DNA from: Trypanosoma brucei
Taxonomy: Eukaryota
DNA length: 64,000 nt
Direction of reading: 5' to 3'
NCBI GenBank assembly: GCA_000002445.1
Contig: CH464491.1
Coordinates: forward strand, 448,001 to 512,000
Positions 1 through 64,000 of the stretch are shown here, piece by piece. A model generated the notes under the pieces. The model ran no database searches, had not been told where the DNA came from, and was given only the letters and a program-made list of their open reading frames with translations. Positions within the stretch are counted from its first letter, which is position 1. Each line of letters opens with the position of its first letter. The translations under genes were made by a program, and so were the position numbers.

Positions 1-3000
1 AATGGAAATTTGTATTTTAGTTGTAAGAGTAATGATTATTATATTGCGCTCATTCATGTTACAACTATACCAAATGGACATCTTGTTATTTTGTACTTCA
101 TTCTAACTTTATAACGACATACTCTCACACACATATATTGAATAAATTATTTTGATTATCATTTACTGACAGAAATAACAAAGAAACTTTATTATAAATT
201 ATATCAGAGCGGCATCTTGAGCACCAAGTTATTACAAGGGAAATTATTTTACAACACATTACGTTTCTTGTAAATCTTTTTTTTATACTTGATACAGACA
301 GACATATATTCTCAAGCAGTTCAACGAAATTACACTGCTTCATTAAAATATTTTAACTTATTGTATTTGTTTTGTAATAACATAATTTATCCTATTACAT
401 TTCCTTTCGGAGCTATTTGAACTAACCGTTTATGAAGATGTCATACATTCTGAAGCCTCTTGTACACAAGAATGAAGTGGCGCTGTTCCAATAGAAAATC
501 TTACTTCCCTATCTGGCCTTTGTTTTGTAACGTAACGTTGGCTTGTAATATTTTATGCCCCAAGATGTAACGAACCGAGAAGAAATTTCGTTTGTTTTAC
601 AGACGCCTCCAAATAACCGCAACTGTATGTTTGTTATTTTCTGGATTGTTGAGTCGTCCCCTGCTCTTTTTGCAACATTGAAACCCATTACTTTTCTTCA
701 CTAGTGCGGAATATATTCTATGTTGATGTTTTGTTGTTACTTGGTGATATTTGCGTACCCTACTACTGTAAGATAGCGAAGTAGAAGAACTACATTTCTA
801 AGGGTCGGAGGTTTCTGTTCCTACAGAAGTAAAAGAGTGTTGTGTTTCAAGGGATGCGTGCGCGGTGTGGCAATGTTGTTGAGCAGCGATACTGTCTTGA
901 ACCCATGAAACCAAAAGGTGGAGAATATTTGGCCCCTCAAGGGTAATTATCATAGCATTCCGTGTGTTATTTTTTATAATGGAACTGAAGTGAGCCAGGT
1001 GGGTTTTTTAAATCTTCATACATGAACAGTGGTGTCAATTACCTCCTAGTGCATGCATGATACCGTCTTTCATATATGGATATTGAACCTACCAAACACC
1101 CAATGAATACGACCTTACGCCGTGCGTCACTTGTCTTCAATATTTTGAATGTTGTGTTCACTTAACTTTTCTCACCCTCAATAGTGTTGGAGGTGTGGAT
1201 AAGACTCAGAAAACGCGATACAGTTACGCTACAGAACAATGAAGTAGAGGGTAACGTGCTGATGGCAAAATTTTTACTTTCAATGCCTTTGCGGCCGGCG
1301 TCCTTTCCTCCTCGGTGAAACTCACGATTTTCCTTTCAACATCCCTGCGTTAGATGCATGGCACGCGAAAACATAACCATACCCACATGCAACCGTGTGC
1401 ATTAGGAGTGTGCATAACCGGGATGTTGGGAAAGAGCCCCCGATGCGACGCCGTATCATTTATGACTATGCCGGTGGTCGAAAACAGGGAACTTCCTCGT
1501 TCTCATTGGGCCCACCCATTCATAAGGTCTGGCGGTCGGGGATGGCCTTAATGCGACAGGTACACGTACGGCGACGCTGGAGACGGCTGCATTGTCAACG
1601 GGTAAGCCAAGTTCCTCTATGCGTCCTAATCTTTAGAGTTTTTGGCAGTCGGTTGGTTGAGAGCTCCTGTTTTGAAGAAAAGTAGCCATACCATCTGTTC
1701 TCTGAAGTGCTAAGGGTATCGCGTTTTCTTCCCGAACTCGAAGACGCACTACTTTGGGGATATATAGACTGGCTGTCATTCAGTGCGGATGTTGAGCACA
1801 ACCAAGGGTCCAAATTTTCACAGATGTTAATGAGGTGCCGGGGATCTTTCCCAGTCGAAAAGGCTCGAAATGATCGAGCATTCATGTGACTTCGAAGTCG
1901 ACTTCCACCTTCCGTAAACACAACCACGTACCGGAGTGGGCGAACACATACATTTCATGACGCCCTCGTGTTGGAATAGTATGGTTTCCCATAGGAGAAT
2001 GAACGTCCATACAGATCAGGAATAACAATGGTGCAATACAAAGTCAAAATCCTGTGGTGACCCCTCGGAGTATCAGTCACGTTTTCGCTTACAAAGAAGG
2101 TGCAAACTACGCTCGTGTGTATGCGGTCCCTGGGCCTATTCGCAGCAGTTATGTGTTGCAATCTCACTGCGGGGTCCAATGCGTATTTTAAAGGGCCAAT
2201 TAGAAAAACTTATACGTGGACTTACACAACTAATCCTTTGTCAGTTGATCCAGGTAAACTTTATCAGCAACAGGGTCATGCGGCTGTTCTTTATGGAATG
2301 TAATGGTGGGAAATAGGGGTGAGACCGTGAGGATATTTCGAAACTGCAAATCGTTAGTGAAACAGAAGGGAAAGGGAAAACATTACAGAATAAACTGGTA
2401 AGAACTGATACTCTAAATAAAGGTTGAGAGGGATCTCGCAGAACTGAGTGCAGTTTTGAGCGGTGATTGACAAAAGGCTGTCTCATTAGTTGATTGAGGA
2501 AGAAACTTACGTACCTGGTCCAGTGTGTCGCTTCCTTCTCTTCACTCTAACGGCAACATTGCATTAACTGAATTCTGCAGCTGTTGAGGGGGATGGGCAC
2601 GCAAAAGTACCTTATGTGTTTGGAGGCGCGGGCAAAACCAGGAAAAAGTAGTTCTCGTCACCCTGGTGAGTTTCACCCTCTTCCGTGCAGGTTTGTCTTT
2701 TAGCGTTTTCGGTACCGTTTTCAACATTGCTGTTGGCGCTGCTTCCACGCGGCAACTGCATCCCAATATTCAGATGTCCCTTTAATCCTGTATTTTTCCA
2801 TGTTGCCGATGATTATCGTTTCTGTGCCCGATGAAGCGTCTAAACTCACCAGTTCATTTGTTGAAACTTTTCACTCCTTCTTATTGAATATCCCTATTTT
2901 TTGCGGCGTATGAGAGCCCTCCCCCATTCGTCTTTTGCGTTTGCTTTTATACCCACCCACGGAAAGCAAATTTATTTTCTCCTCGGAATCAACATCCAAG

Positions 3001-4736
3001 GAGCTTTAAGTGTGGAGTGCACCCTGATTTTCGCCTTCGGAGCACCAGACCTCCACTGTATTCAGCCATTCAGGTATTGGATGACTTCTAGGATATTGCC
3101 GGTTTATTATGTCTGAAAAGCATCCTTTTTGGCACTTGACGTGAGGCGGTATTCCACAGCCCACTTTTTTGGTCTTTTCAAACAAATATCAGTCGTGCTT
3201 ATTTGAGCATATCTTGTTTGTTTGCGTGCGACGAAATCTCAGCAATCGTGTATGCCGACTGAGCTTCCTTGCTTTTCGCTTTCTCCCCGCTTGAAATGGA
3301 AACGGAGAACCGTAGAAATAATACCATAGTCCATCTTTGCTTAGATGGGTCGAGAGTGGAAAGCTGTCGGTGTTTCTTGGGAGTTTTGCTCAGGTGATAG
3401 CACAACTCTTGGCTTTATGAATCTTGTCGTCGCTGCCGCCGCCATTTGCCACACATAGATTGGTACCCCTTCGGTTGCCACAATGCGGCGCCAAACAGAT
3501 TTGGCGTATTGGCATCGCTCACCATTTTTCCACGACTCGTGAAAGCGCATGGCTCTCGAGTGCTCGGTCCAAGTGATTTGTACTCCACCTCCGCCGGCAC
3601 TTCCGTAAAGTGTCCCGTTTATCGCTCGGTCACAAATTACAGAACCTGCTATAACTTACCTCTAAATTCTCCTCGTCCGAATTGAGTCACTGTGAGTTCC
3701 ATTTCGTAACTGAATAAACTGTGCGCGAGTCCAGGGATCACGTTCAGTTCTTTGCCCGGTCGTCCCATCATTATGAGCCCGGACCCGACACAGACGTATG
3801 AGGAACAGTGCATGTCGACTCTACACTCCCCGATAAAGTGTTGTTTACTCCGTTTTGTTTTTGAGGGGGCTGTGAGAAGAACTGCCAAGCCCATACCCAT
3901 TGCCAAGTAATGTACAAAACTCATCGATCCCCATTTTCATACCACGGTTAAGAGAAGCGTCGCAAAGAGTGAGTTTTTGAAACGCCCACCGAACCCAACC
4001 GTCACCGCCTCCGCGCGGGAGGCAGGTTAAGGGCACTTCCACCACCTTCTTTACCGCCAGTAAATTAACTTCCATACAATTGAGGACTCGCACACTACAG
4101 AAATCCCCCTCCCAAGCAATTTTAACGGCCGGCGTTGTAGGCACAACAAAGGTTAAAATATTACTCCTCCTGCTCGTTTTCTCTTCATTCAACACAAAAA
4201 AGGCAATGTATGGACTGTTCTGCCCGTTTTTTTTTTTTTGAGAGAGAGGGATAGTGAGGCTTCTGCAGCGGTAAAATTGCGAGTCAAGTGTTACCACGCT
4301 GTGGGAGGACACGACGTATAATGAAGGAAACTTTTTTTTTGCTTGCGGGCGGTTTAAAGGGATATGCGTTTAAACCATTATATCTTGAGTGGGTGGCGCC
4401 CGAAAAAGATCGCGAAGCAGGCATGAAGCTTGCGAAACTTCTTGGGGCTCAAAGGACCAACGACACGGTGAACTTGACAAAATTTGAGGGATGTAGAAGC
4501 TACATGTTGAGGAGAGCACAATGCATTAGCACGGTTCCCTAGGGCACTGGCTTTATGGAAACGGTGGTAAGATACCCGCTGGGGAGGCGAGCCAAACGTG
4601 CATTCATTTGGTGTATGGACTGCTAATAAACAAATGTAACAGGCGGAAGTCGGAGTTGTCGCACGCGGTGAGGCACCCCGTTGAGACGGAAGTATGGACC
4701 GAAACAACCCTCACATATAAAATGAAGCGTTCGCGT

Positions 4737-4751
4737 CACCCCCCCCCCCCC
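4737..4751. repeat. Homopolymer C15 tract. A (TG)9 tract follows at about 4829-4846.
   Basis: Seen in the sequence. Both are low-complexity tracts in the gene-free left region. Confidence 0.9.
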
Positions 4752-5660
4752 AGCGGCAGACATTGGCATATATGCGTTCGCGCTTGCACTTCATGTCAAT
4801 TTCGCCACTGAAAGGAGCACTCCATCCTGCGTGTGTGTGTGTGTGTGCTTGCCTGTGCATCTTTTTTCGAACGCCGTTGTTTTTATGTACGAAACGGAGG
4901 GCGGGGAGGGAGGGGAATCCCAGGTGGAAGTTATATTTCATGGCAGGGGAATATTGCTGACAGAATACTGTTACCAGTGCCCCGGCTGGTGGGGTTCGCC
5001 AACACGAAAGGACAATAGTGAAAAAAAATAAGGACTGGGGGAATAAAAATTTACAGAAGTTACACAGTTAAAAACACCATGAGCAATCGACGATTTCCAG
5101 ACCCTCTAGCACCACGATTCGGAGGTATTATTACACATTCCAGAATTTGTAGAGGTTCAAATTCAAGTTCCACGGTTCCAGTAATCCATCAGCCCTCACA
5201 AAACGTGTAAAGAAGCGCCAAGTTACTTCATGAGTCTCATCCGACCCATCTCATTCACGCTTTTCAAATACATACACTACAAAAAATCTACTCCCTCCGG
5301 TCTCCACAGGACGCACAAATTTGTCAGCGTGAACCCTGGTCCATGACGTAGAAAGTGTCTTGCGCCACCCGAAATACGTGGCTGAAGGATTTCGCGGGAC
5401 GGATACAAACCCCGCTGGGTAAAAGTGTGTGGGAGTTATCGTGCCTTCCGGGACCTATCTCCACAGCACATGTTTTCACCTCAGGGCAAAACGCATGTGG
5501 CCGCCTCATGCGAAATGGCATATCGGGAACACACCGCACACAGCACATCGGATACTAGCACCTACTCGACTACAAACAAGTAGAAAACGCACATGCATAG
5601 TACATTACGCCCCAGCAACGGGGGTCCTCCCCATTGATGGACGTGATGCGTGCCGAAGAA

Positions 5661-5728
5661 CGTGGACTGTAATTTTACCCGAGGTGTAAGCGCGATGAAT
5701 CACACCTCGGGTAAAATTACAGTCCACG
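5661..5728. repeat. Perfect 27-bp inverted repeat: arms 5661-5687 and 5702-5728 with a 14-nt loop. It forms a potential long hairpin about 100 bp downstream of the last minus-strand gene.
   Basis: Read directly: cgtggactgtaattttacccgaggtgt ... acacctcgggtaaaattacagtccacg, which are exact reverse complements. Confidence 0.9.
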
Positions 5729-5822
5729 AGCCTCGTCCACACGACCGGATGGGCAACTGCGTTGGAAACTACTTATGAAACAGAGTTAATAGTTTCTTTT
5801 GTTTAGAGGCGGGGGTCACACG

Positions 5823-6995
5823 CTATTTTCTCAGTGGTCGAATAAGCCATCTAGGGTCTGAAATGTCCGAGAGAGGGCACACACCACTAAGTTTCATATA
5901 CCGGCGTGCGCCCCACACAGTGTGGACTTCTACAGAGCTATTCTCCAATAGACGTCTGTAGGCATTTTTCTGTTGGAAGGAAGAATCTCGAAGGGCTCTA
6001 AACCAACTTGTTTGGTTGAGATATTTGGGCATCAGGTTCCTCCACGCACTAATTGAGGTTGGGAAGTGCAAAACCACGCCACTTTCGACCGAAACACTGT
6101 GGGGATAATGAAAAAAACGCGTCTCGTAATCGAGGGATATAATTCCCCTTCGCAGCAGTAATTTTGGCTTCACATGCTTCGGCCTACTGACGCTCCATGT
6201 CAACACTATAGTCCACATAGTTTGATCACATAGCCAAATAAGGCTCTGGCGTCTCAAATTAAAGAAAACTTTCAAAGCCTCTTTTAGCGCCCACACTCTG
6301 GCTATCACGCCTCCGCCATTAAGATACGACCTTCCCGATTCATTTACCCTTAAAATATTTTCAACTCCCACACCCCTTGTTGCATCCATTGCGTCATCAA
6401 ACAACTTCTTACAGTTTTGAAACTCCGACCTCCCCTCCGGCTTCACCATGATATTCAGCTGAGGAGTAGCGCAACCCTTCTCAGCGGTAAACAACATTGG
6501 AGGTGTCATTTCTCCTCTTAAAATAGCCGTCTCGTTGAACGCTTCAGGGATTTTTGGTGTAGTGTCGAGGAAATGCTTCACTGCCTCCTCCCTAACACCT
6601 GCATCGGTGAAATAGGTATCTCCCCCATCGAACAACATAATCACATCACTTTCGCGCATCTTCTCACGCACCATGTAACTATAAATCCAGTCCCACCTCT
6701 TCACATGCCCATACCAGCCTCCCATGCCCAGTGTCGCAACCGATGCATTAGTGAGTATAGAACTTACAATCATCCTGCACCACCCCGGAGAGTACCTCGT
6801 GTGCACCACAGCATAATACACCCTCGGCGTATAATTTCTACCACTGTCTTTCTTTCTTAACAACGTCCCTGTTTCCTTGTTCCTCACGCTCATTTCTCCC
6901 AAAAACCAGAGCACAGTTAGCAGCATCACCCCCACCATCGCGGCATATAGTCTTCCCCTTGTGCCCCCATAAATTGCCCTAGCCCCTTTCAACAT
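5823..6995 (-). CDS. Type-II membrane protein, tandem paralog 1 of 2, with a DGGDT (DxD-like) motif. Possibly a Golgi glycosyltransferase-like protein. The ORF could extend to 7010 if the first ATG is used.
   Basis: ORF of 395 aa with an N-terminal hydrophobic anchor (VMLLTVLWFL). It is about 75% identical to the adjacent paralog and shares the motifs WCRMIVSSILTN, GMGGWYGHV, FDGGDT and KHFLDTTPKIPEAFNETAILRGEMTPPML. The glycosyltransferase assignment is inference only. Confidence 0.6.
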   Translation of the reverse strand: MLKGARAIYGGTRGRLYAAMVGVMLLTVLWFLGEMSVRNKETGTLLRKKDSGRNYTPRVYYAVVHTRYSPGWCRMIVSSILTNASVATLGMGGWYGHVKRWDWIYSYMVREKMRESDVIMLFDGGDTYFTDAGVREEAVKHFLDTTPKIPEAFNETAILRGEMTPPMLFTAEKGCATPQLNIMVKPEGRSEFQNCKKLFDDAMDATRGVGVENILRVNESGRSYLNGGGVIARVWALKEALKVFFNLRRQSLIWLCDQTMWTIVLTWSVSRPKHVKPKLLLRRGIISLDYETRFFHYPHSVSVESGVVLHFPTSISAWRNLMPKYLNQTSWFRALRDSSFQQKNAYRRLLENSSVEVHTVWGARRYMKLSGVCPLSDISDPRWLIRPLRK

Positions 6996-7128
6996 ATAAA
7001 AACTTCGCAAAAAAAAAATGGATTTACTTGGAGAAGGGTGATGCTTTTCCCCTCAACTCGGACACAGTGCGGATGCGTTTTTTTTTTTTTTAACTCTGGC
7101 GAACGGTTCGTAAAAATTCCGTGCGATG

Positions 7129-8292
7129 TTACTTTTTCAACTGCCCACTGAGCCAACTGGGGTCGGAGATGTTAGATATGGGGCATACGGTACTTAACTT
7201 AGCGTCTTTGCGGGAACCCCAGAAAGTGTACATCTCCACAGTGGAATTTTTCAGCAAACGAATGGAGGCCTCCCGCTTGGGGGAAGAATTGCTCAGTGCT
7301 CTATACCAATTTATCTCACTCAGATACTGTGGCAATGTACGCTTCCACACGTGAACTGGTCCCGCAAAATGCAGTATCATTCCACTCATAACCATCGTCT
7401 TGGATGGATAAAGGAAGTAACGCGTCTCATAGTCAAGAGATATTAGCCCCCTTCTCACCAACAGCGCTGGCTTTATATTCTCCGGCCTGGTGATACTCCA
7501 TATTAGCAAGAGTGCCCACATTGACTGGTCGCAACCCCAAACAAACTTTTTTTTTCTGAGGTTAAAGAATGCCTTCAGAGCCTCTTCTAGTGCCCACACC
7601 CTGGCAATTATTCCTCCCCCGTTGAGATACGATCTTCCCGATTCATTCGCCCTTAAAATAGAACGCAACCCTGTGCGATTGGAAACTACGAACGCCTCGT
7701 TGTACAGTTTACTGCACTGATGAGCGCGCTCGCTCTTAGGTGTCTTTACCATGAAATGACTTTGAGGGGTGAAACAGAAATTTTCGGCGGCCATCAACAT
7801 TGGAGGTGTCATTTCCCCTCTTAAAATAGCCGTCTCGTTAAACGCTTCAGGGATTTTTGGTGTAGTGTCGAGGAAATGCTTCACTGCCTCCTCCCTTACA
7901 TCCTCCCCTGTGAAGACCGTATCGCCCCCATCAAATATCACAATCACGTCACCCTCACTCATCTTCTTCTGCCGTAGGTACCGGTACAACCACAACCACC
8001 TGCTCACATGCCCATACCAGCCTCCCATGCCCACTGTGGCAACGCTCACATTAGTGAGTATCGAACTTACAATCATCCTGCACCACCCCGGCGCGTACCT
8101 CGTTTCTGCAACAAGAAAAAACACCCTTGGTATGTGATTACCGTAACTTCCATCCTTCTTCCCCTCCACGCTAGTTTCCCCACTCCCTACATTTCTTAAC
8201 CCCAACCACCAAAAAAATAACATCAGCACCAACCCCATAACATACAACCTGCCCCTTGAATCCCCATAGAATTCCCTAACACCTTTCAGCAT
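7129..8292 (-). CDS. Type-II membrane protein, tandem paralog 2 of 2. Same family as 5823-6995.
   Basis: ORF of 387 aa with a signal-anchor (LVLMLFFWWLG), colinear with paralog 1. Central blocks are near-identical at nucleotide level, for example 6490-6590 versus 7800-7900. Confidence 0.6.
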   Translation of the reverse strand: MLKGVREFYGDSRGRLYVMGLVLMLFFWWLGLRNVGSGETSVEGKKDGSYGNHIPRVFFLVAETRYAPGWCRMIVSSILTNVSVATVGMGGWYGHVSRWLWLYRYLRQKKMSEGDVIVIFDGGDTVFTGEDVREEAVKHFLDTTPKIPEAFNETAILRGEMTPPMLMAAENFCFTPQSHFMVKTPKSERAHQCSKLYNEAFVVSNRTGLRSILRANESGRSYLNGGGIIARVWALEEALKAFFNLRKKKFVWGCDQSMWALLLIWSITRPENIKPALLVRRGLISLDYETRYFLYPSKTMVMSGMILHFAGPVHVWKRTLPQYLSEINWYRALSNSSPKREASIRLLKNSTVEMYTFWGSRKDAKLSTVCPISNISDPSWLSGQLKK

Positions 8293-9611
8293 ACAAACAG
8301 ATGTCTCTAAGAAATAAAAGGGTACGCACCCAGTGAGTGGACAACTACACGTTAAATCAAGGGAAACGAATAGTTAATGTTAAACATTAGTTTCCCAACA
8401 GTTAAGGCATGTAAATCCGGCACACCACAACACCAAAAACACATAAATATGTGCAACACCGATTATCTCGGGATGCTGATGCTCCCACTCGCCTACATAT
8501 GAAGGCAGTGGGTCTCAATGCATACCTCGTTAAATGTGAACCCAACGATAACGATATTCTGTGGGACAGATTCAAATAGATGAGACAACAGAGTAGTGTG
8601 CAGGCATTCAATACGTACAACAGTCAGACCTGTTGAGTTTGATTTAGTATTCAATAAGCGCGCTCATAAAGTAAGGCATATTGACCTTCACGTACACATA
8701 ATCGTTGTTTCCATCACACTGCCGCGTCTGTTGTGCATTCCCCCCATTTTCTTATCCACCTTCCCACCCAGATACCACAAACAAACCGCATGATCTCTCT
8801 TACACTTTCGAGCCAATACCGTCACCGAAAGTATACTGACAGGCAGCCAGACAGGGTAAGATTTGGTTCTAATGACATAATGCTGCGTAGAGCAAAGGTA
8901 GTGGGGGGGGGGAAAAAAAAGGATGTGGAGAGGGATGGAGGAAGGAAGGGAACGAGCTGCATAGCAGGCCATTGCTCAGCCGAAAGGTGATTTTTGATGT
9001 TCCGTTATCAATGCATCGCTCAAACTGTTTGGACCTCGAACAACAATTATGCATCACAGCATCAGTGGCCAAAAAGAAAACTAGTAGCACACATATACAC
9101 ACACACGAACATAAACATAAACATAAACATAAACAGGGATGAATGACCTATGAGGAAGAGGGTGGATAAAAACAAAATAATAAGGATGGATGATACTCGA
9201 TTCAGTGTGAGCTGAGTTAAAAATTATGTCTTCAAAATGGCTCTACTGCCGTCAGGCTGACAGGAAACTATTGACTGTCATCATTAGAGGGGAAGATAAT
9301 GCATTTGAGTGCCAAAACTACAAATGGCTCTCGCGCAACAGGACAGGGGCCACATCCCCACGGCATTAAATGGTTGCCACTGGCCCAAGGGATGCTGCGC
9401 TGTATTGTTTCAACAGCACATAAGCAAAAACACATAAATATGTGCAACACCGATTATCTCGGGATGCTGATGCTCCCACTCGCCTACATATGAAGGCAGT
9501 GGGTCTCAATGCATACCTCGTTAAATGTGAACCCAACGATAACGATATTCTGTGGGACAGATTCAAGTAGATGAGACAACAGAGTAGTGTGCAGGCATTC
9601 GATACGTACAA

Positions 9612-9712
9612 CAGTCAGACCTGTTGAGTTTGATTTAGTATTCAATAAGCGCGCTCATAAAGTAAGGCATATTGACCTTCACGTACACATAATCGTTGTT
9701 TCCATCACACTG
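9612..9712 (-). ncRNA. Candidate C/D-box snoRNA, candidate 1 of the repeat unit. Coordinates are for copy 2. It recurs at the same offset in each copy.
   Basis: Minus-strand reading: CAGU-GUGAUGG (C-box-like) ... about 90 nt ... GGUCUGA (D box) - ACUG. The flanking 4-bp CAGU/ACUG inverted segments could form the terminal stem. No covariance search was run. Confidence 0.3.
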
Positions 9713-9956
9713 CCGCGTCTGTTGTGCATTCCCCCCATTTTCTTATCCACCTTCCCACCCAGATACCACAAACAAACCGCACGATCTCTCTTACACTTTC
9801 GAGCCAATACCGTCACCGAAAGTATACTGACAGACAGCCAGACAGGGTAAGATTTGGTTCTAATGACATAATGCTGCGTAGAGCAAAGGTAGTGGGGGGG
9901 GGAAAAAAAAGGATGTGGAGAGGGATGGAGGAAGGAAGGGAACGAGCTGCATAGCA

Positions 9957-10060
9957 GGCCATTGCTCAGCCGAAAGGTGATTTTTGATGTTCCGTTATCA
10001 ATGCATCGCTCAAACTGTTTGGACCTCGAACAACAATTATGCATCACAGCATCAGTGGCC
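9957..10060 (-). ncRNA. Candidate C/D-box snoRNA, candidate 2. Coordinates are for copy 2.
   Basis: Minus-strand reading: GGCCA-CUGAUGCUGUGAUGCA ... GGCUGAGCAAUGGCC. GGCCA and UGGCC are a perfect 5-bp terminal stem. UGAUGC and GUGAUGC are C-box-like, with CUGA near the 3' end. Length is about 104 nt. Confidence 0.3.
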
Positions 10061-10193
10061 AAAAAGAAAACTAGTAGCACACATATACACACACACGAAC
10101 ATAAACATAAACATAAACAGGGATGAATGACCTATGAGGAAGAGGGTGGATAAAAACAAAATAATAAGGATGGATGATACTCGATTCAGTGTG

Positions 10194-10270
10194 AGCTGAG
10201 TTAAAAATTATGTCTTCAAAATGGCTCTACTGCCGTCAGGCTGACAGGAAACTATTGACTGTCATCATTA
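10194..10270 (-). ncRNA. Candidate C/D-box snoRNA, candidate 3. This is the most canonical of the three. Coordinates are for copy 2.
   Basis: Minus-strand reading: UAAUGAUGAC (exact C box AUGAUGA) ... CCUGUCAGCCUGACGG (CUGA, the D' box) ... UUUGAAGACA (C'-like UGAAGA) ... CACACUGAAU (D box CUGA). It is about 85 nt long, with box spacing typical of C/D snoRNAs. Confidence 0.4.
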
Positions 10271-13200
10271 GAGGGGAAGATAATGCATTTGAGTGCCAAA
10301 ACTACAAATGGCTCTCGCGCAACAGGACAGGGGCCACATCCCCACGGCATTAAATGGTTGCCACTGGCCCAAGGGATGCTGCGCTGTATTGTTTCAACAG
10401 CACATAAGCAAAAACACATAAATATGTGCAACACCGATTATCTCGGGATGCTGATGCTCCCACTCGCCTACATATGAAGGCAGTGGGTCTCAATGCATAC
10501 CTCGTTAAATGTGAACCCAACGATAACGATATTCTGTGGGACAGATTCAAATAGATGAGACAACAGAGTAGTGTGCAGGCATTCGATACGTACAACAGTC
10601 AGACCTGTTGAGTTTGATTTAGTATTCAATAAGCGCGCTCATAAAGTAAGGCATATTGACCTTCACGTACACATAATCGTTGTTTCCATCACACTGCCGC
10701 GTCTGTTGTGCATTCCCCCCATTTTCTTATCCACCTTCCCACCCAGATACCACAAACAAACCGCATGATCTCTCTTACACTTTCGAGCCAATACCGTCAC
10801 CGAAAGTATACTGACAGGCAGCCAGACAGGGTAAGATTTGGTTCTAATGACATAATGCTGCGTAGAGCAAAGGTAGTGGGGGGGGGGGAAAAAAAAGGAT
10901 GTGGAGAGGGATGGAGGAAGGAAGGGAACGAGCTGCATAGCAGGCCATTGCTCAGCCGAAAGGTGATTTTTGATGTTCCGTTATCAATGCATCGCTCAAA
11001 CTGTTTGGACCTCGAACAACAATTATGCATCACAGCATCAGTGGCCAAAAAGAAAACTAGTAGCACACATATACACACACACGAACATAAACATAAACAT
11101 AAACACGGGATGAATGACCTATGAGGAAGAGGGTGGATAAAAACAAAATAATAAGGATGGATGATACTCGATTCAGTGTGAGCTGAGTTAAAAATTATGT
11201 CTTCAAAATGGCTCTACTGCCGTCAGGCTGACAGGAAACTATTGACTGTCATCATTAGAGGGGAAGATAATGCATTTGAGTGCCAAAACTACAAATGGCT
11301 CTCGCGCAACAGGACAGGGGCCACATCCCCACGGCATTAAATGGTTGCCACTGGCCCAAGGGATGCTGCGCTGTATTGTTTCAACAGCACATAAGCAAAA
11401 ACACATAAATATGTGCAACACCGATTATCTCGGGATGCTGATGCTCCCACTCGCCTACATATGAAGGCAGTGGGTCTCAATGCATACCTCGTTAAATGTG
11501 AACCCAACGATAACGATATTCTGTGGGACAGATTCAAATAGATGAGACAACAGAGTAGTGTGCAGGCATTCAATACGTACAACAGTCAGACCTGTTGAGT
11601 TTGATTTAGTATTCAATAAGCGCGCTCATAAAGTAAGGCATATTGACCTTCACGTACACATAATCGTTGTTTCCATCACACTGCCGCGTCTGTTGTGCAT
11701 TCCCCCCATTTTCTTATCCACCTTCCCACCCAGATACCACAAACAAACCGCATGATCTCTCTTACACTTTCGAGCCAATACCGTCACCGAAAGTATACTG
11801 ACAGGCAGCTAGACAGGGTAAGATTTGGTTCTAATGACATAATGCTGCGTAGAGCAAAGGTAGTGGGGGGGGAAAAAAAAGGATGTGGAGAGGGATGGAG
11901 GGAGGAAGGGAACGAGCTGCATAGCAGGCCATTGCTCAGCCGAAAGGTGATTTTTGATGTTCCGTTATCAATGCATCGCTCAAACTGTTTGGACCTCGAA
12001 CAACAATTATGCATCACAGCATCAGTGGCCAAAAAGAAAACTAGTAGCACACATATACACACACACGAACATAAACATAAACATAAACATAAACAGGGAT
12101 GAATGACCTATGAGGAAGAGGGTGGATAAAAACAAAATAATAAGGATGGATGATACTCGATTCAGTGTGAGCTGAGTTAAAAATTATGTCTTCAAAATGG
12201 CTCTACTGCCGTCAGGCTGACAGGAAACTATTGACTGTCATCATTAGAGGGGAAGATAATGCATTTGAGTGCCAAAACTACAAATGGCTCTCGCGCAACA
12301 GGACAGGGGCCACATCCCCACGGCATTAAATGGTTGCCACTGGCCCAAGGGATGCTGCGCTGTATTGTTTCAACAGCACATAAGCAAAAACACATAAATA
12401 TGTGCAACACCGATTATCTCGGGATGCTGATGCTCCCACTCGCCTACATATGAAGGCAGTGGGTCTCAATGCATACCTCGTTAAATGTGAACCCAACGAT
12501 AACGATATTCTGTGGGACAGATTCAAATAGATGAGACAACAGAGTAGTGTGCAGGCATTCAATACGTACAACAGTCAGACCTGTTGAGTTTGATTTAGTA
12601 TTCAATAAGCGCGCTCATAAAGTAAGGCATATTGACCTTCACGTACACATAATCGTTGTTTCCATCACACTGCCGCGTCTGTTGTGCATTCCCCCCATTT
12701 TCTTATCCACCTTCCCACCCAGATACCACAAACAAACCGCACGATCTCTCTTACACTTTCGAGCCAATACCGTCACCGAAAGTATACTGACAGGCAGCTA
12801 GACAGGGTAAGATTTGGTTCTAATGACATAATGCTGCGTAGAGCAAAGGTAGTGGGGGGGGAAAAAAAAGGATGTGGAGAGGGATGGAGGAAGGAAGGGA
12901 ACGAGCTGCATAGCAGGCCATTGCTCAGCCGAAAGGTGATTTTTGATGTTCCGTTATCAATGCATCGCTCAAACTGTTTGGACCTCGAACAACAATTATG
13001 CATCACAGCATCAGTGGCCAAAAAGAAAACTAGTAGCACACATATACACACACACGAACATAAACATAAACATAAACATAAACAGGGATGAATGACCTAT
13101 GAGGAAGAGGGTGGATAAAAACAAAATAATAAGGATGGATGATACTCGATTCAGTGTGAGCTGAGTTAAAAATTATGTCTTCAAAATGGCTCTACTGCCG

Positions 13201-14826
13201 TCAGGCTGACAGGAAACTATTGACTGTCATCATTAGAGGGGAAGATAATGCATTTGAGTGCCAAAACTACAAATGGCTCTCGCGCAACAGGACAGGGGCC
13301 ACATCCCCACGGCATTAAATGGTTGCCACTGGCCCAAGGGATGCTGCGCTGTATTGTTTCAACAGCACATAAGCAAAAACACATAAATATGTGCAACACC
13401 GATTATCTCGGGATGCTGATGCTCCCATTCGCCTACATATGAAGGCAGTGGGTCTCAATGCATACCTCGTTAAATGTGAACCCAACGATAACGATATTCT
13501 GTGGGACAGATTCAAATAGATGAGACAACAGAGTAGTGTGCAGGCATTCAATACGTACAACAGTCAGACCTGTTGAGTTTGATTTAGTATTCAATAAGCG
13601 CGCTCTTTTTTTTTGGGAGAGGGTTACTTCTATTTGCTATATTATTTTTCTTGAACTGCAATGCCTTGCGTGAAGAAAATTATGAGGTGAAAAAAAAAGG
13701 TGTCAAGTTTTTGCTGTTATGGAATTGGTTTTTTTAATGCTTACTTGCTAAACTTTTTTTTTTTGGAGCAGAAGTGTTTACACATTTTCTTTTTTTCAAC
13801 TCATCATCCTGTCTTCCATTTTGTTATGTAACTGATCTTTATACAAATAAGAATGGATATTTGCAATGGAGAACGTATCGGTAGGATGGATGTGAGTTCT
13901 GACCCTTTATTCTGTGATCAGTTGTGGGATTTGCAATATATCTCTCGTGCGTTTTTTTAGAAAAAATATACCAAAGGATGAACAACTTAATGGTAAACGT
14001 TGGATCTTTTCTGCCGAATTTTTTCTTTCTTTTCTTCCATAACTTTTTTTTCTTGGAAGGTGGTTCTTTTCTTAACTTCTACCAAAGCATCGCCGCGTTA
14101 TGCAGTGCAAAGAGGCGAGTTTTTTTTATGTCGATCGAACCACCCTTTAAAAACAAGCAAAACCACGGATACGTAAACGTGTTAATGAGGTTGAGTGATA
14201 GCTTTTGTGACCAATCACCTCACGTGTGGTAACGGTAAGTAAAACAAAACGATGTAAAATGCGGCAAGGCAACAACGCATATGCGCAGTCACTTATATAC
14301 GAACAAATAACGAAATGACATATATATAATGGCAATTCATAAAAAGTGAGAGTAACCATGCCTTTGCAGTTGTGGAATCGTTGTTTTCCCTATTTCATCG
14401 ATTCCCTTGGTGGTTTGCCTTCATATGAAGCTGTGTCGGGCGCTTTCGACATACCCATCAATGCAACAATTCAAACTTGCACTCAGTCACTTTTTCCTTT
14501 TCCCCGTATCGGCGTGAGCTCTACGCTATTTCTCCTCCACTCTGTAGATATTGAGACGCTTGAACGATAACGTATATGAAATGCCCAGCAGTTGCAACCG
14601 CAAGCTTACACATGGATCACTGGACCTTTCCCATGCATAAAGCTAAATGCCATCTCCGAGGCAAGGCAAGAGAGTCGTGAAATACATGATCAAACGAAAA
14701 AATACGAAATGAGGCGACAAACGGCGGACTTCGCTCCGCCCAATAACTCAAATAAATAACACGCACCATATCCTGATTGCTTTACATAACATCCATCTCG
14801 CCACCCCTCGTCAGAACAAACAATTC

Positions 14827-16101
14827 TTAAAGACTGTTGATCAAATCTTTCGTAATGTTCTTGTGATGTGCCTCGAGTGTGCCGCCGCCGATCTCAAGCA
14901 ACTTCGCATCCCGCCACAGCCGCTCCACCGGCATATCACGCGCATATCCCATACCACCCATAACTTGCATGGCGTTGTCAGCCGCCCGCTTCGCAACAGG
15001 CGCTGCAAACAATTTTACCGCATCGCTCCCCAGGCGGTTGCAATTTCCTGGCGCCACACTCCTGCTTACAGCATATGTAAGTGATTTGGCCGCCTCCGTT
15101 TCTGCAAACGTCTCGGCAATGTAGCGCTGAATCTGTCCATAATTCCAAATGTGTTTACCAAACGTCTTACGCTCATTGGCATAACACGTCATGAGTTCCA
15201 CGCAACGATCAGCAATACCCACCGCCATTGCGGCCAATGTGAGACGCTCAACCTCCAGGTTACGCATCATTGCCACAAGCCCTTTCCCTTCAGTGCCGAG
15301 CAGATTCTCCTCTCCAAGCACCACATTATCGAAGAAAAGTTGACACATGTGAGACCCACGCATGCCGCACTTGTCAATCTTCTTCCCCACAGAAAACCCC
15401 GATGCACCCTTCTCTACAACGAACGCGGTGATTTTGCCGTCAACCTTTGCATACACAAGAACAAGGTCAGCAACGGTACCATTTGTCACCCACGTCTTGC
15501 CACCGTTAAGAATATACTTTCCATTACTTTCTTTTGTCGCAGTGGTCAGCATACCAAGAACATCTGTACCCGCACCGGGTTCCGACATGCCCATTGCACC
15601 TATGTGCTCGCCTGTAAGCACTTTGGGGAGCCACCGCTCCCGTTGTGCCGCTGTGGAAGCATGATAGAAGTTGTTCACAAAAAGCATCGAGTGAGCCAAG
15701 TAGGCGAGACAAAAGCCTGGATCCACTTTGGAAAGCTCGTGGTGGATAACAACCGCTGCCGTGGCGTCCATTCCAGCACCACCGTCTCCCTCAGGAATGG
15801 TTACACCGAGTACACCAAGGTCACCCAACTCGCGTAGGAGATCAACATTAAAATGCATGTCAATATCGCTCTGTTTTGCCTGCGTTTCAACCCGCTCCGC
15901 TGCGAATCTTTGAACCGTTTCACGCAGCATCTTGTGTTCAGGTGTTGGGTTTAAAAGATAATCCAAGTTAACGGTCGTCGAAGGAGAGAAAAAACGGAGA
16001 CCACATGGTGCTACCAGCGCAGTGTAGTGTCGTCTAATAGACGCTAAACGATACGAGCGCATGCTCAACAGGGGGAAATGAAACAAAACGCTCAAATTCA
16101 A
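14827..16101 (-). CDS. IVD: Isovaleryl-CoA dehydrogenase-like acyl-CoA dehydrogenase, with a mitochondrial presequence.
   Basis: The 424-aa ORF has ACAD family motifs: GAMGMSEPGAGTDV, NGGKTWVTNG, YAKVDGKITAFVVEK, and a C-terminal LEIGGGTLEAHHKNITKDL. The N-terminus (MRSYRLASIRRHYTAL) looks like a mitochondrial presequence. Confidence 0.85.
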   Translation of the reverse strand: MNLSVLFHFPLLSMRSYRLASIRRHYTALVAPCGLRFFSPSTTVNLDYLLNPTPEHKMLRETVQRFAAERVETQAKQSDIDMHFNVDLLRELGDLGVLGVTIPEGDGGAGMDATAAVVIHHELSKVDPGFCLAYLAHSMLFVNNFYHASTAAQRERWLPKVLTGEHIGAMGMSEPGAGTDVLGMLTTATKESNGKYILNGGKTWVTNGTVADLVLVYAKVDGKITAFVVEKGASGFSVGKKIDKCGMRGSHMCQLFFDNVVLGEENLLGTEGKGLVAMMRNLEVERLTLAAMAVGIADRCVELMTCYANERKTFGKHIWNYGQIQRYIAETFAETEAAKSLTYAVSRSVAPGNCNRLGSDAVKLFAAPVAKRAADNAMQVMGGMGYARDMPVERLWRDAKLLEIGGGTLEAHHKNITKDLINSL

Positions 16102-16838
16102 TAAGGCTCCTGTTTTCCCCCTCTTTTAATTCCCCACAAGTACAAGTTTCTTTTTCGATAATACCAACGAGATGCCGCAACAATCCACTACCCTCCCGGT
16201 AGTGTCAGCAGTTTCCCCCTTAATTTTCCACTTCCCCCACGATTATCCTCTACCCACCAGTTGGCTGCGCAGCGTCTAAGCACAGCACAAACAGTCACCG
16301 GCGCGTGAAAAAAAAAAAACTTATTCTGTCAAAGGTTTGTCGTCCGATGGCCTCCCGTTTTCGCTTGTTTTTATCCCTACTACTTTTCCCTTCCCTTCAA
16401 TTTTTTTTCAGGCACTGCGTATTTTGGGATGCAACGATGTGTGCAGACACTATCGAGGGAAGAACGAAAGATAGGAAGAAGGCTACAAAACAACAAGTGT
16501 ATTACTAAAAGTGAAGCAGAAGCAAATCCACAGCAAAAAAGGGAGCTCATGTAAACCTCCCCCCCCCTTCTTTTACAGGAAGCCACAAAGTGAGGGGAGC
16601 GATGCGGTCAGCTCACGCTTGCACAAGATCAAACAACAACAACCACAACAACCGACAAATAAGGTAGCGACACTTCCCTTCCTCGAACCAATCCTTCGTC
16701 CCTCTTCTCCAGCTCAGTTTCCAACCACTTTGCCGTTACCGAACCCGACAATATACCTCAAAACCGACACAAACAATATCAGGGAGAACGTACCGCCGTA
16801 GTTTTAAAACATACAAACTGCTTTATGCCATCAGCCAT

Positions 16839-18413
16839 TCATTTTACACCTCCATCGCAGACTCGCACATCTGCAACTGCTTGCTTCTCGGGATGAAAGC
16901 TCATGAAAGTAATCTTCCCATCCTCACTCTCCAAGAACCTCATGTGTCGCACCTGCAGCAGGTCCTGCTCCGCAGCAGTCAATTCATCCACCTTCACCTG
17001 AGACATTAAGCGACGCGTTTCATCCAACAGGAACTCTGAAGAGAAAGAGTTCGTCAACTTTTCACCCTGGTTAACGCTCTCCTCTTTTATTACCATGTGA
17101 ATTGGAGAAGAAAAGCGACCACGGAGCCCCAATACAGCAATGCATTGTTCCAACGGTGAAAAGCACGGTAGAGGGGATTCCGACACGGGTCGGATCTTTC
17201 CTAACAATCCCTTAACGTGCGATGCTCCCTTCAGCATCCCCGCTGTCGGTTTCTTCGTATGTGCTCGAAATTTGTAATCGTAGCACTGACCGGCCACGAT
17301 GGATCTGAGAGCCCACACTGCACCTTTCAACAGCTCCACACCTTCCTCTATCGCCTCCCTCGAGAGTGGGGACTCCTTCATTGTCATTTGTTTAATTTTA
17401 GACATGTACTTGGCCGGTGAACTGACGTCTTTCACTGCCATTACGGCGCGCAGAAACTCAATATCCACATCGAAACCCTCTCCACGTATGAGTGATCTCT
17501 TAAAATAACCACAGTGGAGACGAAGTTCTCTGTAACGACGCCAGAAAACAAGAGCCACCTTTCCAATTCCCTCAAACCAGTCGCCTCCACTAAGCAGCAT
17601 TAGGAAGACGAAATCAATACGATACGACGGTAACAAATCGGGTCGTATTTGATTCCCCGGTGAAGACGACCCCCAGTGTTTGAAAAGTTCACCAACATCG
17701 GTCAGAGCGTAGTCTCGGGGATCCACTATGGTGAATTTGGTATATGGAGTGCAGGCAACACCAACTAGCACCAAGTCGGAATCATTTCCGACGACTATAA
17801 TTTCATCATCTCCCGTATATGTTTGTGACTTCCGTTGCTCCAGCCAGATGGTACGCAAGACACAAACCACTTTTAGCTCGCCTTCACCACCTTCAGCGCA
17901 GCCACTCATAATAATTGTGTAATTCCTTCCCTCTCCCGGTGGCACACAAAATTCACCACCAATCCCAAATGCACATCTCACCGCATCTTCGCACGCAAGT
18001 AAAAATTCAGACCCCGCGATAATTTCTTCGCGTGAAAATGAGATTTCCTGCCCAATGTAGTCGTGATTGTATCTTAACTCGAGCGAACTTGTACACTCGC
18101 TACTGTGTCGCTTGTTATACGATGCACGCCGGGTCTTCTGTGTCTGAAGTTTGGCGCAAGGCGCAACCCCGTCAAAGAGAATCACAAGGGTTTCACTGGG
18201 GGGAAATGCGGAAATGAGCTTCTGCACAGCCTCAACTACTCCTTCAATCACTGACTTGGTGGTGAAAACATTGGTTGGCACGATATAATGAACAATGGCA
18301 TTCATATCTAAAAGCAGGTGGTTGGTCCTCTTGACGACACCGTCCCTGCCCCTGCTCGAACTTCTGACGAGACCATGTTTCTCGACATAATTTCGTAGCC
18401 CCTTGGTGCCCAT
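16839..18413 (-). CDS. XRN-family 5'-3' exoribonuclease N-domain protein. It is short (524 aa) and lacks the long C-terminal extension of XRN1/XRN2.
   Basis: MGTKGL...HLLLDMNAIVHY matches XRN MGVPKFF...LYLDMNGIIH. LVILFDGVAPCAKLQTQKTRR matches VFFMAVDGVAPRAKMNQQRGRR. DFVFLMLLSGGDWFEGIG matches the XRN (D/N)DF(L/I)P block. Confidence 0.7.
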   Translation of the reverse strand: MGTKGLRNYVEKHGLVRSSSRGRDGVVKRTNHLLLDMNAIVHYIVPTNVFTTKSVIEGVVEAVQKLISAFPPSETLVILFDGVAPCAKLQTQKTRRASYNKRHSSECTSSLELRYNHDYIGQEISFSREEIIAGSEFLLACEDAVRCAFGIGGEFCVPPGEGRNYTIIMSGCAEGGEGELKVVCVLRTIWLEQRKSQTYTGDDEIIVVGNDSDLVLVGVACTPYTKFTIVDPRDYALTDVGELFKHWGSSSPGNQIRPDLLPSYRIDFVFLMLLSGGDWFEGIGKVALVFWRRYRELRLHCGYFKRSLIRGEGFDVDIEFLRAVMAVKDVSSPAKYMSKIKQMTMKESPLSREAIEEGVELLKGAVWALRSIVAGQCYDYKFRAHTKKPTAGMLKGASHVKGLLGKIRPVSESPLPCFSPLEQCIAVLGLRGRFSSPIHMVIKEESVNQGEKLTNSFSSEFLLDETRRLMSQVKVDELTAAEQDLLQVRHMRFLESEDGKITFMSFHPEKQAVADVRVCDGGVK

Positions 18414-19678
18414 AACAATTTTCTCTGTGGCACCTTCCCTTCAAAAATAAACAAATAAATAAACGCAGTTTAGGGTAGCGTAGAGTAGTGTAAACGGGAA
18501 GAAAAAGTAAACTCAGCACTGGAGCAACGGCCCTTGCATGCGAAAACAAGTGCACTGAGGGAAAGAAAAGGTGCTATTTCTTTAGGAACCGGAATGTAAA
18601 TTACAGCATCTGAGTAAAAATTCGGGCAATCAGTAAAACCGCAGAACATCGAAAAGAGGCGGTTATTTCACGGAGGAAATGGCACACAGATTATGATAAG
18701 GCAATGTTTTCCGTGGTTCCGCCACAAGCGCGCACCACCTAGTGGGAGACACGGTGAAGTTGAATGTCAACACGACAATTTATAAAATTCTCATTCCGAA
18801 AAGTTCTATAAACGGTCATCACATTCACACGTTGCTCCTCTGACAATATGAAAACTGATTGAGCCGCATTAAACATCATTTCATGTACATCTCTCACCTT
18901 AATCACTTATTTACTGGATTCTCGGTAGTAAAGTCGCTCCATGTTTTGCGAAGATGCCTCCACACACACACGCACACACGCCTACAGTAGCACCAAATTG
19001 CATGAAACATTTCTGAATGTAATGAGTCATTAAGACATAAAAACATATGAACATATAAATATATATATATTTATATGTTTTTATGGGTGTACGGATGAAG
19101 TAACACCACGACATTTGTGCTCGCACCACCGCAAGCAGATTCAACCTTAATGATTTTCACCAGCTCTGGATTTACAATCATCAGCACCTGCTTTACTGTA
19201 TTAATGCACCGTTAGGCGAGCTAAACGTATGCACACACATTTCTCCCCTTCTTTATGGTATTTTTTTTCTTTTCGGTTTTGACTCAACAGAAATGAATAC
19301 CTTGTATACCTTTACTCTTCAACATTACCGAAAGTGATGAAAGTGTTGAATTATTATTATTATTATTTTGACGGTTGTGCGCGTATGTCCGTACGGCATC
19401 TGTCCACTTTCCCCCATCTAAAAAAAAAAAACAGCTCAACCTTGCCCACTTTGTTTTTTATTTCCTCCACAACCACTCCATCCTTCCCCACTCGAGCAAA
19501 CCACATCCCTTCCAGACATACTTTTTCTTTTTCTTTTCATGCCTTTGTCCATGTGGTGATGATAATTGTTATTAGCGTAAAATAACAAGACGTAAAACAT
19601 GAAAAAATAAATAAATAAAAATAAAGATAAAAATGAAGATAAAAAAGGAAGCGTGGAAAGGCATCACCTGAATTACAA

Positions 19679-20674
19679 CTACAATTTCTCCACCCACTTC
19701 TCATAACCCTCCCAGGGAGTGGACTCTCTGCAAATATCTTTTAATCCGCCCTCGCCCTGCTGGAACACCATAAAATGAGGAATTCCAGTCACCTTAATGA
19801 ACGGATGCGTGCGGTAGAGATATTTTGGGTTACCCAAATATACGGAGCGTTCAACATTGCATTGCACATAAACGACGCGGCGCTTCTCCTTCGCTGCCTT
19901 CACTGCGCGCTGCACCATTGGCTCTGCAAGAACACACGGAGGACACCACGACTTGTGGGTTTTGGGATGCGACACACCTTTTATAAGCACCACAAGGATA
20001 TCACCGGGTTGCAGTGCGGCTTTGACCTTCTCAAGTGTAGCATCGAAGTCCCTTGGATTTTTTACCAGAATGTTATCTGTATCATTCGCTGGGCCCATCG
20101 CTGTTTCGACTGGCGGATTGTTAATAAAAAACATGTGCTCCTCATGCGCTTCCACCGCTTCCTTGACAAGTGCTTCGGAAAGTCCAGCGGTGTCACGAGG
20201 AATGGGGCGAAAGGTTTCTGCGCGTCTGAAAAGACGGAGGCAAGTGGCGGGTCCCGAGTTGGAAGAAACAACTCGATGATACATTCCGGGGGGGAGAACA
20301 ATCACGTCACCCATTTTCCCCTCAATGCGTACCCACTCATCCTTCTCATTGCGCACATCCACATAAATAATACCACTTTCCACAATTCGCATTTGTTCAT
20401 CCACGTTAAGGTGTTCCATACTCTCATCCTTCGACGGTGTGGTAAACGTAACCTTCTCCAGTGTTTTGTAACCGAGGTTCCAAATGAGTCGCTGGGCGTA
20501 CGTACGGCCTTCATCGTCATCGGGGTGGCGTTCGTGAAGTGTTGCGACATCTATGCTGCGACTATAAACAAGAAATGTTTCCAATTGCACATCCGTCACG
20601 GGGACGTCTGGTGAGCAGTGACATGGTGCAGTAATATCACCCTCTTGTGTGTTCAATAACCAACTGCTCGGCAT
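19679..20674 (-). CDS. Acireductone dioxygenase (ARD cupin) fused to a C-terminal TRP14/TXNDC17-type thioredoxin-like domain. The ORF track extends to 20716 through a lysine-rich run that is probably untranslated.
   Basis: ARD core: EHLNVDEQMRIVESGIIYVDVRNEKDEWVRIEGKMGDVIVLPPGMYHRVV...CLRLF, matching human ADI1 [50 protein letters not shown]...AMRLF. C-terminal KSWCPPCVLAEPMV...VTGIPHFMVFQQG matches TXNDC17 KSWCPDCVQAEPVV...VTAVPTLLKYG. Confidence 0.8.
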   Translation of the reverse strand: MPSSWLLNTQEGDITAPCHCSPDVPVTDVQLETFLVYSRSIDVATLHERHPDDDEGRTYAQRLIWNLGYKTLEKVTFTTPSKDESMEHLNVDEQMRIVESGIIYVDVRNEKDEWVRIEGKMGDVIVLPPGMYHRVVSSNSGPATCLRLFRRAETFRPIPRDTAGLSEALVKEAVEAHEEHMFFINNPPVETAMGPANDTDNILVKNPRDFDATLEKVKAALQPGDILVVLIKGVSHPKTHKSWCPPCVLAEPMVQRAVKAAKEKRRVVYVQCNVERSVYLGNPKYLYRTHPFIKVTGIPHFMVFQQGEGGLKDICRESTPWEGYEKWVEKL

Positions 20675-20822
20675 TGTTTGATTCTTCCGTTTTGTTTTCT
20701 TTTTTCTTTTTTGCACCTTTAATTAACTTACCTGCACGGGTTTCGCAAAAGTTGACGATGTCTGTAACCTCGATGGGCCCCTAATTAAAGTCCACGATAT
20801 CGGGAACGGGAAGGAAGAGGAG

Positions 20823-20824
<2 letters not shown>

Positions 20825-20878
<54 letters not shown>
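20825..20878. repeat. (AC)27 microsatellite, which reads as (GT)n on the transcribed strand, in the spacer upstream of the ARD-fusion gene.
   Basis: Read directly. Confidence 0.95.
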
Positions 20879-20879
<1 letters not shown>

Positions 20880-21808
20880 CCAAGGAAAGAAAAAAAAGGA
20901 AAGGAAAGGATAAAAAGATTTTTAAAATATATTTCAAGAATGGTTAAAAAACGTATTGAACAGTGATTGGGAAGAGCTCACAAAACAAAATGATGTTATT
21001 AACTCTCACAAAGTTTTCCCCACTTTTGGAGTCCACATGAATGAGCTGAAGTATACCGCGCAGATTTGTGGTTTCACACATCTCCATATTTTGGGGGAGG
21101 GGGGATCGAAACCGAACCACAGTTAAATGTCGTGTCGCATCATTTCAACAGGACCCGAATGTTTGCCGTCACTTGAAATGTATTTTGACATGCCTCTCAT
21201 CCGGGTGATGTTAAGGGAAAAAGGGAAAGGCAGTAAAACAAAAAACAAAAAAACAAAAAGAAAAAAAATAATAACAACAACAAACAAAAAATAAATACCA
21301 ACTACGCGTGAGAAGGCGAAACTTAAAATGTTATGATGATCTGGACATAAGCCGTCCAACCAGCCCCCGTACAGTTATGGGTTGATTTAATATGTGAAGA
21401 TGCCAATTTTTTTTTGTAATTGCGGCCACATTTAAGTGTTATACCCAATTTATTACCATTCTTAACACCAAATAAACGTCGACTAAACAACATATATAAC
21501 AGTCAAAAATAATTTAGAAAAGAAAAATATAAAACAACTTTTATATACGTTACGGAAGTGGACAGGGGGATCGAAATAAGCTTGCGGTGTGCGTGGAGAG
21601 GGAGGGGAAAGGAACAATAATAACAGTGAAACAAGAAAAAAAAAAGGAAAAAGGTCCGGAGCGAAAAAAAAAAACAAATAGAATTAAAGTGGCCCAGCTA
21701 TGCAGAAGTTATGGAACGGTACGAAAAATATTAAACAGGAGTAATGCACAAAGAGGGGGAGAAGGGAAGATGGCACGACATAAAGTACTGACGCGACTTG
21801 CGCCGACG

Positions 21809-23227
21809 TCAGGTCTTTCCGAAAGTGCGTTCATTCATCACTGCCATTATTTGATTCCTCAGACTTCTTCTTATGATGGGCTTGATGATGAAGAATATCA
21901 AGTTCGGAATGAAACCAGAGAAATCGGCACCGATGGAGCCGATCTTTAAGTTATCGCACCTGCGATATATGGTCACAAACCCACCACCTGCTAGTAAAAT
22001 AATGAGATCAACCTTCAGGGCACAATTCTCTACCTTTAGGTCAACAGTGCCGTGCGTGAAATCAGCCGACTTGTTCTTAGCATTGCGATACGAATACGAC
22101 AGCGTCTCCAAGACAATCCGGCGCAAATTTAAACATATTCTCAGGTATTTTCCCCCTTCCTCCAGTGAAGCATAATTGTGGCTCAACTCCACTGTTTTCA
22201 TCTTGATGGGTCCAAGTTTCACTTCGTATTCCCTGCGTAGGAAGCAACTGACAAAATGTGTGGGCTCAGCCACCAGCTCCCGGCCACACAGCTCCTGCTC
22301 CATCAAACTAAAACACGAGGTAATCAAATCAGGGAGAATGGGGGCCATGTTGTTGCACTTCAAAACAATCTCTCTAAGCACAAAGCATCCGGAGCTGCGG
22401 CTAAAGACATCCGCCCATTGTCGCATCATATTCTTTAGGTTCACACATTCACGTTCCTTTGCCACGGTAAACTCAAGGAGGTCCATGCAGCCCACGGAAC
22501 TACCGCTTATGTTGCAGCTTTCATGTCTCTCCTTACCATCAAACCTGAGGCCTTTGGTACCATCTTCCGAAGCGGTGGCGCAGTTTCGCTCAATACCCAC
22601 ACGATGCACACCAATTCTTGCGACACCAATTTTCGGCATTGCTTTCAGCCGTTGCGCATTCCCTGATGTGTTTGTTGTTTGTTGAGGCTTGGAGTCGATG
22701 GTACTCCCCTCTTCCTCGCGTTTTGCTTCACGTAAAGCAGTAATGTTAGCCCACGGGAGAGTTGGTGTCCGGGTGGGGCCGCCCCGCCGCAACATTTCAT
22801 CATCCTCCTCCGGTAACAACAGGGGCTGCGAGGCAGCGGGGTGTGGTGCAACAAATGGAGGGATGAATTTCACATCCCAAGAAGAAGTATCCACCGGGAA
22901 GGCAATGGCAACTTCGTTATACGCATCATGCTGCGAAACGTTGCTAAGTGGTTTACTCTTCATTTTTTCTATTTTGGCGGCAGCCTCCGCGGACAACGTT
23001 TCTTCTTGCTCATTACACCTCCTCACTGGTTGCGTGTCCTCTACGGATTGTATAAGGTACTTTCCGCAATGCGGCGCCAAGTCCACTTTGCTGTGCACGA
23101 ACCGCACAGCGTCCTCCACATCTTTGTTAAACTTGAGTGCGGCAGCAAAGTATTTTTTTCCAGCATATGGGAAGAGGGCCTGCAACAACAACATGTTGCC
23201 CTCCTCCATAGCACTTCCATTATTCAT
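21809..23227 (-). CDS. Hypothetical protein, 472 aa. The N-terminus has a possible CUE/UBA-like motif (LQALFPYAGKKYFAAALKFNKDVEDAV). No further assignment.
   Basis: Long minus-strand ORF in the same polycistron. The overlapping plus-strand ORFs are shorter and low-complexity. Confidence 0.5.
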   Translation of the reverse strand: MNNGSAMEEGNMLLLQALFPYAGKKYFAAALKFNKDVEDAVRFVHSKVDLAPHCGKYLIQSVEDTQPVRRCNEQEETLSAEAAAKIEKMKSKPLSNVSQHDAYNEVAIAFPVDTSSWDVKFIPPFVAPHPAASQPLLLPEEDDEMLRRGGPTRTPTLPWANITALREAKREEEGSTIDSKPQQTTNTSGNAQRLKAMPKIGVARIGVHRVGIERNCATASEDGTKGLRFDGKERHESCNISGSSVGCMDLLEFTVAKERECVNLKNMMRQWADVFSRSSGCFVLREIVLKCNNMAPILPDLITSCFSLMEQELCGRELVAEPTHFVSCFLRREYEVKLGPIKMKTVELSHNYASLEEGGKYLRICLNLRRIVLETLSYSYRNAKNKSADFTHGTVDLKVENCALKVDLIILLAGGGFVTIYRRCDNLKIGSIGADFSGFIPNLIFFIIKPIIRRSLRNQIMAVMNERTFGKT

Positions 23228-23852
23228 TTAAAAGCGACTACACACTTGTGATGATGAAGGGAAGAAGTCTGAGAAGGAAATGATAGACGCGCCTCCACAC
23301 ACAACCATAAGGCGGGTGTCACCGTTTGTTCAAAGCACCGCGCCAACTTAATGCGTTAACCAAGTGAACAAAAACAAAAACAAAAAGGAAAGTAACCCTA
23401 ACCACAAATAATCAAAAAATAGTAAACGTAAACATGAATCTAAGAAAAAGGTATAGGAAACGAAGGTATAGAAAGAAAGGTAATCTTTTACACAAAAAAG
23501 ACCCATTGTTCAACTATCACACTGTATGAGAAAATTACCCTCCTCCCACACACTTCAATAAAACCAAAAAGATAAAACAAAGTAATGCGTGAGGTCACGA
23601 GGATAGAGTGCACCCAATGACATTTAAAAGGTAAAAAAAAAATGAGTGCGCCTAAAACACACGGCATACACACTTCACAAAAAAAAAAGCAAAAAATAAG
23701 TAAATAAACAACAACCAAATACTCAGCTGAAGTACTAGCAATGTTATAAAAGAATAAGTCACCATCTATGGCATCTTTAAAAAAAAAAATGCACCACTAG
23801 CGCTTCCATTTGACAAATATATATATATATATATATATATGTATACGCCCTC

Positions 23853-26800
23853 TCAAGTAGACTTCAAACAGCGCCGAACACGGGCTGCAATACATGGAAA
23901 CGTGGGTTCCCACATCTTTAGGCACTCCGCCTCACGATGCAGCACTTCATCCAACACACATGTTATCCGCCTATCCGTATCAGACACGAGACCGGGGTTA
24001 CATAAGTTAAACCTGCGCTCCATTGCCTCACGGAGGTGCAACGCCACAAAAGTTTCCGGCGCTGGACGCTTGCGGCGCAATGGAGGGGTGTAATCTGACA
24101 CCATTAACACAATGCGGGATGCAACTGCCTCAGCTGCTGTAAGCCATTCCGCGCCCACGCCATCGCTTTCCCGCGGGATGCATCGGTAACGGATGAAACA
24201 GGTTAAAAGTAAGAGAGACCAAAGAAGAGTGTTGCGCGGGTGAGCGATAACCATGTCATCCTTCATACCGTTCAAACAGGGACGGGACACGGAATCGTTA
24301 TTTCCACACAAGTTACCGGTGGAAAAAACTTTACTGTGGCGGAATTCTTCAATCCAGCGACCGGTAGAACTGCACAGTGATGTAATGCATGTCAGAGAGT
24401 CCCAAACAACGTCATGCAACGCACAGAGGTTACGCCTGAATTCTTTGCACTGCCCAAACTCATCGAAAAACTGCGAGAGGAAAAATGTTATCTCCTTGTA
24501 CCCCACATTATGGGTAGTATGCGCATTACGGAAATCAGCATGCGTCATTTGTGCATAAGGCACCGTCTTCACGTCGTGAGTGACCTGCCCAATATCAGAG
24601 CCAACCATGGGGCGAATGGCAATGTTATGAAACAACTCCCCTATAAACAATGGAACAACGCGGAGAAACACACTATTGCGCATGAACGTCTGACGCTCCG
24701 CACAAGCAGCTTCTTTCATAGCGTCCATACTGTTTGGTTTTGTGTTGCTCCTTTCCAAAGCCTCACACTGCGCTTCCATGTAAAACCCCACAAGAACCGC
24801 CCGTCGTAGAGAAGCATTCAGTCGTGGGAGATCTTCCAGTAGACTTGAAACGATATTTAGAAGTTCAGCATGAGGCTGCCGGATCTCGTGCACGTCTGCC
24901 ACAACGCCTTCCACGCCGCCTTCGTTACGAAGGCGGGTTCTTTGGATCGCTGCGTACCGAAATGCACCCAACCAGACAAAAAAATCCAAAATATTGCAAC
25001 GCAGTGCACAATTCACACAAGTGTCATATTTCAGCTCTTGCTCTTTGCCACATTCACCACAGCACTCTTCTGACTTGTCATCACTGTCGGGAGCGGGCGT
25101 CATTGACGTCCGGCACAAGTCTGTGAAACGGCTTTGCAAGGCGCACCGCTCCGCCACACTTTTCGCTGGAAGAAAAAGAGCCGAGTAAAAGTTGTCAGAA
25201 CCGCTGCTTCTCACCCCCGCACGGTTCAAAATTACCCCCGTGGCGAGGCTTCTACAGTTATGGAACAGCCTCTTTACAATGCACAGCACTCTGCACGAAC
25301 GTGGAATGCACACAGCAAAAATATCGACCCCTTCACCTCCGCGAGCACTCCTCCGCTCAATGGGACAGATCACCGTCAACAGAGAAAACATAGTGATAAA
25401 GTAAGCAGAAGAACCAGCAGTGTTTTTCACGGCTGCCATTGCTACGCATAACCACGAGGCTGCTGTGGAAAGCCTCTCTGATTCCACAATAGATTCATAC
25501 CACTTCCTGCTACACCTGTTCTTTGTATCGGACAGAAGCATGCGAAGTACATGCACTAAAGGCTCAATGCTATCGCTTGACAAACTTCTTCGCCGGCAAA
25601 TGTTGGGAAGAACGACGTCGATTACGGATAGGCAAGTCCCCCTTTGAAGAGACGAATCCTGTAGCATAGTGCACAAGCATATAAGATCCGCATCGTGAGA
25701 ATAGCCCTGTATGCCAAAAAAATTTATGGCACGGATCTCATACCGCTCAAGTGCTTCCAAAAGCATAAACGCACACCCCTTTCTAGAAGAATTTGTTGAT
25801 GTCCCCACCCGCACTGCAAGCAACTCCTTGAGCGGCCCGATAACCTTGTGAAGTTGCCGCACGGAAGATATGTGAGGAACCCCATCGCCAATGTACAACT
25901 CCCCCAATATCTTGCACGTAAGATTGCAAAGGCCTTCGAACGACGGCGTGTAAGGCTCACCCGTGTCGTTACTTCGCCCTTCAATGGACATAAACCCGTA
26001 GTGACACAGGGAAATGAGCGATCCCGCCTTCTGCCAATTGGTATTCATCGCCTCAACACTGCGCATACTCTTTCCTCCACGCCCCTCTTCACTCTTTTGC
26101 AACATGTGAAATACGGCAACTAGGGAAATCTTAGTTCGTATTGCTGTCGCGTGTATTTTAGTAAATGAATCCCCCTCAGCCATGTCACCCCACAACATCA
26201 ACCCACCCTCAGCGACAGTCCTGATTTGGTTTAAAGACAAGGACGCCCCTTCCAAATGAGTCCTCAATCGGTTCATAGCATACAAAAGTTCTCCTTCAGC
26301 TCCCTGCTTGCCCGTGTGATCCCCGCGAAGATGATGCGCATACCGCAGTAGTGTGATGATTTGGTCAATACTCAACTTCACAAAGGGAGTACTGCACGAG
26401 CGAAAGCATTGCACTAAACGATATATAAGGCGCCTCTGGCACCTGCTCATTACCGTGCCGTGCTGCAGAGATTCCCAACGCGACGGCTGCTGATTCAGGG
26501 AAATTAGCAAACTCACAGCAAGGTGGTGATGCAGCCGATCCACAAGCGGCTCAAGGTATGCATCCACACGTTCTAAATGGACTGCTCCACCAAGTGCAGG
26601 ACAGAAGAACTTTAAAAAAAGTAGCAGAACGAAAAAAACGGGATCTCCTCCACCTTCCATGCACCCAAACCTATCCACAACCAGTCCGTCAGCGTTAGCG
26701 CCGCTTCCGGAATTAAAGCAACTGTTGTCTTGACGATATGTGCCTCTAATGCCGCAAGGAGGGGACAGGTCGCAACCCTCTTGCAGAAATTTCTCGATGG

Positions 26801-27266
26801 ACAAAAATAATCCTCGTATAAGCTGCACTGAGTACCCATACATATACAATGTCTGTAGAATAGACACAAAGGAGGCGAAGAATGAGTCCCTGTGGTCCGA
26901 CGGGAGACAAATAACTTGGGCCTCACCTTCAACAATCTCCTTCCCTCGCCCACGGACTGCACCACCGCGGTAACAGCGGAGAAAGATTTTCAGAAGATGT
27001 GCAGTTAGAACGGGGTGACGCACATTTAACCCTGATAGTCCCTTAAGAAGGTGGGCAACATGTTTCCCCCGATGAAAGTTCGGGAGCGCTGTTAGAAATG
27101 ATAACACAAATGCATGGACGTCGCGTGGAGGTATGCGCAACTCTCCAAGGGAAAGTACGGTGGTGCTTATCGTGTCCGCATCGTAGAAATGGAGGGAGCG
27201 GTATGCCTGCCGGGCCAATGCTGCCAAAACAGGGACACACTTAGAGAGTGAAGAAAAAGCTGGCAT
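23853..27266 (-). CDS. Hypothetical large protein, 1137 aa. No recognisable domain.
   Basis: Uninterrupted 3.4-kb ORF on the transcribed strand. It is Cys/Leu-rich and probably helical-repeat-like. Confidence 0.6.
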   Translation of the reverse strand: MPAFSSLSKCVPVLAALARQAYRSLHFYDADTISTTVLSLGELRIPPRDVHAFVLSFLTALPNFHRGKHVAHLLKGLSGLNVRHPVLTAHLLKIFLRCYRGGAVRGRGKEIVEGEAQVICLPSDHRDSFFASFVSILQTLYMYGYSVQLIRGLFLSIEKFLQEGCDLSPPCGIRGTYRQDNSCFNSGSGANADGLVVDRFGCMEGGGDPVFFVLLLFLKFFCPALGGAVHLERVDAYLEPLVDRLHHHLAVSLLISLNQQPSRWESLQHGTVMSRCQRRLIYRLVQCFRSCSTPFVKLSIDQIITLLRYAHHLRGDHTGKQGAEGELLYAMNRLRTHLEGASLSLNQIRTVAEGGLMLWGDMAEGDSFTKIHATAIRTKISLVAVFHMLQKSEEGRGGKSMRSVEAMNTNWQKAGSLISLCHYGFMSIEGRSNDTGEPYTPSFEGLCNLTCKILGELYIGDGVPHISSVRQLHKVIGPLKELLAVRVGTSTNSSRKGCAFMLLEALERYEIRAINFFGIQGYSHDADLICLCTMLQDSSLQRGTCLSVIDVVLPNICRRRSLSSDSIEPLVHVLRMLLSDTKNRCSRKWYESIVESERLSTAASWLCVAMAAVKNTAGSSAYFITMFSLLTVICPIERRSARGGEGVDIFAVCIPRSCRVLCIVKRLFHNCRSLATGVILNRAGVRSSGSDNFYSALFLPAKSVAERCALQSRFTDLCRTSMTPAPDSDDKSEECCGECGKEQELKYDTCVNCALRCNILDFFVWLGAFRYAAIQRTRLRNEGGVEGVVADVHEIRQPHAELLNIVSSLLEDLPRLNASLRRAVLVGFYMEAQCEALERSNTKPNSMDAMKEAACAERQTFMRNSVFLRVVPLFIGELFHNIAIRPMVGSDIGQVTHDVKTVPYAQMTHADFRNAHTTHNVGYKEITFFLSQFFDEFGQCKEFRRNLCALHDVVWDSLTCITSLCSSTGRWIEEFRHSKVFSTGNLCGNNDSVSRPCLNGMKDDMVIAHPRNTLLWSLLLLTCFIRYRCIPRESDGVGAEWLTAAEAVASRIVLMVSDYTPPLRRKRPAPETFVALHLREAMERRFNLCNPGLVSDTDRRITCVLDEVLHREAECLKMWEPTFPCIAARVRRCLKST

Positions 27267-27827
27267 GAATAGAATGTCTCCTCTTTTTTAATATATATAT
27301 ATATATATATATAAGCAACAATTAGAGCTGAAAAAGAAAAAAAAAGTCGCAATTGATTTTTTTTTAAAAAAGAAAGTTCAAAAGGTTGAGTGCACATATT
27401 CACAACCCTGCGGATTCGTATCATTAGCTCATCATGTATTGTAAACACCACTCAGGCTGAAGAGTCGGAACCAATGACATGTCCCTTGGATAGTCCCACG
27501 TACCACATGAAAAGGCACAGAAAAACATTTAAAGAAACAATGAGTCGCCGCCGCCGTGCTTGTCTTGGGATAATAAAAAGGCAACCAAACAAACACCCAA
27601 CCAATGCCACGCGCTCACACAAAGATGCGCAACGGATCAAAAGGAGATTGCCAGAGCGTCTTCTCGCAGATGTCACAAACAAGAGCAGGCACATAAGAGT
27701 CATAACTTATAATAACAAAAAAAAAAAGCAAAGGCATGTCCAGCAGTAAAACGGACAAAAGCCCTAGTCGATGTCCATACCGGCTTGGTTTGCGCACTCA
27801 GTTTCTAATATTACAGAACATCTTGCG

Positions 27828-28571
27828 CTACTTTACTCGCGCCAACACCAGCGTCCCGCAGGGCACGTCTATTCTGTTGTAAAACCACAGCGCATTCTGT
27901 GCCCTCCGTTGGCCGCGTGCATCATCTGCCGTGACTCCCACGGATGAGTGCTTCAGCAAACTCGCCACCCCGCTACCACTCAATGAATTTGAACCACTCC
28001 CGCTAAGTAAAGGCGACTTGTTAGAACGATTGATACCAACATTGTCACCACTAACCGCTTTGTCAACCTCACCGGATGACTGTTCGTCACTCCTCTCGCA
28101 GAGATGTACCACAACGCGGTTACTCATCGACTCCCTGCCGCCATTTATTTCGGATACTTGACACCACGTGCCTTCAAACACCAACTCGCCAAATTCACGA
28201 GTCCGCAACCGCACTATTGGATGCGGAGTCTCCAGCGTGTCTGCATCAAACCTAAGCGCCTCAGGGGCAAATTTGGTTTCCATCCCCGAGGTCCCACCCT
28301 TAGATGCGTCTTGAGCTGAGTTACATAATGTTTCACATATATGCGCATTGCGGAAGAAATCGAGGCAGGGAAAACGGAGGAGAATTGTTCGTTTTTCCTC
28401 CACTGTTAGAATCTCCTCCACGAAAGATTCCTCAGTGTCTTTGCGTTCGGAGTCATCTTCTAACTTAAAATCCTTCTTATCCTCGTTGTGCCTCAGGGAC
28501 CTCGAGGTGGCCGACCGCCCGCGCTTCATCAAGTAGAGGGTTGAAGAAAGAGGTACAGCGGTTCCTTTCAA
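27828..28571 (-). CDS. Hypothetical protein, 247 aa, Ser-rich and acidic.
   Basis: ORF on the coding strand between two confident genes. No domain recognised. Confidence 0.4.
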   Translation of the reverse strand: MKGTAVPLSSTLYLMKRGRSATSRSLRHNEDKKDFKLEDDSERKDTEESFVEEILTVEEKRTILLRFPCLDFFRNAHICETLCNSAQDASKGGTSGMETKFAPEALRFDADTLETPHPIVRLRTREFGELVFEGTWCQVSEINGGRESMSNRVVVHLCERSDEQSSGEVDKAVSGDNVGINRSNKSPLLSGSGSNSLSGSGVASLLKHSSVGVTADDARGQRRAQNALWFYNRIDVPCGTLVLARVK

Positions 28572-28875
28572 TTATCACAATTGCTCTTCCCTTTCTTTAT
28601 TCACTTTCCCCCGTTCCCTCCCCCTCCTTCTTTATTAATCTTACTGATGTTGCACCGTAAATATATGGTGAAAGAGAAACCGACAAATAAGATTAAGTCA
28701 GAGCGCTAGCGCTTCTTGTGAAACGGGAATGCACGTAACGGTGAATGAAGTAAGTAAGCCCATTACACGGTTCTTTAGAGTTGACATGAACAAAGAAGTA
28801 TAAGAGGGAATAAGTTGGTTGTTAAACTGGGGAAAAGAAAAACACCACAGGTCGCGGCAACCAATATGCCTAAAC

Positions 28876-30102
28876 TCAGATGTGAAACACCTCAACACAT
28901 GTTTGGTAGAACTGTTCTTGGGCTTCCTCCTCTGTAATATTTGCAAGAAAGGCATCCCCCCTCTCTTCCCCCATTGTTCTCACCGTACCAACGTAAGCTT
29001 CGAGTACCTGCCGCAAGTGGCAAGGCTCGGTGCGGCGCTCACTGCAGAGCGTCGGATCAAACGGCTTTCCCCTCCGATTGGTGGGAAACTGAGTTCGAAG
29101 GAAGCGGGCACCATAGTGCTGTTGCCTAATGTCGCACCATGGTGCATCGGTTTCCAGCATCAGCCGATCGCGCGGAATGCTACAAACCTGCTCAGAACGT
29201 TCCTTTTCCCTAAACGCACTGCCGTTTATGCTGAAATAAACACCTGGAATGGCGAGAAGCCGCTCCTGCTCCTCAGGACTCCCATTGTAGCTATGCACAA
29301 CACCTACGAATGGGGTTTCAGATGTCCACGAACGCACCTCCTCTTCAATTAGTTCAACGAAATCCATACCACAATCACGCGAGTGAAGTATGAATGGGAG
29401 ACCCAAAGTCCTGAGAACCCGAAACTGTTGAATAAAGTATTCCCTCTGTACCTCCTTTGGGCAGTAGGAAAGCTCTGCGTAATCCAAACCAATCTCCCCT
29501 ACAGCAACCACAACATCACGATTCTCATTCACCAATTCCACAAGTTTCTCCATACGCTCGTCAGAATGGTGTAGTGAGTCATCGGAATGTTCCCCTGCAG
29601 AGTAATAAGGTACTTGGATCGAAACATCATCTTCTGCTGCAGCTTCAATAGCCTTCCAATCCATCGGCCGTGTCATCTCCGCGCAATGCGCAGGGTGCAC
29701 CCCAACCGTGCAACGAAGGACAGATGGATAGCGACGGCAGAGACGTATCGCCTTTACACACTGCGGAAGGCTCGTACCAGTGATGATGATCTTCCCTACG
29801 TTGTGTTCCACTGCGCGACGCATCACCTCGTCAAAGTTATCATCATGAACACGTCGACCCTTCCAATCAACGCCACGGAAGACGCAATCGGTGAGGTTTA
29901 CCGCAATGTCGACTAAACAAGGAACGGAAGATCCCCTCATGTCGTCTCTAAACGTTGGGTTTATCGTATAATTAGGGGAAAAAATAAGGGAAGGGTCAGA
30001 AGGTGTACAACTACCTACGTCTAAAGACATACGAGAGCTTCCGAATAGACTCAAACTCCCACCGCGGATGAAGTCACGTTTGCACGTAACGTTGTGGTGC
30101 AC
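28876..30102 (-). CDS. TatD-family metal-dependent hydrolase / DNase.
   Basis: Motifs: VDIAVNLTD...F, VGVHPAHCAE, AVGEIGLDY, FILHSRDC, VVHSYNGS, and LMLETDAPW, which are TatD signature blocks including the His/Asp metal ligands. Confidence 0.8.
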   Translation of the reverse strand: MHHNVTCKRDFIRGGSLSLFGSSRMSLDVGSCTPSDPSLIFSPNYTINPTFRDDMRGSSVPCLVDIAVNLTDCVFRGVDWKGRRVHDDNFDEVMRRAVEHNVGKIIITGTSLPQCVKAIRLCRRYPSVLRCTVGVHPAHCAEMTRPMDWKAIEAAAEDDVSIQVPYYSAGEHSDDSLHHSDERMEKLVELVNENRDVVVAVGEIGLDYAELSYCPKEVQREYFIQQFRVLRTLGLPFILHSRDCGMDFVELIEEEVRSWTSETPFVGVVHSYNGSPEEQERLLAIPGVYFSINGSAFREKERSEQVCSIPRDRLMLETDAPWCDIRQQHYGARFLRTQFPTNRRGKPFDPTLCSERRTEPCHLRQVLEAYVGTVRTMGEERGDAFLANITEEEAQEQFYQTCVEVFHI

Positions 30103-30511
30103 TCAAATACACTCAAATATAATATGCCGATGCAGCCTGTGAGCAAATGTGTGATGTCGCTCATGTTAATAAGCAAAGTCCAAGAAAATAGAAAAAACGG
30201 AGACGCACAAAATAGCTGGCACACAACCGAAACAAGTGTGCCTTCACTTCGCACCAACCATAAAACATAACTCATGCAAAAGGTGAGGAAACCCTCATCG
30301 AAGCATACAGAGTTGCAAAGAAAAAAAAAAGGAAGCAAAAGATTAACACTTGCCTGATGGCACGAAAAAAAAAAAGACAGAGAAAACGAAAGCGCTGTGA
30401 AAGAAACCAAGTACACGAAAGGTAAGAGCGCACGTAGAGCGTTTATGTAACTTCCTATGGCGTCCACCATTCCCCTCCTTTTTCCATTATACACATCCTT
30501 CACAGCTGCGC

Positions 30512-33139
30512 TTACGTGTCTAAAACGCTGGCGAGGGTAACAACTTCAACAGAATCCCTCCTAGGAACCAATGGGGCAGGTGGGGACTTTGACTTCACAG
30601 CTGTCGCAGCGTCCGCTAGCCGCTTTTCTTGCTCAGCCTTTCGTTTCTCTTTCTCCATCTTTTGTCGTTTCTGTTCAGCCTTCTTGCGCTTTTTCGTGGG
30701 ACTCGAGCTGAATAACCCTCCTTTCTTACCAATGTCAGCTAAGGAACGGTCGAGCATACCAAAGAAGGAAGGCATTTGCTTCCAACCCGTTGTTGGTTTG
30801 TCGTCAGCGTCGCGTCTCTGGTGAGCAATGCGTTCATCCCACAAAGCTAACATGGAATTGCATGTATCCTCACCAATCTCTTTCTTGCGCGATAGTAACA
30901 AGAAACGCACAACAAATGTTGGGCAATCACCAAAGTCGTCAAGAAGGTCCTTCTGCACGATAAAATCAAAATCTACCGGTTTTCTCACGGCAAGAAGGTT
31001 CTTGACTAGTTCAAGCGCCTTATTCACCTTACTGATAAGCTTACCACGACTATCCGAAATGCGTGCCTTCCACATATCAATTGTTATGACAATGTCACGT
31101 ACAAAACAGTTCACAAACTCATTCCAGTCCTTTGCGGCTTTACTAGACGGATGCCGAACGGCATCTCCGAGAAACTCCATAAGCTCGGTCAAGAATTTCT
31201 GAATGTACCTTTGCATCATGCGATGCGTTACCGTGTGTAGCTGTGAAGCCTCGAAGGAACAGCTGAACTCCTCGTCGATAAAGTCCGCCATAGTGTCGAG
31301 GATTATTCGCGTTGGACTATCCTCTCCCTCATACCAACCTTTTGAGCGGAATACGTCCGGCCACTGCCCCTCGACCATTCGCTCCACATGCAATATAACC
31401 TCATCAATGTAGTGGGAAGCATGATCTACCAGAACATCCTGAGTCTGAATAAACGGTGAGTTGTCTTCAAGGCCCTCTTCCTCGTTCCAATAAGACACAA
31501 ACACGAGCTCAACCGTGTCCATGTTGCGCTCAATCACTGAACAGTCATTGCAAAAGGCATACAAAAACGCAAGTCGTCGCATCTTCCACTCCTCATTGCC
31601 GCTATTTCCACCAGATTTTTGCCTTTGCTCCATCTCCTCCCAACGGTCGTAATCAATTAACAACTTACATTCCGAAAAGTAGCTCTCAATTGCAGCTGCA
31701 CAGGCCCTGCCTATCTGTCGCATGACGTCGACTTCGATCGCCGTTGAGAGACCGGCAAGAGTTTGCTGCAGTACGGCAAACATGTCTTTTGGCCCGGTTG
31801 TAACAGGCAGACCACTAGAGCTCCGAAACGGTTTATTTCCATCCTCCAGGACAGTTCTAGCACATACCTTACATAGTTGCACAAGATGCATCATGAGCCC
31901 GTCCACAGCACCCGCCGTCATGCAGGCCGACAGTTTGTCCAGTGCAGCGATATCAACATGAGATGAGTAGTTTCCATCCTTCAACATCTCCTTGTACCAT
32001 CGCACGAAGTCGGAGGCGGCGATGAGGTCGTTTGCTTTCGCCTCCAACCCCGGGTCCGCATAAATTTCGAGCGATTTCACCACCTCCCCATGCAAGGAAA
32101 CCACTACAATAGGAAATAGAGATAACCTGCTCGAAAGAGGAATCAATGTCATTTCAAGAGCCGAAAGAATCGGCGCTATCTTCTTCATACGATCCAAATA
32201 GGCAACGCCCTGCGCAACAGGATTGGTGAACTCCGCCATCACGTCGTCCACCCACAACTTTTTTGCGCAAGCGGCGACAGCTTCGAATATTTTGGCCTCG
32301 GTGATGAGCGGCTCCCCATCTGCAGAGTACAAGAAACCTTTATCCTCAGTTATCTCAACGGCGCACAACTGCACGCATTCCTCTAATTGCGTAAACTCGG
32401 GTATGGACTGCACCACCGCCCCCATTCGCGGTGGATCCTTAAGCGCCTTTTGGATCGCAGCGGGCACTGAAGTTTCTCTAAAAAGTTTGTAGACACCTTC
32501 AACAAACATCGTCTGCACTAACTCCAGCTTTTCAAAGTAGGGGTCAAACGAGTTTTGGTGTGCTTTGGGGTAGCTGTGCAATTCCTCTGTTACAGTCTGA
32601 CGTATGAGCTGCAGCCGGCACAGCCGTTTGTACACGGCGGCGAACTGTCGCTGCTCCACAAGCCTGTACATGTCTGTGTAACGCAATTCGTTGAGTACTT
32701 CAACCCATTCGATGACAGAAGTAACATTGCTTCGAAGATAATGCAGCTCACGTAGCTGTTTGTAGCTTCCCGAAGTCACATTCATCTGAGCAATGATACT
32801 ACCCTGCTTGATAAAAAGCTCGCGGAGGTCCTGAATTCGCTCCCCACTTTCTTTCACAATCTGCACGGCTCTATGTCCCTCCAACATCTGTGAGGAGGCC
32901 ATTGATTTAATTGCACGCCGGAGTTCCTGTGCTTCTGTCGTACAGGCACGTAGGAGTCGAGGTATAACTGCTTCCAAATCTTCCGCATGCGCCAACTCGT
33001 GGTTTATGGCTGTGTTGACCTCCTCCGCCAGGACCACGCGGTCAGTTTCGGAAAGATAAGGCCAAAGCTCCTCTGCAGTGTAAAATTGTGAAGAATCAAG
33101 CTCACCCAACGCAACATTAGACTGATGTGGGACCGGCAT
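30512..33139 (-). CDS. Hypothetical 875-aa helical protein with a basic KR-rich C-terminal tail. Possibly a tethering-complex or exocyst-like subunit, but this is very tentative.
   Basis: Long ORF with predicted coiled-coil/helical-bundle character. The C-terminus KKRKKAEQKRQKMEKEKRKAEQEKR. No catalytic motifs. Confidence 0.55.
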   Translation of the reverse strand: MPVPHQSNVALGELDSSQFYTAEELWPYLSETDRVVLAEEVNTAINHELAHAEDLEAVIPRLLRACTTEAQELRRAIKSMASSQMLEGHRAVQIVKESGERIQDLRELFIKQGSIIAQMNVTSGSYKQLRELHYLRSNVTSVIEWVEVLNELRYTDMYRLVEQRQFAAVYKRLCRLQLIRQTVTEELHSYPKAHQNSFDPYFEKLELVQTMFVEGVYKLFRETSVPAAIQKALKDPPRMGAVVQSIPEFTQLEECVQLCAVEITEDKGFLYSADGEPLITEAKIFEAVAACAKKLWVDDVMAEFTNPVAQGVAYLDRMKKIAPILSALEMTLIPLSSRLSLFPIVVVSLHGEVVKSLEIYADPGLEAKANDLIAASDFVRWYKEMLKDGNYSSHVDIAALDKLSACMTAGAVDGLMMHLVQLCKVCARTVLEDGNKPFRSSSGLPVTTGPKDMFAVLQQTLAGLSTAIEVDVMRQIGRACAAAIESYFSECKLLIDYDRWEEMEQRQKSGGNSGNEEWKMRRLAFLYAFCNDCSVIERNMDTVELVFVSYWNEEEGLEDNSPFIQTQDVLVDHASHYIDEVILHVERMVEGQWPDVFRSKGWYEGEDSPTRIILDTMADFIDEEFSCSFEASQLHTVTHRMMQRYIQKFLTELMEFLGDAVRHPSSKAAKDWNEFVNCFVRDIVITIDMWKARISDSRGKLISKVNKALELVKNLLAVRKPVDFDFIVQKDLLDDFGDCPTFVVRFLLLSRKKEIGEDTCNSMLALWDERIAHQRRDADDKPTTGWKQMPSFFGMLDRSLADIGKKGGLFSSSPTKKRKKAEQKRQKMEKEKRKAEQEKRLADAATAVKSKSPPAPLVPRRDSVEVVTLASVLDT

Positions 33140-33705
33140 TAGTTCCTTACTTTATTTATTGGTTGCTCGGTTGGAAAAGTCCTACAAACCTGCAGCAACT
33201 GCGGCAGCCTTCACTACACGGAAAGGAAAAAAATAGGTGATATGTAGAAAACAAAAAGAAAAATACAGATACTATTTGATAGAACAGTTGCAAAGCTATG
33301 ATAATGATGCTATGGGACGTGAAGTTGCAAATACCTCCAATATAACGTGCACGTGCGAACGAACAAACCTGTACAGATTTCCGCAAAACAAAAAAAATGT
33401 TTTTTTTTTAAATACTGTAAACACAAATAATATGAAACGGAGGTAACGGGGAAAATGGTAGCCGCTTCTAAATGGGAAAAAATCCCTGCTGAAACATTTA
33501 CCACTCATCACAGACCCCCCCCCTCCACAATCTCGTTATCGACATATATCACTCACCCTCACGCTGAAATGGCCATGGGCCACACGTCAAACATCCAAAT
33601 CCTTTGAAATCACGGTACGAGGTCTTAGTACAACCCATGCACAATAAATGGAAAAAAAAAAGAAAATTCAAGCGCTTCATTCCCGGACACTACGCATCTC
33701 CGTGC

Positions 33706-34284
33706 TTATTCCTTCCCGACGGCTTGCCGGCGTTTTTCGTAGGCTTCCACGAGCGCATCCACCTTTTCATCCAGTGGCATATTATTTAGATCATTCTTTC
33801 GTGCCTCAATCGCCTCTGCCGAGGTTGGAAGAAGCTCAAACTTCCTGCGCTGGAGCGCCTCCACCTCGCGCGCATAGTCGGGGATTTTAAAGTTGTATTG
33901 CTCGTCCATCTTCCGCGTTTCCACAATGGCACTGTCAATGGTATTCACAACGTGACTTAAGTTACGAGCGTTGTGAATACCGAGCGCTGCTTTACCACCA
34001 AAATAGCCTCCTGCCAGCGAAATCCAACTCGCATAGCGCTGGAGCAGTGGCAAGCGCCCGCTCAGCGAAAGACAGATGGCCATCGTTGTTACCATGGAGC
34101 CACCCATATAACCGTAGTTCCAATACGCACTATCAGCAACAGCTTGGTATTGCTCCATAGACTTGAGCACACGCATCCGATTACCTTCAATGAACACATT
34201 AGCCGTGATAAGGGCTTGGGCATCTTTATCAGCGGGACTAATTTTTGTTGTCTGCTTCTGGAGACTAAGCTGTTGCGCCCACAT
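33706..34284 (-). CDS. Small membrane protein, 192 aa, with a glycine-zipper hairpin (GGSMVTTMAICLSLSG ... LAGGYFGGKAALG). Possibly Tim17 or Mic10-like.
   Basis: ORF on the coding strand with two glycine-rich hydrophobic segments. Assignment is tentative. Confidence 0.45.
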   Translation of the reverse strand: MWAQQLSLQKQTTKISPADKDAQALITANVFIEGNRMRVLKSMEQYQAVADSAYWNYGYMGGSMVTTMAICLSLSGRLPLLQRYASWISLAGGYFGGKAALGIHNARNLSHVVNTIDSAIVETRKMDEQYNFKIPDYAREVEALQRRKFELLPTSAEAIEARKNDLNNMPLDEKVDALVEAYEKRRQAVGKE

Positions 34285-34828
34285 GTTTCTTTACTTCTTT
34301 AACCTGCACACCCTACAGGTGTTGTTGTTTACCACAGGGTGATAAGTATTTTATTGACGCTGGCGTGCACTGAAAAACAAAAGAGCTACAAGATGAGCCC
34401 CCGGTTGCGTGCTCACGTATCTTGCCTCCCCCCCCCCCTGCTGCTAGAAACGGTCACGCAGTCGTCCAGAGCTTACGTACGCACAGAACGTGATTAACGC
34501 TTATGGGCACACTGCAATGCTTCTTAAGTAGACAAATGAGGGCGCCCAACACACATTTAAAGTGTCAAAACAAAGGGAGGAAATATGGAAGTGAGGAAAA
34601 CAAAAAGGTGAGGCGACAAGGTTTGAAACGGCGAAACACAAATACAAGTGGACGCAATAGAGCGGATATTCGTTGCAGAATGTACAGCAGCGGCATGAGA
34701 CCCTTACGTGCAGAGGATGTGTGAAGTAATGAATCAAACTAAACCGGATTCTCCAAAACAACACCTTCGCTCAACCAACTCCCCTCCTCTGCGGTTCCTT
34801 GTGAAGGAACCAGATCAAGAAAACGATA

Positions 34829-37324
34829 CTACTCTGCCTCAACGGTTGTTTCACCCAGCATCCACGTTTGAAGCGGGTGATACGGCACTTGCGGGTGGTC
34901 GGGAGTATACACGCCAAGTGCACGCCAGTCATGTTTGAGTGCACCGCGACTAAATCCGGGAGCAAGATTTCGCGCGGTAACATGATACTTGTCAAAGAGT
35001 GGTTTGTCCCTTCGATACACGAAACGGGCACGTATGGGATTGTAGTACTGTAGGGTGCACTTACGGTCGCGTACCGGTGTCCTGAGTCGAACGTTATGAG
35101 TCACCAACCTCAGTTCCTTGCTGTGAAGTGAACTCAGTAAAGGCGCACCCTTGTCATAGAGGGAGCGGGATGAAACTAGTAGATTATGTCCACCTTTGAG
35201 AAAACGATAAGGGGTGCGCGCAGTGCAGTTACTGTGCATCAACGTATGAACCTTCACTAACGGCAACTCACGGGCCAAGAACGCGGCAACTGTCCAAAGC
35301 ATAAGGTCTTCATCACAATATGCACCGGCATCATGTAAAAGTATCTCCTCGCTAAACGGAAGGAGAACAGCGCGACCCTTCTCCAACTCGTAGCTGACTA
35401 TCTCGAGGGCGCGGGCGCATGCAATACGTTCCTTCATGCTGGGGCTCGTAAGGGATTTCACTGAAAGTGCTCGCAGGCACGACATGGTGACAATCAAACT
35501 GTCCTTCCCGCTAGGCAGGCGCCGCACGGCGGACACGAGCTGATCGGTCGATGTTGCCATTAGGGACGAGTGTAAAATAAACACAGAGTCAATGCTATTC
35601 AAATACTCTAGCTGAGAGAGCATTGTCATGAGCGGGCGCTTCAGTTTAGGAGCGGTGGCAATCGCTCCACTGTTCCCGGGGAGCGATGAGGTCAAAGGGT
35701 TCAAAGCATTTCTCTCGTTGCTCATAAGCATCTGTACCTGCACATCACGTAACGACGAAGGAATGCGCGAGGTAATCACAGACTGTTCCACACGCAGGCG
35801 ATCGGCCACAAGAGAGCAGTGAAGAAAGGAATTCAAAATGCGGTAGTCAAACAAATTCTGTGTGGCAAACGTATGAGCCACCCCTTTGTCAACCAACGAA
35901 AGGAGAAACTCAGAGCCACTCTCTAGTAGGCCTAAAAGGGTAACTTTATCAGCCTTCACAGAAGCATTGTCAATGGCCTCCTGCAACAAACAGAGCGCTC
36001 TCTTCTTTGTGGGAGTATCCTTAGTGCGGGAAACAGCGGCAAAGAAGTCTGGACCACGGGGAGACGCTGTATCCGACAAAAGGAGCTGCAGAATTTCGTT
36101 GTTACCCGCGTCGCACAACACAGTTACGAGATACATGCGCTCCACGATGGCCCAGTCATGCGCACCCCACGACCCCGAAATGTCATTGCGCACGCGGCGA
36201 AGAAAGGCGTCTGTTATGGTCTTAAAAACATCACCAACAGCCTTTCCGCCGGGCATCACCCCACAAAACCCACTGAGGAGGTCAACCATTTGCTCCCTAG
36301 TACACAAATCAAGCATTGTAGGGATCCGGCCGTCATCCTCCACTCGCAATAGTTCCACCATGAAATCATAAAGCTCCTCCCCGGTTCCCCAGAACGCTGT
36401 GGAGTGGTTAACCCCTATCGCATGTCTGTAATCAGCCCGATTGGAAGGGGCATGATCGGAAAACGTGAACCATTTATTTGGTTCAAACACTTTAATAAGT
36501 GCCATGAACTGAAGTACCTGGATGAACAATGCTGGACTAGCAGACAGTCGCCACGGTTGCTCCCGCACCAACGCTATTGTTGTCGCGTCCACCAGGTTGA
36601 CGTAGGCAGGAAGTAGAGAATTGGGGACGTAGTACGGCCTGCCAAACTTGGAAACCTTCACGGTTAGGAAATTAAGTCCCCGTCCGTCCACAGAAAAAGG
36701 GGCACTAATGGCTGTGAACATCCGTAACAGCTCCTCATCGCTGCGGAAGGACACAGTGGAAGCCATGTCCGCTAGAGCCGCCACCCGCGATTCTATTTGC
36801 GGACGATCTTCAAACTGGGCCACAAGCTCCTCAATAGAACGCGTGCAATGCAGACGATCTATCAAAGGGTAATCTCTTGATACTACGTAGCCCCTCATCT
36901 CCTCCTCATGAGAACATGGACTCATCGTTTGTGATGGAAACCTTGAATCCGCTGCCGGGGTTGTAACATCCTCGGTGTGTCTCTCTGTGATAGCTATTGC
37001 CATGTTACCGTCCCCTTTGCCACTGGTGGCAAATTGATTCTCTTCTTGTAAGGTTTCCTGCAGCAAAACCTCAGTAGCGGCCAACCTACTCCCACGCCGC
37101 CGCTCCTTCGCCGCCTCAATGTCGGGAATGTTCCGCAACCTTACGGGCCCGTACTCCAAGCTTTCGTCGAACTTCGGCAGAGGAAAGGGAGTAAAGTTGT
37201 CTTCCAGATGTTTGGGCTGCATGCTCTCCGGTATTGGTCTATAGCGCACGGTGTTGTGTCCTGAGTCCCGCTCGAACCGCAAACGCAGCGCCACGCTCGA
37301 CGTGAGGGCAAAGCGTCGTAACAT
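34829..37324 (-). CDS. Hypothetical 831-aa protein with an N-terminal mitochondrial-presequence-like segment (MLRRFALTSSVALRLRF).
   Basis: Uninterrupted ORF on the coding strand. The overlapping plus-strand ORFs are short. Confidence 0.6.
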   Translation of the reverse strand: MLRRFALTSSVALRLRFERDSGHNTVRYRPIPESMQPKHLEDNFTPFPLPKFDESLEYGPVRLRNIPDIEAAKERRRGSRLAATEVLLQETLQEENQFATSGKGDGNMAIAITERHTEDVTTPAADSRFPSQTMSPCSHEEEMRGYVVSRDYPLIDRLHCTRSIEELVAQFEDRPQIESRVAALADMASTVSFRSDEELLRMFTAISAPFSVDGRGLNFLTVKVSKFGRPYYVPNSLLPAYVNLVDATTIALVREQPWRLSASPALFIQVLQFMALIKVFEPNKWFTFSDHAPSNRADYRHAIGVNHSTAFWGTGEELYDFMVELLRVEDDGRIPTMLDLCTREQMVDLLSGFCGVMPGGKAVGDVFKTITDAFLRRVRNDISGSWGAHDWAIVERMYLVTVLCDAGNNEILQLLLSDTASPRGPDFFAAVSRTKDTPTKKRALCLLQEAIDNASVKADKVTLLGLLESGSEFLLSLVDKGVAHTFATQNLFDYRILNSFLHCSLVADRLRVEQSVITSRIPSSLRDVQVQMLMSNERNALNPLTSSLPGNSGAIATAPKLKRPLMTMLSQLEYLNSIDSVFILHSSLMATSTDQLVSAVRRLPSGKDSLIVTMSCLRALSVKSLTSPSMKERIACARALEIVSYELEKGRAVLLPFSEEILLHDAGAYCDEDLMLWTVAAFLARELPLVKVHTLMHSNCTARTPYRFLKGGHNLLVSSRSLYDKGAPLLSSLHSKELRLVTHNVRLRTPVRDRKCTLQYYNPIRARFVYRRDKPLFDKYHVTARNLAPGFSRGALKHDWRALGVYTPDHPQVPYHPLQTWMLGETTVEAE

Positions 37325-37982
37325 CGTTCTTCTCCTACTTTCCTTTTTATCGCTTTACTTCTCACCTTCTTCTTCACCCCTTCTCACCAGCCACACACTC
37401 TTTCACCTGTAAATAGAGAAAAAAATGTTTGGCCGCCTTCACTTAAGGAATCGCAGTCCCCACCAAAACGCACAAACAAGGTTTGAAGAGGCAACAACAG
37501 CAGTAAATGCAACAGCAACAGCAACAGCTCGTACATATTGAAACGAAGACATATAAAGCTTAGGCAAAGAAGAAGCGATAAGCGAAACTAGGAATAGGAA
37601 CGCAGAAACGAGAACACGCGAATCGTACCGCGACTGCCTTCTTATACAGGCTTTTTTTTTTTGAATACAATCCCTCCGGGTGGGAAAGGGAAGGGAATAT
37701 GGAATATGGGCAAGCACACGCGTCATCCACCCCTTTGGGAACCTTTTACCTTCTCATTCCCAACACGCATAGGCACTCGTAGCGGAGCCCGAGGGTGAAA
37801 CGTGTGCACCCTCTAACTCAGTGCAAACACCCTGCACACACCTCAAAAAAGGTCCGCCATTTTAAAAAAACAAAAGCAAACAGAAGCGTCAACGACAACG
37901 ACAACACGAATTCGCATAAACTCAAATGGCCATAAATGAACACACCGCGGCGGTGGCACTGGGAAAGTGCGGTGCAGTGCGC

Positions 37983-39131
37983 CTACGACAACCTGCGGTA
38001 TAATACAACAAGGGCAAGTAATGCAACAGCAACAATCACCCGGTTCCCCAGCAAGCCGCCAAGGAACACTCTGAAAAACGGTAGCAAATCTTTTGAGTTC
38101 GCTTCCGGACCGTCCCCCGCACCCAAATAAAACCCTGTCTTCGTGAGGGTAAATTTTTGACCCTGACGATGCTTTGGTGTCCGCTCCTTTTTTTTGCTAC
38201 TGGCATTCCCGACTCCAGTTTGAGGGCCAGTAGTCACCTTCTTGTGATCATGCACATGTCGCTCAAACCATTCAACCTCCTCCTTAATTAAACGCACTAA
38301 ATTTGCCTCATACGCCACATGCTCCTCCAAAAGGAATTTGATGTCCTCCACTGGCCCGGGGTACAAAATTCGACTGTGCAGCTGCTTTATACTTCCATCG
38401 CACAACTCAGCTAACTCCTCCACATGCAATTTAGCCTCCTTCAAGGCAGCGGCAGACCGCTGGCTGTCGGATCCCATGAGTTTTCGTGCTTCGTTTGCCG
38501 CCATGAGGTGCTGGTCCACGAGAGAGGCAGTGAATAACAGACTTTGTCGGTTGTCGTGTTCAATCACCTTAGCCGCATACTGCGCCTGCTTTGCAGACAG
38601 CATGAGAAAAAACATAAAGCACAAAAAAAAGAACAGGAATATCAGTATGCCCGTAACATGCCACTTCTGACAAACACCAAACACTGTTCCAGGTATGGAA
38701 TTTGCAACCCGCAGAAATGCATCACCACAAGCCGCTAGTTTACCCATAAAACTCGATGAGTCCTCCTCCTCGCCCACATCGCTATCACCTTCAGGCTGTT
38801 CAGCAGCCGTAACAAGCTGCCTCATTCCGTTTCTTCCATCAGAAGAGCCTTCCTTCTCGCTTTCGCTATCGTCTGTACGCACGTATAGTGTCTTCGTACC
38901 ACCACCACGTCTGCGCCGCTGCACACGTGGGGGACTTTGGTACTGTTGGTTGTACCCCGATTGCGGCAGAACCCGGGGGGTTGGATCCGTAAACGTTAGC
39001 GGGGCCTTGACGTACAATACCTCACGCTCGCCCTGGTTATTGTCAACGATATCATTTGTTCGGGGTCGCCTGGAAACCGCCTCTACGGGGGCATCACGCA
39101 AAGAGTTGCGCTGTCCACTCATTTCTAACAC
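37983..39131 (-). CDS. Hypothetical 382-aa protein with a central coiled-coil, a central TM segment (GILIFLFFFLCFMFFLML) and a C-terminal TM anchor (VIVAVALLALVVLY).
   Basis: ORF on the coding strand with hydrophobic segments read from the translation. Confidence 0.5.
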   Translation of the reverse strand: MLEMSGQRNSLRDAPVEAVSRRPRTNDIVDNNQGEREVLYVKAPLTFTDPTPRVLPQSGYNQQYQSPPRVQRRRRGGGTKTLYVRTDDSESEKEGSSDGRNGMRQLVTAAEQPEGDSDVGEEEDSSSFMGKLAACGDAFLRVANSIPGTVFGVCQKWHVTGILIFLFFFLCFMFFLMLSAKQAQYAAKVIEHDNRQSLLFTASLVDQHLMAANEARKLMGSDSQRSAAALKEAKLHVEELAELCDGSIKQLHSRILYPGPVEDIKFLLEEHVAYEANLVRLIKEEVEWFERHVHDHKKVTTGPQTGVGNASSKKKERTPKHRQGQKFTLTKTGFYLGAGDGPEANSKDLLPFFRVFLGGLLGNRVIVAVALLALVVLYRRLS

Positions 39132-39900
39132 GCTGCACCTTTGCTCTCGACCCCTTTACGTCACCTTGCGTTCACACGCTCTTGAGTGACTTCTTCTCCG
39201 CTTTACCCTTTTCCCTACAATTCTTATCCCTTCTTCTGTCCGTTTCGTACCGGCCGTGCCGGCAACCTCACTGCCGCAAAACGTACGACACCGTACGTGC
39301 ACCGTTACAACTGGTGCGGTCCAGTCGGACTGCGGACACTTAACAGGAAAAAAAAAGGAAACAAAAGAAAAAAGGGAGAGTTGAGGGAACATTCACTTTA
39401 CTTACGTGAAGAAACAAGTTTAGACAAAAGAATATATATATGCATATACGTGCATACGCCAAGGTATTATTGAACTTCCACTTAACACCAAACAGATGAA
39501 GGGGCCAAGCGTGCCTTTACACGAAATCATAAAAAGCTTATTTCAGAAGCCGATACGACTATGAAATGATAAAAAGCTTATGAATGTAAGGACGGCAAGC
39601 ACTTCGCCGAGGTGGTCCAAAACAATTCGAAGTGGCCATATTATTTGTATTCCCGTCCGTGCGTTATATGTATGTCTCCTCCCATGTTCCATTACAACTA
39701 ACGGAGTATCAATAGCGGAAGGTACTCATTCCTTAACAACACACCCCCAGACGCCTGAATTCCCACTTGTGCGATACAAAATATAAACTACGTTCATCAG
39801 GCAACAAAAAAAGAAAAGGAACAAAGGATCCGAGACGCGTGTGGTGGAGGGCCCACAACGTGCAATGTACCAACAACGACGTGCAGTGAACGCCCCGCTG

Positions 39901-40317
39901 TCATTCCTCACACTCTTCCTCTAAAAGACGCTGCGCGCGACGCCGAGCACGGTGAGCAGCGTCAATAAGCGGCTTGTAGCCGATGTCGACAACTTGGCCA
40001 TGTTCATTCCGCACGTACGTATATTGCGCGGCCCTTTGTGCGATATCTGAGTCCGAGTCGCGAAAATACATTACGTAAACCAAATAACTTGAAAAGGAGA
40101 GAGCACTACCAAGCCATATGCCCTGCAGCAACTTCCAGCGCCAGCCATACTGCCAGGCTGGGGGAAGATATGGTCGGAGTTGACGGAAAAAATAACCCCC
40201 TGCACTTTTCGGCAGATCAGGCATGCGTGAACGAGTCATTTGTTGCCCTTTTCGCCGGCGTCGCTCAACCTTCGGCAGTGCTGCCCAAAAAGTCGAACAC
40301 CGGAGCATGGTGTGCAA
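39901..40317 (-). CDS. Small hypothetical membrane protein, 138 aa or shorter if initiated at an internal Met. It has one TM segment (IWLGSALSFSSYLVYVMYF).
   Basis: Short ORF on the coding strand with good spacing from its neighbours. Weak support. Confidence 0.3.
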   Translation of the reverse strand: MHTMLRCSTFWAALPKVERRRRKGQQMTRSRMPDLPKSAGGYFFRQLRPYLPPAWQYGWRWKLLQGIWLGSALSFSSYLVYVMYFRDSDSDIAQRAAQYTYVRNEHGQVVDIGYKPLIDAAHRARRRAQRLLEEECEE

Positions 40318-40995
40318 CTCCGATAGAGAAATATACGCGTGAATTCTCAGATGCCTGAAGAAAAAACGGAGGTGTGTTCCCCTCCTACAGTCTTAACAGA
40401 GTACCACGGGGAGTAGAGGAACAGAAACCAAGGTGTACGCAAGTTTTCTCTTTCGGCAAAACGGTACCTCTCACCTAATCCCCCATGCATTAACAGACGG
40501 CAAAGAGGGGCAAGATATGTTACCTCCTCTCACAGCGCCTTCTCAACTAACGGCGAGACAGGGAAACAATCAACGGATGAAAAGGGGTCGGGAAAAATTG
40601 ATGGTGCAGAAATTCTTGGAAACCCTGGTTGTGTTGGCACAGCGTCGAAGATCAACAGTGCTAGATGGAACGACAAAGGAGCAAGCAATCAACGCCCTCT
40701 TTAATATACTTAACCCTAACACGTAATGCGGAAAGGGGTGATTCCAGCGAGAGTGAATGGATACGCGGCACTTTCCCCCACCTCCCCCCCCCCTCTTCCC
40801 CTGACCAGCGTTTGTAAAAAATGGAATGGTAACTTTAGCGGAACTTGTGATTTGCAACTCTCTGGGGCATAAGAGGATGAGATAACTACCGGGGGACACG
40901 CCACCCACTTCATAAACCAGAGCTACCGCCTAATCTTCCCCATCCGGTCTCTTCGTTAAACCATCATGAGGAAGAATAGCGCCTTCTCATAATTT

Positions 40996-42984
40996 TCAGC
41001 AAGGGCCCTTCGCATCTCGGGCCAGCTGCTTGTGCAGTATTTCATAATCCATTCTGTCCTTTGCTGAAACAGATGGCTTGACTTTAGACATGCTGACTTC
41101 GAAGTCCTCCATGGTAACGGAGGGCAGCTGCGCATTCGCCACTGCCTCACCACTGGCGTCTCGTTCCATTTGCTCCAGCATCTCCTCGGTGGCGCCACGG
41201 TAGATATTCTTTAGCGCATGCAAGGAGGCCTCCCGCATAAGTGCGGCCAAGTCGGCACCACTAAACCCCTGGAGGCGCTCATCGCGGGCAATACTCGGGA
41301 GATCCACCGACGCGTCAATTGGATAACGGCGTGCATGTGTTTCTAGAATAGAGGCACGCTGCTCCACGGAGGGAAGTGGAACATACAGCATTTTGTCCAG
41401 GCGCCCAGGACGAAGCATAGCCGGATCAATCATATCTGGACGGTTAGTAGCCCCAATGACATACACACTTTCACGTCCCTCCACACCATCCATTTCTGTC
41501 AGCAACTGGTTTACAACGCGCTCACTGCTTGGGTTTGCCCGATCGGAGCCGCGCCGTGGAGCGAGGGCATCCAGCTCATCAAAGAAGAGAACACAAGGAG
41601 CACTTGCACGACCACGAGCAAAAACCATGCGCACACTCCGCTCACTCTCACCAACAAATTTATTCAGCAACTCAGGTCCTTTAATGGATATAAAATTGGC
41701 GCCTGACTGGTTGGCTATAGCCTTTGCCACCAGTGTTTTGCCACAACCTGGCGGGCCGTAGAGCAGCACACCAACTGGATGATCCAACCCAAACCGTCGG
41801 TGAAGCTTTGGCGACCGAATTGGCTGGAGAATGCTGGTGATAAGCTCTTCGCGAACATCCTCAAGAGCACCAATATCATCCCATGTTACGTTGGGGATCG
41901 TCGTGAAGCCCTCCCTCATTGCGCTTGGCTGCACGCGCTTGACGGCCTCCTTCATATTGTCACGTGTCACGACAAAAGACACGAGTTCCTCGGCGTTGGG
42001 ATCGTCCAGTTTATTCTTTTCCTCCAGTTCGTTGTGCTTCTGCCGGATTGCAAGAATGCATGCCTCTTTGACCAGCAGGTGAAGATCTGCACCAACGTAA
42101 CCGGGTGTCATGTTCGCCAGTTCGAAAAAGTCCACGTCCTCTGCCAAATGAAGCTTCTGACAAATTATTTTTAAGATACTGTGCCGTTCGTCGATGGTGG
42201 GGATGCCAAGAGAGATTTCACGATCGAAACGTCCCGCACGGCGCAAGGCGGTATCAAGTGCCTCTGGACGATTCGTAGCCCCCATTACACAAACAACTTT
42301 GTTATGTTGCCGCCACGCCTGGGCAACCTGATCCATGCATGTCAGAAGTTGTCCGACGATGCGGCTTTCCATACCCCGCTGCGCTTGATCGCGACGACCT
42401 GCAATGGTGTCAACCTCATCAATGAATACAATGCTTGGAGCCGCGCTTATGGCATCTAGAAAAAGGTTACGCAGTTTGGCCTCGCTATCACCGCTGATGC
42501 CAGAGACAATTTCGGGAGCGGACACGAAAAAGAGTGGGACTTGCAGGGACCCTGAAATGGCATGCACAAGCTTCGTTTTCCCGCACCCCGGTGGTCCATG
42601 GAGCAGCACACCGCAGGGCGGATCGGCGCCTAAGCGGCTGAATAAATGGGGAGAGCGGATGGGCAATTCAATTAGTTCTTTAATTATTGGAATTTCTCTT
42701 GCAAGCCCGCCCATGTCATCGAGGGTAATACCCGGGATGACGCCGAGCCTTTCGGGTGTGTCTTCCTCACCTCCATCATCGTCTTGTTTGGTTTCCGCAC
42801 GTTTCCGTTTCCTGGAACCCTCCAATCCGTTATCGTCACCACCATTTCTTCGACTACGTTCTGTGAAGTTGCTCTTTTCCCCGCGATCCCTTTCATGGAT
42901 GCCATTTCCCCGTTGAGAAGAGCCATGGAAATACCGGTCGCTTTGCCGTCTCTTCTGCCTGAGCCGCCGCATCTGGTCAGACAT
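40996..42984 (-). CDS. NVL/Rix7-like (nuclear VCP-like) type-II AAA+ ATPase with two AAA domains and a basic N-terminal NLS-like region. The start is taken at [14 protein letters not shown]. The ORF track extends to 43146 through a hydrophobic, low-complexity run.
   Basis: D1: [13 protein letters not shown]...IVFIDEVD...GATNRP...[9 protein letters not shown]. D2: [44 protein letters not shown]...[15 protein letters not shown]...[21 protein letters not shown]. This is a CDC48/NVL family signature, and the absence of a CDC48 N-domain favours NVL. Confidence 0.85.
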   Translation of the reverse strand: [662 protein letters not shown]

Positions 42985-44110
42985 ATCCCACAGCGGGAAA
43001 TATTTTCTAACAGTCACCGTAACAGTGACCAGCGGTAAATTAAAAATAAGTAAATAAATGTGATATACGGTAAAGGCATATAACCACAACAAAGAGGTAG
43101 ATGAAAGGCCCTCCATCGCGGCGATGGAGGGGTTCGCCAGACGCAAAAATGGGTAAAACAGCTGCGCGACTGGGAATCTCTTCCACTCGAAGTAATAAGT
43201 TATAACTGAAGAAAAATATTACGACTGGGGGCACAAACGTTTCACAAGATTGCTCTCAGCAATAGTGGTGTGTGCATGAAAACGTGCACATGTAAAAAGA
43301 AAAAAGAGTTGGGTTACAAACCCTCGCTTACAACGTAAGGAGTGTCTTGGCCCGAAACGATGTCTTGGTTGGAAAGGTACAACCCAATTTTCTTTTCCTT
43401 TTTTTTTTCCGATCGCTGAGAAAACTAACACCTCTTACAGTCCACCTCGTGACTTAACCAAACAGACGAAAAAAAAAAGAAAAATGTCGTAACCCCTAGA
43501 ACACTGGGGGCAACGGAATCATCGCTATTCAAAACTTGAAGCGCACAAAACTGCAGAAAGTAAAGAAAACAGCCGAAAGGCATGTGTACTACACTCCCGT
43601 AAGAAAGACCTCCATTACAGGAGTAGGAAATTTTAAAACAGTGATAACACAAATGTGCGAGGAGCAATAACCCGCACCTCACCTTCCCTTTTGCACATGC
43701 ACCCGAGAAATGAGGAGCCAGACATACTACACAGCTATGAAGCGGTGACATGAACTCGGAAGTTAAAAGATTTCCCTACCCGTGTCCTCCACACCAAAAA
43801 ATGGAGGAAAGAAAAAAAAACACGACGAACACGTATCAGCACTTCTCCTACGCTTACTTCTCCTCCTCTTCACAGTCCACTGGTCGTTAGTCGCCTCATC
43901 GGTATCCTTTCCCTGTATCATACAAATTTAACTTCCATCACTACAACAGAAAAAATGATGAGAAGCAAAACCCTAAAAAAAAAAAAACAGACATGTCACT
44001 GTCCGTTTGCGCTTCCCTTGTTGTACTGTTTTTAATAACAGTGGTTTTAACAATGGTATGAAATGATTCAACACCAGCGCTCTCTCATCACTCCTTTGAG
44101 AACCAGAAGA

Positions 44111-45424
44111 CTACCGCCACTCCACGTCTTTAAGGCTCTTTCCTTCCATCAGCAAGTCCCACAGTGGCGACATTTCACGCAACCTTTCCACAGTGCGGGC
44201 ACACTCCTCAACCGTAACATCCACCTCTCGCTCAGTAGTGAAGCGACCGATACCAAATCGAATGGAGGTGTGTGCATTCTCAGCATCAATACCGAGTGCA
44301 CGCAAAACATAACTTGGCTCTAGAGAGGCGCTTGTGCATGCACTTCCACTCGAGACCGCTACCTTCTTCATGCCCATTAGTAAACTCTCACCTTCCACAC
44401 AGGCAAAGCTAATGTTAAGGTTTCCGTGAAATCGGCGCTCAACATCACCATTGAGTGTGATGTGTGTTAAGCGCTTCTGCAAACCCTCCCATAATCGCTT
44501 ACTAAGTTGGGCGATGCGCTCTGAATCACGCTTCATCTCTACCTTTGCTAGCTCACACGCTGCACCCAATCCCACTGCAAGTGGTGTGGCTATAGTGCCG
44601 CTACGCACACCACGCTCCTGTCCACCACCACTCACTGGTGATCGCACACGGACGCGCGGACGGCGTCGCATGTAGAGGGCACCGCAGCCCTTCGGTCCGT
44701 ATATTTTGTGCGAGGATACTGACATGAGGTCAATGTTATCCCGATCCACATCAATATCCAACTTTCCCACCGCCTGCGCGGCGTCAGTATGAAAGAGGAC
44801 CTTCTTTTTCCTGCATATCTTCCCGATTTCGCCAATGGGTTGAATCACACCAATTTCATTGTTCACATACATGCAAGAAACGAGCGCTGTTGTGGGACGG
44901 ATAGCTTCCTCAAGTTTCTGTAGGTTCACAATCCCATTTTTTTCAACGGGAAGGTACGTTACCTCGAAACCCTCCATTTCCAAGTAGCGGCAGGAGTCCA
45001 AAACACACTTGTGTTCTGTTTGAAGGGTTATGAGGTGGTTTTTCTTTTCTTTGTTGTAGTTGGCTACACCTTTTATGGCAATATTGTTGGACTCCGTTGC
45101 GCCGCTAGTAAAAAAAACACCCTTGGGACTCGCTCGAATTAAATCTGCCACTTGCGTCCGCGCCTTCTCAACGGCCTCCTCAGCAGTCCAACCATAACTG
45201 TGTGTACGGCTGTGTGGGTTGCCATACATTTCAGTCATGTAAGGCAGCATCTTATCGAGTACCCGTGGATCTAACGGAGTTGTTGACTGCAGATCCAAAT
45301 ATAGCGGTCGTGGATCCCTTTTAAAAGGCCTTCCAGCGGAGCCTCCAACCGACGAGACTCCCTGACTGATGGCTGATGCGGAGCCACAAGCCGCGCAAAG
45401 AAGTACGCGAACACCACTAAACAT
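44111..45424 (-). CDS. NFS1: Cysteine desulfurase (NFS1/IscS type), mitochondrial.
   Basis: YLDLQSTTPLDPRVLDKMLPYM...NPHSRTHSYGW, the PLP-lysine region SSHKIYGPKGCGALY, and the active-site loop SGGGQERGVRSGT. Confidence 0.9.
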   Translation of the reverse strand: MFSGVRVLLCAACGSASAISQGVSSVGGSAGRPFKRDPRPLYLDLQSTTPLDPRVLDKMLPYMTEMYGNPHSRTHSYGWTAEEAVEKARTQVADLIRASPKGVFFTSGATESNNIAIKGVANYNKEKKNHLITLQTEHKCVLDSCRYLEMEGFEVTYLPVEKNGIVNLQKLEEAIRPTTALVSCMYVNNEIGVIQPIGEIGKICRKKKVLFHTDAAQAVGKLDIDVDRDNIDLMSVSSHKIYGPKGCGALYMRRRPRVRVRSPVSGGGQERGVRSGTIATPLAVGLGAACELAKVEMKRDSERIAQLSKRLWEGLQKRLTHITLNGDVERRFHGNLNISFACVEGESLLMGMKKVAVSSGSACTSASLEPSYVLRALGIDAENAHTSIRFGIGRFTTEREVDVTVEECARTVERLREMSPLWDLLMEGKSLKDVEWR

Positions 45425-45987
45425 TTCTTTTTAGACGATGCTTTTGGTTCTTTATATATTTTTTTTATTTTTATTTTTATTTTTTAAGGATGGAGGAAAA
45501 ATTGTTGCGGGCAAGGTGAGAGGTTGCGAAGACTGTATCAAGTAAAAAAAAACCATAAAGAAATTATGGTCACTAGGGAAGGACACAACAACAGAGACAC
45601 AAATAAAAACCGCAGAGAGGGGGAAGCATACGAGAAAAAAAAATAGAAATCAGAGTGGAACACGAGGGGGCGGCCAGCAAGCTCCCACGCAAAAAAAAAA
45701 AATTATGTTGAATACACCGAACCCGCCTCCATAGCGGCGCACAAAGCGGGGAAGCCATCGCCTTAAAAACTGCGAATAGGGCGGCATGTGAACGATACTT
45801 CGCTAACGACACGAAGAAACAACGGGGAAATAACGCGGGTGAAAACAACAATAACAACGCATTATGTTGCTGGGTCAACTGATCCATCGAACACGCCACC
45901 TTCACGCACGCCCCAACGCACCTTTCCCTCTTTCCTCCTCCTTCTACTCTCCCTAATCTATCATGCAGATATTCCCACTAAACTGCC

Positions 45988-48654
45988 TCAGTACATTTCC
46001 TCCCCGTGAATGGAACCATCGGCGTTCAAAACACCATCGAAAGCGTCTGATATGCCCATTTCCGATGCAACGTCCCTAATCGCGGCAGCCAACTCCGCCT
46101 GTTGACTCTCCGTGAGAACCGGGGGTGAGTGATGATCTCCCCCACTTCGCTGCGGTCCTCCTTTGGTGAAAAGCTCGTTAAGTGAAGAATACAAAGAGGT
46201 TTCCAAACTCTCAGCCTCACCCGTTGAGGTGGTTTCGGCAGTGCGATGATGCTCTTCATGCGCCCTCCACAAGGCAAGATCAGTGATGCGTAGGAATTGA
46301 CGATAAGTTAGTGATGTGGGGTACGCACGAACCACTTCATTCGGCAGTTTAGCCGTCTGAGGAAGGATACCATAGTGATGAAGCAACTTAAGGACGCCCT
46401 CGCGGCGAATAGGCTGAAGGTTGAGCCTTACATCGTACTCCACTGAACCCAGAGCACCCTGAAGAACCTCTTCCTCAGCTGTAGTAATGATCAACAATCG
46501 CTTCCTTCGAGGCTGAGACACATCCCACTCACTGTGAGGGAACAACCCGGAACTCGACACCGACTTGAACTCGTTAATAGCAGACCTCAATGCATCCGCT
46601 GCACCCGAGTCACCACTGCGAACGTACCGTTCAACATTGTCAACAACTAAACAGTAATCCCCTTTAAAGGCACCGGCGTCACGGAGTGCATCGATGACCT
46701 CCTGGATGTCCCTCGCGGCTCGCCCGCTGAGCTCGCGCCCTGTGAGAAACTTCGTCACGCTAAAGCGAATGCTGCTCACCACATTTCTTGCAAACACAGT
46801 CTTTCCTGAGCCGCTGGAGCCATGAATAACAACTACAGCCGCATTTGTAATTTGGCTGTGCTGAATACTACGCATCAACCGCCGAACTACACCCATCCCG
46901 CGAGATATCGTTCCGTCAAAATCCACAAGCTTATCAACAGCGTTATCCAGTCCCTTACCGTCGCCGGCGAGATCTTGACCACCGTTTACCTGCGCCTTTG
47001 AGTCCCATACATCCCTCAACGCAAGTTGAAAGTCGCTATTGGTAACTTTAAAATGCTCAGTCGCTGCGCCAGAGAGTTCATCCTCAATACCAATATCCCC
47101 GGTGGGGATGCTTGTGTTGAGAGAACTATCGCGGAACCGTAACAATGCGTGACTGACCGCCGCACGAACCGTGCCAGCAACATCGGCACCAGAAAATCCA
47201 CCTGTTCGCTCTGCCAGTATATCCAAGCTGACATCTTCTGCAAGAAAATCCTTATCCCGTAGTTCCCGTGTGTGGATAAAAAACATCTCTCTTCGACCCT
47301 TAACGTCAGGTAGGGGAACCTCAATGACAACTTCAAACCGACCTGGGCGGAGAAGTGCACGGTCAATAGCATGTAACCTGTTCGTCAATCCAATAATAAG
47401 TATATTCCTTGCTTTATTCACGCCGTCCATGATGGTTAGAAATTGGTTAGTTAGTCCATCATACACAGCTTTCGTGGAGCTTTCCTCCCCCAAATCTGCA
47501 CGCCGTTTAAAGAGTGCATCGAGTTCATCCATAATGACAATGTGCAAGCTCTTGCTGTTTGCAGTTTCTTCATCAGCACCAGAAGCATGTCGCGTTCCCC
47601 CGTGCTCATCCTCATCATCATCATCGCCCCACATGTTGTTAGCGTCAAATAGCCTCCGAAGGTTCTTTTCGGAGTCACCAACGTACTTGGAAATAATGTC
47701 AGCCGCGTTGACAATAGTTACCCTCGTCCCTTTACCTTCCAGCTTGGCAATCATACGAGCAATAAGAGTCTTACCGGTTCCCGGCGGCCCATGGAGGAGT
47801 ACTCCACGTACAGGCGGAATATTAAGTGATTCCACCACCCCACGGAGTTGCCGCGTCCTACTCAAGAAAACGCGACGGAAAAGCTCATGTAGTTGCTCAC
47901 TTAATCCTCCAATACCAAGAGAAACCCACTCATCATTCATTGCAGAGTGTCGGACTCTACGGAACATATATTCTAAGGGGTCTTCGGCATCCTCCTCTTC
48001 ATCCTCCTCACCGCCCGAGTGCGATCCATTGCCATACGGCGTGAGGTCCAACTCCACTGCACGGGGGACGGAGGCAAGCGTAACAATTGTAGTCTTGTTA
48101 GAGTTGTCACTCGTTACAGTTTGAAGCAATTTCAGGTTCATCCAAGTGCTCCGTGTGGTCAGCCGTTCCAACCACAGCGGTTTATGCCTCAAACTATCCA
48201 TGGGATTAAGAAGGGTACACGACAAGATCTGCCGCGGGAACAGACTAGAGGGCCTCACATGAAGACACGGCATGGAAATTAAATCAAGATCCTCCTCACC
48301 TCCATGATGTGGTATTGGTGTGTGTTCCTCCAGAACTATGCTTAAGTTCCCCAGCTGTGGGAAACCGCGCCCCCGAACGGTGAGTTGTACCGGATGATAT
48401 GAATTCAAGTCAGAGAAGCACGAAATCGTCTGGCGACCCCTTTCCGTTAGCACAGGCCTAGTGCAGCCGGTAATCCACAATATCTCTAATCTTTGATAAT
48501 TGCTATATTTTGCAGGACCGCCGGGATGATATGAAGCCGCACCCAGATTAACGCTGTAGAGACACGCCACGCACGCGCAAAGAAGAAACAGTGATGAAAG
48601 CGGATTTAGCGTGCGAAACGCTTGCCTTTTGCTAACTGTGGTCTTGACTATCAT
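45988..48654 (-). CDS. Divergent NSF-like AAA ATPase (888 aa). D1 is conserved and D2 degenerate, with an unusual N-terminal hydrophobic segment and no recognisable NSF-N domain.
   Basis: [22 protein letters not shown]...[23 protein letters not shown] matches NSF [22 protein letters not shown]...[40 protein letters not shown]...[26 protein letters not shown] is D1. The D2-like part is [18 protein letters not shown]...[11 protein letters not shown]. The N-terminus is [17 protein letters not shown]. Confidence 0.75.
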   Translation of the reverse strand: [888 protein letters not shown]

Positions 48655-49016
48655 CCTACCAACAATCCCGCCCCTTTGTTGAACTCTAGGTGGGTTGGAG
48701 TACGAAGGAAAGGGAGGGGGAAAAACAATACCTCAGCGCAAGCGGCAAAGGATCAAAGAACAACATGTGCGTGCGTATTCACATAAATTTTCCTAACCAA
48801 GTGCTATCACAAGATGTGAGCTCGTGAAAGACCCAATATCAGAGCGCGATCCCGAGCAAAGTATTCTCATTTTCACCCCCGAATAAGATTTGAAAAAAAA
48901 AATGTCAAAAATAACGATAGTGGAAATTGAAAGAAATGACAAAGCCTGCGTCACAGCATAAAAAATAATAATGATTATGATGATAACGATCATATTCCAA
49001 GTCGAAACCAATCATG

Positions 49017-49583
49017 TTATTTATTTTTTCTCTTTTTTGGCGAGTTGTCTCCCGAACCAGGGGAGCCTGCCTGGGAAAGGGATTGTAAACATCGGATCGC
49101 AGTGAAAAATGGCGCAATTATCCACACCGAGCTCGGCAAAAGAACCATCAGTAACTTATCCAAATAGCCGATATGCCTCGTGTATTCCCCACCCTCCACG
49201 AAATCCATCACGAAGTACAGCAGAGTTTTACTGAAAGTCATAACGCTAACGACCGCTGCCAACTTGATAGCCGACTTCCAGTACCCGCTAAAGGAAAGAA
49301 GGAGGGCAAGTAAGCCAAGAGTGACTTCCAACAAATTCATCCAACTCTGCGCCACAACGAAGGCATCTTCATTCGGGGCGTAACGTCGGTCGTAAGTGGC
49401 GTAAACCGTCCACGGCTGAAATAAAACTAATTCGCCTAAAGGGTGTGGTGTATCAGGTGTTTTAGGGCGGTTAAGGACAAAAACAGCATCAAGCAACACA
49501 ACAGGTGCTGTCAAAAGCAACCAAGCCGTTGCGACCGTAGGGAGGCGCGGTTTCTCCATCGTCGTCATCTCCCCCTCGACCAA
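49017..49583 (-). CDS. Four-TM membrane protein, possibly EXPERA domain (TMEM97/sigma-2 or EBP-like).
   Basis: 188-aa ORF with four hydrophobic segments. Spacing and length are reminiscent of TMEM97. No search was run. Confidence 0.4.
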   Translation of the reverse strand: MVEGEMTTMEKPRLPTVATAWLLLTAPVVLLDAVFVLNRPKTPDTPHPLGELVLFQPWTVYATYDRRYAPNEDAFVVAQSWMNLLEVTLGLLALLLSFSGYWKSAIKLAAVVSVMTFSKTLLYFVMDFVEGGEYTRHIGYLDKLLMVLLPSSVWIIAPFFTAIRCLQSLSQAGSPGSGDNSPKKRKNK

Positions 49584-50137
49584 TTCCTCACAACTTACCT
49601 AATACAAACTGTTACAATGACCAAAGACTACTGCAACCGGGAGTAACCTGAAAAGGAAAGTGACTAGCAGAATGAGTAAACGGCATATTAAAAAAGAAAA
49701 AATAGCCGAGAGACTAGAAACGAATTCACCGGGAGGCAGAAGTCCAGTATGAACACTTTTATTGTAGAATGGTCAGGTATGTGAATGGGCCCCAGAAGGC
49801 TGCATTTTCCCCCATAATTTTTTCAAAGGGAATGAAAAAAAATGCGCAACTGGGCGGGGGTTCCCGCATCCCGCTTCCGCTGCATTACCTCCATTTCACA
49901 TTATCTCTAAAATCTCTCAAGTTACCTCCATCTGAATGCCTCAACTCGCGTCTTGTTAACGTCGTTATCTTGCCCTCCTCTTCACCTCCAAGTTAGCACA
50001 CGAAATTTTCTAAACAACCCATGTATTTATAATGGAGTAGCCCCTTGCAGCGGCTAACGAATTGTAGCCTTCCTCCAACAACGAAAGCGCCTCGCGTCCC
50101 TCCGCCACCACCGAGCCACCTCGGTTCATTACTACCG

Positions 50138-50700
50138 TTAGTTATGTTCATCATCATCATCGTCGTCGTCATCATCATCATCATCGTCATCGTCATCCCC
50201 AGTGTCGTCATCAGCGTAGTTTCCTGTGTCGTCATCATCATCCCCAGTGTCGTCGCTGCTAAGGGTGGTGTGATCATCATCACTCTCACGGTCATCCCCC
50301 CTACGACCGTACATGGTAGAGCTCTCGCTGTCGCATTCATCTTCGCTGTCCTCACCCTCGCCATCTTTATCGCTGTTATCATCTTCATCGTTGTCATCAT
50401 CGACAGGATCGTGATCGTATATGGAAACCTCGTCACTGCTGTCGTCGCCATCGCTGCTGTCTTCTTCACTGCCGTCACTGTTATCATTACTGTCACCGTC
50501 ACTGTCACCGTCACTCTCGTCATCAACAGGATCATCATCACGCGTAGAGGGTTCGTCGTCACTGCTGCCATCATCGTCCGAATCGTCGGTTTCGCTATCG
50601 TCACTGTAGGACGAGCTGTAAGACCCACTGCCATCATCAGATGAGGCAGCCGAAGAGCTTTCGTCGTCATCTTTCGCATGTCCTGAGGTTGCTTCGAAAG
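50138..50700. repeat. GAY/GAR codon-repeat low-complexity tract encoding the poly-Asp/Glu/Ser tail.
   Basis: Read directly. It generates long spurious ORFs in several frames on both strands. Confidence 0.85.
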
Positions 50701-51850
50701 CGTCTGCTCTGGTTTCGACCTCCATATCGCTGCTCGACCTACCAGAATTCATTCTGAAAGTACTGGCCGCGGCGGAGGCAACCGCGGCGTGAGCGATAGC
50801 CGAGCCCACGGCGCTTGCCCCGGCGGTAGATCCTACAAATCGTTTAGGCGGGGTACGAGTGAGGGATGAAGCACGAACTGGAGCAGCGACCGTACGTTCT
50901 CCCCTCACCATCAACATTTTTGACACCCCTTCCCCACGCGCTTTCCTTGAGAAAGAGTCACCACAACTATCCTCCACGGCAACCGTCTCATCCACCTCCT
51001 CCATACTTCTATAGCGGTGCTCCTTTTTAGTGGTCACCTTTTTCTTTTGTTGAAGGGCATATATAGCCATCTCCCGCTTCACAAGTAGCTCATTCGTTAT
51101 ACGGGCATGGTATTGATGCTGGATACCGAACATATCCCCTAATACCGCGTCCAGGTATTTCATCACAAAAACGAGATTTTCCTCCTCGATGGTGGCGTTG
51201 AAACTTCGCCGATCATCCAAGTTGTACTTCGTCGCTGCCCCTCCCGCGTTCGCAGCATCATCATCCTCATCCTCATCGTCCAGTAGATTGGATCCATCCT
51301 CTGTGTTCTTCGGGCCTGCGGTCACCACTTTTGCAGTTACTTCACCTGCAAGCGCAAAAGCCGATGGTAGTGCAGGGAAGGACTTGCCTTCACGTGCACC
51401 AAAGCCTCCACCCTCCCCTCCTTGCCATCTAGGTATTGGCTTCAAATGTAGCGAAGAGTGTTGTTTTTCCATCGACACGTGCCGCATCTTACCCTCGAAC
51501 GCAGCCAGGAGTGATGCAACATCATAAGGCCGGAGAAAAATACGACCAAAAAAGTAGTCCCCCGTGATATCAGTACTCACTTTACCTCCATTTGGGGCTG
51601 TCCTGTCTTCAGAAATCATCTTCGCTGCCGCCTCCGGTGCCATTCCCACATGACTGTCGGGAGACTGCACACTTAGTACAAGGTGCCGCTGACGGTTGCT
51701 CTTCCACCGCCACAGCAACACAGCCGGGTACTCGACCTCTCCCTTCGCAATGCTTACGGGAGTGCGCAGATCCCGCACAAAAACACTGCGACCACCCGCC
51801 TTGAGAAAGACGGCAGAAGCAAAAGTTACGGCGGAGATGCGGCGCCACAT
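50138..51850 (-). CDS. Hypothetical 570-aa protein with an extreme acidic low-complexity C-terminal tail of about 180 aa (D/E/S-rich, ending DDDDDDDDDDDDDDDEHN).
   Basis: The 3' 560 nt (50138-50700) is GAT/GAC/GAA-rich on the coding strand. The ORF-track calls 49993-50679(-) and 50045-50644(+) are frame artefacts of this repeat. Confidence 0.55.
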   Translation of the reverse strand: MWRRISAVTFASAVFLKAGGRSVFVRDLRTPVSIAKGEVEYPAVLLWRWKSNRQRHLVLSVQSPDSHVGMAPEAAAKMISEDRTAPNGGKVSTDITGDYFFGRIFLRPYDVASLLAAFEGKMRHVSMEKQHSSLHLKPIPRWQGGEGGGFGAREGKSFPALPSAFALAGEVTAKVVTAGPKNTEDGSNLLDDEDEDDDAANAGGAATKYNLDDRRSFNATIEEENLVFVMKYLDAVLGDMFGIQHQYHARITNELLVKREMAIYALQQKKKVTTKKEHRYRSMEEVDETVAVEDSCGDSFSRKARGEGVSKMLMVRGERTVAAPVRASSLTRTPPKRFVGSTAGASAVGSAIAHAAVASAAASTFRMNSGRSSSDMEVETRADAFEATSGHAKDDDESSSAASSDDGSGSYSSSYSDDSETDDSDDDGSSDDEPSTRDDDPVDDESDGDSDGDSNDNSDGSEEDSSDGDDSSDEVSIYDHDPVDDDNDEDDNSDKDGEGEDSEDECDSESSTMYGRRGDDRESDDDHTTLSSDDTGDDDDDTGNYADDDTGDDDDDDDDDDDDDDDDEHN

Positions 51851-52614
51851 TATTCTCTATGACGTACAATTAGAGCACTATGCACGCTTTTAATGTTGTT
51901 CTTCCCTCACTCCCCGCTTGTTTCGTTCCTCCTTCCAATGAACAACGATGATGAGAATAAACTCAAACGATATATGTCTATATATGCGTGTGTATGTTGG
52001 TGTCACTCGCGACAGAAGGATAAATGTCCAAAAAGATCTCCTACGAAGAAAAATACCCACAACCGGTCAATGAAAAGTAATCAAAAAAAGATTTAGGATG
52101 TGTGGTGGTGCAGCCCCAGGGATTAATGAACCAATGGGCCACAGTACCAGTCGATTACTGTCGGACGGTAGAGAAAAAACGAAGGCGGAAAGAGAAAGAG
52201 AAGTATCCAGCAATGTGTACATAAAAAGAAACAAGAGGTTCTTCAAACCTTGATAGGGCCAGGTAAACACGTAATAGCCTGGAGGCAGTGAAAGGAAGGG
52301 ATTTTTCTTTCTTGAAGGAGATTAAAGGGTTGGGGGGAAAAGTCGGATGCGGAAGGAAGACGCAAGAAGTTCCAAAGCGGGTTCAACCCAACACCACTAA
52401 ACCAAACAAATAGACGGTAGGTGCTCACTTGCATTGCACCAAACATCTTGGTACTCAATTCCTTCCAACAACACATCTGTTGTCTATCCTACACAAAAAT
52501 ACAAACACATACGTACGACCTCATCCCTCAACCTTTCCCTTTTCTTCTTTCTTCTTTCTGTTCCCTTCCTTTCCTTTTCATTCGTTCATTTACACACCCA
52601 CTTCCTTCATATCG

Positions 52615-53235
52615 TTAATGGTATCGCGATGTGTCACTTACAGATCGCTTCCGCCTTGCGCCTCCCTCCGCTGAAGATGTCGCTGCAATTTTCTCCCCTC
52701 CCTCTGCGGCCCGCGTGGCATAGTGCTGACGAAACCCGAAGCTCTCGTCCAATGCACTCTCCAAAAAGTGCTCCAACGTCACGGCGAAATGGTTATCAAA
52801 TTTAACAGACCAGTCCTCCATCCGCTGCGAGGCCACGCGATGCACCTTCCCGTGAAGGTGATACCCCTGTGCAGACTTCTCAAAATCGAGCGTATACGCC
52901 TTTGTTTCCATGCGATGACGTGGCACCCGCTCCTTACATACGCCGACAAGATACGCAAGGTCTACATGACGCAGCCTTACGGAAATGCGACGGTCCGCAT
53001 CAAACTGAGGACTTAAATCATTTGGATCCACTTTGCGTGGGCCCAGTTGTGGGTACTGAGAAATGAGAAGCAGCTTCCCATCAACGGCAACACGCGTCAT
53101 TGTTCCGAGCGCAGGGTCATCCCGCACGTCGTGAATTTCAAATTTAGGCAGTGACTGAACGCCGGAAAAAGTAGAAGCGCCACGGGACCAGGCTGAGCGC
53201 ATGGCCGGTCCACGCAGGCATGCGAGTCGAATCAT
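52615..53235 (-). CDS. Hypothetical 206-aa protein with a mitochondrial-presequence-like N-terminus (MIRLACLRGPAMRSAWSRGAS).
   Basis: ORF on the coding strand. No domain recognised. Confidence 0.45.
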   Translation of the reverse strand: MIRLACLRGPAMRSAWSRGASTFSGVQSLPKFEIHDVRDDPALGTMTRVAVDGKLLLISQYPQLGPRKVDPNDLSPQFDADRRISVRLRHVDLAYLVGVCKERVPRHRMETKAYTLDFEKSAQGYHLHGKVHRVASQRMEDWSVKFDNHFAVTLEHFLESALDESFGFRQHYATRAAEGGEKIAATSSAEGGARRKRSVSDTSRYH

Positions 53236-54226
53236 GGCTTTTCTGTGTCAGAATAAAAAAACAAGGGAAAATCACAAGAAAGACAAAAAAGGAAACAAAA
53301 ACGCACCTCGCACCCTATATGGACGGTTCCCTTAGCTTACTGTATCCCCCTTCTTCCCCTCTCTTACGCAGTGAAGAGTGGTTCTTCTGTGAAACTCATA
53401 TAGAGTGTGTGTAAAAATGGGGGAAAATGAGATGAGCAAATATAATATATTTATTTATATTTATACCAAGTATTTAATTCCGGTTAGAAGTAGTGCTACA
53501 TCACAATATCAATGCAGCACCTCGCTTATCATTCCCCCCCCGCCGTACAAACTCATTTCCTTTTGTTGCGACTGTTAACGTGATCCATTCTTGTGGATGT
53601 CAACTACTCAAAGTGGCTCAGCACAATAATAAGCATTCAAAAAGGTGGCATGGGTCTCAGATTTGCTTTCTTTTTTCCCTTTCTTTTCTTATAAATGTCC
53701 TTCCTCTGTTCCTTACGCCCCCTCCCTGTTGTTATAACGACCTCTTGCTGCTAAGAAACAAAAGCAAACAAAAACAAATAAGGAGGAGTACGGACATAAA
53801 GAAGGGTCAAGAAAATAAAACGATTTAAACGTTACAAAGCGAAGAAAAAAAAAGAAAATAAAGCCACGACAGTCCACAATGAATTATTGCCGTACAGTCC
53901 ACACACACACACACACACACTAAACACGTGAGTGGAGGTAATGGGATCTGATGAAGACGTGCAAGCAGCAAAACCAGTTCGTAAAATTGGGGTGAAGTGG
54001 CAGAAACAACTGTGTGACGAAACCAACACCACTAAATTCACAGAAACGTGAGCACACCGCCGTCGTCACCTATTTATTGCATGCTTCAGAGAGTAAGGGG
54101 AAAGGGAAAGGTAAGAAAATCAGTCAAATAACAAGGAACAGCTTACCTTGAGATACCGTTTAATCGAAGCTATTATTTGTTACTATTATTACTATTATTG
54201 TGTTGTGGTTCCCCACGACGCCACAT

Positions 54227-54871
54227 TCAATTCCGCACAACACACCACCCATCGGCATCCCGTTCGTACGCGTTCTTTCTTTTCTTACTCCTCCGTTTCT
54301 TCCGTTGCTCACTTTCCTCCACCTCATCCTTCATATCTAATCCGTCGCCCATTGTCTCCATTTCCTCTTCTTCATTCCCAACTACACCATCGTAAGTGTT
54401 GCTCATGGCTCCAGCACCAGCGAGTTCGTCCTCATCGTCCGCGCCGCCAACATTCATGGAGAGTTGCACGGGATTTACACGACGGTAAACCTCGAGACTC
54501 GCTACGTACCGCTCAACGGTGCTAAAGTCATTTTGGCAACATCTGCAGTACATGTCATGTAAGACGTCACCGACTTCCTTCATACTGTCATCCTCTACAA
54601 TAACCGAGCGAGCTTCACCAAAAAAGTTTTCAAAGAATATCTCCAAATCATCCGAGTACACTTCACCATCCTTCTGAAACCATGACACCAGCTCACGATA
54701 CATTGACGTAAGTGCTGAGAGATCGCAGTGCTGCGAAACAAGATGTAACGCCGTCCATTGATTTAGCACCGCATCCAAACCGACAATAAACCGTTGAAAC
54801 TGCTCCGCTGTGGCGCGATACGGCTGCCGCATTAACTGGAGTCCTACTGGTACTTGTTGTTGCTGCTGCAT
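54227..54871 (-). CDS. Hypothetical 214-aa protein with an acidic C-terminus.
   Basis: ORF on the coding strand, flanked by 1-kb spacers. Confidence 0.45.
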   Translation of the reverse strand: MQQQQQVPVGLQLMRQPYRATAEQFQRFIVGLDAVLNQWTALHLVSQHCDLSALTSMYRELVSWFQKDGEVYSDDLEIFFENFFGEARSVIVEDDSMKEVGDVLHDMYCRCCQNDFSTVERYVASLEVYRRVNPVQLSMNVGGADDEDELAGAGAMSNTYDGVVGNEEEEMETMGDGLDMKDEVEESEQRKKRRSKKRKNAYERDADGWCVVRN

Positions 54872-55302
54872 GAAGTGCTGTAAGGTGAAACCAAACGATG
54901 AAAAAGCAAAAAAAGGGGGAAAACTGGCCTTTTCAACGTTTTTCGGTCAAATGTAGTCCAAAGAAAACGGTAAGTTGTCCTCTTTATTACTTTTGTTGTT
55001 GTGTTTCCCCTTCGTTTGTTTCTTTCCTTCTCAAGTTTACACTCCCTCTCCCCCTTTACCTGAAGGAGTAAATGAAGGAGGAGAAAATGAAGTTGATGCT
55101 CCTTACCACTCTTCACACATATAATGATAATAGTGACAACAACAAACAAAAGTCAGTACAAGGAAAAGCAGTCACCACAGCGGCAGAGAAGACCTTTCAT
55201 CGTATGATTAAGAAAAGAAAATTATACTCCTCCCTCTCCCCAGCGCTGGATCCCCTTGTTGCCACCCGAGAAACAAACACAAGCACACATACATACACAC
55301 AC

Positions 55303-55307
55303 ATACA

Positions 55308-55342
<35 letters not shown>
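55303..55342. repeat. (ACAT)n and (AT)n compound microsatellite in an intergenic spacer.
   Basis: Read directly. Other simple repeats: (AT)n at 23817-23841, 27290-27312, 57872-57896 and 58197-58219, and (CA)n at 53899-53920 and 61373-61397. Confidence 0.9.
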
Positions 55343-56239
55343 GTGTGCATTCCTTTCTCCTTCATAACGCCAATAAATGAAGATTTTAACAACAATAATA
55401 ATAACGGCTGCAATGCGAGCCACGCCATTTCTGATCGTTTTAGTTTCTGTACGCCGTAGGCGTGGGGACAGTGCAAAATGTCAATGAGGAACAATAGCAT
55501 TAGGAACGCATTTCATAGGAACCAAAGTAACAGCAAAAAGGGGGAATAAAAGGCACTCTCTTAACGCTGCTATCGCTGCCGCACGCGCATCATCGGATCT
55601 TTTTCTTTTTTCTGTTGGAGGGAAGGGGGGTTCCATTTGCTGCAGTATGAGGGAATTCCACCACAACTTCTCTTGTCACTTTATTGGTGATCTCCCCATC
55701 TCCCCTCACCCGTGCCCGCGCCCGTATTGTACGTGTTGGATTTTTTTCTGTTGCTTATTCATTTATTACTCGACATGCTAGAGGAACACAAGCAAGTAAA
55801 AGAAGAAGCAAAATAAAGATTCTTACTTGTTTAATTATTGAACTCATTTGGATTGGCTGTCGGCTCCCTTCTCTCCCTTCGCCAACTTTCGTATACCCTT
55901 TTATCAGTTCATCCAAGTTCTGTTTTCCTGTGTGTAACGTCCTGCCTGCGTAAGCACAAAGACTTACGGGAACGGGGGAAAACGAAAAAGACATGAGGAA
56001 ATGGATTGTATGAAGTTGTGTGGGTAAGTTCATAATTTAAAACATAAAAAACTACCTCGCAAGCATGTGCTTGCACCTACACACACAGGTTCCTTCCTTC
56101 TCTGTAATTAAACGGCATGATCCATTACCAGCACCATAATTGTAAAGATTTAAAAAAACGAGTGAAATAAAACAAAAAAGCGAATGAAGTCGAGACAATT
56201 CTTAGAAATACCACGACACCACGCCACATGTTCACACAA

Positions 56240-57112
56240 TCAATCGCTCTCATCACTTTCACAATCCACAAAAGGTTGCAGTGGATACACGACTTCAGGT
56301 TCGTCCCCTGCAACGAGGCTACTGATGTAATCGCCTAAACGCTCTGCCACGCGACGAAGTATTCCTGTCTCTGCGCGGCAGCACCTGTACAAATTGCCAG
56401 GTTGATTGCGACGATCCGAATGTATAGGACAGCGTTCTTCCATATTTGGGCTGGCTCGCTCTTCCGCGTCAACAAGCGGGCTACACGCGGGAATTATGTC
56501 CTCAATCGCTTGCACGGTGTACAACATGGAGTCATCAGGTTGTTGGCTTAACAACCAATGAATAGAAACGCGCGCCATGTTCAACGTATCGCGTGTCGTT
56601 AGAAAAACAACAGCGCCAGTGCGGAGGGGAGTTGCATGTCTGTATCTAAAACTTTGGACAGCATCCATAGCTTCGAATAATTGTTCCACAAGTCTATCTG
56701 GATTGCCCCTGCACGGCAACCAGTTCTTGTCACCCTTCTGCTGAGCCTCCAGGAAATTTGTCTGCGCCTTCTTTATTCCACTAAAATCTTTTAACTTTGA
56801 TATATCCTCTTTCCCTATGTTTGGCGCAATGCCGTGAATATATTTCACCCTCCGCATCCAATCCTCCACAGACTTCTTCTGGCAGCAGAAATCACGGCAG
56901 GAAGGCATGTAAGCAAACCCACCATCGTAAAGAATTTCATTTTGATTTGGTGGTCCCCATGGATGACCGATAGCAAGGTAATGGCCCTCGACGGGGACGT
57001 GGCTTCGTACATTGTCTATGAAACCCACACATTCCTGCGATAAAAGTGTTTGAAATGAGACAAATATCACCGCCGCCTCCGCATCTTCGTCATGAAACTG
57101 GAATTCGCACAT
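56240..57112 (-). CDS. Hypothetical 290-aa protein, Cys-rich.
   Basis: ORF on the coding strand. No domain recognised. Confidence 0.5.
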   Translation of the reverse strand: MCEFQFHDEDAEAAVIFVSFQTLLSQECVGFIDNVRSHVPVEGHYLAIGHPWGPPNQNEILYDGGFAYMPSCRDFCCQKKSVEDWMRRVKYIHGIAPNIGKEDISKLKDFSGIKKAQTNFLEAQQKGDKNWLPCRGNPDRLVEQLFEAMDAVQSFRYRHATPLRTGAVVFLTTRDTLNMARVSIHWLLSQQPDDSMLYTVQAIEDIIPACSPLVDAEERASPNMEERCPIHSDRRNQPGNLYRCCRAETGILRRVAERLGDYISSLVAGDEPEVVYPLQPFVDCESDESD

Positions 57113-58338
57113 GAAGCGATTGTCTCACGACGCAGGCTCAGCAAATTTGGCTATAGCCTACAAACAGAGAAGTGGACACTACACGTAAACAAGAAGAAAA
57201 GGGAAAGAAAAAGAAAAGATTCAAAAAAAAGAGAAGAAGGGGAAGTAATCATAACTAAAAATGCTAACGAGAGAGAAATAAAAACAGTGGAAGAATCCAA
57301 ACATCACACAACCTGTCGTTTATGGTTTGCTAATGTTGCCGCGTGTATGTACTTTCTTGCCCTCGCCACTGAAGAGCTAAACACCATCTTGCAAACGGAA
57401 GTTTTCTCTAAACAAAGATTGATTTATTGGCAAATGTATCATATGCCCTGTTCACATATTTCTTGTATGTCTGCTCGTATTCCTCCTCTTCCTCCGTTCA
57501 GGCTCTATGTGACACTCAAACCCAAAATGCGCGGCAGTATATTTGCGAACATAAGTGTGGGTCGCATGGTTGGATATGAAGCAGCTTGGAGTTCCACATA
57601 CTCAAAGAGAAAAAGATAACTGCATCTGCTTCATATCCAACCATGCGCCTTTTTCTTTCTCTCTCAGTCCTGTCAGACACATACACAGCTCCGTCGGGTG
57701 TGGAGGAGTTTCCCGGGCACACGGCACTGCGTCAAACCCACAGCGGCAACAAAAAGAGAAGGAAAAGCAGACTGTGAGTGAAAAAAAAAAAAGCGGCACG
57801 GCGCATTTGCTCAGCAAAACCAAAGGGAAAGGGGGACCTTTGTTTATCTTATTCACTACGTATGTATACGCATATATATATATATATATATATATAATGA
57901 ATAAAATGAAAGGGAGGAGAATTCAGACAAAATTTAAATGCACCAGCACCAACCCACTGTACGATCAGCAACAACACAAAACACTACCAAACGCTGGTAT
58001 GCCGGAGGGACAAGCGAAGCAAGTATGACCACGATTTTCTCCTGGAAGTTTTCAAGTCCTTGATCGTGATTCTTTTCTTCATTAATTCTAAAGAAATGAT
58101 GACCATAACTATTTTTTTTTCTCCAGTAACACTATTCTTTTTTTTTCTTTTCCTTTGCCCTCCTCCACTAAAGCGAGCACACGTATCATTGTCGTCTATA
58201 TATATATATATATATATATTTACATATATATGTACAGGCGTATATGCAAACACTTCAATAAATCCCCCCTTGGCCAACGCAGGCACCAGTTCGTATGTGT
58301 TTCCAACCCCTTTTTGTTCCTCTACGAGCATATCCTTT

Positions 58339-60741
58339 CTATATTCCCGGGAGGTCAATTTCATCTCCACTGCTTTGCACCGCCTTTTTTCGGGCCACCG
58401 AGGACTGCGACTCACCCACGATGTCGTCCTCATCGGCACCTGACAAGGTCGACTTATCGCCCAGCCCAACTGTTGCGCGTCGTCCGGCGGTGGCTGCACC
58501 GGGGGCCGCGCTAGTGGGTGAAACCGTCTTTGCACCGTCATCGTCGTCAGCGCCGCCACTCACGGCACTGTCTTCCACCTGGCGGCGCTCTTCTAATTTC
58601 TTTACTTTCATGAACCACTCATTTGCTTCATCGATCAAACCAGCATCCTTACATAGGTGAACCAGATACCGCAAGCACTCAAGGTTCTCCGGGTACTTAC
58701 GGTGAAGCGCCTCGTAGAGTCGCTTGGCCTGCACGTAATCTCCGCGGCGGCGATGACACGAGGCGACCATGAGTTGCCACTTCACCTCCTGTGGTTGAAT
58801 TTGTGAGGCACGCTCAAAGAATTGAATGGCCTTGTCGTACACCTCATTCTTCACAAAGTAAGCACCAAGCCAAGAGATAACATCCATATTCACCTGGAAG
58901 TAGCGATAAGCCTCCAAATAATAATGGAACGCTTGACTGTCGTCCCCTTCGCGAGCGTAGAGGGAACCCATACGTGCCAAAATATTAGGATCGGTCGGAA
59001 CACGGCCAACAAGCCTATTAAACCACTCAGAGGTGGCAGGACTGCTCACTAGATCGCTGATATCAGCAATCTGATATACAATTTCATGGCTATCAACTAG
59101 CGACTGGCCCCGCTTGAACATCTTCAAGGCTTCCTCGTACAAGCCAAGCCGCTTCGCTGTGAGTCCGAGGTTATATATAGCTTCAATGTTGTCGGCCTCA
59201 ACGGCAAGCGCATCATTGTAGTAAGTTCGTGCCTTTTCATAATCAGCTTTGATGAAGAAGAAATTTCCCTTGTTAACAAGCGCTCTTGCATTGTAACGGT
59301 TTGCTTCAAGACTCATATCGCTATACCTCTCGCCACTTTCATAATCCCCTTCCAGGAAGTACAAGTATGCTAAATTCGTTGCCGCTCGCGCCCGCAGTAA
59401 CTTATCCTTCTTCTCGAAAGCCTTCAGTCCCTCGGTAGCTTCCTTGTAACTGTTATGCTTCAGGTAGTAGAGGCATTTGCACATCTCCAATTCACTTGCC
59501 AAATGCGACGAGGAGTCACGCATCTCGTAATGGCGGAGACGTTCAATTAAGTAATCATACCCAGCACGCCAATCCTTTTCGATGACGGGGGCAATCAACC
59601 GAGCAGCCGTCATAATACAGTAAAGAAAGTGTGTACGTTCCTCCTTAATCTTCTCCCGCAAAGAGTCGTCTACGAGAACATCCTTTTCCCCCTCCTCGAT
59701 TTCGTCTTCCCCTTCCGCACCGAGTGTTTTAAATGTTAACATCTTCTGGAATGTCCGCTTCATCCGCTCGGTTTCACCCAATGCATAGTAACACAAAAGG
59801 AGGTTAAAGGCCGCGTCGATGTCACCGTTCCCTTCCATAATGGCTTCGTAACTGCTCACCGCATCGCGATACTGCCCAAGTTTCACAAACGCATTGCCAA
59901 CGTTTCTCATAAGTTTATAGCGCAGTTCCTTGGAAGCCGACGGAGTCTCGTCCAACGTCATTCGGTACATTTTAATGGCAAGCAAATACTTATTTTGTGC
60001 GGCGTAAATATTTCCCATATTTACCCGAAGCCGTGAAGCATATGGAAACTGCAGATTGCGGATAATTAAATTATATGTGTTCAGTGCCTCGGTATACATT
60101 TGGTGGTTCTGGTACTGAACCGCTAGGTTAAAGTGCACGGCGTAAGTGAGGTCAGAGTTGATTTGATCCGCAAGGCCCAAGTTCTCACGCTGCTTGCAGA
60201 GGAAGCGCTCCTTCTTACCGGCTTCTTTCGCCTTCTCTAATGCGCCTCCGTAGTCTTTGCGCAGTGCCAATACAGCGCTCTCCTCAATGAGTTTGTGCGT
60301 CATTTTTTCAATTTCCACGCACTGCTCCTCGGGGCTGTTCTCCCCCCGCTTCTTGAGTGGTGGTGCCGGCCCCATTGCCATTGCCGTACGGCCCTGTCCT
60401 GTTGGGTCAAACACTGCACCATTAACATTGCGTCCCTTCGCTGCATTAAAGCCAACTCCGCGGTTGGACGTCATGGGTCGGGCCGCAGCTCCGCCAAAGT
60501 TTTCTAAGCGGCTACCGGGAACGCCCCACGCTGAGCCACCGCTCTCTCCACCCCACTTTGACGGAGGCGCCTGCATGAGCGGGTTCTTCACTCCTCCAGG
60601 ACCTCCATTGGCACCAGCTGGCATGCCTCGTGGGAAGCCCTGAGTCCCGCCCTGCGCCATGTCACCGAACGCATCTTGCATCTCCGGTTCAAATGAAGCA
60701 TAAATATCTTCCTCCATGCCGTCACCCTGTTGTAAGTCCAT
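58339..60741 (-). CDS. IFT88: Intraflagellar transport protein 88 (IFT88/Tg737), a TPR-repeat protein.
   Basis: 800 aa of TPR repeats. The block AIKMYRMTLDETPSASKELRYKLMRNVGNAFVKLGQYRDAVSSYEAIMEG...AAFNLLLCYYALGETERMKRTFQKML matches human IFT88 IKMYRMALDQVPSVNKQMRIKIMQNIGVTFIQAGQYSDAINSYEHIM...AGYNLTICYFAIGDREKMKKAFQKLI. Confidence 0.85.
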   Translation of the reverse strand: MDLQQGDGMEEDIYASFEPEMQDAFGDMAQGGTQGFPRGMPAGANGGPGGVKNPLMQAPPSKWGGESGGSAWGVPGSRLENFGGAAARPMTSNRGVGFNAAKGRNVNGAVFDPTGQGRTAMAMGPAPPLKKRGENSPEEQCVEIEKMTHKLIEESAVLALRKDYGGALEKAKEAGKKERFLCKQRENLGLADQINSDLTYAVHFNLAVQYQNHQMYTEALNTYNLIIRNLQFPYASRLRVNMGNIYAAQNKYLLAIKMYRMTLDETPSASKELRYKLMRNVGNAFVKLGQYRDAVSSYEAIMEGNGDIDAAFNLLLCYYALGETERMKRTFQKMLTFKTLGAEGEDEIEEGEKDVLVDDSLREKIKEERTHFLYCIMTAARLIAPVIEKDWRAGYDYLIERLRHYEMRDSSSHLASELEMCKCLYYLKHNSYKEATEGLKAFEKKDKLLRARAATNLAYLYFLEGDYESGERYSDMSLEANRYNARALVNKGNFFFIKADYEKARTYYNDALAVEADNIEAIYNLGLTAKRLGLYEEALKMFKRGQSLVDSHEIVYQIADISDLVSSPATSEWFNRLVGRVPTDPNILARMGSLYAREGDDSQAFHYYLEAYRYFQVNMDVISWLGAYFVKNEVYDKAIQFFERASQIQPQEVKWQLMVASCHRRRGDYVQAKRLYEALHRKYPENLECLRYLVHLCKDAGLIDEANEWFMKVKKLEERRQVEDSAVSGGADDDDGAKTVSPTSAAPGAATAGRRATVGLGDKSTLSGADEDDIVGESQSSVARKKAVQSSGDEIDLPGI

Positions 60742-61424
60742 CTGCAGTAACTCACCACGAACTTACTCGAATAAATGTATAATATATGATGATGAATAGG
60801 CCTGTCCTCTCTTACCTTGTACCCTCCACTTCAAGCAGTAAAGAACCCCTCTCTGATATTGCTGTCGGTGACGGCGTTGCAACAAATGATAATAAAAAAT
60901 ATTCTTTTCTTTATTTCGACTCAAATTCCTCCAACTTACCCTCTCAGCTAACTGGCTCTCTCCTACTTTTTGCGTTGTTCTTCAAATTCCCACTTGGAAT
61001 CTACCAACGTGGAAAAAAAAAGACGAAAAACAAGGAAGAAATAGGGGGAAATGCTAAAGTGAAGTTAGGTAGCTCCGCCAAAATGAGTAAACGTAACAAC
61101 AAAAAATTGATTCAAACCCCACCTCAACCCATACACTTGAGGAGGACTCGGGAAAAGTGGTTGTTCGTACATGTCGGAAACGAAAAGCACCATCATAAAA
61201 ATTCTCAGAGAGCAAAAAAAAAAGACACGTATAACCTGACAAACACGTATCGACATATTTTATCGGCGTAATGTTCCTCCAGCAACCCCCACACTCAACA
61301 GCACTACTTTCCCCGCATATCTTAATTTCCCTGTCTCCGAACACTCCCTCGCTCCCCACACAAACGCAAACCCACACACACACACACACACACACACTTA
61401 ATTTAAGGTTGGTCTTTTAATGTA

Positions 61425-62720
61425 TTAGAAGGTTGGGGGCGGCAGCTGCCATTGAGTTTGGTTGCTATCGGGGTTCAATGGCATATGGTTCCCACCACTT
61501 GCCACACTTGCTATAGGATGATGAATTGCTGAAGGTTGCTGAGATTGATAACTAAATTGTTGTTGGTATGTGTGTTGCGGTGATAATGGTGGTTGTTGCA
61601 CTGTTGGTGGATGCGGTACACTTTGCGGGTACATCTGCTGGGGAAACGGACTACATCCTAAATTAGTTGTATTCACCATGTCTGAACCATAAGGTGGCTG
61701 CTGCGGACCACTGGAAAAATGTTGTTGAGCAACCTGAGAGTAAGATTCGGGACCCGGCGTCGGTGCTGAAGTCGTAGCGAAGTAGTCCGGAAGGGCGTAC
61801 TGCGGCCGGTGAGGAATATTCCCAGTAGATCGCTGCGTACCAAATGGACCATGACCATACGAACCCGGTTGCTGCGACAGACCAGAAACAAATGGCTGAC
61901 CACCTTGGTTCACACGGGACAGTGGCGCCCCCACAAAAGACGATGACCCGCGTTGCATTGGTGGCGGTGGCGGCAGCGGAACGGCCTTTTCCCCTGAACG
62001 CTCAAGTTCCTCCTCCTGCAAGCGCTGCTGGAACTCAGCCTTTATACTCTCCGGTGCATCGGGGCTCACGTTCCAGCGATTTAGCTCCTTATCAAAGTAG
62101 TACCAGTTCTTCGACACGGGGAGACCGTTTTCGTCCAACTCTACCTTATCACTGTTACACGCACTGTGGGCACCACTGTTGCATGCCCCACTGAAAGGAG
62201 CGTCCAAACCGAGGTTTCCCACACCCCCGTGGCTGTTATCACCGGAACCAAAAACAACATCCGTCAATTTGTGCAAGCATGTGTCTATCCTTGACGCACC
62301 AGCGGATCCTGGACGAGATTCTAACGTGGAACCATCTCCAGAGGCTCCGCGGCCGCCAATGTTAATGCCAAGTTTTGTGCTCAGCCAGCCAACAGCTTGC
62401 AGAGACATACGCTTAGAGTCGGTAGTTTCTATTCCAATCTTGCTACATGTGGGGTACAAAAAAAAAGTGTAAGGAAGGGAGGGAGGGAGGGGTGATAAAA
62501 ATAAATAATTCGGCTGGTTAGCCAACCCAGCAGTAATGATATTCCCGAGAAAGAAAATATAAGAAAAAATGTCCAAAAACAAATAACAATACTTTATGTG
62601 AAATAATAGGAACTCTGCAGACTGCAGTAAATAGTTCAGTACACTACACAATCCACTGCTCACGCACATGCACACAGACAACAGTGCAAGATTAGTTTCA
62701 ACAAACCGCGTGACATACAA
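61425..62720 (-). CDS. Hypothetical Pro/Gln/Ser-rich protein. The true start is probably internal, for example MSLQAVGWLSTKLG, because the first ~100 codons look like non-coding low complexity.
   Basis: ORF on the coding strand. The central segment KNWYYFDKELNRWNVSPDAPESIKAEFQQRLQEEELER is the only non-low-complexity region. Confidence 0.4.
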   Translation of the reverse strand: MYVTRFVETNLALLSVCMCVSSGLCSVLNYLLQSAEFLLFHIKYCYLFLDIFSYIFFLGNIITAGLANQPNYLFLSPLPPSLPYTFFLYPTCSKIGIETTDSKRMSLQAVGWLSTKLGINIGGRGASGDGSTLESRPGSAGASRIDTCLHKLTDVVFGSGDNSHGGVGNLGLDAPFSGACNSGAHSACNSDKVELDENGLPVSKNWYYFDKELNRWNVSPDAPESIKAEFQQRLQEEELERSGEKAVPLPPPPPMQRGSSSFVGAPLSRVNQGGQPFVSGLSQQPGSYGHGPFGTQRSTGNIPHRPQYALPDYFATTSAPTPGPESYSQVAQQHFSSGPQQPPYGSDMVNTTNLGCSPFPQQMYPQSVPHPPTVQQPPLSPQHTYQQQFSYQSQQPSAIHHPIASVASGGNHMPLNPDSNQTQWQLPPPTF

Positions 62721-64000
62721 AATTCGCCCTCAGGCAAGAACTGTTAGGGAAACTTTAATTATGCTGGCCTCTAGCCTTCACCACTGCGCGAAACCATTGT
62801 CTTTAGTGCGTCAACCCCATTCATCTCACCCCCTTGTCTTTCATGAAAGGGGAGTAAACTTAAGAAAAAAAAATAGTTTTAAAAAAAGGGAAATAAAAAC
62901 CTTCCACACAGGCTCCTCGTACCAAAAAAAGGCTACGCCCATAGCAACGGTCACGCATAGGCACGAAACAGCAAAAAAAAAACGGCACCTGCACACCCGA
63001 ACAAAAATACAGCGATCACACGAGCATATGGGGGGAAAAAAAAAGCATTCATATCAAAAGGACTCATTTAATCAACACCAACACGCAGGTCCAGGCACAT
63101 GCGAGGTAGCTCATATGGGGCCGCATCTGCGCCATGACAACCGCTGCATGCTACCCAGTTAACGGTATTTCACTCGTAAACTCACTATGTGTTCAAACAA
63201 ACAAAACTGATCCCAAAATATCAAAATAAAAATGAACAGAGAACAGGAAAAGGTCACCCCTCAGCTGTGTCAACGCATGTGAAGACCTTGTAAAACATAA
63301 ACATCGACAGAAAGTAAATAAGTGGAACAAAAAACGCCCCAACTCCCGCAAATACATCACTGGGGTGCACATACACAAAAAATCACCAGGAGTTCCAAAG
63401 AACAGCGGACAAGCGCCAGCAAATGTGAGGGCTGAGGAGGGAAAAAGACAAAGAAATGCGCGTGTGGTCATAAAATAGCTAGTGGTGGTGTCAACCCAAC
63501 CATCCAATACGATGAATGTAAGGAAAAAAAGAAAACGCAGCAAAGAGACCTCGTTTTTTGCAGATAGCGCCAATCCACACAAAGAGGGAAGCTGTGAGAA
63601 CACAGCAAAGCAGCGAGTCTTTACACAGAGTCACGTTTGTAGTTTGATAGTGGCTGACATCAAACCATTACCCAATAGACAATCGTCTTTTCGCATCGTA
63701 AAAGATGTGTCACCCCCTCACGCAGTGAGCAACACGCATTTCCGTTTCGTTCACTTTTCCTAAGCACAACTCGATAAGTCGCCGTACATTATCTCCTTCA
63801 GCGGTGGTTGGGCCCGACGACCGGAGTACCTGCAGCCGATATACTAGAAAACTACGAATGCACCCGAAGTTCCAGTTTGTCCCACCCATTAGTAAGTTCT
63901 CCACATGGTCGTGCCACGCACCAACATCATCACCAAATAACGTCAAACGCACCTCATCTCCCAGAAGCATCCAAAGTCGATTTGCGTCCCTACAGAAGGC

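Follow-up and report, generated by a model that had tools for sequence, protein, structure and literature searches.

Transcription termination in Trypanosoma brucei is currently attributed to chromatin (the histone variants H3.V and H4.V, together with base J) rather than to a signal in the sequence. At the convergent strand-switch regions (cSSRs) and Pol II termination sites described for this organism, such as CTU44 (PMC3447711) and the first cSSR of chromosome 11 (PMC4721609), gene arrays converge on a gap of several kilobases that is free of genes and has no sequence-defined terminator. Islands of ESAG, LRRP and GRESAG4 genes at core strand switches have in turn been discussed as possible scars of chromosome fusion (Tiengwe 2012, PMC3607257, citing El-Sayed et al. 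2005). We analysed a 64-kb window (the whole stretch of DNA under study), which the TB11Cs4 snoRNA families and 100% ESAG protein identity place on chromosome 11 of T. brucei brucei TREU927, and found that positions 1-5822 resemble the known cSSRs in both respects and show no essential difference from them, the small-RNA yield of the entry matched to this locus by coordinates being at the low end. We conclude that 1-5822 is very probably the non-coding DNA of a cSSR in which both Pol II streams end. As such the locus is an ordinary region of a known kind, a textbook feature of trypanosome genomes that adds nothing new, and by coordinate match it appears to be already in published genome-wide lists. 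As in subtelomere-type islands, the genes that close the two arrays belong to families specific to T. brucei: GRESAG4 and LRRP in the left array and a pair of ESAG3-like genes in the right one. Unlike such islands, the gap has no retroelement, RHS or VSG remnant recognisable by tblastn or six-frame Pfam searches.

The original prediction had read 1-5822 as the terminal or strand-switch region downstream of a minus-strand polycistron. Every large open reading frame (ORF) and all 16 snoRNA matches in the window are on the minus strand, as predicted, and the last gene of the array does end at 5823: it encodes the ESAG3-like protein EAN79129 (5823-7010, minus strand), which is 100% identical to the TREU927 protein and forms the right boundary of the gap. 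Gene orientation to the left of the window was determined in two related genomes, T. b. gambiense (L001 16989-10163) and T. b. equiperdum (L002 14496-21302), which align with window positions 1-6827 at 99% and 98.9%, respectively. Both orthologous loci carry an opposite-strand LRRP gene (1399 aa) whose end lies 296 bp outside the window, to the left of position 1, and the 1399-aa orthologue Tb11.53.0001 suggests that a plus-strand LRRP converges from the left in TREU927 too. The TREU927 flanking proteins have consecutive accessions (EAN79128, LRRP; EAN79129 and EAN79130, ESAG3-like), and the gap is therefore without an annotated TREU927 coding sequence. The opposing arrays point at each other, LRRP on the plus strand and ESAG3-like on the minus strand, the left unit ending in GRESAG4 and then LRRP and the right unit in a snoRNA cluster followed by the two ESAG3-like genes. 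Given the opposite-strand LRRP at the left, 1-5822 accounts for the greater part of a convergent strand-switch region of ~6.1 kb from stop to stop (about -296 to 5823); the strand-switch reading is thus supported by the opposing LRRP and the gene-free gap, and the prediction was right about the array end, but the sequence is more than the tail of one polycistron.

The left end of the region is AT-rich, although over ~0.5-1 kb and not over the first 1.3 kb as had been proposed (GC is 0.28 in 1-500, 0.40 in 501-1000 and 0.45 in 1001-1500). This flank (1-1000, plus strand) starts 297 nt past the LRRP stop codon of the orthologous loci and probably comprises the LRRP (Tb11.53.0001) 3'UTR with the flank beyond it. 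The excess of T over A on the plus strand rises to a maximum at ~3.9-5.0 kb and reverses beyond; by base composition, most of the stretch from 1 to ~4000-5000 thus seems to be part of the left, plus-strand unit rather than the minus-strand one.

In the model that we favour, Pol II moving rightwards from the GRESAG4-LRRP unit would meet Pol II moving leftwards from the snoRNA-ESAG3-like unit, and both would stop in 1-5822, within which the stopping points of each polymerase presumably lie. Termination would be set not by a sequence signal but by chromatin, with H3.V, H4.V and base J presumably present on the locus; run-on transcripts would be cleared by RBP33 and the exosome, and overlapping strands would form dsRNA that the nuclear Dicer DCL2 would cut into small interfering RNAs. 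We matched the locus to published records by coordinates across three assemblies and not by sequence, the DAL972 counterpart interval being 443,111-455,920. CTU44, at 447,000-456,000 of Tb927_11_01_v4, gave 268 top-strand and 193 bottom-strand AGO1-bound reads (Tschudi 2012, PMC3447711), with 2.3% of the wild-type small RNAs left in the dcl2-/- line (PMC3447711). Reads of 21-27 nt from the first cSSR of chromosome 11 (443,663-454,995; Reynolds 2016, PMC4721609) were increased in the H3.V knockout (logFC 0.98, p = 0.0018; PMC4721609), and depletion of RBP33 raised transcripts from 58 of 59 cSSRs (PMC9757043). Through these coordinate-matched tables, the CTU44 table among them, the region would yield low amounts of DCL2-dependent small RNA from both strands, and larger amounts after the loss of H3.V, a behaviour that fits a termination zone.

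Beyond this arrangement, the only mild surprises of the region were a small repeated non-coding element and a perfect hairpin, both of which the cSSR model leaves unexplained. The former has a conserved non-coding core at 2705-3260 (plus strand; best conserved at ~2715-2990), which belongs to a low-copy dispersed repeat with at least three copies; weaker homology to one copy reaches 3586. Its paralogues lie on chromosome 10 of T. b. equiperdum (L006 15030-15909), inside another cSSR, and on chromosome 10 of T. b. gambiense (L007 9897-11094), inside a one-directional gene array. Core identity between copies is 90-97%, compared with 64% in the ESAG3-like coding sequences next to them, and the DNA around the core is unalignable between copies. 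This conserved core is a new observation. A retroposon remnant (ingi, RIME, DIRE or SLACS), which would show traces of a reverse transcriptase or endonuclease, a poly(A) tail or a target-site duplication, was discounted for 2705-3260 on domain and alignment evidence, there being no Pfam match in six frames of the window copy and no poly(A) tail or flanking duplication visible in the three-copy alignment. The hairpin had been predicted as an exact 27-bp inverted repeat at 5661-5728 beyond the final stop codon, and it proved to be just that, with arms at 5661-5687 and 5702-5728 and a 14-nt loop, extending to 34-nt arms at 91% complementarity (5654-5735, minus strand). It sits 95 nt beyond the ESAG3-like stop codon, probably within the 3'UTR. 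The folding energy of the RNA is -67.1 kcal/mol (z = -11.4; none of 200 shuffles folded as well), far beyond chance. It was absent downstream of the paralogous ESAG3-like genes in L004 and L006 and is, among the loci compared, specific to this one.

We weighed the possibility that 1-5822 hides a protein-coding or Pol III gene and consider it extremely unlikely. There is no ORF longer than 155 aa in the region and, as anticipated, no recognisable domain, Pfam finding none in the six frames of 1-5822; tblastn searches that used ESAG3, LRRP and every protein of the window likewise revealed no gene in the gap. A tRNA had not been recognised by eye, and searches agreed: ARAGORN gave 0 genes and Rfam none at the gathering score, with no tRNA, 5S, snRNA, 7SL or other Pol III gene in 1-5822, and even at E values up to 5 Rfam returned merely sub-threshold, miRNA-like matches to the hairpin. 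The locus is therefore not a Pol III gene-associated termination site; it shares the end of a polycistron with such sites of trypanosomatids but lacks their Pol III gene. The longest ORF (3845-4312, minus strand, 155 aa) is not a gene; it begins with GTG, measures just 76 aa from its first ATG and has no Pfam match, and in T. b. gambiense a change of T13 to T14 puts its N-terminal part out of frame. The case for a hidden gene draws on two annotations. DAL972 carries a 105-aa ORF in the region (CBH17046; here 4711-4941, minus strand), but it is labelled 'hypothetical protein, unlikely', covers two microsatellites, (GT)8 and C13, and is in another frame in TREU927, where it has 76 aa because C13 in place of C12 shifts the frame; we regard it as not coding. 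At another locus, a copy of the repeat carries the annotation of a 112-aa 'T. brucei spp.-specific protein, partial', but this frame is interrupted by stops in the other copies, and no ORF is open in all of them. The longest ORFs of the region are thus broken in frame between subspecies at homopolymer tracts, and the interval holds no protein-coding gene, as at other cSSRs. Selection on the whole of this non-coding DNA would be another way to account for its low divergence between subspecies (0.09-0.22%, against about 1% nearby): 5 substitutions separate the 5.8 kb from gambiense and 13 from equiperdum, compared with about 50 or more in the adjoining 5.8 kb, which includes two coding genes. 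However, the low-divergence block takes in the 3' 2.7 kb of LRRP, where gambiense and equiperdum differ at 2 positions in 3050 bp, its boundaries coincide with the onset of paralogue-driven divergence in the 5' part of LRRP and in ESAG3, and the simple tracts within it vary freely in length. A shared recent haplotype therefore explains the low divergence, and we judge selection on the whole region to be very unlikely.

Function of the two unexplained features was considered in the same way. The ~560-bp core could be a gene for a non-coding RNA, or it could act in cis at the DNA level, for instance as a boundary or terminator; its plus strand would be transcribed within the upstream unit. The core recurs at least three times in the T. 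brucei group with high identity amid unalignable DNA and far less similar ESAG3-like neighbours, and its graded conservation and variable linker seem to fit constraint better than one tract of gene conversion. Its placement points the same way: in three of three copies it is co-directional with the upstream unit and lies 1.5-3 kb past the stop codon of the preceding gene, two of the three are in cSSRs, and the midpoint between the two stop codons falls within the window copy. Against this, the core has no Rfam match, it folds no better than shuffles on either strand (z = -0.6 and +0.6), the covariation term is essentially zero (-0.4, from three copies), one copy is away from any strand switch, and the copies do not end at the same points, as would be the case for dispersed repeats that have decayed or for segmental duplicates. 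On balance, a functional core seems doubtful. To our knowledge, Pol II termination in trypanosomes has so far not been linked to any DNA sequence. The core would matter if it were systematically positioned at unit ends, and we think it improbable that it would prove to be a functional transcription-unit-end element, whether a non-coding RNA family or the first sequence-specific Pol II boundary or termination element in trypanosomes. The hairpin might act as a Dicer substrate, as a stability element in the 3'UTR of the ESAG3-like mRNA or as a polymerase-stalling structure at the end of the minus-strand unit. Its stability, its position just past the last stop codon of the array and the rarity of perfect hairpins of at least 16 bp (two in the 64-kb window, none in ~45 kb of other loci) would favour such a role, as would its identical sequence in TREU927, gambiense and equiperdum, although this identity is uninformative in a block that differs by merely 0.1-0.2% throughout. 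The other perfect hairpin of the window, at 57563-57647, lies in an ordinary internal intergenic region; such hairpins are therefore not specific to array ends. No U run follows the hairpin at 5654-5735, the ESAG3-like paralogues lack it, and the small-RNA yield of the coordinate-matched cSSR is low. The known siRNA-producing inverted repeats of T. brucei, IR1-IR7, have similarly near-perfect arms but of 422 bp to 10 kb (PMC3447711), compared with 27-34 bp here, barely the length of one siRNA, which rules out a long inverted repeat of this kind. We therefore regard a functional signal in the hairpin as distinctly unlikely. Short perfect hairpins in T. brucei intergenic DNA, two of them in this window, are an uncharacterised curiosity in a species with active RNA interference and, like the conserved core, could prove useful.

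The remaining sequence features of the region were unexceptional. The predicted C15 (4737-4751) and (TG)9 tracts are both present but shorter, as C13 (4739-4751, plus strand; C12 in gambiense, C11 in equiperdum) and (GT)8, or (TG)8 (4831-4847, plus strand; (GT)10 in equiperdum). Together with a length-polymorphic T13 followed by a (GA)4-rich run (4227-4251, plus strand; T14 in gambiense, a 3-nt insertion in equiperdum), these tracts behave as neutral microsatellites. The whole window has 8 homopolymers of at least 12 nt and 4 (TG/CA) runs of at least 7 units, and such tracts are frequent in the intergenic DNA of the genome. A 12-bp palindrome at 1888-1899, GACTTCGAAGTC, was confirmed, and another at 1894-1905 overlaps it, the two forming GACTTCGAAGTCGACTTC (1888-1905); however, chance alone would give about 1.4 perfect palindromes of 12 bp in 5.8 kb, and the first 12-mer recurs at 41095 within a coding ORF, so that it is not above chance. 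Neither the C tract, the TG tract nor the palindrome has a demonstrable signal. Centromeric arrays consist of tandem AT-rich repeats of ~147 bp, and we dismissed such an array here, as the only tandem repeats found were (GT)8 and a 9-nt G-rich unit. A divergent strand-switch or GT-rich start region (as defined in PMC5579346) was also discounted, since the genes converge and, in place of a G/T-rich bias on the coding strand at the kb scale, only isolated T13, (GT)8 and minus-strand G13 tracts are present. Finally, one of the five G-quadruplex-type motifs in the 64-kb window, GGGCGGGGAGGGAGGGG, lies at 4899-4915 on the plus strand.

On the minus strand at 8466-13468, Rfam places the snoRNAs TB11Cs4H1, H2 and H3 in five to six tandem copies each, and the minus-strand ORF at 5823-7010 is 100% identical to a TREU927 protein annotated 'expression site-associated gene (ESAG) protein, putative', the relatives of which are ESAG3-like. 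Together, the snoRNA families and the ESAG match therefore identify the window as TREU927 chromosome 11. The neighbouring ORF, 7129-8292, is a paralogue that is 58% identical to the first. Shadow ORFs aside, every large ORF in the window lies on the minus strand, as the original prediction had said of its genes. The left flank was read from the orthologous loci of T. b. gambiense DAL972 and, through a leucine-rich repeat protein (LRRP) gene, T. b. equiperdum, to which window 1-6827 aligns at 99% and 98.9% identity, respectively. At both loci this 1399-aa LRRP gene lies on the opposite strand and stops 296 bp beyond window position 1; a GRESAG4-type adenylate cyclase gene lies upstream of it in T. 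b. equiperdum. The opposing LRRP and ESAG3-like genes thus make the region a convergent strand-switch region (cSSR) of ∼6.1 kb from stop to stop. In TREU927 the LRRP orthologue is Tb11.53.0001 (EAN79128) and the ESAG3-like pair carries EAN79129 and EAN79130; the accessions are consecutive, which implies no annotated coding sequence between them. The original prediction, which had viewed the region as a terminal or strand-switch region, is supported in its second form by the orientation of the gene to the left, in T. b. gambiense and T. b. equiperdum alike, and the region is of a kind already known.

The locus itself also seems to be among those in published lists. Tschudi et al. 2012 (PMC3447711, Additional file 3) give Tb927_11_01_v4_CTU44, at 447,000-456,000, as the first convergent transcription unit of chromosome 11, its AGO1-bound small-RNA reads numbering 268 on the top strand and 193 on the bottom; small RNA was 104% of wild type in dcl1-/- and 2.3% in dcl2-/- (PMC3447711). 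In Reynolds et al. 2016 (PMC4721609, S2 Table), the first chromosome 11 cSSR spans 443,663-454,995, and its small RNA rises from 2.7 RPM in wild type to 9 RPM in the H3.V knockout, where 21-27 nt reads are increased (logFC 0.98, p = 0.0018; PMC4721609). In DAL972 coordinates the LRRP gene stops at 443,111 and the ESAG3-like gene at 449,555, and the next conserved gene, an acyl-CoA dehydrogenase, ends at 455,920. Because these coordinates agree, and the nearest other listed convergent region is >200 kb away, both entries very probably correspond to this locus. The matched data point to both strands being transcribed at a low level and with overlap, with nuclear Dicer processing and restraint by H3.V. 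More generally, depletion of RBP33 raises transcripts at 58 of 59 cSSRs, which the exosome degrades (Gómez-Liñán et al. 2022, PMC9757043); 24 of 64 cSSRs are bound by ORC1/CDC6, and subtelomere-type genes occur at some core strand-switch regions (Tiengwe et al. 2012, PMC3607257).

We found no gene within 1-5822. The longest ORF is 155 aa, the maximum given by the original prediction, which had also recognized neither protein domains nor a tRNA. Consistent with this, a six-frame Pfam search of the region gave no match at E up to 1, ARAGORN found no tRNA gene and Rfam over 1-6000 gave no match that reached the gathering score, a relaxed cut-off of E up to 5 adding nothing but miRNA-like matches, below threshold, to the inverted repeat at 5661-5728. 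Searches of 1-5822 by tblastn with the ESAG3-like proteins, the LRRP and all window ORFs gave nothing below E = 0.01, and no DNA repeat is common to 1-5822 and the remainder of the window. A concatenated-ORF query with X spacers had no match in a large protein database, but this search also missed its positive control, a 105-aa DAL972 protein with 64 identical residues, so that it is uninformative rather than negative, and an empty result from a composite query of this type is not reliable. The 155-aa ORF begins at a GTG, only 76 aa remaining from its first ATG, and a T13-to-T14 change in T. b. gambiense frameshifts its N-terminal part. The 105-aa DAL972 'hypothetical protein, unlikely' corresponds to the minus-strand ORF 4711-4941, which crosses both a (GT)8 and a C13 tract; C13 in TREU927 versus C12 gives it a different C-terminal frame from that in DAL972, and in T. 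b. equiperdum other changes in tract length join frames into a 201-aa ORF. Since reading frames are not conserved between subspecies, the DNA of the region is non-coding.

Divergence within the region is low. Against T. b. gambiense, 1-5822 carries 5 substitutions and 2 homopolymer indels; against T. b. equiperdum it carries 13 substitutions together with indels, all of the latter in the T13, T9, C13, (GT)8 and A8 tracts. Divergence is ∼1% over window 13.5-19.3 kb, two coding genes included. Over the 3050 bp that precede the window, a stretch that takes in the 3' 2.7 kb of the LRRP gene, only 2 sites differ between T. b. gambiense and T. b. equiperdum, and high divergence returns only in two sequences with paralogues, the 5' part of LRRP and ESAG3. 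Ultra-conserved non-coding DNA, or constraint specific to the region, is ruled out by the extension of the low-divergence block over the LRRP 3' half; a shared recent haplotype block explains it.

The exact 27-bp inverted repeat of the original prediction was confirmed, with arms at 5661-5687 and 5702-5728 and a 14-nt loop. Its arms extend to 34 nt at 91% complementarity, and the RNA fold has an energy of −67.1 kcal/mol (z = −11.4). The hairpin is therefore real, and it finds no explanation in the convergent reading of the region. Its sequence is the same in three subspecies, which is uninformative because the whole block diverges little. A conserved element of ESAG3 3'UTRs is ruled out, as the hairpin is missing 3' of the paralogous ESAG3-like genes at two other T. 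brucei-group loci (L004 and L006). A second perfect hairpin, unrelated in sequence, has a 22-bp stem and a 41-nt loop (57563-57584 and 57626-57647) and lies in an ordinary internal intergenic stretch between the minus-strand ORFs 56240-57112 and 58339-60741; ∼45 kb from other T. brucei loci contained no more. Perfect hairpins are therefore uncommon, yet not specific to array ends, and that at 5661-5728 is most likely a structure in the ESAG3-like 3'UTR, possibly without function.

Several smaller features had been proposed. The C15 tract measures C13 (4739-4751) and the (TG)9 tract (GT)8 (4831-4847), while the AT-rich start holds for the first 0.5-1 kb but, by base composition, not for the 1.3 kb claimed. 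The 12-bp palindrome at 1888-1899 exists, although ∼1.4 such are expected in 5.8 kb, and a coding ORF contains the same 12-mer again, at 41095. Similar homopolymers and (CA)n runs are common elsewhere in the window. Promoter-type G/T tracts were ruled out as an identity for C13 and (GT)8, which are isolated tracts of variable length directed into the opposing unit; neither the tracts nor the palindrome has demonstrable signal content. The window has five canonical G-quadruplex motifs; that at 4899-4915 on the plus strand, GGGCGGGGAGGGAGGGG, belongs to a 700-bp cluster together with the T13, C13 and (GT)8 tracts. On the plus strand T exceeds A over most of 1-4000, and the cumulative T-minus-A excess peaks at ∼3.9 kb, has a second high at ∼5.0 kb and then declines as in the minus-strand array. 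Read on the plus strand, each of T13, T9, C13 and (GT)8 is of pyrimidine or GT type; their counterparts in the minus-strand array show up on the plus strand as A-runs and (CA)n. Composition and tract polarity weakly suggest that the left 4-5 kb are the downstream tail of the plus-strand unit, and on the same composition reading the minus-strand unit might extend no more than 1-2 kb past the ESAG3-like stop.

The one item in the region that might reward more work is a conserved non-coding core at ∼2705-3260. Window 2676-3276 has a paralogue on T. b. equiperdum chromosome 10 (L005/L006), 80% identical overall and 90-97% in the core 2790-2990. The L006 copy sits in a gene-free 6.75-kb cSSR with an ESAG3-like gene at its boundary; the ESAG3-like coding sequences of window and L006 are only 64% identical, and the remainder of the two regions is unalignable. 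This second cSSR (L006 11308-18059, ∼1.128-1.135 Mb) is laid out like that of the window, an ESAG3-like gene being the last on one side, and its coordinates agree with the published CTU38. When a 69-aa frame of the element was compared with protein-cluster representatives, the single true match was the 112-aa CBH16416 (TREU927 Tb10.389.1100), annotated 'T. brucei spp.-specific protein, partial'; two other matches were repeat artefacts. A third copy is found at the CBH16416 locus (L007; ∼2.93 Mb, DAL972 chromosome 10), and it matches window 2676-3586 over 928 bp (73%) and L006 over 888 bp (82%). Three-way alignment gave ∼2705-3260 as the common core, with differing flanks shared pairwise.

In each of the three copies it is the same strand of the element (plus in the window) that is co-directional with the upstream unit, and the copies lie 1.5-3 kb past the stop of the preceding gene. 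A tie to ESAG3-like genes, which lie beside the window and L006 copies, is ruled out by the third, which stands in a one-directional array with no ESAG3 nearby; the orientation of the element suits the other flanking unit. Nor is the element a small protein, since no frame is open in every copy and the amino-acid changes bear no sign of purifying selection. The 112-aa ORF (L007 10001-10339) overlies one copy, and because its frame has stops in the other two its annotation is probably spurious, to judge by these sequences. A structured RNA is unsupported, the folding energy equalling that of shuffles and covariation among the three copies being nil. We class the element as a low-copy dispersed repeat or an old segmental duplicate whose core is unusually well preserved.

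Other differences between the assemblies lie in the flanking genes. The two tandem ESAG3-like genes of TREU927 (5823-8292) are represented in T. b. gambiense and T. b. equiperdum by one chimeric copy (L001 10001-10840 in DAL972, 279 aa; L002 ∼20330-21300 in T. b. equiperdum), with its junction at window ∼6500-6830/7795, consistent with unequal recombination between the tandem copies. In the LRRP gene, the 5' 800 bp examined, located ∼3.05-3.85 kb left of window position 1, differ by ∼10% between T. b. gambiense and T. b. equiperdum, against 0.07% in the 3' 2.7 kb, a sharp boundary that suggests gene conversion from LRRP paralogues. The T. b. equiperdum assembly has a shorter version of the TB11Cs4H1/H2/H3 array, which in TREU927 consists of five to six tandem ∼1-kb units, each with all three snoRNAs; in the T. 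b. equiperdum assembly the LRRP and acyl-CoA dehydrogenase stops are 9.9 kb apart in all.

Follow-up and report, generated by a model that had tools for sequence, protein, structure and literature searches.

BES ESAG3 of Trypanosoma brucei is a Mn2+-dependent GT-A O-glucosyltransferase of VSG, and it glucosylates VSG3 (bioRxiv 10.64898/2026.01.27.701950). Its gene lies in a telomeric bloodstream VSG expression site, where it is co-transcribed with VSG. The enzymes encoded by the related GRESAG3 genes are called untested in the same preprint (bioRxiv 10.64898/2026.01.27.701950). Sequence exchange between gene copies is well documented in this parasite, with partial conversion found in 21 of 47 tandem arrays (PMC1855330). 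A described GRESAG3 array on chromosome 10, Tb105a (Tb10.6k15.0910; Jackson 2007), carries a 109-bp conversion tract inside the coding sequence (PMC1855330). Three of its four copies show concerted evolution, and the conversion described there was ectopic and involved a site 1.17 Mb distant (PMC1855330). The pair of genes discussed here, genes A and B on chromosome 11, is not mentioned in the text and supplements of Jackson 2007 or in the T. b. gambiense genome paper. It resembles Tb105a in gene family, head-to-tail tandem arrangement, short spacing, and a short apparent conversion tract in the coding sequence. Unlike the copies of Tb105a, A and B are far more divergent (66% nucleotide identity), and the exchange appears to have occurred between the neighbours themselves.

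The window, a stretch of 64,000 nucleotides, comes from chromosome 11 of Trypanosoma brucei brucei TREU927. As the first-pass annotation of this DNA had described, two adjacent paralogous ORFs, both on the minus strand, occupy exactly positions 5823-8292. Gene B (7129..8292, minus strand) is the upstream copy and encodes 387 aa; gene A (5823..6995, minus strand) is the downstream copy and encodes 390 aa from an ATG at 6995. The gene B protein is 100% identical to TREU927 P0001, the gene A protein is the annotated P0002 (390 aa), and both entries are named "ESAG protein, putative". A start for gene A at TTG 7010, taken from a bacterial-code ORF listing, was rejected because the annotated P0002 points to the ATG at 6995. 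The pair sits in the chromosome 11 core polycistron, 3' of an XRN-domain gene, an acyl-CoA dehydrogenase gene, and the TB11Cs4 snoRNA cluster, which lies directly upstream of the pair. Gene A is the last gene before ~5.8 kb devoid of long ORFs; no ORF longer than 155 aa was present at positions 1-5800. In the T. equiperdum OVI assembly, the contig with the XRN-domain gene ends 3.8 kb beyond that gene, short of the GRESAG3 locus. Located in this chromosome-internal housekeeping polycistron rather than a VSG expression site, A and B are GRESAG3 genes and not ESAG3 proper.

The stop codon of B and the ATG of A are separated by an intergenic spacer of 133 nt (6996..7128, minus strand), in which an A13 run and a T10 run can be read. 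By analogy with general trypanosome biology, this spacer would carry RNA-processing signals for both genes, a putative poly(A) site for B and, for A, a polypyrimidine tract with an AG trans-splice acceptor. No further copies or pseudogene fragments of A or B were found elsewhere in the window. There was also no homology between the flanks of the two genes, and their UTRs were not alignable; the DNA similarity is confined to the coding sequences.

What do A and B encode? The first-pass annotation had suggested a nucleotide-sugar transferase of an unassigned family. The enzymatic guess is borne out by homology to ESAG3 and by GT-A matches in Foldseek, and the family turns out to be assigned, as the genes are annotated as ESAG-related. 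In BLASTP, gene B matched BES ESAG3 (P0015) with 31% identity (E = 8e-65), and gene A matched it at E = 8e-64; homology extends over ~320-350 residues at 29-31% identity (E ~1e-64). P0015 was identified as ESAG3 because all 13 residue numbers that the preprint cites for ESAG3 fit its sequence. An exhaustive profile search was needed to reach these relatives, as a word-indexed protein search returned 7-9 relatives and missed BES ESAG3. A Pfam scan of both proteins gave nothing over threshold, only DUF7672 and PUA_4 noise, and a PDB sequence search matched no chain in a set that excluded the ESAG3 cryo-EM chain.

Further evidence comes from structure prediction. An AlphaFold2 model of B was of moderate confidence (pLDDT 68, pTM 0.71). 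In a Foldseek search of the PDB with this model, the glycosyltransferase domain of LH3/PLOD3 took the first seven places (E = 1e-6 to 6e-6), and mimivirus R699 and further GT-A enzymes came next. LH3/PLOD3 would thus be the nearest structural neighbour of the predicted fold, as it is of ESAG3. The model suggests that A and B share a GT-A Rossmann-like fold and a DXXD Mn2+/UDP-sugar site with LH3/PLOD3 (PDB 6FXR/6TE3) and R699, although sequence identity to these proteins is just 14-19% and LH3 is a multidomain collagen-modifying enzyme. Judged by homology, A and B belong to the ESAG3/GRESAG3 family of GT-A glycosyltransferases; their enzymatic activity, donor sugar, and acceptor are putative.

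The predicted active site is largely retained. The shared DGGDT motif noticed in the first pass is present as FDGGDT in both proteins. The DGGD of gene B (D121-D124; 7921..7932, minus strand) is the predicted DXXD Mn2+-binding motif of a GT-A enzyme and aligns to ESAG3 D110/D113, and the DGGD of gene A (D123-D126; 6618..6629, minus strand) is a predicted DXXD motif aligned to the DGSD of ESAG3. Family members in the alignment carry the motif in the forms DGGD, DGAD, or DGSD. All of the ESAG3 residues D110/D113, G215/G216 of the Gly loop, E244/Q245 of the acidic-Gln pair, the C-terminal H297, Y82, and H84 have conserved equivalents in A and B. G215/G216 correspond to NGGG, E244/Q245 to D-Q, and H297 to the His of ILHF, and these are invariant in the alignment. 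The acidic residue of the acidic-polar pair is Asp in A and B, as in LH3, in the context W-x-C-D-Q. One essential residue differs: W242 of ESAG3 lines the UDP pocket, and a W242A mutant is inactive (bioRxiv 10.64898/2026.01.27.701950). At the equivalent position, B has Gly253 (WGCDQ), A has Leu (WLCDQ), and P0004 has Arg; most other trypanosome homologs have Trp there, and the wider family is variable. Since this Trp is replaced by Gly or Leu, the activity of A and B may differ from that of ESAG3 or be reduced.

In both proteins, a single hydrophobic segment follows a charged N-terminal head of 16 residues, and each contains several N-glycosylation sequons. In B, the hydrophobic segment (residues ~17-33; 8194..8244, minus strand) is a putative signal anchor with a Kyte-Doolittle 19-residue maximum of 1.67 at residue 14, and the AlphaFold model places a helix at 12-33. 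In A, the segment covers residues ~18-35 (6891..6944, minus strand), with a maximum of 1.87 at residue 19. A single anchor together with sequons is consistent with a lumenal catalytic domain. The proteins would then have the type-II topology claimed at first reading, as secretory-pathway proteins of ~390 aa with a brief N-terminal stretch in the cytosol, a single anchor, and a GT-A domain facing the lumen. In contrast, ESAG3 is soluble in the ER lumen, starts with a cleavable signal peptide, and forms a homo-octadecamer. Moreover, H54/W345 of the ESAG3 octadecamer interface are not conserved in A and B, where H54 aligns to Arg.

A and B have diverged further than was initially thought. Their proteins are 58% identical; the 75% reported in the first pass equals the BLASTP "positives". 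The gene-wide proportion of synonymous differences (pS) is 0.63, which represents saturation, with dS ~1.4 and dN/dS ~0.2. The most divergent parts are not the anchors and C-termini, as had been proposed, but the stem that follows the anchor (codons 20-50) and two further stretches, codons 175-205 and 300-320; at the extreme C-terminus, identity is 55-65%. A string cited as an example of divergence, DIGTYFTDAGV, proved in the codon alignment to be a misreading of DGGDTYFTDAGV. The saturated synonymous sites and the non-alignable UTRs indicate that A and B are ancient tandem duplicates. In per-segment protein identities outside two short tracts, neither has the other as its closest relative, in keeping with conversion inside the tracts.

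The two tracts stand out from this background. Local DNA identity, the codon alignment, and the pS profile all clearly bear out the claimed mosaic identity; divergence is not uniform along the pair but falls in two low-pS tracts. Tract 1 (gene A, 6492..6593; gene B, 7795..7896; both minus strand) covers codons ~135-168 of gene A, VREEAVKHFLDTTPKIPEAFNETAILRGEMTPPML, and is near-identical as first described, with 100 of 102 nt shared (2 mismatches, 98.0%) and a longest exact run of 56 nt. Tract 2 (gene A, 6700..6800; gene B, 8003..8103; both minus strand), which in gene A spans TRY.PGWCRMIVSSILTN..VAT.GMGGWYGHV, was also described as near-identical; its identity is elevated but reaches only 89.1%, as 11 of the 101 nt differ, and its exact runs measure 30 and 29 nt. 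In 30-codon windows, pS, at 0.63 gene-wide, drops to 0.10 for tract 1 and to 0.19-0.21 for tract 2, and synonymous divergence is saturated in the segment between the tracts. Where the two proteins have the same amino acid, the same codon is used at 31 of 35 positions in tract 1 and 24 of 27 in tract 2, compared with 65 of 145 elsewhere (Fisher p = 1.3e-6 and 1.3e-5, respectively, against the rest of the gene). The mosaic pattern is far beyond chance.

Could such a mosaic form without recombination, as a result of uneven purifying selection that preserves catalytic segments between free loops? Protein-level identity between A and B does vary with structure, and tract 2 coincides with the segment that is best conserved among proteins of the family (PGWCRM...GMGGWYGH), so that its identity is partly due to constraint. 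However, synonymous sites in tract 2 are unusually similar too, and the codon-sameness tests (p = 1e-6 and 1e-5) weigh against selection on amino acids. The synonymous effect is also found in the A-B pair only: against paralogs P0005 and P0006, pS in the tract windows stays at 0.5-0.9. Tract 1 is not especially conserved, with 47-72% protein identity to other paralogs versus 94% between A and B. A useful control is provided by the NGGG/ARVWAL region, which is equally constrained (pN 0.08) and yet keeps a saturated A-B pS of 0.52-0.68; amino-acid constraint therefore does not explain the tract identity. Uneven selection is already largely refuted and is a highly improbable account of the mosaic.

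A permutation test of the GENECONV type also argues for exchange between A and B. None of 5000 shuffles reached the observed A-B fragment (p <= 2e-4), or p ~2e-3 after correction for 10 pairs, in a home-made implementation applied to a five-sequence alignment. Interlocus gene conversion, a process that we infer from the sequences, is the best explanation of the tracts. Partial conversion as claimed in the first pass is supported by the pair-specific synonymous drop and by the permutation result, whereas the suggestion that it is ongoing is not, as tract 1 has already diverged by 2% and probably predates the brucei/gambiense split.

A different source of the shared tracts would be a third GRESAG3 paralog that donated the same segment to both genes. 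Ectopic conversion of similar length (109 bp) is known in the chromosome 10 GRESAG3 array (PMC1855330), and the 3' part of A is closer to P0006 than B (pS 0.48-0.59 versus 0.83-0.94; uncorrected permutation p = 0.023). However, the chromosome 10 paralogs are only 68-77% identical in DNA to tracts 1 and 2, and among the four paralog DNAs examined besides A and B this range was not exceeded, in a comparison that covered five sequences out of about 50 GRESAG3 genes. Exchange between neighbours is also much commoner than ectopic exchange in T. brucei arrays (PMC1855330). A third donor is therefore very unlikely.

The T. b. gambiense genome adds a second kind of event at the same site. The first-pass annotation had proposed a comparison of copy number in related species; TREU927 has two genes and T. 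b. gambiense DAL972 has one. The single gene is a hybrid with the 5' part of B and the 3' part of A, and a premature stop at codon 280 makes its product a pseudogene. The DAL972 sequence (L001) aligns to window positions 19295-7795 and then 6827-1, and on either side of the gene it runs collinear with the window, with 98-99% identity. There is one clean B-to-A switch, with the last B-type informative site at B 7816 and the first A-type site at A 6491. The hybrid junction, contained in the 3' 21 nt of the gene B copy (7795-7815), falls within tract 1, which suggests that the tract also acted as a site of unequal crossover. The hybrid is known from one draft Sanger assembly ordered against TREU927, in which a mis-join is possible.

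Hybrid genes produced by non-allelic homologous recombination are familiar from haemoglobin Lepore and the opsin hybrids. In these cases and apparently at the gambiense locus, a single crossover in a short identical segment deletes the interval and leaves a 5'/3' fusion. The gambiense locus would differ in that the homology was ~100 nt and had been made by an earlier conversion, and in that a pseudogene resulted, interrupted by a stop at codon 280.

The junction bears on one more alternative, which is that a nucleotide-level functional element in the coding sequence, such as a structured RNA, a site for an RNA-binding protein, or a small-RNA target, keeps the tracts alike. An element of this kind would account for synonymous conservation without recombination, and the genes do adjoin a snoRNA cluster. 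The tract nucleotides, however, are not conserved in the chromosome 10 paralogs, and the gambiense junction indicates that the tract serves as a substrate for recombination. Neither tract is more structured as RNA than expected (z-scores +0.1 to +1.35), and Rfam gave no match inside A or B, so the structured-RNA version was rejected. A functional element of any type has a very remote chance of being the cause.

Taken together, we place a probability of roughly 0.85 on the reading that A and B are ancient GRESAG3 tandem duplicates with a GT-A domain, marked by two short conversions and a later crossover in gambiense. In this sequence of events, at least two non-reciprocal exchanges, each only ~100 nt long, would have altered the 5' halves of A and B, with tract 2 (89%) as the older exchange and tract 1 (98%) as the recent one. 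In the lineage of T. b. gambiense DAL972, an unequal crossover would later have used the homology of tract 1, removing 1303 bp and leaving the single B-5'/A-3' hybrid. A bolder and very unlikely proposal is that exchange at these ~100-nt tracts, just downstream of the DXXD site, shuffles N-terminal (stem/donor-site) and C-terminal (acceptor-side) modules of GRESAG3 proteins. The tracts would be preferred exchange points, the gambiense B/A hybrid would be one example, and the loss of the Trp equivalent to W242 in the clade of A, B, and P0004 would mark a changed donor or gating specificity. If so, enzymes proposed to extend the O-glucose of VSG would be diversified or pruned in this way, and subspecies would differ in the glycoforms of their surface coat.

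Both the GRESAG3 family and the conversion mechanism are already known, and the finding is real but ordinary; the A-B conversion would be another case of a process catalogued in T. brucei tandem arrays. Its main value lies in annotation, as a family called unassigned becomes ESAG3/GRESAG3. The founding member, ESAG3, was newly shown to be the O-glucosyltransferase whose activity changes the epitopes that antibodies recognise on the trypanosome coat, and the ~50 GRESAG3 genes are the proposed, still putative, extenders of the VSG O-glucose glycan. The pair is thus relevant to the choice of GRESAG3 proteins for biochemistry and to comparisons of subspecies repertoires, as its predicted catalytic core is kept, the Trp essential in ESAG3 is replaced, and a hybrid pseudogene stands in its place in DAL972.

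The flagged span carries two tandem genes on the minus strand, B (7129-8292, 387 aa) and A (5823-6995, 390 aa counted from the ATG; the annotated protein P0002). A TTG at 7010, offered by the ORF tool as the start of A, was an artefact of the bacterial code. The two proteins are 58% identical by BLASTP; the ~75% identity claimed in the first-pass annotation is the BLASTP similarity figure (75% positives). At the DNA level, a codon alignment gave 66% identity overall and a clearly uneven distribution around this mean, which bears out the mosaic pattern claimed earlier. Two blocks, called tract 1 and tract 2, stand out in the 5' halves of the genes. Tract 1 (A 6492-6593, B 7795-7896, minus strand) has 2 mismatches in 102 nt, with a longest exact run of 56 nt. 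Tract 2 (A 6700-6800, B 8003-8103, minus strand) has 11 mismatches in 101 nt. Both blocks had been described as near-identical; the description fits tract 1 but not tract 2, whose identity is 89%. The A and B copies of the tracts lie at a constant offset of 1303 nt. Protein divergence is greatest in the stem after the anchor, at codons 175-205, and at codons 300-320, rather than at the C-termini as had been stated. Outside the CDS there is no DNA similarity: neither the UTRs nor the flanks of A and B can be aligned.

Are the blocks alike because DNA was exchanged, or because the protein is constrained there? Six lines of evidence point to DNA exchange. The gene-wide proportion of synonymous differences (pS) between A and B is 0.63 (dS ~1.4, saturated) and dN is 0.31 by the Nei-Gojobori method, which makes A and B old duplicates evolving under purifying selection. 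Over windows of 30 codons, pS falls to 0.10 at tract 1 and 0.19-0.21 at tract 2, and is back up to 0.5-0.76 between them. This drop is specific to the pair. When A or B was compared in the tract windows with the paralogs P0005 (T. b. gambiense chromosome 10) or P0006 (T. equiperdum), pS stayed at 0.5-0.9, and the DNA of chromosome 10 copies was only 68-70% identical to tract 1 and 71-77% to tract 2. A built-in control comes from the NGGG/ARVWAL segment, which is constrained as strongly as any part of the protein (proportion of nonsynonymous differences, pN, 0.08) and yet shows a pS of 0.52-0.68. Furthermore, identical residues use the same codon at 31 of 35 positions in tract 1 and 24 of 27 in tract 2, compared to 65 of 145 elsewhere (Fisher p = 1.3e-6 and 1.3e-5, respectively). 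When 838 polymorphic sites from a five-paralog alignment were permuted in the manner of GENECONV, none of 5000 shuffles matched the A-B fragment. Protein identity in tract 1 is 94% between A and B and only 47-72% to other paralogs. Over residues 251-300, A shares 70-72% identity with the paralogs P0004, P0005, and P0006, more than the 58% it shares with B. RNA folding of the tracts revealed nothing unusual. The old duplicates are concluded to have undergone two or more short conversions, differing in age, and the earlier proposal of partial gene conversion is supported by the pair-specific pS drops, codon usage, and permutation.

A separate observation concerns P0006, a T. equiperdum chromosome 10 paralog (L003 4001-5308). 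In the 3' third of A (5900-6200), pS to P0006 over codons 280-320 is 0.48-0.59 for A and 0.83-0.94 for B, with an uncorrected permutation p of 0.023. Either an old ectopic exchange or simple noise could account for the low pS.

Independent evidence that tract 1 recombines comes from T. b. gambiense DAL972. The chromosome 11 locus (L001) matches the window collinearly, with 98-99% identity, and has one gene instead of two (10001-11170, FN554974.1), annotated as the 279-aa protein P0003, the sole close relative of A and B in the protein database. Scoring at every site that differs between A and B showed a B-type 5' run, a single switch, and then an A-type 3' run. The switch lies between B 7816 / A 6513 and B 7794 / A 6491, within the final 21 nt of tract 1. 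This pattern marks an unequal crossover, with 1303 bp deleted. The hybrid is known from a single draft assembly, built from Sanger reads and ordered with TREU927 as the guide (PMC2854126); an assembly error joining the two copies across the 102-nt repeat, whose surroundings differ by 34%, seems unlikely. The hybrid is very probably a pseudogene, because codon 280 has changed from CGA to an in-frame TGA upstream of the catalytic His. By unequal crossover, this subspecies alone appears to have lost one or both GRESAG3 genes. No T. equiperdum or T. evansi protein clustered with A or B (protein-database cluster sizes of 1). A T. equiperdum OVI contig (CZPT02001596.1) continues for only 3.8 kb past the downstream end of the XRN-domain gene and stops where the snoRNA repeats would begin or slightly earlier.

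In the window, the snoRNA repeats form a tandem array directly upstream of B (8422-13661, minus strand, five to six copies with a ~987-bp period). The array is the TB11Cs4 H/ACA snoRNA cluster (Rfam RF01539, RF01540, RF01541), each unit bearing TB11Cs4H1, H2, and H3 (16 Rfam hits above the gathering score), and it corroborates the chromosome 11 origin. The ATG of B is only ~170 nt beyond the last snoRNA. In T. b. gambiense DAL972 the array is shorter by about one unit (L001 5697-9859). All 25 gene-like ORFs of at least 200 aa in the window are on the minus strand, as in a trypanosomatid-style polycistron. The ~5.8 kb downstream of A (1-5822) has no ORF above 155 aa and loses the coding GC skew of the minus strand, and the gene that follows in T. 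b. gambiense, for an LRR protein of 1399 aa, runs in the opposite direction. Therefore, the polycistron seems to end with A, at a convergent strand-switch (termination) region. The A-B spacer (6996-7128) is only 133 nt long, with an A13 and a T10 run, and leaves very little room for the B 3' UTR and the A 5' UTR.

A Pfam scan and a PDB sequence search returned nothing for the A and B proteins. When 1.84 billion representatives were searched exhaustively with a profile, 75 proteins, a small family, reached E <= 1e-3. Among them, P0015 (368 aa) matches ESAG3 at 13 of 13 quoted positions (bioRxiv 10.64898/2026.01.27.701950). A and B, which had been left without a family, carry an ESAG annotation and align to ESAG3 at E ~1e-64. 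Their DGGDT motif is the DXXD metal site (ESAG3 D110/D113), and the Gly loop, acidic-Gln pair, C-terminal His, and Y82/H84 equivalents are conserved. The best PDB match of an AlphaFold2 model of B (pLDDT 68) is the LH3/PLOD3 glycosyltransferase domain, also the structural neighbour of ESAG3 (bioRxiv 10.64898/2026.01.27.701950). The earlier suggestion that A and B are lumenal nucleotide-sugar transferases is thus supported as a prediction.

ESAG3 is a soluble ER-lumenal homo-octadecamer, and the ~50 intact GRESAG3 genes have been proposed to extend O-glucose (bioRxiv 10.64898/2026.01.27.701950). A and B differ from ESAG3 in being chromosome-internal, and H54 and W345, the residues at the octadecamer interface, are not conserved in them. 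Where ESAG3 has a signal peptide, A and B start with a charged head and one hydrophobic segment, which makes a type-II topology plausible. W242 of ESAG3 lines the UDP pocket and is essential, a W242A mutant being inactive (bioRxiv 10.64898/2026.01.27.701950). Its equivalent is Gly253 in B (7534-7536, minus strand), Leu in the WLCDQ of A (~6230-6240, minus strand), and Arg in the chromosome 10 paralog P0004. In the majority of the remaining trypanosome homologs the motif is still WWCDQ, and the position is variable across the wider family. The replaced Trp may point to a changed donor pocket or reduced activity in this sub-clade.

Partial gene conversion among tandem duplicates is a familiar process in T. 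brucei: it was reported in 21 of 47 tandem arrays, with a 109-bp conversion tract in the chromosome 10 GRESAG3 array Tb105a (Jackson 2007, PMC1855330). The corresponding T. b. gambiense array (L002 4163-8464) adjoins an ISG65/75 gene and has at least three full copies and a C-terminal fragment (5544-5879); its spacers are likewise short (~70-120 nt). Neither the array list of Jackson 2007 (PMC1855330) nor the T. b. gambiense genome paper includes the chromosome 11 pair, and the tracts and the hybrid therefore appear undescribed so far. They add further examples of known processes, within a family that already has an annotation. Of modest value are the replacement of the Trp and the collapse of the pair in one subspecies.

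Follow-up and report, generated by a model that had tools for sequence, protein, structure and literature searches.

Tandem reiteration is the usual trypanosomatid route to higher snoRNA dosage. One such reiterated gene cluster, TB11Cs4 on chromosome 11 of Trypanosoma brucei, is said to have been described originally by Liang et al. in 2005 (RNA 11:619). The general organisation of trypanosomatid reiterated snoRNA clusters has been described (PMC3273796), the H/ACA-like RNAs of TB11Cs4 are catalogued in Rfam (RF01539, RF01540, RF01541), and experiments have already located the targets of the cluster (PMC9283944, Table 2; PMC4855143, Table S1). Ribose methylations (Nm) have been assigned to TB11Cs4C1 (LSUb_1388 and LSUb_1400), TB11Cs4C2 (LSUa_916 and LSUa_927) and TB11Cs4C3 (LSUb_672 and LSUb_673), and most of these sites are reduced on NOP1 silencing, with fold changes of 0.36 at LSUb_673 and 0.65 at LSUa_916 (PMC9283944). 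RNA-seq RPKM values for the cluster RNAs are available for both life stages, and a second target of TB11Cs4H2 is listed in the U3 snoRNA (PMC4855143, Table S1).

The window analysed here, a stretch of 64,000 nucleotides, belongs to chromosome 11 of T. brucei brucei TREU927, in agreement with the trypanosomatid source proposed in an earlier sequence-only reading. That reading had also seen in it a reiterated snoRNA cluster within a polycistronic strand, which can now be given its name. It is nearly certain that the array is TB11Cs4, with six minus-strand guide-RNA genes in each unit of ~988 bp, three of the C/D type (TB11Cs4C1-C3) and three of the single-hairpin H/ACA-like type with an AGA box (TB11Cs4H1-H3), which guide rRNA modification. 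The identification follows from the presence in the units of H1, H2 and H3, found by Rfam well above the gathering score. Locus and genome are those of the catalogued cluster, the three H/ACA families are present at full length beside the three C/D snoRNAs, and the target nucleotides predicted here coincide, spacings included, with those already published, with no substantive difference. The cluster is real but ordinary, being already published and catalogued in Rfam; the present analysis adds the coordinates of each copy (Table 1), a truncated edge fragment of C3 and small variants among the copies.

Table 1. Coordinates of the TB11Cs4 array and its genes in the window; candidate numbers are those of the sequence-only reading.
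Feature	Position	Strand	Remarks
Whole tandem array, snoRNA cluster TB11Cs4	8434..13605	-	5.23 units, 984-991 bp
Promoter-proximal array edge, 3' fragment of TB11Cs4C3	13561..13605	-	45 nt; guide, D box and stem half, without C box
TB11Cs4C1 copy 1 (C/D)	13151..13234	-	candidate 3; C box to D box
TB11Cs4C1 copy 2	12162..12245	-	
TB11Cs4C1 copy 3	11173..11256	-	
TB11Cs4C1 copy 4	10186..10269	-	C box AUGAUGA 10268-10262; D' guide 10261-10240; D' box CUGA 10239-10236; C' box UGAAGA; D box CUGA 10189-10186
TB11Cs4C1 copy 5	9202..9285	-	
TB11Cs4C2 copy 1 (C/D)	12916..13019	-	candidate 2; terminal stem GGCCA to UGGCC
TB11Cs4C2 copy 2	11927..12030	-	
TB11Cs4C2 copy 3	10943..11046	-	
TB11Cs4C2 copy 4	9957..10060	-	C box GUGAUGC; D' box UUGA 10013-10010; C' box UGAUAA; D box CUGA 9969-9966
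TB11Cs4C2 copy 5	8967..9070	-	
TB11Cs4C3 copy 1 (C/D)	12572..12672	-	candidate 1; terminal stem CAG(U) to (A)CUG
TB11Cs4C3 copy 2	11583..11683	-	
TB11Cs4C3 copy 3	10596..10696	-	
TB11Cs4C3 copy 4	9612..9712	-	C box GUGAUGG; D box CUGA 9618-9615; 14-nt guide directly upstream of D box
TB11Cs4C3 copy 5	8621..8721	-	
TB11Cs4H1 copy 1 (H/ACA-like)	12745..12815	-	82.5 bits
TB11Cs4H1 copy 2	11756..11826	-	Rfam
TB11Cs4H1 copy 3	10769..10839	-	Rfam
TB11Cs4H1 copy 4	9785..9855	-	Rfam; pocket strands CCUGUCU and CGAAAGU
TB11Cs4H1 copy 5	8794..8864	-	Rfam
TB11Cs4H2 copy 1 (H/ACA-like, AGA box)	13406..13468	-	67.3 bits; one G>A in upper stem
TB11Cs4H2 copy 2	12417..12479	-	73.1 bits (gathering 50)
TB11Cs4H2 copy 3	11428..11490	-	Rfam
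TB11Cs4H2 copy 4	10441..10503	-	Rfam; pocket strands CAUUGAG and GCAUCAG
TB11Cs4H2 copy 5	9457..9519	-	Rfam
TB11Cs4H2 copy 6	8466..8528	-	Rfam; last gene of array
TB11Cs4H3 copy 1 (H/ACA-like)	13275..13350	-	90.2 bits (gathering 40)
TB11Cs4H3 copy 2	12286..12361	-	Rfam
TB11Cs4H3 copy 3	11297..11372	-	Rfam
TB11Cs4H3 copy 4	10310..10385	-	Rfam; pocket strands UCCCUU and CUGUCC
TB11Cs4H3 copy 5	9326..9401	-	Rfam

The head-to-tail array, its edges read from the homology span, bears out the ~988-bp unit, the 5.2 copies and the extent (8435-13606) reported previously, the edges agreeing within 1 nt. A repeat search returned five to six in-register copies from about 8422 to 13661, with a spacing of 984-991 bp, while TRF did not detect the array because its longest period was 500. 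When the five full units are aligned, 16 of the 992 columns are variable, the differences being confined to the oligo-C run of a T8C8-11 tract, a microsatellite in which TGTTTA occurs 3-4 times, and a small number of point changes. In the direction of transcription the gene order of each unit is C1 - C2 - H1 - C3 - H2 - H3, and the six genes occupy half of the unit. The C3 fragment at the promoter-proximal edge is presumably non-functional. As is characteristic of trypanosomatid reiterated clusters, the tandem repeats mix C/D and H/ACA-like genes on the strand of the polycistron: the flanking ORFs of at least 150 aa on the array's own strand are all minus-strand, which agrees with the earlier placement of the array within a minus-strand polycistron. 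A T. brucei TREU927 protein matches the ORF at 7129-8292 (-) with 100% identity, and for isovaleryl-CoA dehydrogenase (IVD; 14827-16101, -) the identity to a T. brucei-group protein is about 100%. Within the array itself no ORF with a start codon reaches 150 aa, and the longest stretches free of stop codons measure about 150 aa. The earlier statement that coding potential is absent owing to frame shifts at the poly-G tract holds loosely, but the real argument is a different one.

Three C/D segments per unit, of 84 nt (C1), 104 nt (C2) and 101 nt (C3), are present in five identical copies each, at the positions and with the boxes and terminal stems that the sequence-only reading had given them. 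They were named from the gene order and from agreement with the published assignments (PMC9283944, Table 2). C and D boxes are found in all three: AUGAUGA/CUGA in C1, GUGAUGC/CUGA within the stem GGCCA/UGGCC in C2, and GUGAUGG/CUGA within the stem CAG/CUG in C3, the C boxes of C2 and C3 departing from RUGAUGA at the last position. The D' and C' boxes of C1 (CUGA/UGAAGA) and C2 (UUGA/UGAUAA) are both kept in orthologues, and the internal boxes of C3 are degenerate (GUGA and UGAGCG). Scanned naively for C/D genes on both strands, the entire window gave 25 matches in the 5.2-kb array vs 9 in the other 58.8 kb.

Guide duplexes were scored on a eukaryotic rDNA standing in for that of T. brucei (L132, Rfam-validated) and on other eukaryotic LSU loci. 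On the stand-in LSU, five guides displayed the anticipated complementarity of at least 10 bp (11-14 bp): each duplex runs up to the D or D' box and puts the target across from the fifth nucleotide. The D' and D guides of C1 pair over 12 bp each, with target A at LSU:3341 and LSU:3353 of L132, scores reached by 12 and 5 of 500 shuffled guides, respectively. For C2 the D' guide forms 11 bp (target U at LSU:820; 17/500 shuffles) and the D guide 12 bp (target A at LSU:831; 2/500), a test that is partly circular since L132 was retrieved by pattern from these guides. The D guide of C3 forms 14 bp with a target G, preceded by U, at LSU:2688 (0/500). No rRNA target was found on L132 for the D' side of C3 (64/500 shuffles reach the score). 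The same sites of the five guides are the top matches in independent eukaryotic LSU loci; for C3 the test on loci L001-L120 is partly circular, these having been retrieved by a pattern from its D guide. The nucleotides and spacings predicted on L132, A/A 12 nt apart (C1), U/A 11 nt apart (C2) and U-G (C3), equal the published RiboMeth-seq sites LSUβ 1388/1400, LSUα 916/927 and LSUβ 672/673. Boxes, conservation from Trypanosoma to Leishmania and rRNA complementarity by the fifth-nucleotide rule all uphold the view that the candidates are genuine guide snoRNAs.

Canonical H/ACA snoRNAs consist of two hairpins with ACA, whereas those of TB11Cs4 have one hairpin, are 63-76 nt long and carry an AGA box; both share the pseudouridylation pocket, a target U that precedes the 3' box by about 14-16 nt, and the dependence on CBF5. 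Such single-hairpin RNAs had been suspected between the C/D candidates, and Rfam covariance models indeed place three in each unit, giving 16 matches at or above the gathering score, all on the minus strand and of full model length: RF01539 (H1) with 77.8-82.5 bits (gathering 45), RF01540 (H2) with 67.3-73.1 bits and RF01541 (H3) with 90.2 bits. The Rfam structure lines contain a lower stem, a two-sided loop of 6-7 nt and an upper stem, after which comes AGAGA or GAGA. In H3 the distance from pocket to box amounts to 15 nt (6-nt 3' strand, 8-bp stem and 1 nt). On L132 the best site of the H2 pocket is SSU:1762 (13/14 pairs; 5/200 shuffles reach the score), a result for a short pocket on stand-in rRNA, and those of H1 (LSU:3372, 12/14 pairs; 73/200) and H3 (LSU:2644, 11/12 pairs; 33/200) are not individually significant. 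The rRNA species matched, SSU for H2 and LSU for H1 and H3, agree with published data (PMC4855143, Table S1).

Syntenic reiterated clusters of the same gene families stand downstream of the same gene (IVD) in T. melophagium, T. theileri, T. conorhini and Leishmania major (chromosome 27). According to BLAST and MAFFT, boxes and guide elements are the only conserved parts of the C/D genes across these four species, some guide elements being identical, e.g., GUUUCCUGUCAG, AACUCAGCUCACA, GGUCCAAACAGU, AAAUCACCUUUCG and AAACUCAACAGGU, while the spacers diverge. The unit of T. melophagium is about 1130 bp, and the L. major units are heterogeneous (about 600 and 1073 bp), with no H3 match in the stretch of the cluster examined. 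In the orthologous species, but not in T. brucei, IVD is separated from the cluster by a DUF1295 gene. In T. cruzi the cluster is missing from the equivalent site, where RHS genes stand. Outside the trypanosomatids, yeast and plant C/D guides presumably serve the same LSU positions (snR39/snR59/Z196 family, 25S A807; snR71, A2946; snR75, G2288). These guides share the mode of action and apparently homologous rRNA nucleotides, yet yeast guide genes are mostly independent or intronic, whereas those of TB11Cs4 are units of a mixed C/D and H/ACA tandem array. At the sequence level C2 does not belong to RF00134 (snoZ196/R39/R59), its weak match of 27.3 bits (E = 0.74) being far below threshold (gathering 55).

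Judging from established trypanosomatid biology, the array would be read through by RNA polymerase II within the minus-strand polycistron, and individual snoRNAs would be cut and trimmed from the precursor. The C/D RNAs would join the fibrillarin/NOP1 complex and pair with LSU rRNA through the 11-14 nt that precede a D or D' box, and the rRNA nucleotide opposite the fifth guide position would be 2'-O-methylated. C1 is predicted to direct modification of LSUβ A1388 (D') and A1400 (D), adjoining the A-loop of the peptidyl-transferase region, C2 that of LSUα U916 (D') and A927 (D), and C3, via its D guide, that of LSUβ G673 (with U672). The H/ACA-like RNAs would assemble with CBF5, the two-sided internal-loop pocket selecting uridines for pseudouridylation, and H2 probably acts in SSU and H1 and H3 in the 3' half of LSU.

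A tandem repeat of long period that contains microsatellite and homopolymer tracts, adjoined by ESAG-like genes and replaced by RHS genes at the equivalent place in T. cruzi, might also be a non-functional satellite or a mobile-element remnant with box-like motifs arising by chance. Against this stand the sixteen full-length Rfam matches, the selective retention of boxes and guides from Trypanosoma to Leishmania amid diverged spacers, the match of five guides to conserved sites of LSU rRNA at the published spacing and in keeping with the fifth-nucleotide rule, and the published RNA-seq and RiboMeth-seq data for the named RNAs; together they refute a satellite or mobile element in practice and leave it a negligible probability. 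It is very improbable that the genes are real but their C/D RNAs mainly serve pre-rRNA processing or non-rRNA targets rather than methylation. The trypanosome C/D snoRNA TB11Cs2C2 does act in processing (cited in PMC3273796) and the D' side of C3 lacks a match on L132, but all five matched guides fit the methylation geometry, and the corresponding positions were measured as 2'-O-methylated, most of them dropping on NOP1 silencing (PMC9283944). A further target of C3 has been speculated upon because of a pseudouridine in a domain without a predicted rRNA partner (PMC9283944), and the 5' (D'-side) domain of C3 is partly conserved in orthologues. That this domain and H2, with its U3 target, together direct modification of non-ribosomal RNAs, as speculated there, seems to us improbable.

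The number of units is a separate matter, since the locus would remain a snoRNA cluster even if the 5.2-copy structure were an assembly artefact and the true number differed. Units at least 98% identical to one another are hard to assemble, and the T. equiperdum assembly has about 1.3 units at the syntenic site, so that an artefact, although unlikely, retains an appreciable chance. Nevertheless, the units carry diagnostic variants (three H1 variants, TGTTTA repeated three or four times, C8-C11 tracts), which favour distinct, separately assembled copies, and the orthologous loci of T. melophagium and L. major are multi-copy as well.

The head-to-tail array of ~988-bp units in the window is the published, Rfam-catalogued snoRNA cluster TB11Cs4, the targets of which have been mapped experimentally, and it is therefore already known. 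Two proteins encoded next to the array, one ESAG-like and the other isovaleryl-CoA dehydrogenase (IVD), assign the window to T. brucei chromosome 11. The identification follows from the Rfam family names of its H/ACA-like (H) genes. At gathering thresholds the whole window gave 16 Rfam matches, all of them within the array, on the minus strand and over the full model length. In the alignments H1, H2 and H3 each fold into a single hairpin with a two-sided internal loop of 6-7 nt and a 3' AGA box, similarly to other trypanosomatid H/ACA-like RNAs, of which the single hairpin and AGA box are typical. There are no Rfam models for the TB11Cs4 C/D genes, and for C2 the sole match, to the snoZ196/R39/R59 family, was below threshold (27.3 bits, E = 0.74). 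The sequence-only reading had interpreted the array as a reiterated snoRNA cluster with three C/D segments per unit and, possibly, AGA-box H/ACA-like hairpins. This was correct: the three segments (its candidates 3, 2 and 1, here C1, C2 and C3) occur in five identical copies each (84, 104 and 101 nt, respectively), the hairpins are the Rfam families H1, H2 and H3, all above gathering score, and six genes per unit as well as rRNA targets were recovered. Within the unit, the order along the direction of transcription is candidate 3, candidate 2, H1, candidate 1, H2, H3, which agrees with the published numbering C1, C2, H1, C3, H2, H3.

The tandem repetition noticed in the raw sequence was borne out by a repeat search, by reading of the edges and by alignment of the units. 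The longest period considered by TRF was 500, which is why the array went unreported there; a separate long-repeat search found five to six copies in register, spaced by 984-991 bp, at about 8422-13661. Reading of both edges placed the homology at 8434-13605, i.e., 5.23 units, within one base of the originally proposed 8435-13606; the true copy number may differ. The five complete units differ in only 16 of 992 aligned columns, namely in the oligo-C stretch within a T8C8-11 tract, a TGTTTA microsatellite (3 or 4 repeats) and a few single bases. No variation was seen among the copies of any C/D gene or of H3, and in H1 the substitutions leave the pocket strands unaltered. At its transcription-proximal edge the array starts with a fragment of C3 lacking the C box, and thus begins mid-gene; the opposite end lies ~30 nt past the sixth H2 copy. 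The flanking ORFs of at least 150 aa are all on the minus strand, the array's own. Within the array there is no ORF of at least 150 aa with a start codon, and stop-free stretches reach about 150 aa.

Features of the TB11Cs4 array and its neighbours, with best matches to the rRNA of contig L132 (guide scores compared with 500 shuffled guides)
Feature	Position	Strand	Copies	Description	Best match on L132	Shuffles reaching score
ESAG-like ORF	5823-7010	-		follows the array
ESAG-like ORF	7129-8292	-		follows the array; 100% identical to ESAG-like protein of T. brucei brucei TREU927
IVD	14827-16101	-		isovaleryl-CoA dehydrogenase; about 100% identical to T. brucei-group protein
C1		-	5	AUGAUGA, 22-nt guide, CUGA (D'), UGAAGA (C'), 23-nt guide, CUGA (D)
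C1 D' guide					12 bp, A at LSU:3341	12/500
C1 D guide					12 bp, A at LSU:3353	5/500
C2		-	5	stem GGCCA/UGGCC around GUGAUGC, UUGA (D'), UGAUAA (C'), CUGA (D)
C2 D' guide					11 bp, U at LSU:820	17/500
C2 D guide					12 bp, A at LSU:831	2/500
C3		-	5	stem CAG/CUG around GUGAUGG and CUGA; internal boxes degenerate
C3 D guide					14 bp, G at LSU:2688	0/500
C3 3' fragment	13561-13605	-	1	45 nt: guide, D box, stem half
H1	8794-8864, 9785-9855, 10769-10839, 11756-11826, 12745-12815	-	5	77.8-82.5 bits (gathering score 45); three variants, A/G and C/U in upper stem and internal loop	LSU:3372 (ACCGUCG-UG-AGACAGG), 12/14 pairs; short pocket, individually non-significant
H2		-	6	67.3-73.1 bits (gathering score 50)	SSU:1762, 13/14 pairs
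H2, first copy	13406-13468	-		G>A in upper stem
H3		-	5	90.2 bits (gathering score 40)	LSU:2644, 11/12 pairs; short pocket, individually non-significant

Upstream of D' and D, where the sequence-only reading had placed the guide elements, five guides proved complementary to rRNA, with duplexes of 11-14 bp on the LSU of a contig, L132, standing in for T. brucei. The stand-in rRNA was drawn from metagenome and genome collections with patterns derived from the guides themselves. A pattern embedding the C3 target retrieved more than 120 metagenomic stretches, the sampled ones being eukaryotic LSU rRNA by Rfam, and a 20-mer in which the predicted D' and D targets of C2 are joined retrieved four contigs in bacterial assemblies. 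By Rfam, L132 holds a complete eukaryotic rDNA unit (SSU 1105-3230, 5.8S 3370-3537, LSU 3761-7509), and for each guide the best anchored duplex on its LSU was scored. On L132 the result for C2 is circular by construction, as is that for C3 on the metagenomic stretches L001-L120; independent tests are those of C1 on both L132 and L001-L120, of the C2 D guide on L001-L120, where its top site was CCGA[A]AGGUGGUGA, and of C3 on L132. Support for the C2 D' guide comes from the very fact that real LSU rRNA contains the 20-mer derived from the two C2 guides. The putative D' guide of C3 has no rRNA target on L132, its score being reached by 64 of 500 shuffles. When the whole window was scanned crudely for C/D features against L132, on both strands, the array gave 25 matches versus nine elsewhere, at least two of the latter falling within ORFs. 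The C/D targets presumably correspond to yeast 25S A2934/A2946, U796/A807 and G2288.

The predictions made from sequence comprise two A residues 12 nt apart for C1, U and A 11 nt apart for C2, and G following U for C3. In both nucleotide identity and spacing they equal the published assignments: LSUb_1388 (A) and LSUb_1400 (A) to C1, LSUa_916 (U) and LSUa_927 (A) to C2, and LSUb_672 (U) and LSUb_673 (G) to C3 (PMC9283944 Table 2, giving RiboMeth-seq stoichiometry with NOP1 silencing). These modifications exist and most of them depend on NOP1 (PMC9283944), and by published accounts the cluster's RNAs are expressed. The rRNA species of the H1, H2 and H3 pocket matches likewise agree with the published ones, by which H2 acts in the SSU, and both H1 and H3 in the 3' half of the LSU; the same table gives RNA-seq RPKM values for each of them in procyclic as well as bloodstream forms (PMC4855143 Table S1).

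Syntenic loci in other trypanosomatids were located with IVD protein orthologues. The TB11Cs4 Rfam families recur downstream of IVD, again tandemly reiterated. The T. melophagium array comprises four or more ~1130-bp units, and the cluster is also present in T. theileri and T. conorhini. The array on L. major chromosome 27 (FR796423.1, 16200-21233 of the syntenic stretch) is heterogeneous: subunits of ~600 bp carry C1, C2, C3 and H2, interspersed ~1073-bp units carry H1 as well, and no H3 match was found in this stretch. At the same locus T. equiperdum (GCA_003543875.1, CM010682.1) has only about 1.3 units (12460-13643 of the syntenic stretch; C3 fragment, H2, H3, C1, C2, H1, C3, H2), reflecting either a collapsed assembly or a genuine difference in copy number. 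In T. cruzi the place directly downstream of IVD is taken by retrotransposon hot spot (RHS) genes, TB11Cs4-type snoRNAs being absent from the syntenic site (three stretches, 11800-20400), and the T. vivax contig stops short of the expected cluster site. In T. brucei ESAG-like ORFs follow the array, and the cluster's position seems to coincide with a break in synteny. IVD and the cluster site are separated by a DUF1295 gene in T. theileri, T. vivax, T. conorhini, T. melophagium and L. major; in T. brucei, where the IVD-array gap is 13606-14826, tblastn found no trace of it anywhere in the window.

When compared with the syntenic loci by BLAST, the T. brucei C/D sequences gave short, perfectly conserved blocks only: GUUUCCUGUCAG and AACUCAGCUCACA in C1, GGUCCAAACAGU and AAAUCACCUUUCG in C2, and AAACUCAACAGGU in C3. 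In the alignment these are exactly the boxes and the nucleotides immediately preceding D' and D, the remaining C/D sequence having diverged among orthologues. Such box-plus-guide conservation is the footprint expected of guide snoRNAs. The analysis itself shows which genes are present and on which strand, their boxes, their conservation and a correctly spaced complementarity to rRNA; from general trypanosomatid biology (PMC3273796), polymerase II would transcribe through the array within the polycistron, the individual snoRNAs would be cut out of the transcript, and reiteration of the units would increase dosage. Nothing new follows for T. brucei biology, and the value of the analysis is that of a sanity check, in which the cluster was recognised from raw sequence and its published identity then recovered. 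Additions are at the level of annotation: the C3 fragment at the edge, the H1 and H2 variants, the possible copy-number difference in T. equiperdum and the loss of the DUF1295 neighbour.

Other candidates in the window were rejected. A C/D-like 55-nt segment at 16785-16838 (-), CUGAUGG ... CUGA, lies just past the stop codon of an XRN-like gene and can pair over 12 bp with SSU:1066 of L132; lacking conservation beyond the T. brucei group, it was considered a chance match. Near 13810 (-), the C-box-like GGAUGAUGAG is without a D box, and a SCARNA7 match at 14255-14406 was dismissed as weak (16.8 bits).

The rRNA contigs yielded observations of their own. L132 (RXJO01000217.1, Curvibacter sp. 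MAG) is filed as bacterial although it carries complete eukaryotic rDNA by Rfam, and the LSU sequence around the match is common to L132 and contigs of a Hyphomonadaceae MAG, Stutzerimonas marianensis and a Sphingosinicella MAG; the bacterial assemblies are thus contaminated with eukaryotic rRNA. In L132 the 3' end of the SSU (AGCUGUAGGUGAACCUGCAG) may be kinetoplastid-like. One metagenomic stretch (L018, 5725-6062, minus strand) carries a group I intron (RF00028, 86.7 bits) within the SSU rRNA of a eukaryote.

Follow-up and report, generated by a model that had tools for sequence, protein, structure and literature searches.

In animals and yeast, acireductone dioxygenase (ARD) and the thioredoxin-fold protein TRP14 (TXNDC17) are made as separate proteins, as the earlier note on this DNA rightly stated. 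ARD enzymes cleave acireductone oxidatively, giving KMTB and formate or, alternatively, MTP, CO and formate. The human and mouse ARD, known as ADI1 or MTCBP-1, is a stand-alone cupin of about 179 amino acids that carries all four metal ligands, which in the human protein are His88, His90, Glu94 and His133 (PMC8315008). Mutation of any ligand in the Klebsiella enzyme abolishes both metal binding and activity, and human ADI1 has additional protein-binding functions that are independent of metal (PMC8315008). TRP14 is likewise unfused, has a CPDC active site and is characterized by reductase activity on disulfides, cystine or persulfides. The mammalian protein is reduced by TrxR1. No counterpart of TrxR1, or of any other thioredoxin reductase, exists in trypanosomatids, and the presumed reductant of their thioredoxin is trypanothione (PMC6783113). 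A different protist fusion involving ARD (MtnD) is MtnBD of Tetrahymena, where a catalytically active ARD is joined to MtnB, another enzyme of the pathway; this fusion is stated to be absent from Trypanosoma (PMC3698126).

The Trypanosoma brucei gene described here joins an ARD-like domain to a TXNDC17-like domain and lies in a window of 64,000 nucleotides, on a contig that we take to be chromosome 11. Its complete coding sequence, comprising 331 codons and a stop, occupies positions 19679-20674 on the minus strand. The enclosing open frame spans 19679-20716 of the same strand and has its first ATG at 20674. In alignments, the orthologues share this start methionine within the pattern M-x-x-[AS]-W, and thus 19679-20674 is the correct coding sequence; the earlier note had proposed the same span without naming the strand. 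The predicted protein is 100% identical to the TREU927 entry XP_828245.1 (EAN79133.1, UniProt Q386Z8), which is called 'hypothetical protein, conserved' by NCBI and, through automatic naming, 'acireductone dioxygenase (Fe(2+)-requiring)' by UniProt. Upstream of the ATG, polypyrimidine tracts of 29 and 17 nucleotides flank a (TG)32 microsatellite (20808-20910, minus strand). Judging from the usual layout of trypanosome genes, these tracts likely constitute the spliced-leader addition signal for the fusion gene.

Each half of the protein can be assigned to a family on several grounds. Pfam places the ARD profile PF03079 on amino acids 9-153 (60.9 bits, cut-off 27, E 2.2e-16) and the TXD17-like_Trx profile PF06110 on amino acids 209-306 (49.4 bits, cut-off 23.1, E 4.3e-13). 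In searches against PDB sequences, amino acids 3-160 matched mouse ADI1 (E 1.8e-16) and human ADI1 (E about 1e-12), and the C-terminal half matched TXNDC17/TRP14 (E 3.3e-9 to 1e-6). An AlphaFold2 model built on a 51-sequence alignment has a mean pLDDT of 94.3 and a pTM of 0.89, with no stretch below a pLDDT of 50, which fits a rigid packing of the two domains as one compact unit. In Foldseek comparisons, the N-terminal half resembles the ADI1 cupins 1VR3 (mouse; E 3.8e-16, TMt 0.81) and 4QGN (human; TMt 0.82), with E values of about 1e-16 for this fold. The C-terminal half resembles the TRP14 structures 7XQ3 (TMt 0.76) and 1WOU (TMt 0.72); these and 22FG have W-C-P-x-C and the cis-proline in register with the T. 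brucei domain. The fusion protein therefore belongs to both the ARD and the TXNDC17 families by sequence and by fold. With both Pfam matches above their cut-offs in an uninterrupted frame, the earlier description of a single two-domain ORF with ARD first is also correct.

The strongly diverged ARD/ARD' cupin domain corresponds to positions 20216-20650 (amino acids 9-153) and the TRP14-like domain to 19682-20050, both on the minus strand, with the modelled thioredoxin fold extending beyond the Pfam match to the C-terminus at amino acid 331. Between them, a linker helix (amino acids 167-185 in the AlphaFold model) precedes a conserved segment, P-P-x-E-T-x-x-G-P-A-N-x-x-D-N, that lies outside both Pfam domains (20072-20116, minus strand; amino acids 187-201). 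This interdomain segment is kept from Trypanosoma out to the bodonid-type sequence P0010, which is only 34% identical overall.

The earlier note made the fusion seem unusual. Searches that started from a canonical relative, together with profile searches, revealed instead that it is widespread among kinetoplastids, from Trypanosoma to Bodo and Prokinetoplastina, and is present in some Amoebozoa. Orthologous two-domain ORFs occur in T. congolense, T. vivax, T. cruzi, T. melophagium, T. grayi, T. conorhini, T. rangeli and T. theileri, and full-length identity across the nine Trypanosoma species is 56-76% with T. brucei as the reference. The same ARD-TXD17 architecture is found in Bodo saltans, Leptomonas pyrrhocoris, L. 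seymouri, Angomonas deanei and Phytomonas, as well as in the prokinetoplastid Apiculatamorpha spiralis and in many metagenomic sequences. Among Amoebozoa, Difflugia compressa has an ARD-ARD-TXD17 arrangement, and the amoebozoan cluster includes a partial sequence from Vermamoeba vermiformis. In one source, the product name of the T. vivax protein is already [quoted passage not shown]. Because the fusion is widespread and already appears in database product names, it is not in itself a discovery, and the ARD-TRP14 fusion family is old. What is new is a trypanosome-specific, ligand-degenerate paralogue within this annotated but unstudied family; literature searches on the fusion, on DUF953/TRP14 in trypanosomes and on the accession numbers returned nothing specific to the fusion.

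The degenerate character of the trypanosome protein is most evident at its metal site. HMMER pairs EHLHLDEEIRY of mouse and human ADI1 with EHLNVDEQMRI of T. brucei, such that H88 and H133 are kept, H90 has become asparagine and E94 has become glutamine. The canonical H-x-H-x-x-x-E motif thus reads H88-L-N90-V-D-E-Q94 (20393-20413, minus strand), and the codon for the retained fourth ligand, H133, is at 20276-20278 on the same strand. In addition, eight residues are missing from the Trypanosoma fusions where canonical and human ARDs have helix D, just before this motif. The earlier statement that the N-terminal half aligns with ARD/ADI1 is borne out by the Pfam and PDB matches, but its extension to the metal-binding region does not hold, since both H90N and E94Q are found in 9/9 species. 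The set of three histidines and one glutamate that defines an ARD enzyme is replaced in T. brucei by His/Asn/Gln/His (HNQH). With two of the four metal-binding residues lost, the protein is unlikely to function as an acireductone dioxygenase.

This combination of residues is confined to the genus among the sequences compared. The HNQH ligand columns occur together with a WCPPC thioredoxin motif in all 12 Trypanosoma sequences of this type (nine species), whereas the canonical His/His/Glu/His set (HHEH) is found in 119/119 other ARDs retrieved alongside, about 50 of which are fusions that nearly all carry WCPDC. An exhaustive profile search added 137 representatives, of which 123 have HHEH and none has HNQH. 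The remainder comprise a few genuine single-ligand variants, one truncated sequence and misaligned proteins with tandem TXD17 domains. Genuine non-canonical ARDs in the representative library include P0141 (E94T), P0203 (E94Q), P0253 (H90N/E94H) and P0245 (H90D). Four other fusions that appeared to have a degenerate ARD (P0147, P0165, P0232 and P0242) were dropped as tandem TXD17 proteins misaligned by MAFFT.

Comparison with the canonical kinetoplastid fusions, such as those of Bodo saltans (P0016), Leptomonas pyrrhocoris (P0054) and T. grayi (P0135), makes the difference clear. These proteins have the same domain order, a linker of the form PPxxT..G.AN..DN and a length of about 330-357 amino acids. 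They differ from the T. brucei protein in having HHEH, a helix D that is longer by eight residues, WCPDC (WCADC in T. grayi P0135) and ARD matches of 127-145 bits. Furthermore, the canonical trypanosomatid fusions sit at another, kinase-flanked locus. T. grayi carries one gene of each kind, namely P0006 (HNQH/WCPPC) and P0135 (XP_009310662.1; HHEH/WCADC). The gene order in the T. brucei window (Sec6-like, TatD, a 247-aa ORF, a 1137-aa ORF, a 472-aa ORF, the fusion gene, an XRN-type exonuclease and an acyl-CoA dehydrogenase) is collinear with that at the P0006 locus. P0135 adjoins a gene for a large protein kinase, and an orthologue of this kinase (38% identity over 629 amino acids, E 5e-122) lies upstream of the fusion in Leptomonas pyrrhocoris. 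Because the HNQH and canonical genes occupy different loci, they are paralogues.

A protein database search with P0135 returned no close relative from any other Trypanosoma, and its best match was a metagenomic sequence with 41% identity. By this measure, T. brucei, T. cruzi and the other trypanosomes appear to have no canonical copy. In neighbor-joining trees of the ARD and thioredoxin halves, the HNQH clade is recovered at 100% bootstrap support, and in the ARD tree it sits on a long stem; neither tree resolves where this clade attaches or when the duplication took place. The T. grayi pair, one canonical and one HNQH/CPPC, is a natural experiment in which a metalloenzyme domain appears to have been repurposed while its redox partner was kept.

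The two halves of the HNQH proteins have diverged at unequal rates. Their ARD domains score only 57-61 bits against Pfam, compared with 127-145 bits for the Bodo and Leptomonas fusions and the HHEH copy of T. grayi, whereas their TXD17 scores of 48-51 bits fall within the canonical range of 38-56. Pairwise identities give the same picture: the ARD halves of T. brucei and Bodo are 28.5% identical versus 43-46% among canonical fusions, and the thioredoxin halves are 44% identical versus 29-40%. Thus, the ARD half has evolved fast and the thioredoxin half has not been accelerated. Among 42 canonical fusions, 68 positions show a conservation of 85% or more; 59 of these are unchanged in Trypanosoma, and so the ARD pocket is largely intact. 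The other nine are fixed differently (R19H, N23D, D73E, H90N, E94Q, T136V, W155F, Y180H and D246P). Three of these changes fall within the eight catalytic positions of the two active sites (Fisher p = 0.065), an excess that is only suggestive.

Within Trypanosoma, by comparison, both halves are well conserved. Identity between T. brucei and T. cruzi is about 60% in the ARD half and about 66% in the thioredoxin half, and the region around the altered ligands, E-H-L-N-x-D-E-Q-M-R-x-V-E-S-G, is nearly invariant in the nine species. The fusion is under purifying selection across these species, and this degree of conservation indicates a protein that has changed and is now constrained rather than one in decay.

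The thioredoxin half retains the features expected of an active domain. Its motif, W243-C-P-P-C247 (19934-19948, minus strand), is located at the start of a helix that begins at amino acid 245 in the AlphaFold model. Residues I298-P299 (19778-19783, minus strand) occupy the cis-proline position of the thioredoxin fold, opposite V-P of human TRP14 (1WOU). The TXNDC17 hallmark that had been noticed in this half is genuine, given the PF06110 match and the position of WCPPC, and direct reading and alignments agree with the remark that CPPC stands in place of the CPDC of TRP14. The aspartate of CPDC is present in 41/42 canonical fusions, while CPPC occurs in all Trypanosoma HNQH copies. The Angomonas fusion combines CPPC with a canonical ARD site, and hence the two changes are not strictly coupled. 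WCPPC is also the active-site motif of tryparedoxins. At E <= 1, however, the T. brucei domain matched only PF06110 and, below threshold, PF00085, with no match to tryparedoxin-type profiles, and the shared motif by itself is insufficient for assigning the domain to the tryparedoxins.

Taken as a whole, these data favor, with a probability that we put at roughly 0.6, a TRP14-like, redox-active oxidoreductase attached to a repurposed and probably non-catalytic ARD cupin. In this proposal, which draws on residue-level comparison, the thioredoxin domain would be the active part of the protein, working as a dithiol oxidoreductase with its W-C-x-x-C motif and cis-proline intact. Since trypanosomatids lack thioredoxin reductase, the reductant of the domain might be trypanothione or tryparedoxin. 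The cupin would no longer carry out canonical Fe/Ni-dependent acireductone dioxygenation and could serve as a ligand-binding or protein-binding module with a regulatory role. The earlier note had suggested that the fusion provides redox control of, or reductant for, the Fe/Ni-dependent ARD reaction. Given H90N and E94Q, this is unlikely for the T. brucei copy, although redox support of the ARD reaction could apply to the canonical Bodo or Leptomonas proteins. The moonlighting function that the note offered as an alternative is the part of its interpretation that fits best.

The protein might instead still perform the ARD step of methionine salvage at a variant His/Asn/Gln/His site, perhaps with another metal, while the thioredoxin domain controls or protects the reaction. 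This is possible, but we regard it as distinctly less probable than a repurposed cupin. A working enzyme would be in keeping with the above-threshold profile match, the ARD-like fold, the automatic UniProt name, strong purifying selection in nine species and the retention of conserved residues including R96, D106, R108, W114, R116, H133, R134, R147 and R160. Histidine to asparagine and glutamate to glutamine are near-isosteric replacements that keep O/N donors, and glutamine is a zinc ligand in phosphomannose isomerase, also a cupin; for these reasons, a site with two histidines, asparagine and glutamine could still bind metal. Acireductone also has been putatively detected by metabolomics in T. 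brucei, for which the operation and completeness of the Yang cycle are treated as an open question (PMC5976210). These points must be set against the replacement of two ligands in every Trypanosoma species when all 119 other ARDs retrieved alongside keep HHEH, and against the Klebsiella precedent, in which any such change is fatal to metal binding and activity (PMC8315008). The ARD half is also truncated at helix D, its Pfam score is below half of the canonical values, and the retention of a canonical copy beside the HNQH copy in T. grayi implies that the two are not redundant. Moreover, the methionine-salvage enzymes that precede ARD (MtnA, MtnB and MtnC/E1) are reportedly missing for T. brucei in KEGG (PMC3846528).

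Two less substantial readings would deny the protein a joint role altogether. If the ARD half were drifting neutrally after loss of the pathway, and the whole protein had no selected function, the loss of two ligands and the fast divergence of this half would be expected. Decay of this kind is nevertheless very improbable, because the altered motif is nearly invariant, the ARD half is about 60% identical between T. brucei and T. cruzi, none of the nine species shows a stop or frameshift and the structural model is confident throughout. The other reading, that two adjacent genes or transcripts were merged through a frameshift or read-through and that the halves are made separately, can be considered effectively excluded, as nothing was found in its support. 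The translation has neither a stop nor a frameshift between the halves, either of which the earlier note had named as evidence against a single ORF. The only pyrimidine run of at least 10 nucleotides inside the ORF is one of 11 nucleotides (20288-20298) at codons V-L-P-P-G within the ARD domain; on the coding strand no pyrimidine tract of this length was found between the halves, and the long ones lie upstream of the ATG. The same uninterrupted ORF and linker recur in nine Trypanosoma species and in dozens of kinetoplastid and amoebozoan sequences, some of them derived from transcriptomes, and AlphaFold packs the halves as one unit.

A repurposed cupin would matter directly for the question of a functional ARD step in T. 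brucei. Should the sole ARD homologue in this organism indeed lack half its metal ligands, then the 'acireductone dioxygenase' annotation is unsafe, as are pathway reconstructions for T. brucei that include an ARD step, and a dependence on imported methionine would gain support. Quintero-Troconis et al. (2018, PMID 29530564) are said to have found that a 'putative acireductone dioxygenase' of T. cruzi binds and inhibits enolase. That protein probably corresponds to the orthologue P0004 (61% identical, HNQH/WCPPC), besides which protein-database searches retrieved no other T. cruzi protein of the ARD type. A bolder proposal would be that most trypanosomes, T. brucei included, have no true ARD and a Yang cycle broken at this step, and that the cupin pseudoenzyme and its CPPC thioredoxin regulate another enzyme, such as glycolytic enolase, under the control of thiol redox state; we consider this conjecture doubtful. 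More broadly, the repeated occurrence of ARD-TRP14 fusions in kinetoplastids and Amoebozoa argues for a functional link between two proteins of sulfur metabolism, for which literature searches yielded no describing paper.

The C-terminal ends of the fusions, examined for possible glycosomal targeting, differ between groups. In bodonid-type fusions the last residues are often -AKL, -SKL or -xKL, the T. brucei protein ends in -EKL, and those of other trypanosomes end in -EKI, -KNI or -DSI.

Substitution of the metal-binding residues in the acireductone dioxygenase (ARD) domain is not confined to the divergent Trypanosoma fusion paralogues, which carry H/N/Q/H in place of the canonical HHEH (human ADI1 numbering: H88, H90, E94, H133). 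Six other proteins of the representative library assembled by profile search have natural replacements at these ligands, either singly (P0203, E94Q; P0245, H90D; P0141, E94T; P0148, H90G) or in pairs (P0253, H90N and E94H; P0246, H90C and E94I), and degeneration of the ARD site may be a recurrent event.

The ARD-TXD17 architecture is also present in Amoebozoa, where it is found in the P0102 cluster, whose members include a Vermamoeba vermiformis fragment, and in P0285 from Difflugia compressa, in which two ARD domains precede TXD17. A further fusion protein, P0025, is entered in EukProt under the foraminiferan Bolivina argentea and clusters with Bodo saltans (90% bootstrap). This protein is probably a bodonid contaminant of that transcriptome.

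The Trypanosoma HNQH copies and the bodonid-type fusions have a C-terminal W-[VIL]-x-K-L in common, and some of them finish with PTS1-like -AKL or -SKL. The canonical trypanosomatid copies have a different C-terminus. The -EKL of the T. brucei protein (window 19682-19690) is non-canonical as a PTS1. Trypanosoma grayi has a second, canonical fusion gene (XP_009310662.1; locus L001, JMRU01000297.1, 7451-8524) with HHEH ligands and WCADC, for which a protein-database search found no relatives in other Trypanosoma. Some 6 kb downstream of this gene, and in the same orientation, is a gene for a glutaredoxin.

The genes around the T. brucei fusion (window 16839-18413, 21809-27266 and 28876-33139) comprise an XRN-type 5'-3' exonuclease, ORFs of 472 and 1137 aa, neither of which has a Pfam match, a TatD-type DNase and a Sec6-like exocyst component. 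All lie on the minus strand, an arrangement as in a polycistronic unit. The acyl-CoA dehydrogenase gene at 14827-16101 is intact in T. brucei (424 aa, three ACAD domains), whereas its T. grayi counterpart (locus L003, 15837-16399) gives only fragmentary matches in differing frames, with a called product of 73 aa; pseudogenization or a fault in the assembly may account for this. Upstream of the T. brucei fusion gene, approximately 150 nt from its start codon, is a (TG)32 dinucleotide microsatellite (20825-20888, coding strand) flanked on either side by a polypyrimidine tract.

What the first reader, a model, noticed from the sequence alone, without database searches (positions are those of the whole stretch)
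45988..48654. NSF-paralogue AAA ATPase with a hydrophobic N-terminus instead of an NSF-N domain
D1 is unmistakably NSF-like, including the GIGGL...FRR(V/A)F motif preceding Walker A. D2 is degenerate in the way NSF D2 is. However, the first ~270 aa do not resemble the NSF N-domain that binds alpha-SNAP. They start with a signal-anchor-like segment and contain an acidic [10 protein letters not shown] stretch. A membrane-anchored NSF-like unfoldase would be unusual and may act on something other than SNARE complexes. An NVL-like AAA gene (40996-42984) lies 3 kb away, and the two should not be conflated.
Basis: partly seen in the sequence, partly recalled or inferred. Interest (0 to 1): 0.5.

Follow-up and report, generated by a model that had tools for sequence, protein, structure and literature searches.

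The report
NSF-derived AAA ATPase, probably ER-luminal
This Trypanosoma brucei gene, annotated as a second "Sec18/NSF", is a real NSF paralogue that has replaced the SNAP-binding N-domain with a signal peptide plus a four-cysteine IPT/TIG-type domain, which most likely places an NSF-type protein-unfolding motor inside the endoplasmic reticulum rather than in the cytosol.

Summary
Window 45988-48654 (- strand) encodes an 888-aa protein. Its D1 and D2 AAA domains are of the NSF/Sec18 type, and its first ~245 aa have no relation to NSF-N.

The window is T. brucei chromosome 11 and the gene is Tb927.11.1680. The canonical NSF is a different gene, Tb927.1.1560.

The hydrophobic N-terminus has the architecture of a secretory signal peptide or N-in signal anchor in 31 of 31 family members examined with an intact N-terminus. 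It is followed by an IPT/TIG-fold domain with four invariant cysteines. Cysteine is almost absent from the AAA modules. Two relatives carry lectin-type N-modules. Published spatial proteomics places Tb927.11.1680 in the ER.

The best reading is an ER-luminal, NSF-derived hexameric unfoldase that acts on luminal clients, not SNAREs. Luminal orientation is inferred, not shown; I put it at about 0.7.

The family is small. It occurs in kinetoplastids and in kinetoplastid-like environmental contigs, with a possible outlier in a sponge assembly. I found no description of it in the searched literature.

The parts
45988..48654 (-). Complete ORF of 888 aa plus stop; T. brucei Tb927.11.1680, annotated 'vesicular-fusion protein SEC18, putative'
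   Evidence: ORF listing. The 99%-identical P0001 and 44-49%-identical Trypanosoma orthologues. Synteny with Nfs. The N-terminus of the neighbouring Nfs ORF matches the peptide string given for Tb927.11.1670.
48535..48654 (-). N-terminal signal peptide or signal anchor (aa 1-40). The n-region is 18 aa with +4 charge, the h-region is aa 19-35 ([17 protein letters not shown]), and candidate -3/-1 sites are LGA|AS and AAS|YH.
   Evidence: This is the only hydrophobic segment in the protein. TriTrypDB-derived fields in Table S3 give '1 TM, SignalP N/A'.
48040..48492 (-). IPT/TIG-fold N-domain (aa 55-205) with four invariant cysteines: C64, C79, C130, C146
47920..48039 (-). Acidic, disordered linker (aa 206-245) that includes [10 protein letters not shown] (aa 216-225)
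   Evidence: pLDDT below 50 at aa 209-223 and 233-239. The region is variable in alignment A1.
47095..47919 (-). D1 AAA domain of NSF type (aa 246-520). Motifs: GIGGL...FRRVF, Walker A 289-296, pore loop KYVG 323-326, Walker B DE 376-377, sensor-1 N425, RPGRFE 436-441, and a variable Asp-rich insert at aa 340-367.
   Evidence: Pfam AAA 2.5e-38 and AAA_lid_3. Sec18 212 bits and NSF 206 bits in one stretch. Invariant motifs. D1 tree.
46225..46914 (-). D2 AAA-like domain (aa 581-810). Walker A is GSSGSGKT (612-619). Walker B is LVVDNVE (669-675) with no catalytic Glu.
   Evidence: Best PDB hits are Sec18 D2 (E 1.6e-6) and NSF D2. The Walker A Lys is lost in distant members. The top 50 Foldseek hits to the full-length model are all Sec18/NSF chains.
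45991..46224 (-). C-terminal helical tail (aa 811-888) ending in an acidic-hydrophobic-aromatic motif: GEEMY here, and [DE]E[LVI]xW in most kinetoplastid orthologues
   Evidence: Function unknown.

Best explanation
The gene encodes an NSF-derived type II AAA+ ATPase of the endoplasmic reticulum.

Proposed targeting. An N-terminal signal peptide (or N-in signal anchor) sends the polypeptide through the Sec translocon. The whole protein then lies in the ER lumen: a disulfide-stabilised IPT/TIG-type N-domain, an acidic linker, a catalytically competent NSF-type D1 ring and a degenerate D2 ring.

Proposed mechanism, by analogy with NSF. D2 would hold a hexamer together. D1 would hydrolyse ATP and pull substrate through its Tyr/Phe pore loops. 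The N-domain would take the place of the SNAP-binding NSF-N domain as the client or adaptor receptor. Some relatives carry lectin modules at this position. The clients would therefore be luminal proteins or complexes, possibly glycoproteins in folding, disaggregation or ERAD, and not cytosolic SNARE bundles.

Status of each step:
- Shown here: NSF-type D1/D2, a non-NSF IPT-like N-domain, signal-peptide-like architecture, the Cys pattern, and conservation of the family.
- Shown by others: ER localisation of Tb927.11.1680, and a separate canonical NSF.
- Inferred: luminal orientation, hexamer formation, threading, and the identity of the clients.
For: NSF relationship:
- Per-domain scores favour Sec18/NSF.
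- D1 of the distant member P0046 finds 'vesicle-fusing ATPase' proteins at 45-55% identity, against 37-43% for CDC48.
- The NSF-type clan has 300/300 bootstrap support. Canonical NSF is monophyletic in 300/300 and the family in 191/300.
- The top 50 Foldseek PDB hits to the full-length model are all Sec18/NSF chains.

Catalytic competence:
- Walker A, Walker B DE and the RPGRFE arginines are invariant across 22 members. The pore-loop aromatic is Tyr or Phe in all 22.

Not the canonical NSF:
- T. brucei NSF is Tb927.1.1560 and has a severe RNAi phenotype (PMC2443814).
- The N-domain has no similarity to NSF-N and has an IPT/TIG fold.

Luminal side:
- Signal-peptide architecture in 31/31 members examined with intact N-termini, and no second hydrophobic segment in most members.
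- N-flank charge is greater than or equal to C-flank charge in most members.
- Four invariant Cys in the N-domain.
- Cys makes up 0.03% of family D1 against 0.5% of NSF D1, and there are only 0-5 Cys in the ~640-aa D1-D2-tail region.
- The nearest non-family matches to the N-domain profile are signal-peptide-bearing, Cys-rich TIG-repeat proteins with a C-terminal TM segment.
- Relative P0128 carries a C-type lectin domain, E 5.7e-19.
- Relative P0144 has a weak match to the MRH domains of ER lectin ERLEC1, E 0.0021.
- The family member on contig L007 also starts with a signal peptide.

ER location:
- hyperLOPIT assigns Tb927.11.1680 to the ER in both life stages.
- TrypTag shows a reticulated pattern with both N- and C-terminal tags.
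- The protein is enriched by the luminal baits BiP-TurboID and BiPN-TurboID in procyclic forms, log2 difference 6.4 and 6.3 (bioRxiv 10.64898/2026.04.03.716285, Table S3).

Identity of the gene:
- The Nfs ORF next door begins MFSGVRVLLCAACGSASA, the same string listed for Tb927.11.1670.
- Gene order is conserved in T. grayi and in a distant contig.
Against: - No signal-peptide or topology predictor was available, so the signal-peptide call rests on rule-of-thumb features.
- TriTrypDB fields list '1 TM, SignalP N/A' for the T. brucei protein. It may therefore be an uncleaved anchor.
- TurboID enrichment is weak evidence. The mitochondrial matrix enzyme Nfs is also 'enriched' in that table, and enrichment of the target is not significant in bloodstream forms.
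- There is no KDEL/MDDL-type C-terminus.
- N-glycosylation sequons are neither enriched nor conserved.
- The four Cys could in principle bind a metal rather than form disulfides.
- The MRH match in P0144 is weak and Pfam finds nothing there. The D1 of P0144 is not resolved as a family member.
- Two gene models (T. grayi, T. vivax) lack the hydrophobic N-terminus, probably because they are truncated.
- Function has not been tested.
Confidence: 0.6

Rival explanations
1. The protein is a signal-anchored ER membrane protein whose IPT domain and AAA rings face the cytosol. It would act as a membrane-tethered NSF-like unfoldase on cytosolic or membrane-protein substrates.
For: - '1 TM, no SignalP peptide' is listed for the T. 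brucei protein.
- The T. brucei h-region is 17 aa with a long n-region.
- IPT/TIG domains also occur in cytosolic and nuclear proteins such as NF-kB, EBF and CAMTA.
- There is no KDEL-like signal.
- ER association alone (LOPIT, TrypTag) fits this model equally well.
Against: - A cytosol-facing C-terminus would require translocating an 18-aa, +4-charged N-terminus. This runs against the positive-inside rule.
- Most orthologues have h-regions of 10-16 aa at the extreme N-terminus, followed by -3/-1 sites. This is typical of cleaved signal peptides and too short for a stable TM helix.
- Invariant Cys quartet, and near-absence of Cys from the AAA modules.
- Surface-type IPT relatives and lectin-bearing relatives.
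Confidence: 0.2
2. This is the database annotation. The protein is a functional Sec18/NSF that disassembles SNARE complexes in the cytosol and simply has a divergent N-domain.
For: - NSF-type D1 and D2.
- Source names such as 'vesicular-fusion protein SEC18, putative' and computed GO terms.
Against: - A separate canonical NSF exists, Tb927.1.1560.
- There is no NSF-N by sequence, profile or fold.
- The N-terminus is signal-peptide-like.
- LOPIT assigns it to the ER, not to the cytosol or Golgi.
- Canonical NSF D1 sequences are monophyletic to the exclusion of this family in 300/300 bootstraps.
Confidence: 0.05
3. The protein is targeted to mitochondria or another organelle. The N-terminus would be a presequence plus sorting signal, and the cysteines would be oxidised in the intermembrane space.
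For: - One source names the Leptomonas orthologue 'putative mitochondrial'.
- Disulfides can also form in the intermembrane space.
Against: - LOPIT assigns Tb927.11.1680 to the ER in both life stages, and TrypTag shows a reticulated pattern.
- The N-termini are short and hydrophobic and lack amphipathic, Arg-rich presequences in most members.
Confidence: 0.03

Closest known systems
NSF / Sec18 (vesicle-fusing ATPase)
   Same: - Two-ring D1-D2 architecture.
- The GIGGL...FRRAF pre-Walker-A motif, the YVG pore loop and the RPGR arginines.
- D2 has a Walker A motif but no catalytic Glu.
- NSF/Sec18 gives the best sequence and structure matches, and the two share a D1 clan.
   Different: - It lacks the NSF-N double-psi-barrel plus alpha/beta-roll domain that binds SNAPs.
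- It has a signal peptide and a four-Cys IPT/TIG-type domain instead.
- It is assigned to the ER and is probably luminal.
- It has almost no Cys.
- D2 loses its Walker A Lys in distant members.
- It co-exists with a canonical NSF.
Torsins (metazoan ER-luminal AAA+ proteins)
   Same: - A signal sequence followed by an AAA+ module in the ER and nuclear-envelope lumen.
- They are the only luminal AAA+ precedent I know of (from my own knowledge).
   Different: - From my own knowledge, torsins have a single AAA+ domain of a different clade, lack an arginine finger, need the LAP1/LULL1 activators, and have not been shown to thread substrate.
- Here the Pfam Torsin model scores below its cut-off, 21.7 bits against 27.
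- This protein has two rings and intact pore loops and arginines.
Cdc48/p97/VAT and NVL (other type II classical AAA unfoldases)
   Same: - Classical-clade AAA domains.
- A hexameric threading mechanism is expected.
- An NVL-like gene lies 3 kb away.
   Different: - Per-domain similarity is clearly lower than to NSF: 128 and 99 bits against 206-212 bits.
- Both domains are active in those proteins.
- They carry Cdc48-N type N-domains.
- They are cytosolic or nuclear.
IPT/TIG domains of plexins, Met/RON and protist surface TIG-repeat proteins
   Same: - Shared 'SGC...C...(L/I)TIxGxxF' sequence signature with signal-peptide-bearing, TM-anchored, Cys-rich repeat proteins.
   Different: - Here it is a single domain with an inserted helical element.
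- It is fused to an AAA+ motor.
- The Pfam TIG model is not reached at its gathering score.

Membership tests
NSF/Sec18 | D1 AAA domain belongs to the NSF clade | tested here: met
   Sec18 212 bits and NSF 206 bits in one stretch, against 128 and 99 bits for VAT D1 and D2. NSF-type clan 300/300 against CDC48. All of the top 50 Foldseek hits are Sec18/NSF. The family is a separate branch from canonical NSF, which is itself monophyletic in 300/300.
NSF/Sec18 | D2 domain that can bind nucleotide but is not catalytic, serving as the oligomerisation ring | tested here: met
   Walker A GSSGSGKT and Walker B LVVDNVE without Glu. Best hits are Sec18 D2 (E 1.6e-6) and NSF D2. Oligomerisation itself was not tested. 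Distant members lack the Walker A Lys.
NSF/Sec18 | NSF-N domain (double-psi beta-barrel plus alpha/beta roll) that binds SNAPs | tested here: not met
   [not shown]
NSF/Sec18 | Cytosolic protein that disassembles SNARE complexes via SNAPs | not testable with these tools
   The signal-peptide-like N-terminus and the LOPIT ER assignment argue against it.
Classical AAA+ unfoldase | Walker A, Walker B DE, pore-loop aromatic, sensor-1 and arginine fingers in at least one ring | tested here: met
   In D1: [8 protein letters not shown], DE376-377, KYVG, N425 and R436/R439. The Walker and arginine motifs are invariant across 22 members, and the pore-loop aromatic is Tyr or Phe throughout.
IPT/TIG (E-set Ig-like) domain | IPT/TIG beta-sandwich fold and sequence profile | tested here: inconclusive
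   [not shown]
Secretory-pathway luminal protein | Cleavable signal peptide or N-in signal anchor, with an extracytoplasmic disulfide pattern | tested here: inconclusive
   The n/h/c architecture and -3/-1 sites are present in 31/31 members. There are four invariant Cys, and Cys is depleted elsewhere. However, no SignalP or DeepTMHMM run was possible, the TriTrypDB field says SignalP N/A and 1 TM, and no topology experiment exists.
Torsin | Torsin-type single AAA+ domain | tested here: not met
   Pfam Torsin scores 21.7 bits, below the 27-bit cut-off, on the P-loop only. This protein has two NSF-type domains.

The most novel reading that the evidence does not exclude
Kinetoplastids, and a few other eukaryotes, possess a substrate-threading, double-ring AAA+ unfoldase inside the ER lumen. 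It evolved from NSF by replacing the SNAP-binding N-domain with IPT- or lectin-type client receptors. It would serve as a luminal disaggregase or segregase for (glyco)protein quality control or ERAD. No such activity is known in the ER of yeast or mammals, where luminal unfolding is attributed to Hsp70-family chaperones and PDI-family enzymes and the pulling is done by cytosolic Cdc48.
Probability: 0.35. Interest if true: 0.85.

Novelty: new variant of a known kind. Interest (0 to 1): 0.65.

Why it matters
The ER lumen is generally thought to lack classical AAA+ unfoldases; torsins are an atypical exception. A luminal NSF-type motor with intact pore loops would change how luminal protein disaggregation, complex disassembly or ERAD substrate preparation can be achieved. 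This matters particularly in trypanosomes, which lack a canonical unfolded-protein response (stated in the preprint) and push very large amounts of surface glycoprotein through the ER.

It also corrects an annotation. Tb927.11.1680 and its orthologues carry 'Sec18 / vesicular-fusion ATPase' names and SNARE-disassembly GO terms, which are probably wrong. As far as found here the protein is restricted to kinetoplastids and a few other eukaryotes, has no human orthologue of this architecture, and is experimentally tractable.

Tried and rejected
- PDB sequence searches with the N-terminal 240 aa (single sequence) and with the aa 50-246 N-domain profile found nothing meaningful.
- N-glycosylation sequons are not enriched and no position is conserved, so they give no information on topology.
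- No KDEL/MDDL-like C-terminal retrieval signal was found.
- I first treated TurboID enrichment as evidence for luminal exposure. I downgraded it after seeing mitochondrial Nfs equally 'enriched' in the same table.
- Pfam does not support an MRH domain in P0144. Only a weak ERLEC1 hit exists, so this stays a lead.
- The first D1 tree suggested that NSF was paraphyletic. That was caused by labelling P0144 as NSF. With P0144 set apart, canonical NSF is monophyletic in 300/300.
- A first tree script timed out.
- Literature searches for 'vesicular-fusion ATPase-like', old-style Tb11.55 gene IDs and NSF-paralogue terms found no description of this family.
- I could not retrieve a kinetoplastid canonical NSF sequence with the tools. 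The existence of Tb927.1.1560 as NSF rests on the literature.
- Canonical NSF was not found in the stored, truncated part of Table S3, which is uninformative.
Full report
**What is there.** Window 45988-48654 (- strand) is an uninterrupted 888-aa ORF that starts with ATG. An in-frame stop lies 27 codons upstream with no intervening ATG. A polypyrimidine tract followed by AG, typical of a trans-splice acceptor, precedes the ATG. All long ORFs in the window are on the minus strand, which is the polycistronic layout of a trypanosomatid.

**Identity of the locus.**
- The downstream neighbour (44111-45424) is a class-V aminotransferase, the cysteine desulfurase Nfs. Its first 18 residues, MFSGVRVLLCAACGSASA, are exactly the peptide string listed for Tb927.11.1670 in Table S3 of bioRxiv 10.64898/2026.04.03.716285.
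- The same gene order (a 177-190-aa ORF, then the AAA gene, then Nfs) occurs in T. grayi. In a distant kinetoplastid-like contig the order also continues into the two-domain AAA gene.
- The window is therefore T. brucei chromosome 11 and the target is Tb927.11.1680, annotated 'vesicular-fusion protein SEC18, putative'.

**The AAA modules are NSF-type.**
- Pfam finds AAA (E 2.5e-38, aa 285-448) and AAA_lid_3, plus a second weak P-loop near aa 603-630.
- Against PDB sequences, D1 alone aligns in one stretch to Sec18 (212 bits) and NSF (206 bits). VAT and p97 reach higher totals only because both of their domains match D1; VAT D1 and D2 score 128 and 99 bits individually.
- D2 alone finds Sec18 D2 (E 1.6e-6) and NSF D2 as its best hits.
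- D1 of a distant family member retrieves 'vesicle-fusing ATPase' proteins at 45-55% identity, against 37-43% for CDC48.
- In a neighbour-joining tree of D1-type domains, family plus NSF form one clan in 300/300 bootstraps against CDC48. Canonical NSF is monophyletic in 300/300, and the family in 191/300.
- A full-length AlphaFold model (pLDDT 72) has Sec18/NSF chains as all of its top 50 Foldseek PDB matches.
- In D1 the Walker A, Walker B DE and RPGRFE arginines are invariant in 22 members, and the pore-loop aromatic is Tyr or Phe throughout.
- D2 keeps GSSGSGKT but has D-N in place of the Walker B D-E, like NSF D2. In distant members even the Walker A Lys is lost.

**The N-terminal region is not NSF-N.**
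- There is no PDB sequence hit with the single sequence or with the family profile.
- hhalign of the family N-domain profile against a 12-sequence NSF-N profile gives probability 0.07%.
- An AlphaFold model of aa 50-246 (pLDDT 83.4, pTM 0.76) is a beta-sandwich.
- Pfam TIG is hit weakly in 4 of 20 members.
- A profile of the domain was searched against 1.84 billion representative proteins. Full-length matches came only from about 20 AAA proteins of this same architecture. Partial matches came from genuine TIG-repeat proteins.
- Several of those TIG-repeat proteins look like surface proteins, with a signal peptide, 3-5% Cys and a C-terminal TM segment.

**It is a paralogue, not the NSF.** Koumandou et al. 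(PMC2443814) identify T. brucei NSF as Tb927.1.1560 on chromosome 1, with a severe RNAi phenotype. Neither half is met.

**Which side of the membrane.**
- Across 31 family members with intact N-termini, the segment lies at the extreme N-terminus. It has an n-region of 2-18 aa carrying 0 to +4 charge, an uncharged run of 10-22 aa, and small residues at -3/-1 immediately after. This is signal-peptide architecture.
- Most members have no second hydrophobic segment, so the IPT domain and both AAA rings share one compartment.
- Flanking charges favour N-in/C-out.
- The N-domain has four invariant cysteines: C64, C79, C130 and C146.
- The roughly 640-aa D1-D2-tail region has only 0-5 Cys. Family D1 is 0.03% Cys, against 0.5% in NSF D1.
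- A split gene model on an 828-kb contig also begins with a signal peptide, followed by a coiled coil and the same four-Cys domain.
- One relative (P0128) has a C-type lectin domain, E 5.7e-19, directly before a family-type D1.
- Another relative (P0144, Geodia barretti assembly) has a weak match to both MRH domains of the ER lectin ERLEC1, E 0.0021, upstream of a four-Cys IPT-like domain.
- Together these features point to the luminal side.

**Experimental context from Table S3 of the preprint.**
- hyperLOPIT classifies Tb927.11.1680 as endoplasmic reticulum in both bloodstream and procyclic forms.
- TrypTag shows 'cytoplasm[reticulated]' with both N- and C-terminal tags.
- TriTrypDB fields give 1 TM and no SignalP peptide.
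- The protein is significantly enriched by luminal BiP-TurboID and BiPN-TurboID in procyclic forms (log2 6.4 and 6.3) but not in bloodstream forms.
- I give the TurboID result little weight, because the mitochondrial matrix enzyme Nfs is also scored as enriched in the same table.
- ER association is therefore well supported. Luminal orientation remains an inference, which I put at about 0.7.

**Mechanism proposed.** The steps below are inferred by analogy with NSF.
1. The protein is translocated co-translationally.
2. The IPT domain is oxidised to two disulfides.
3. D2 drives hexamerisation.
4. D1 hydrolyses ATP and threads clients, which are captured by the IPT domain or, in relatives, by lectin modules.

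Clients would be luminal proteins or complexes. The candidate role is disaggregation, complex disassembly or preparation of ERAD substrates. The acidic linker (aa 206-245) and the Asp-rich insert in D1 (aa 340-367) are disordered and variable. The conserved C-terminal motif, [DE]E[LVI]xW (GEEMY here), is unexplained.

**Distribution and novelty.**
- Members occur in Trypanosoma, the Leishmaniinae and Angomonas.
- They also occur in environmental and Logan contigs whose genes are intronless and mostly on one strand, some with conserved synteny. This is kinetoplastid-like.
- P0144 may extend NSF-type proteins with this N-domain beyond Euglenozoa, but its D1 position is unresolved.
- I found no paper describing the family. 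The only mention of Tb927.11.1680 is as 'Sec18' in a figure legend and table.
- It is best classed as a new variant of a known kind: an NSF-family AAA+ with a new N-domain and, probably, a new compartment.

Noticed in passing
window 40996-43146 (- strand): A 716-aa protein with two active-looking AAA domains and a Vps4_C-like end. Its best PDB hit is human NVL at 588.8 bits. It lies beside the target gene here, and a similar two-domain AAA gene lies beside the target's homologues in two distant kinetoplastid-like contigs (L003, L006).
   Followed up: partly
window 44111-45424 (- strand): Cysteine desulfurase Nfs, Tb927.11.1670. Its N-terminal 18 aa match the published peptide string, which identifies the window as T. 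brucei chromosome 11. This mitochondrial protein is scored as 'enriched' by ER-luminal TurboID baits in the preprint's Table S3, which is a warning about that dataset's specificity.
   Followed up: yes
window 52615-53235 (- strand): A 206-aa ORF with the Pfam MRP domain (mitochondrial RNA-binding protein), E 7.2e-32. From memory, its position fits MRP1 (Tb927.11.1710). The same gene is present in the syntenic T. grayi locus.
   Followed up: no
window 49017-49583 (- strand): A 188-aa hydrophobic ORF with no Pfam hit. An ORF of similar size (174-190 aa) lies immediately upstream of the target gene's homologues in T. grayi and in contigs L003, L004 and L006.
   Followed up: no
window 47572-47655 (aa 334-361 of the target): An Asp/Glu-rich, low-confidence insertion between Walker A and Walker B of D1. 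It varies greatly in length among Trypanosoma species (about 90 aa in T. theileri) and is absent from distant family members.
   Followed up: partly
window 45991-46008 (C-terminus of the target) and homologues: A conserved C-terminal acidic-hydrophobic-aromatic motif...[DE]E[LVI]xW in most kinetoplastid members, GEEMY here, and ...LDL or ...LFL in distant members. It is not a KDEL/MDDL-type signal. Its function is unknown.
   Followed up: partly
L008 (P0128) and P0144: NSF-type D1 domains fused to other extracytoplasmic-type modules. P0128 has a C-type lectin domain, PF00059, E 5.7e-19. P0144, from a Geodia barretti assembly, has a weak MRH-like match to ERLEC1 (E 0.0021) plus a four-Cys IPT-like domain. 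Both are partial sequences of uncertain source organism.
   Followed up: partly
L007 4285-7845: On an 828-kb ENA contig, three adjacent called genes (564, 312 and 252 aa) look like one family member split by the gene caller. Together they read: signal peptide, long E/Q/R-rich coiled coil, four-Cys IPT-like domain, D1 and D2.
   Followed up: partly
window 49993-50679 and 50045-50644: Low-complexity ORFs rich in T, M and V that overlap the 570-aa gene at 50138-51850 in other frames or on the other strand. They are probably artefacts of a repetitive coding region.
   Followed up: no
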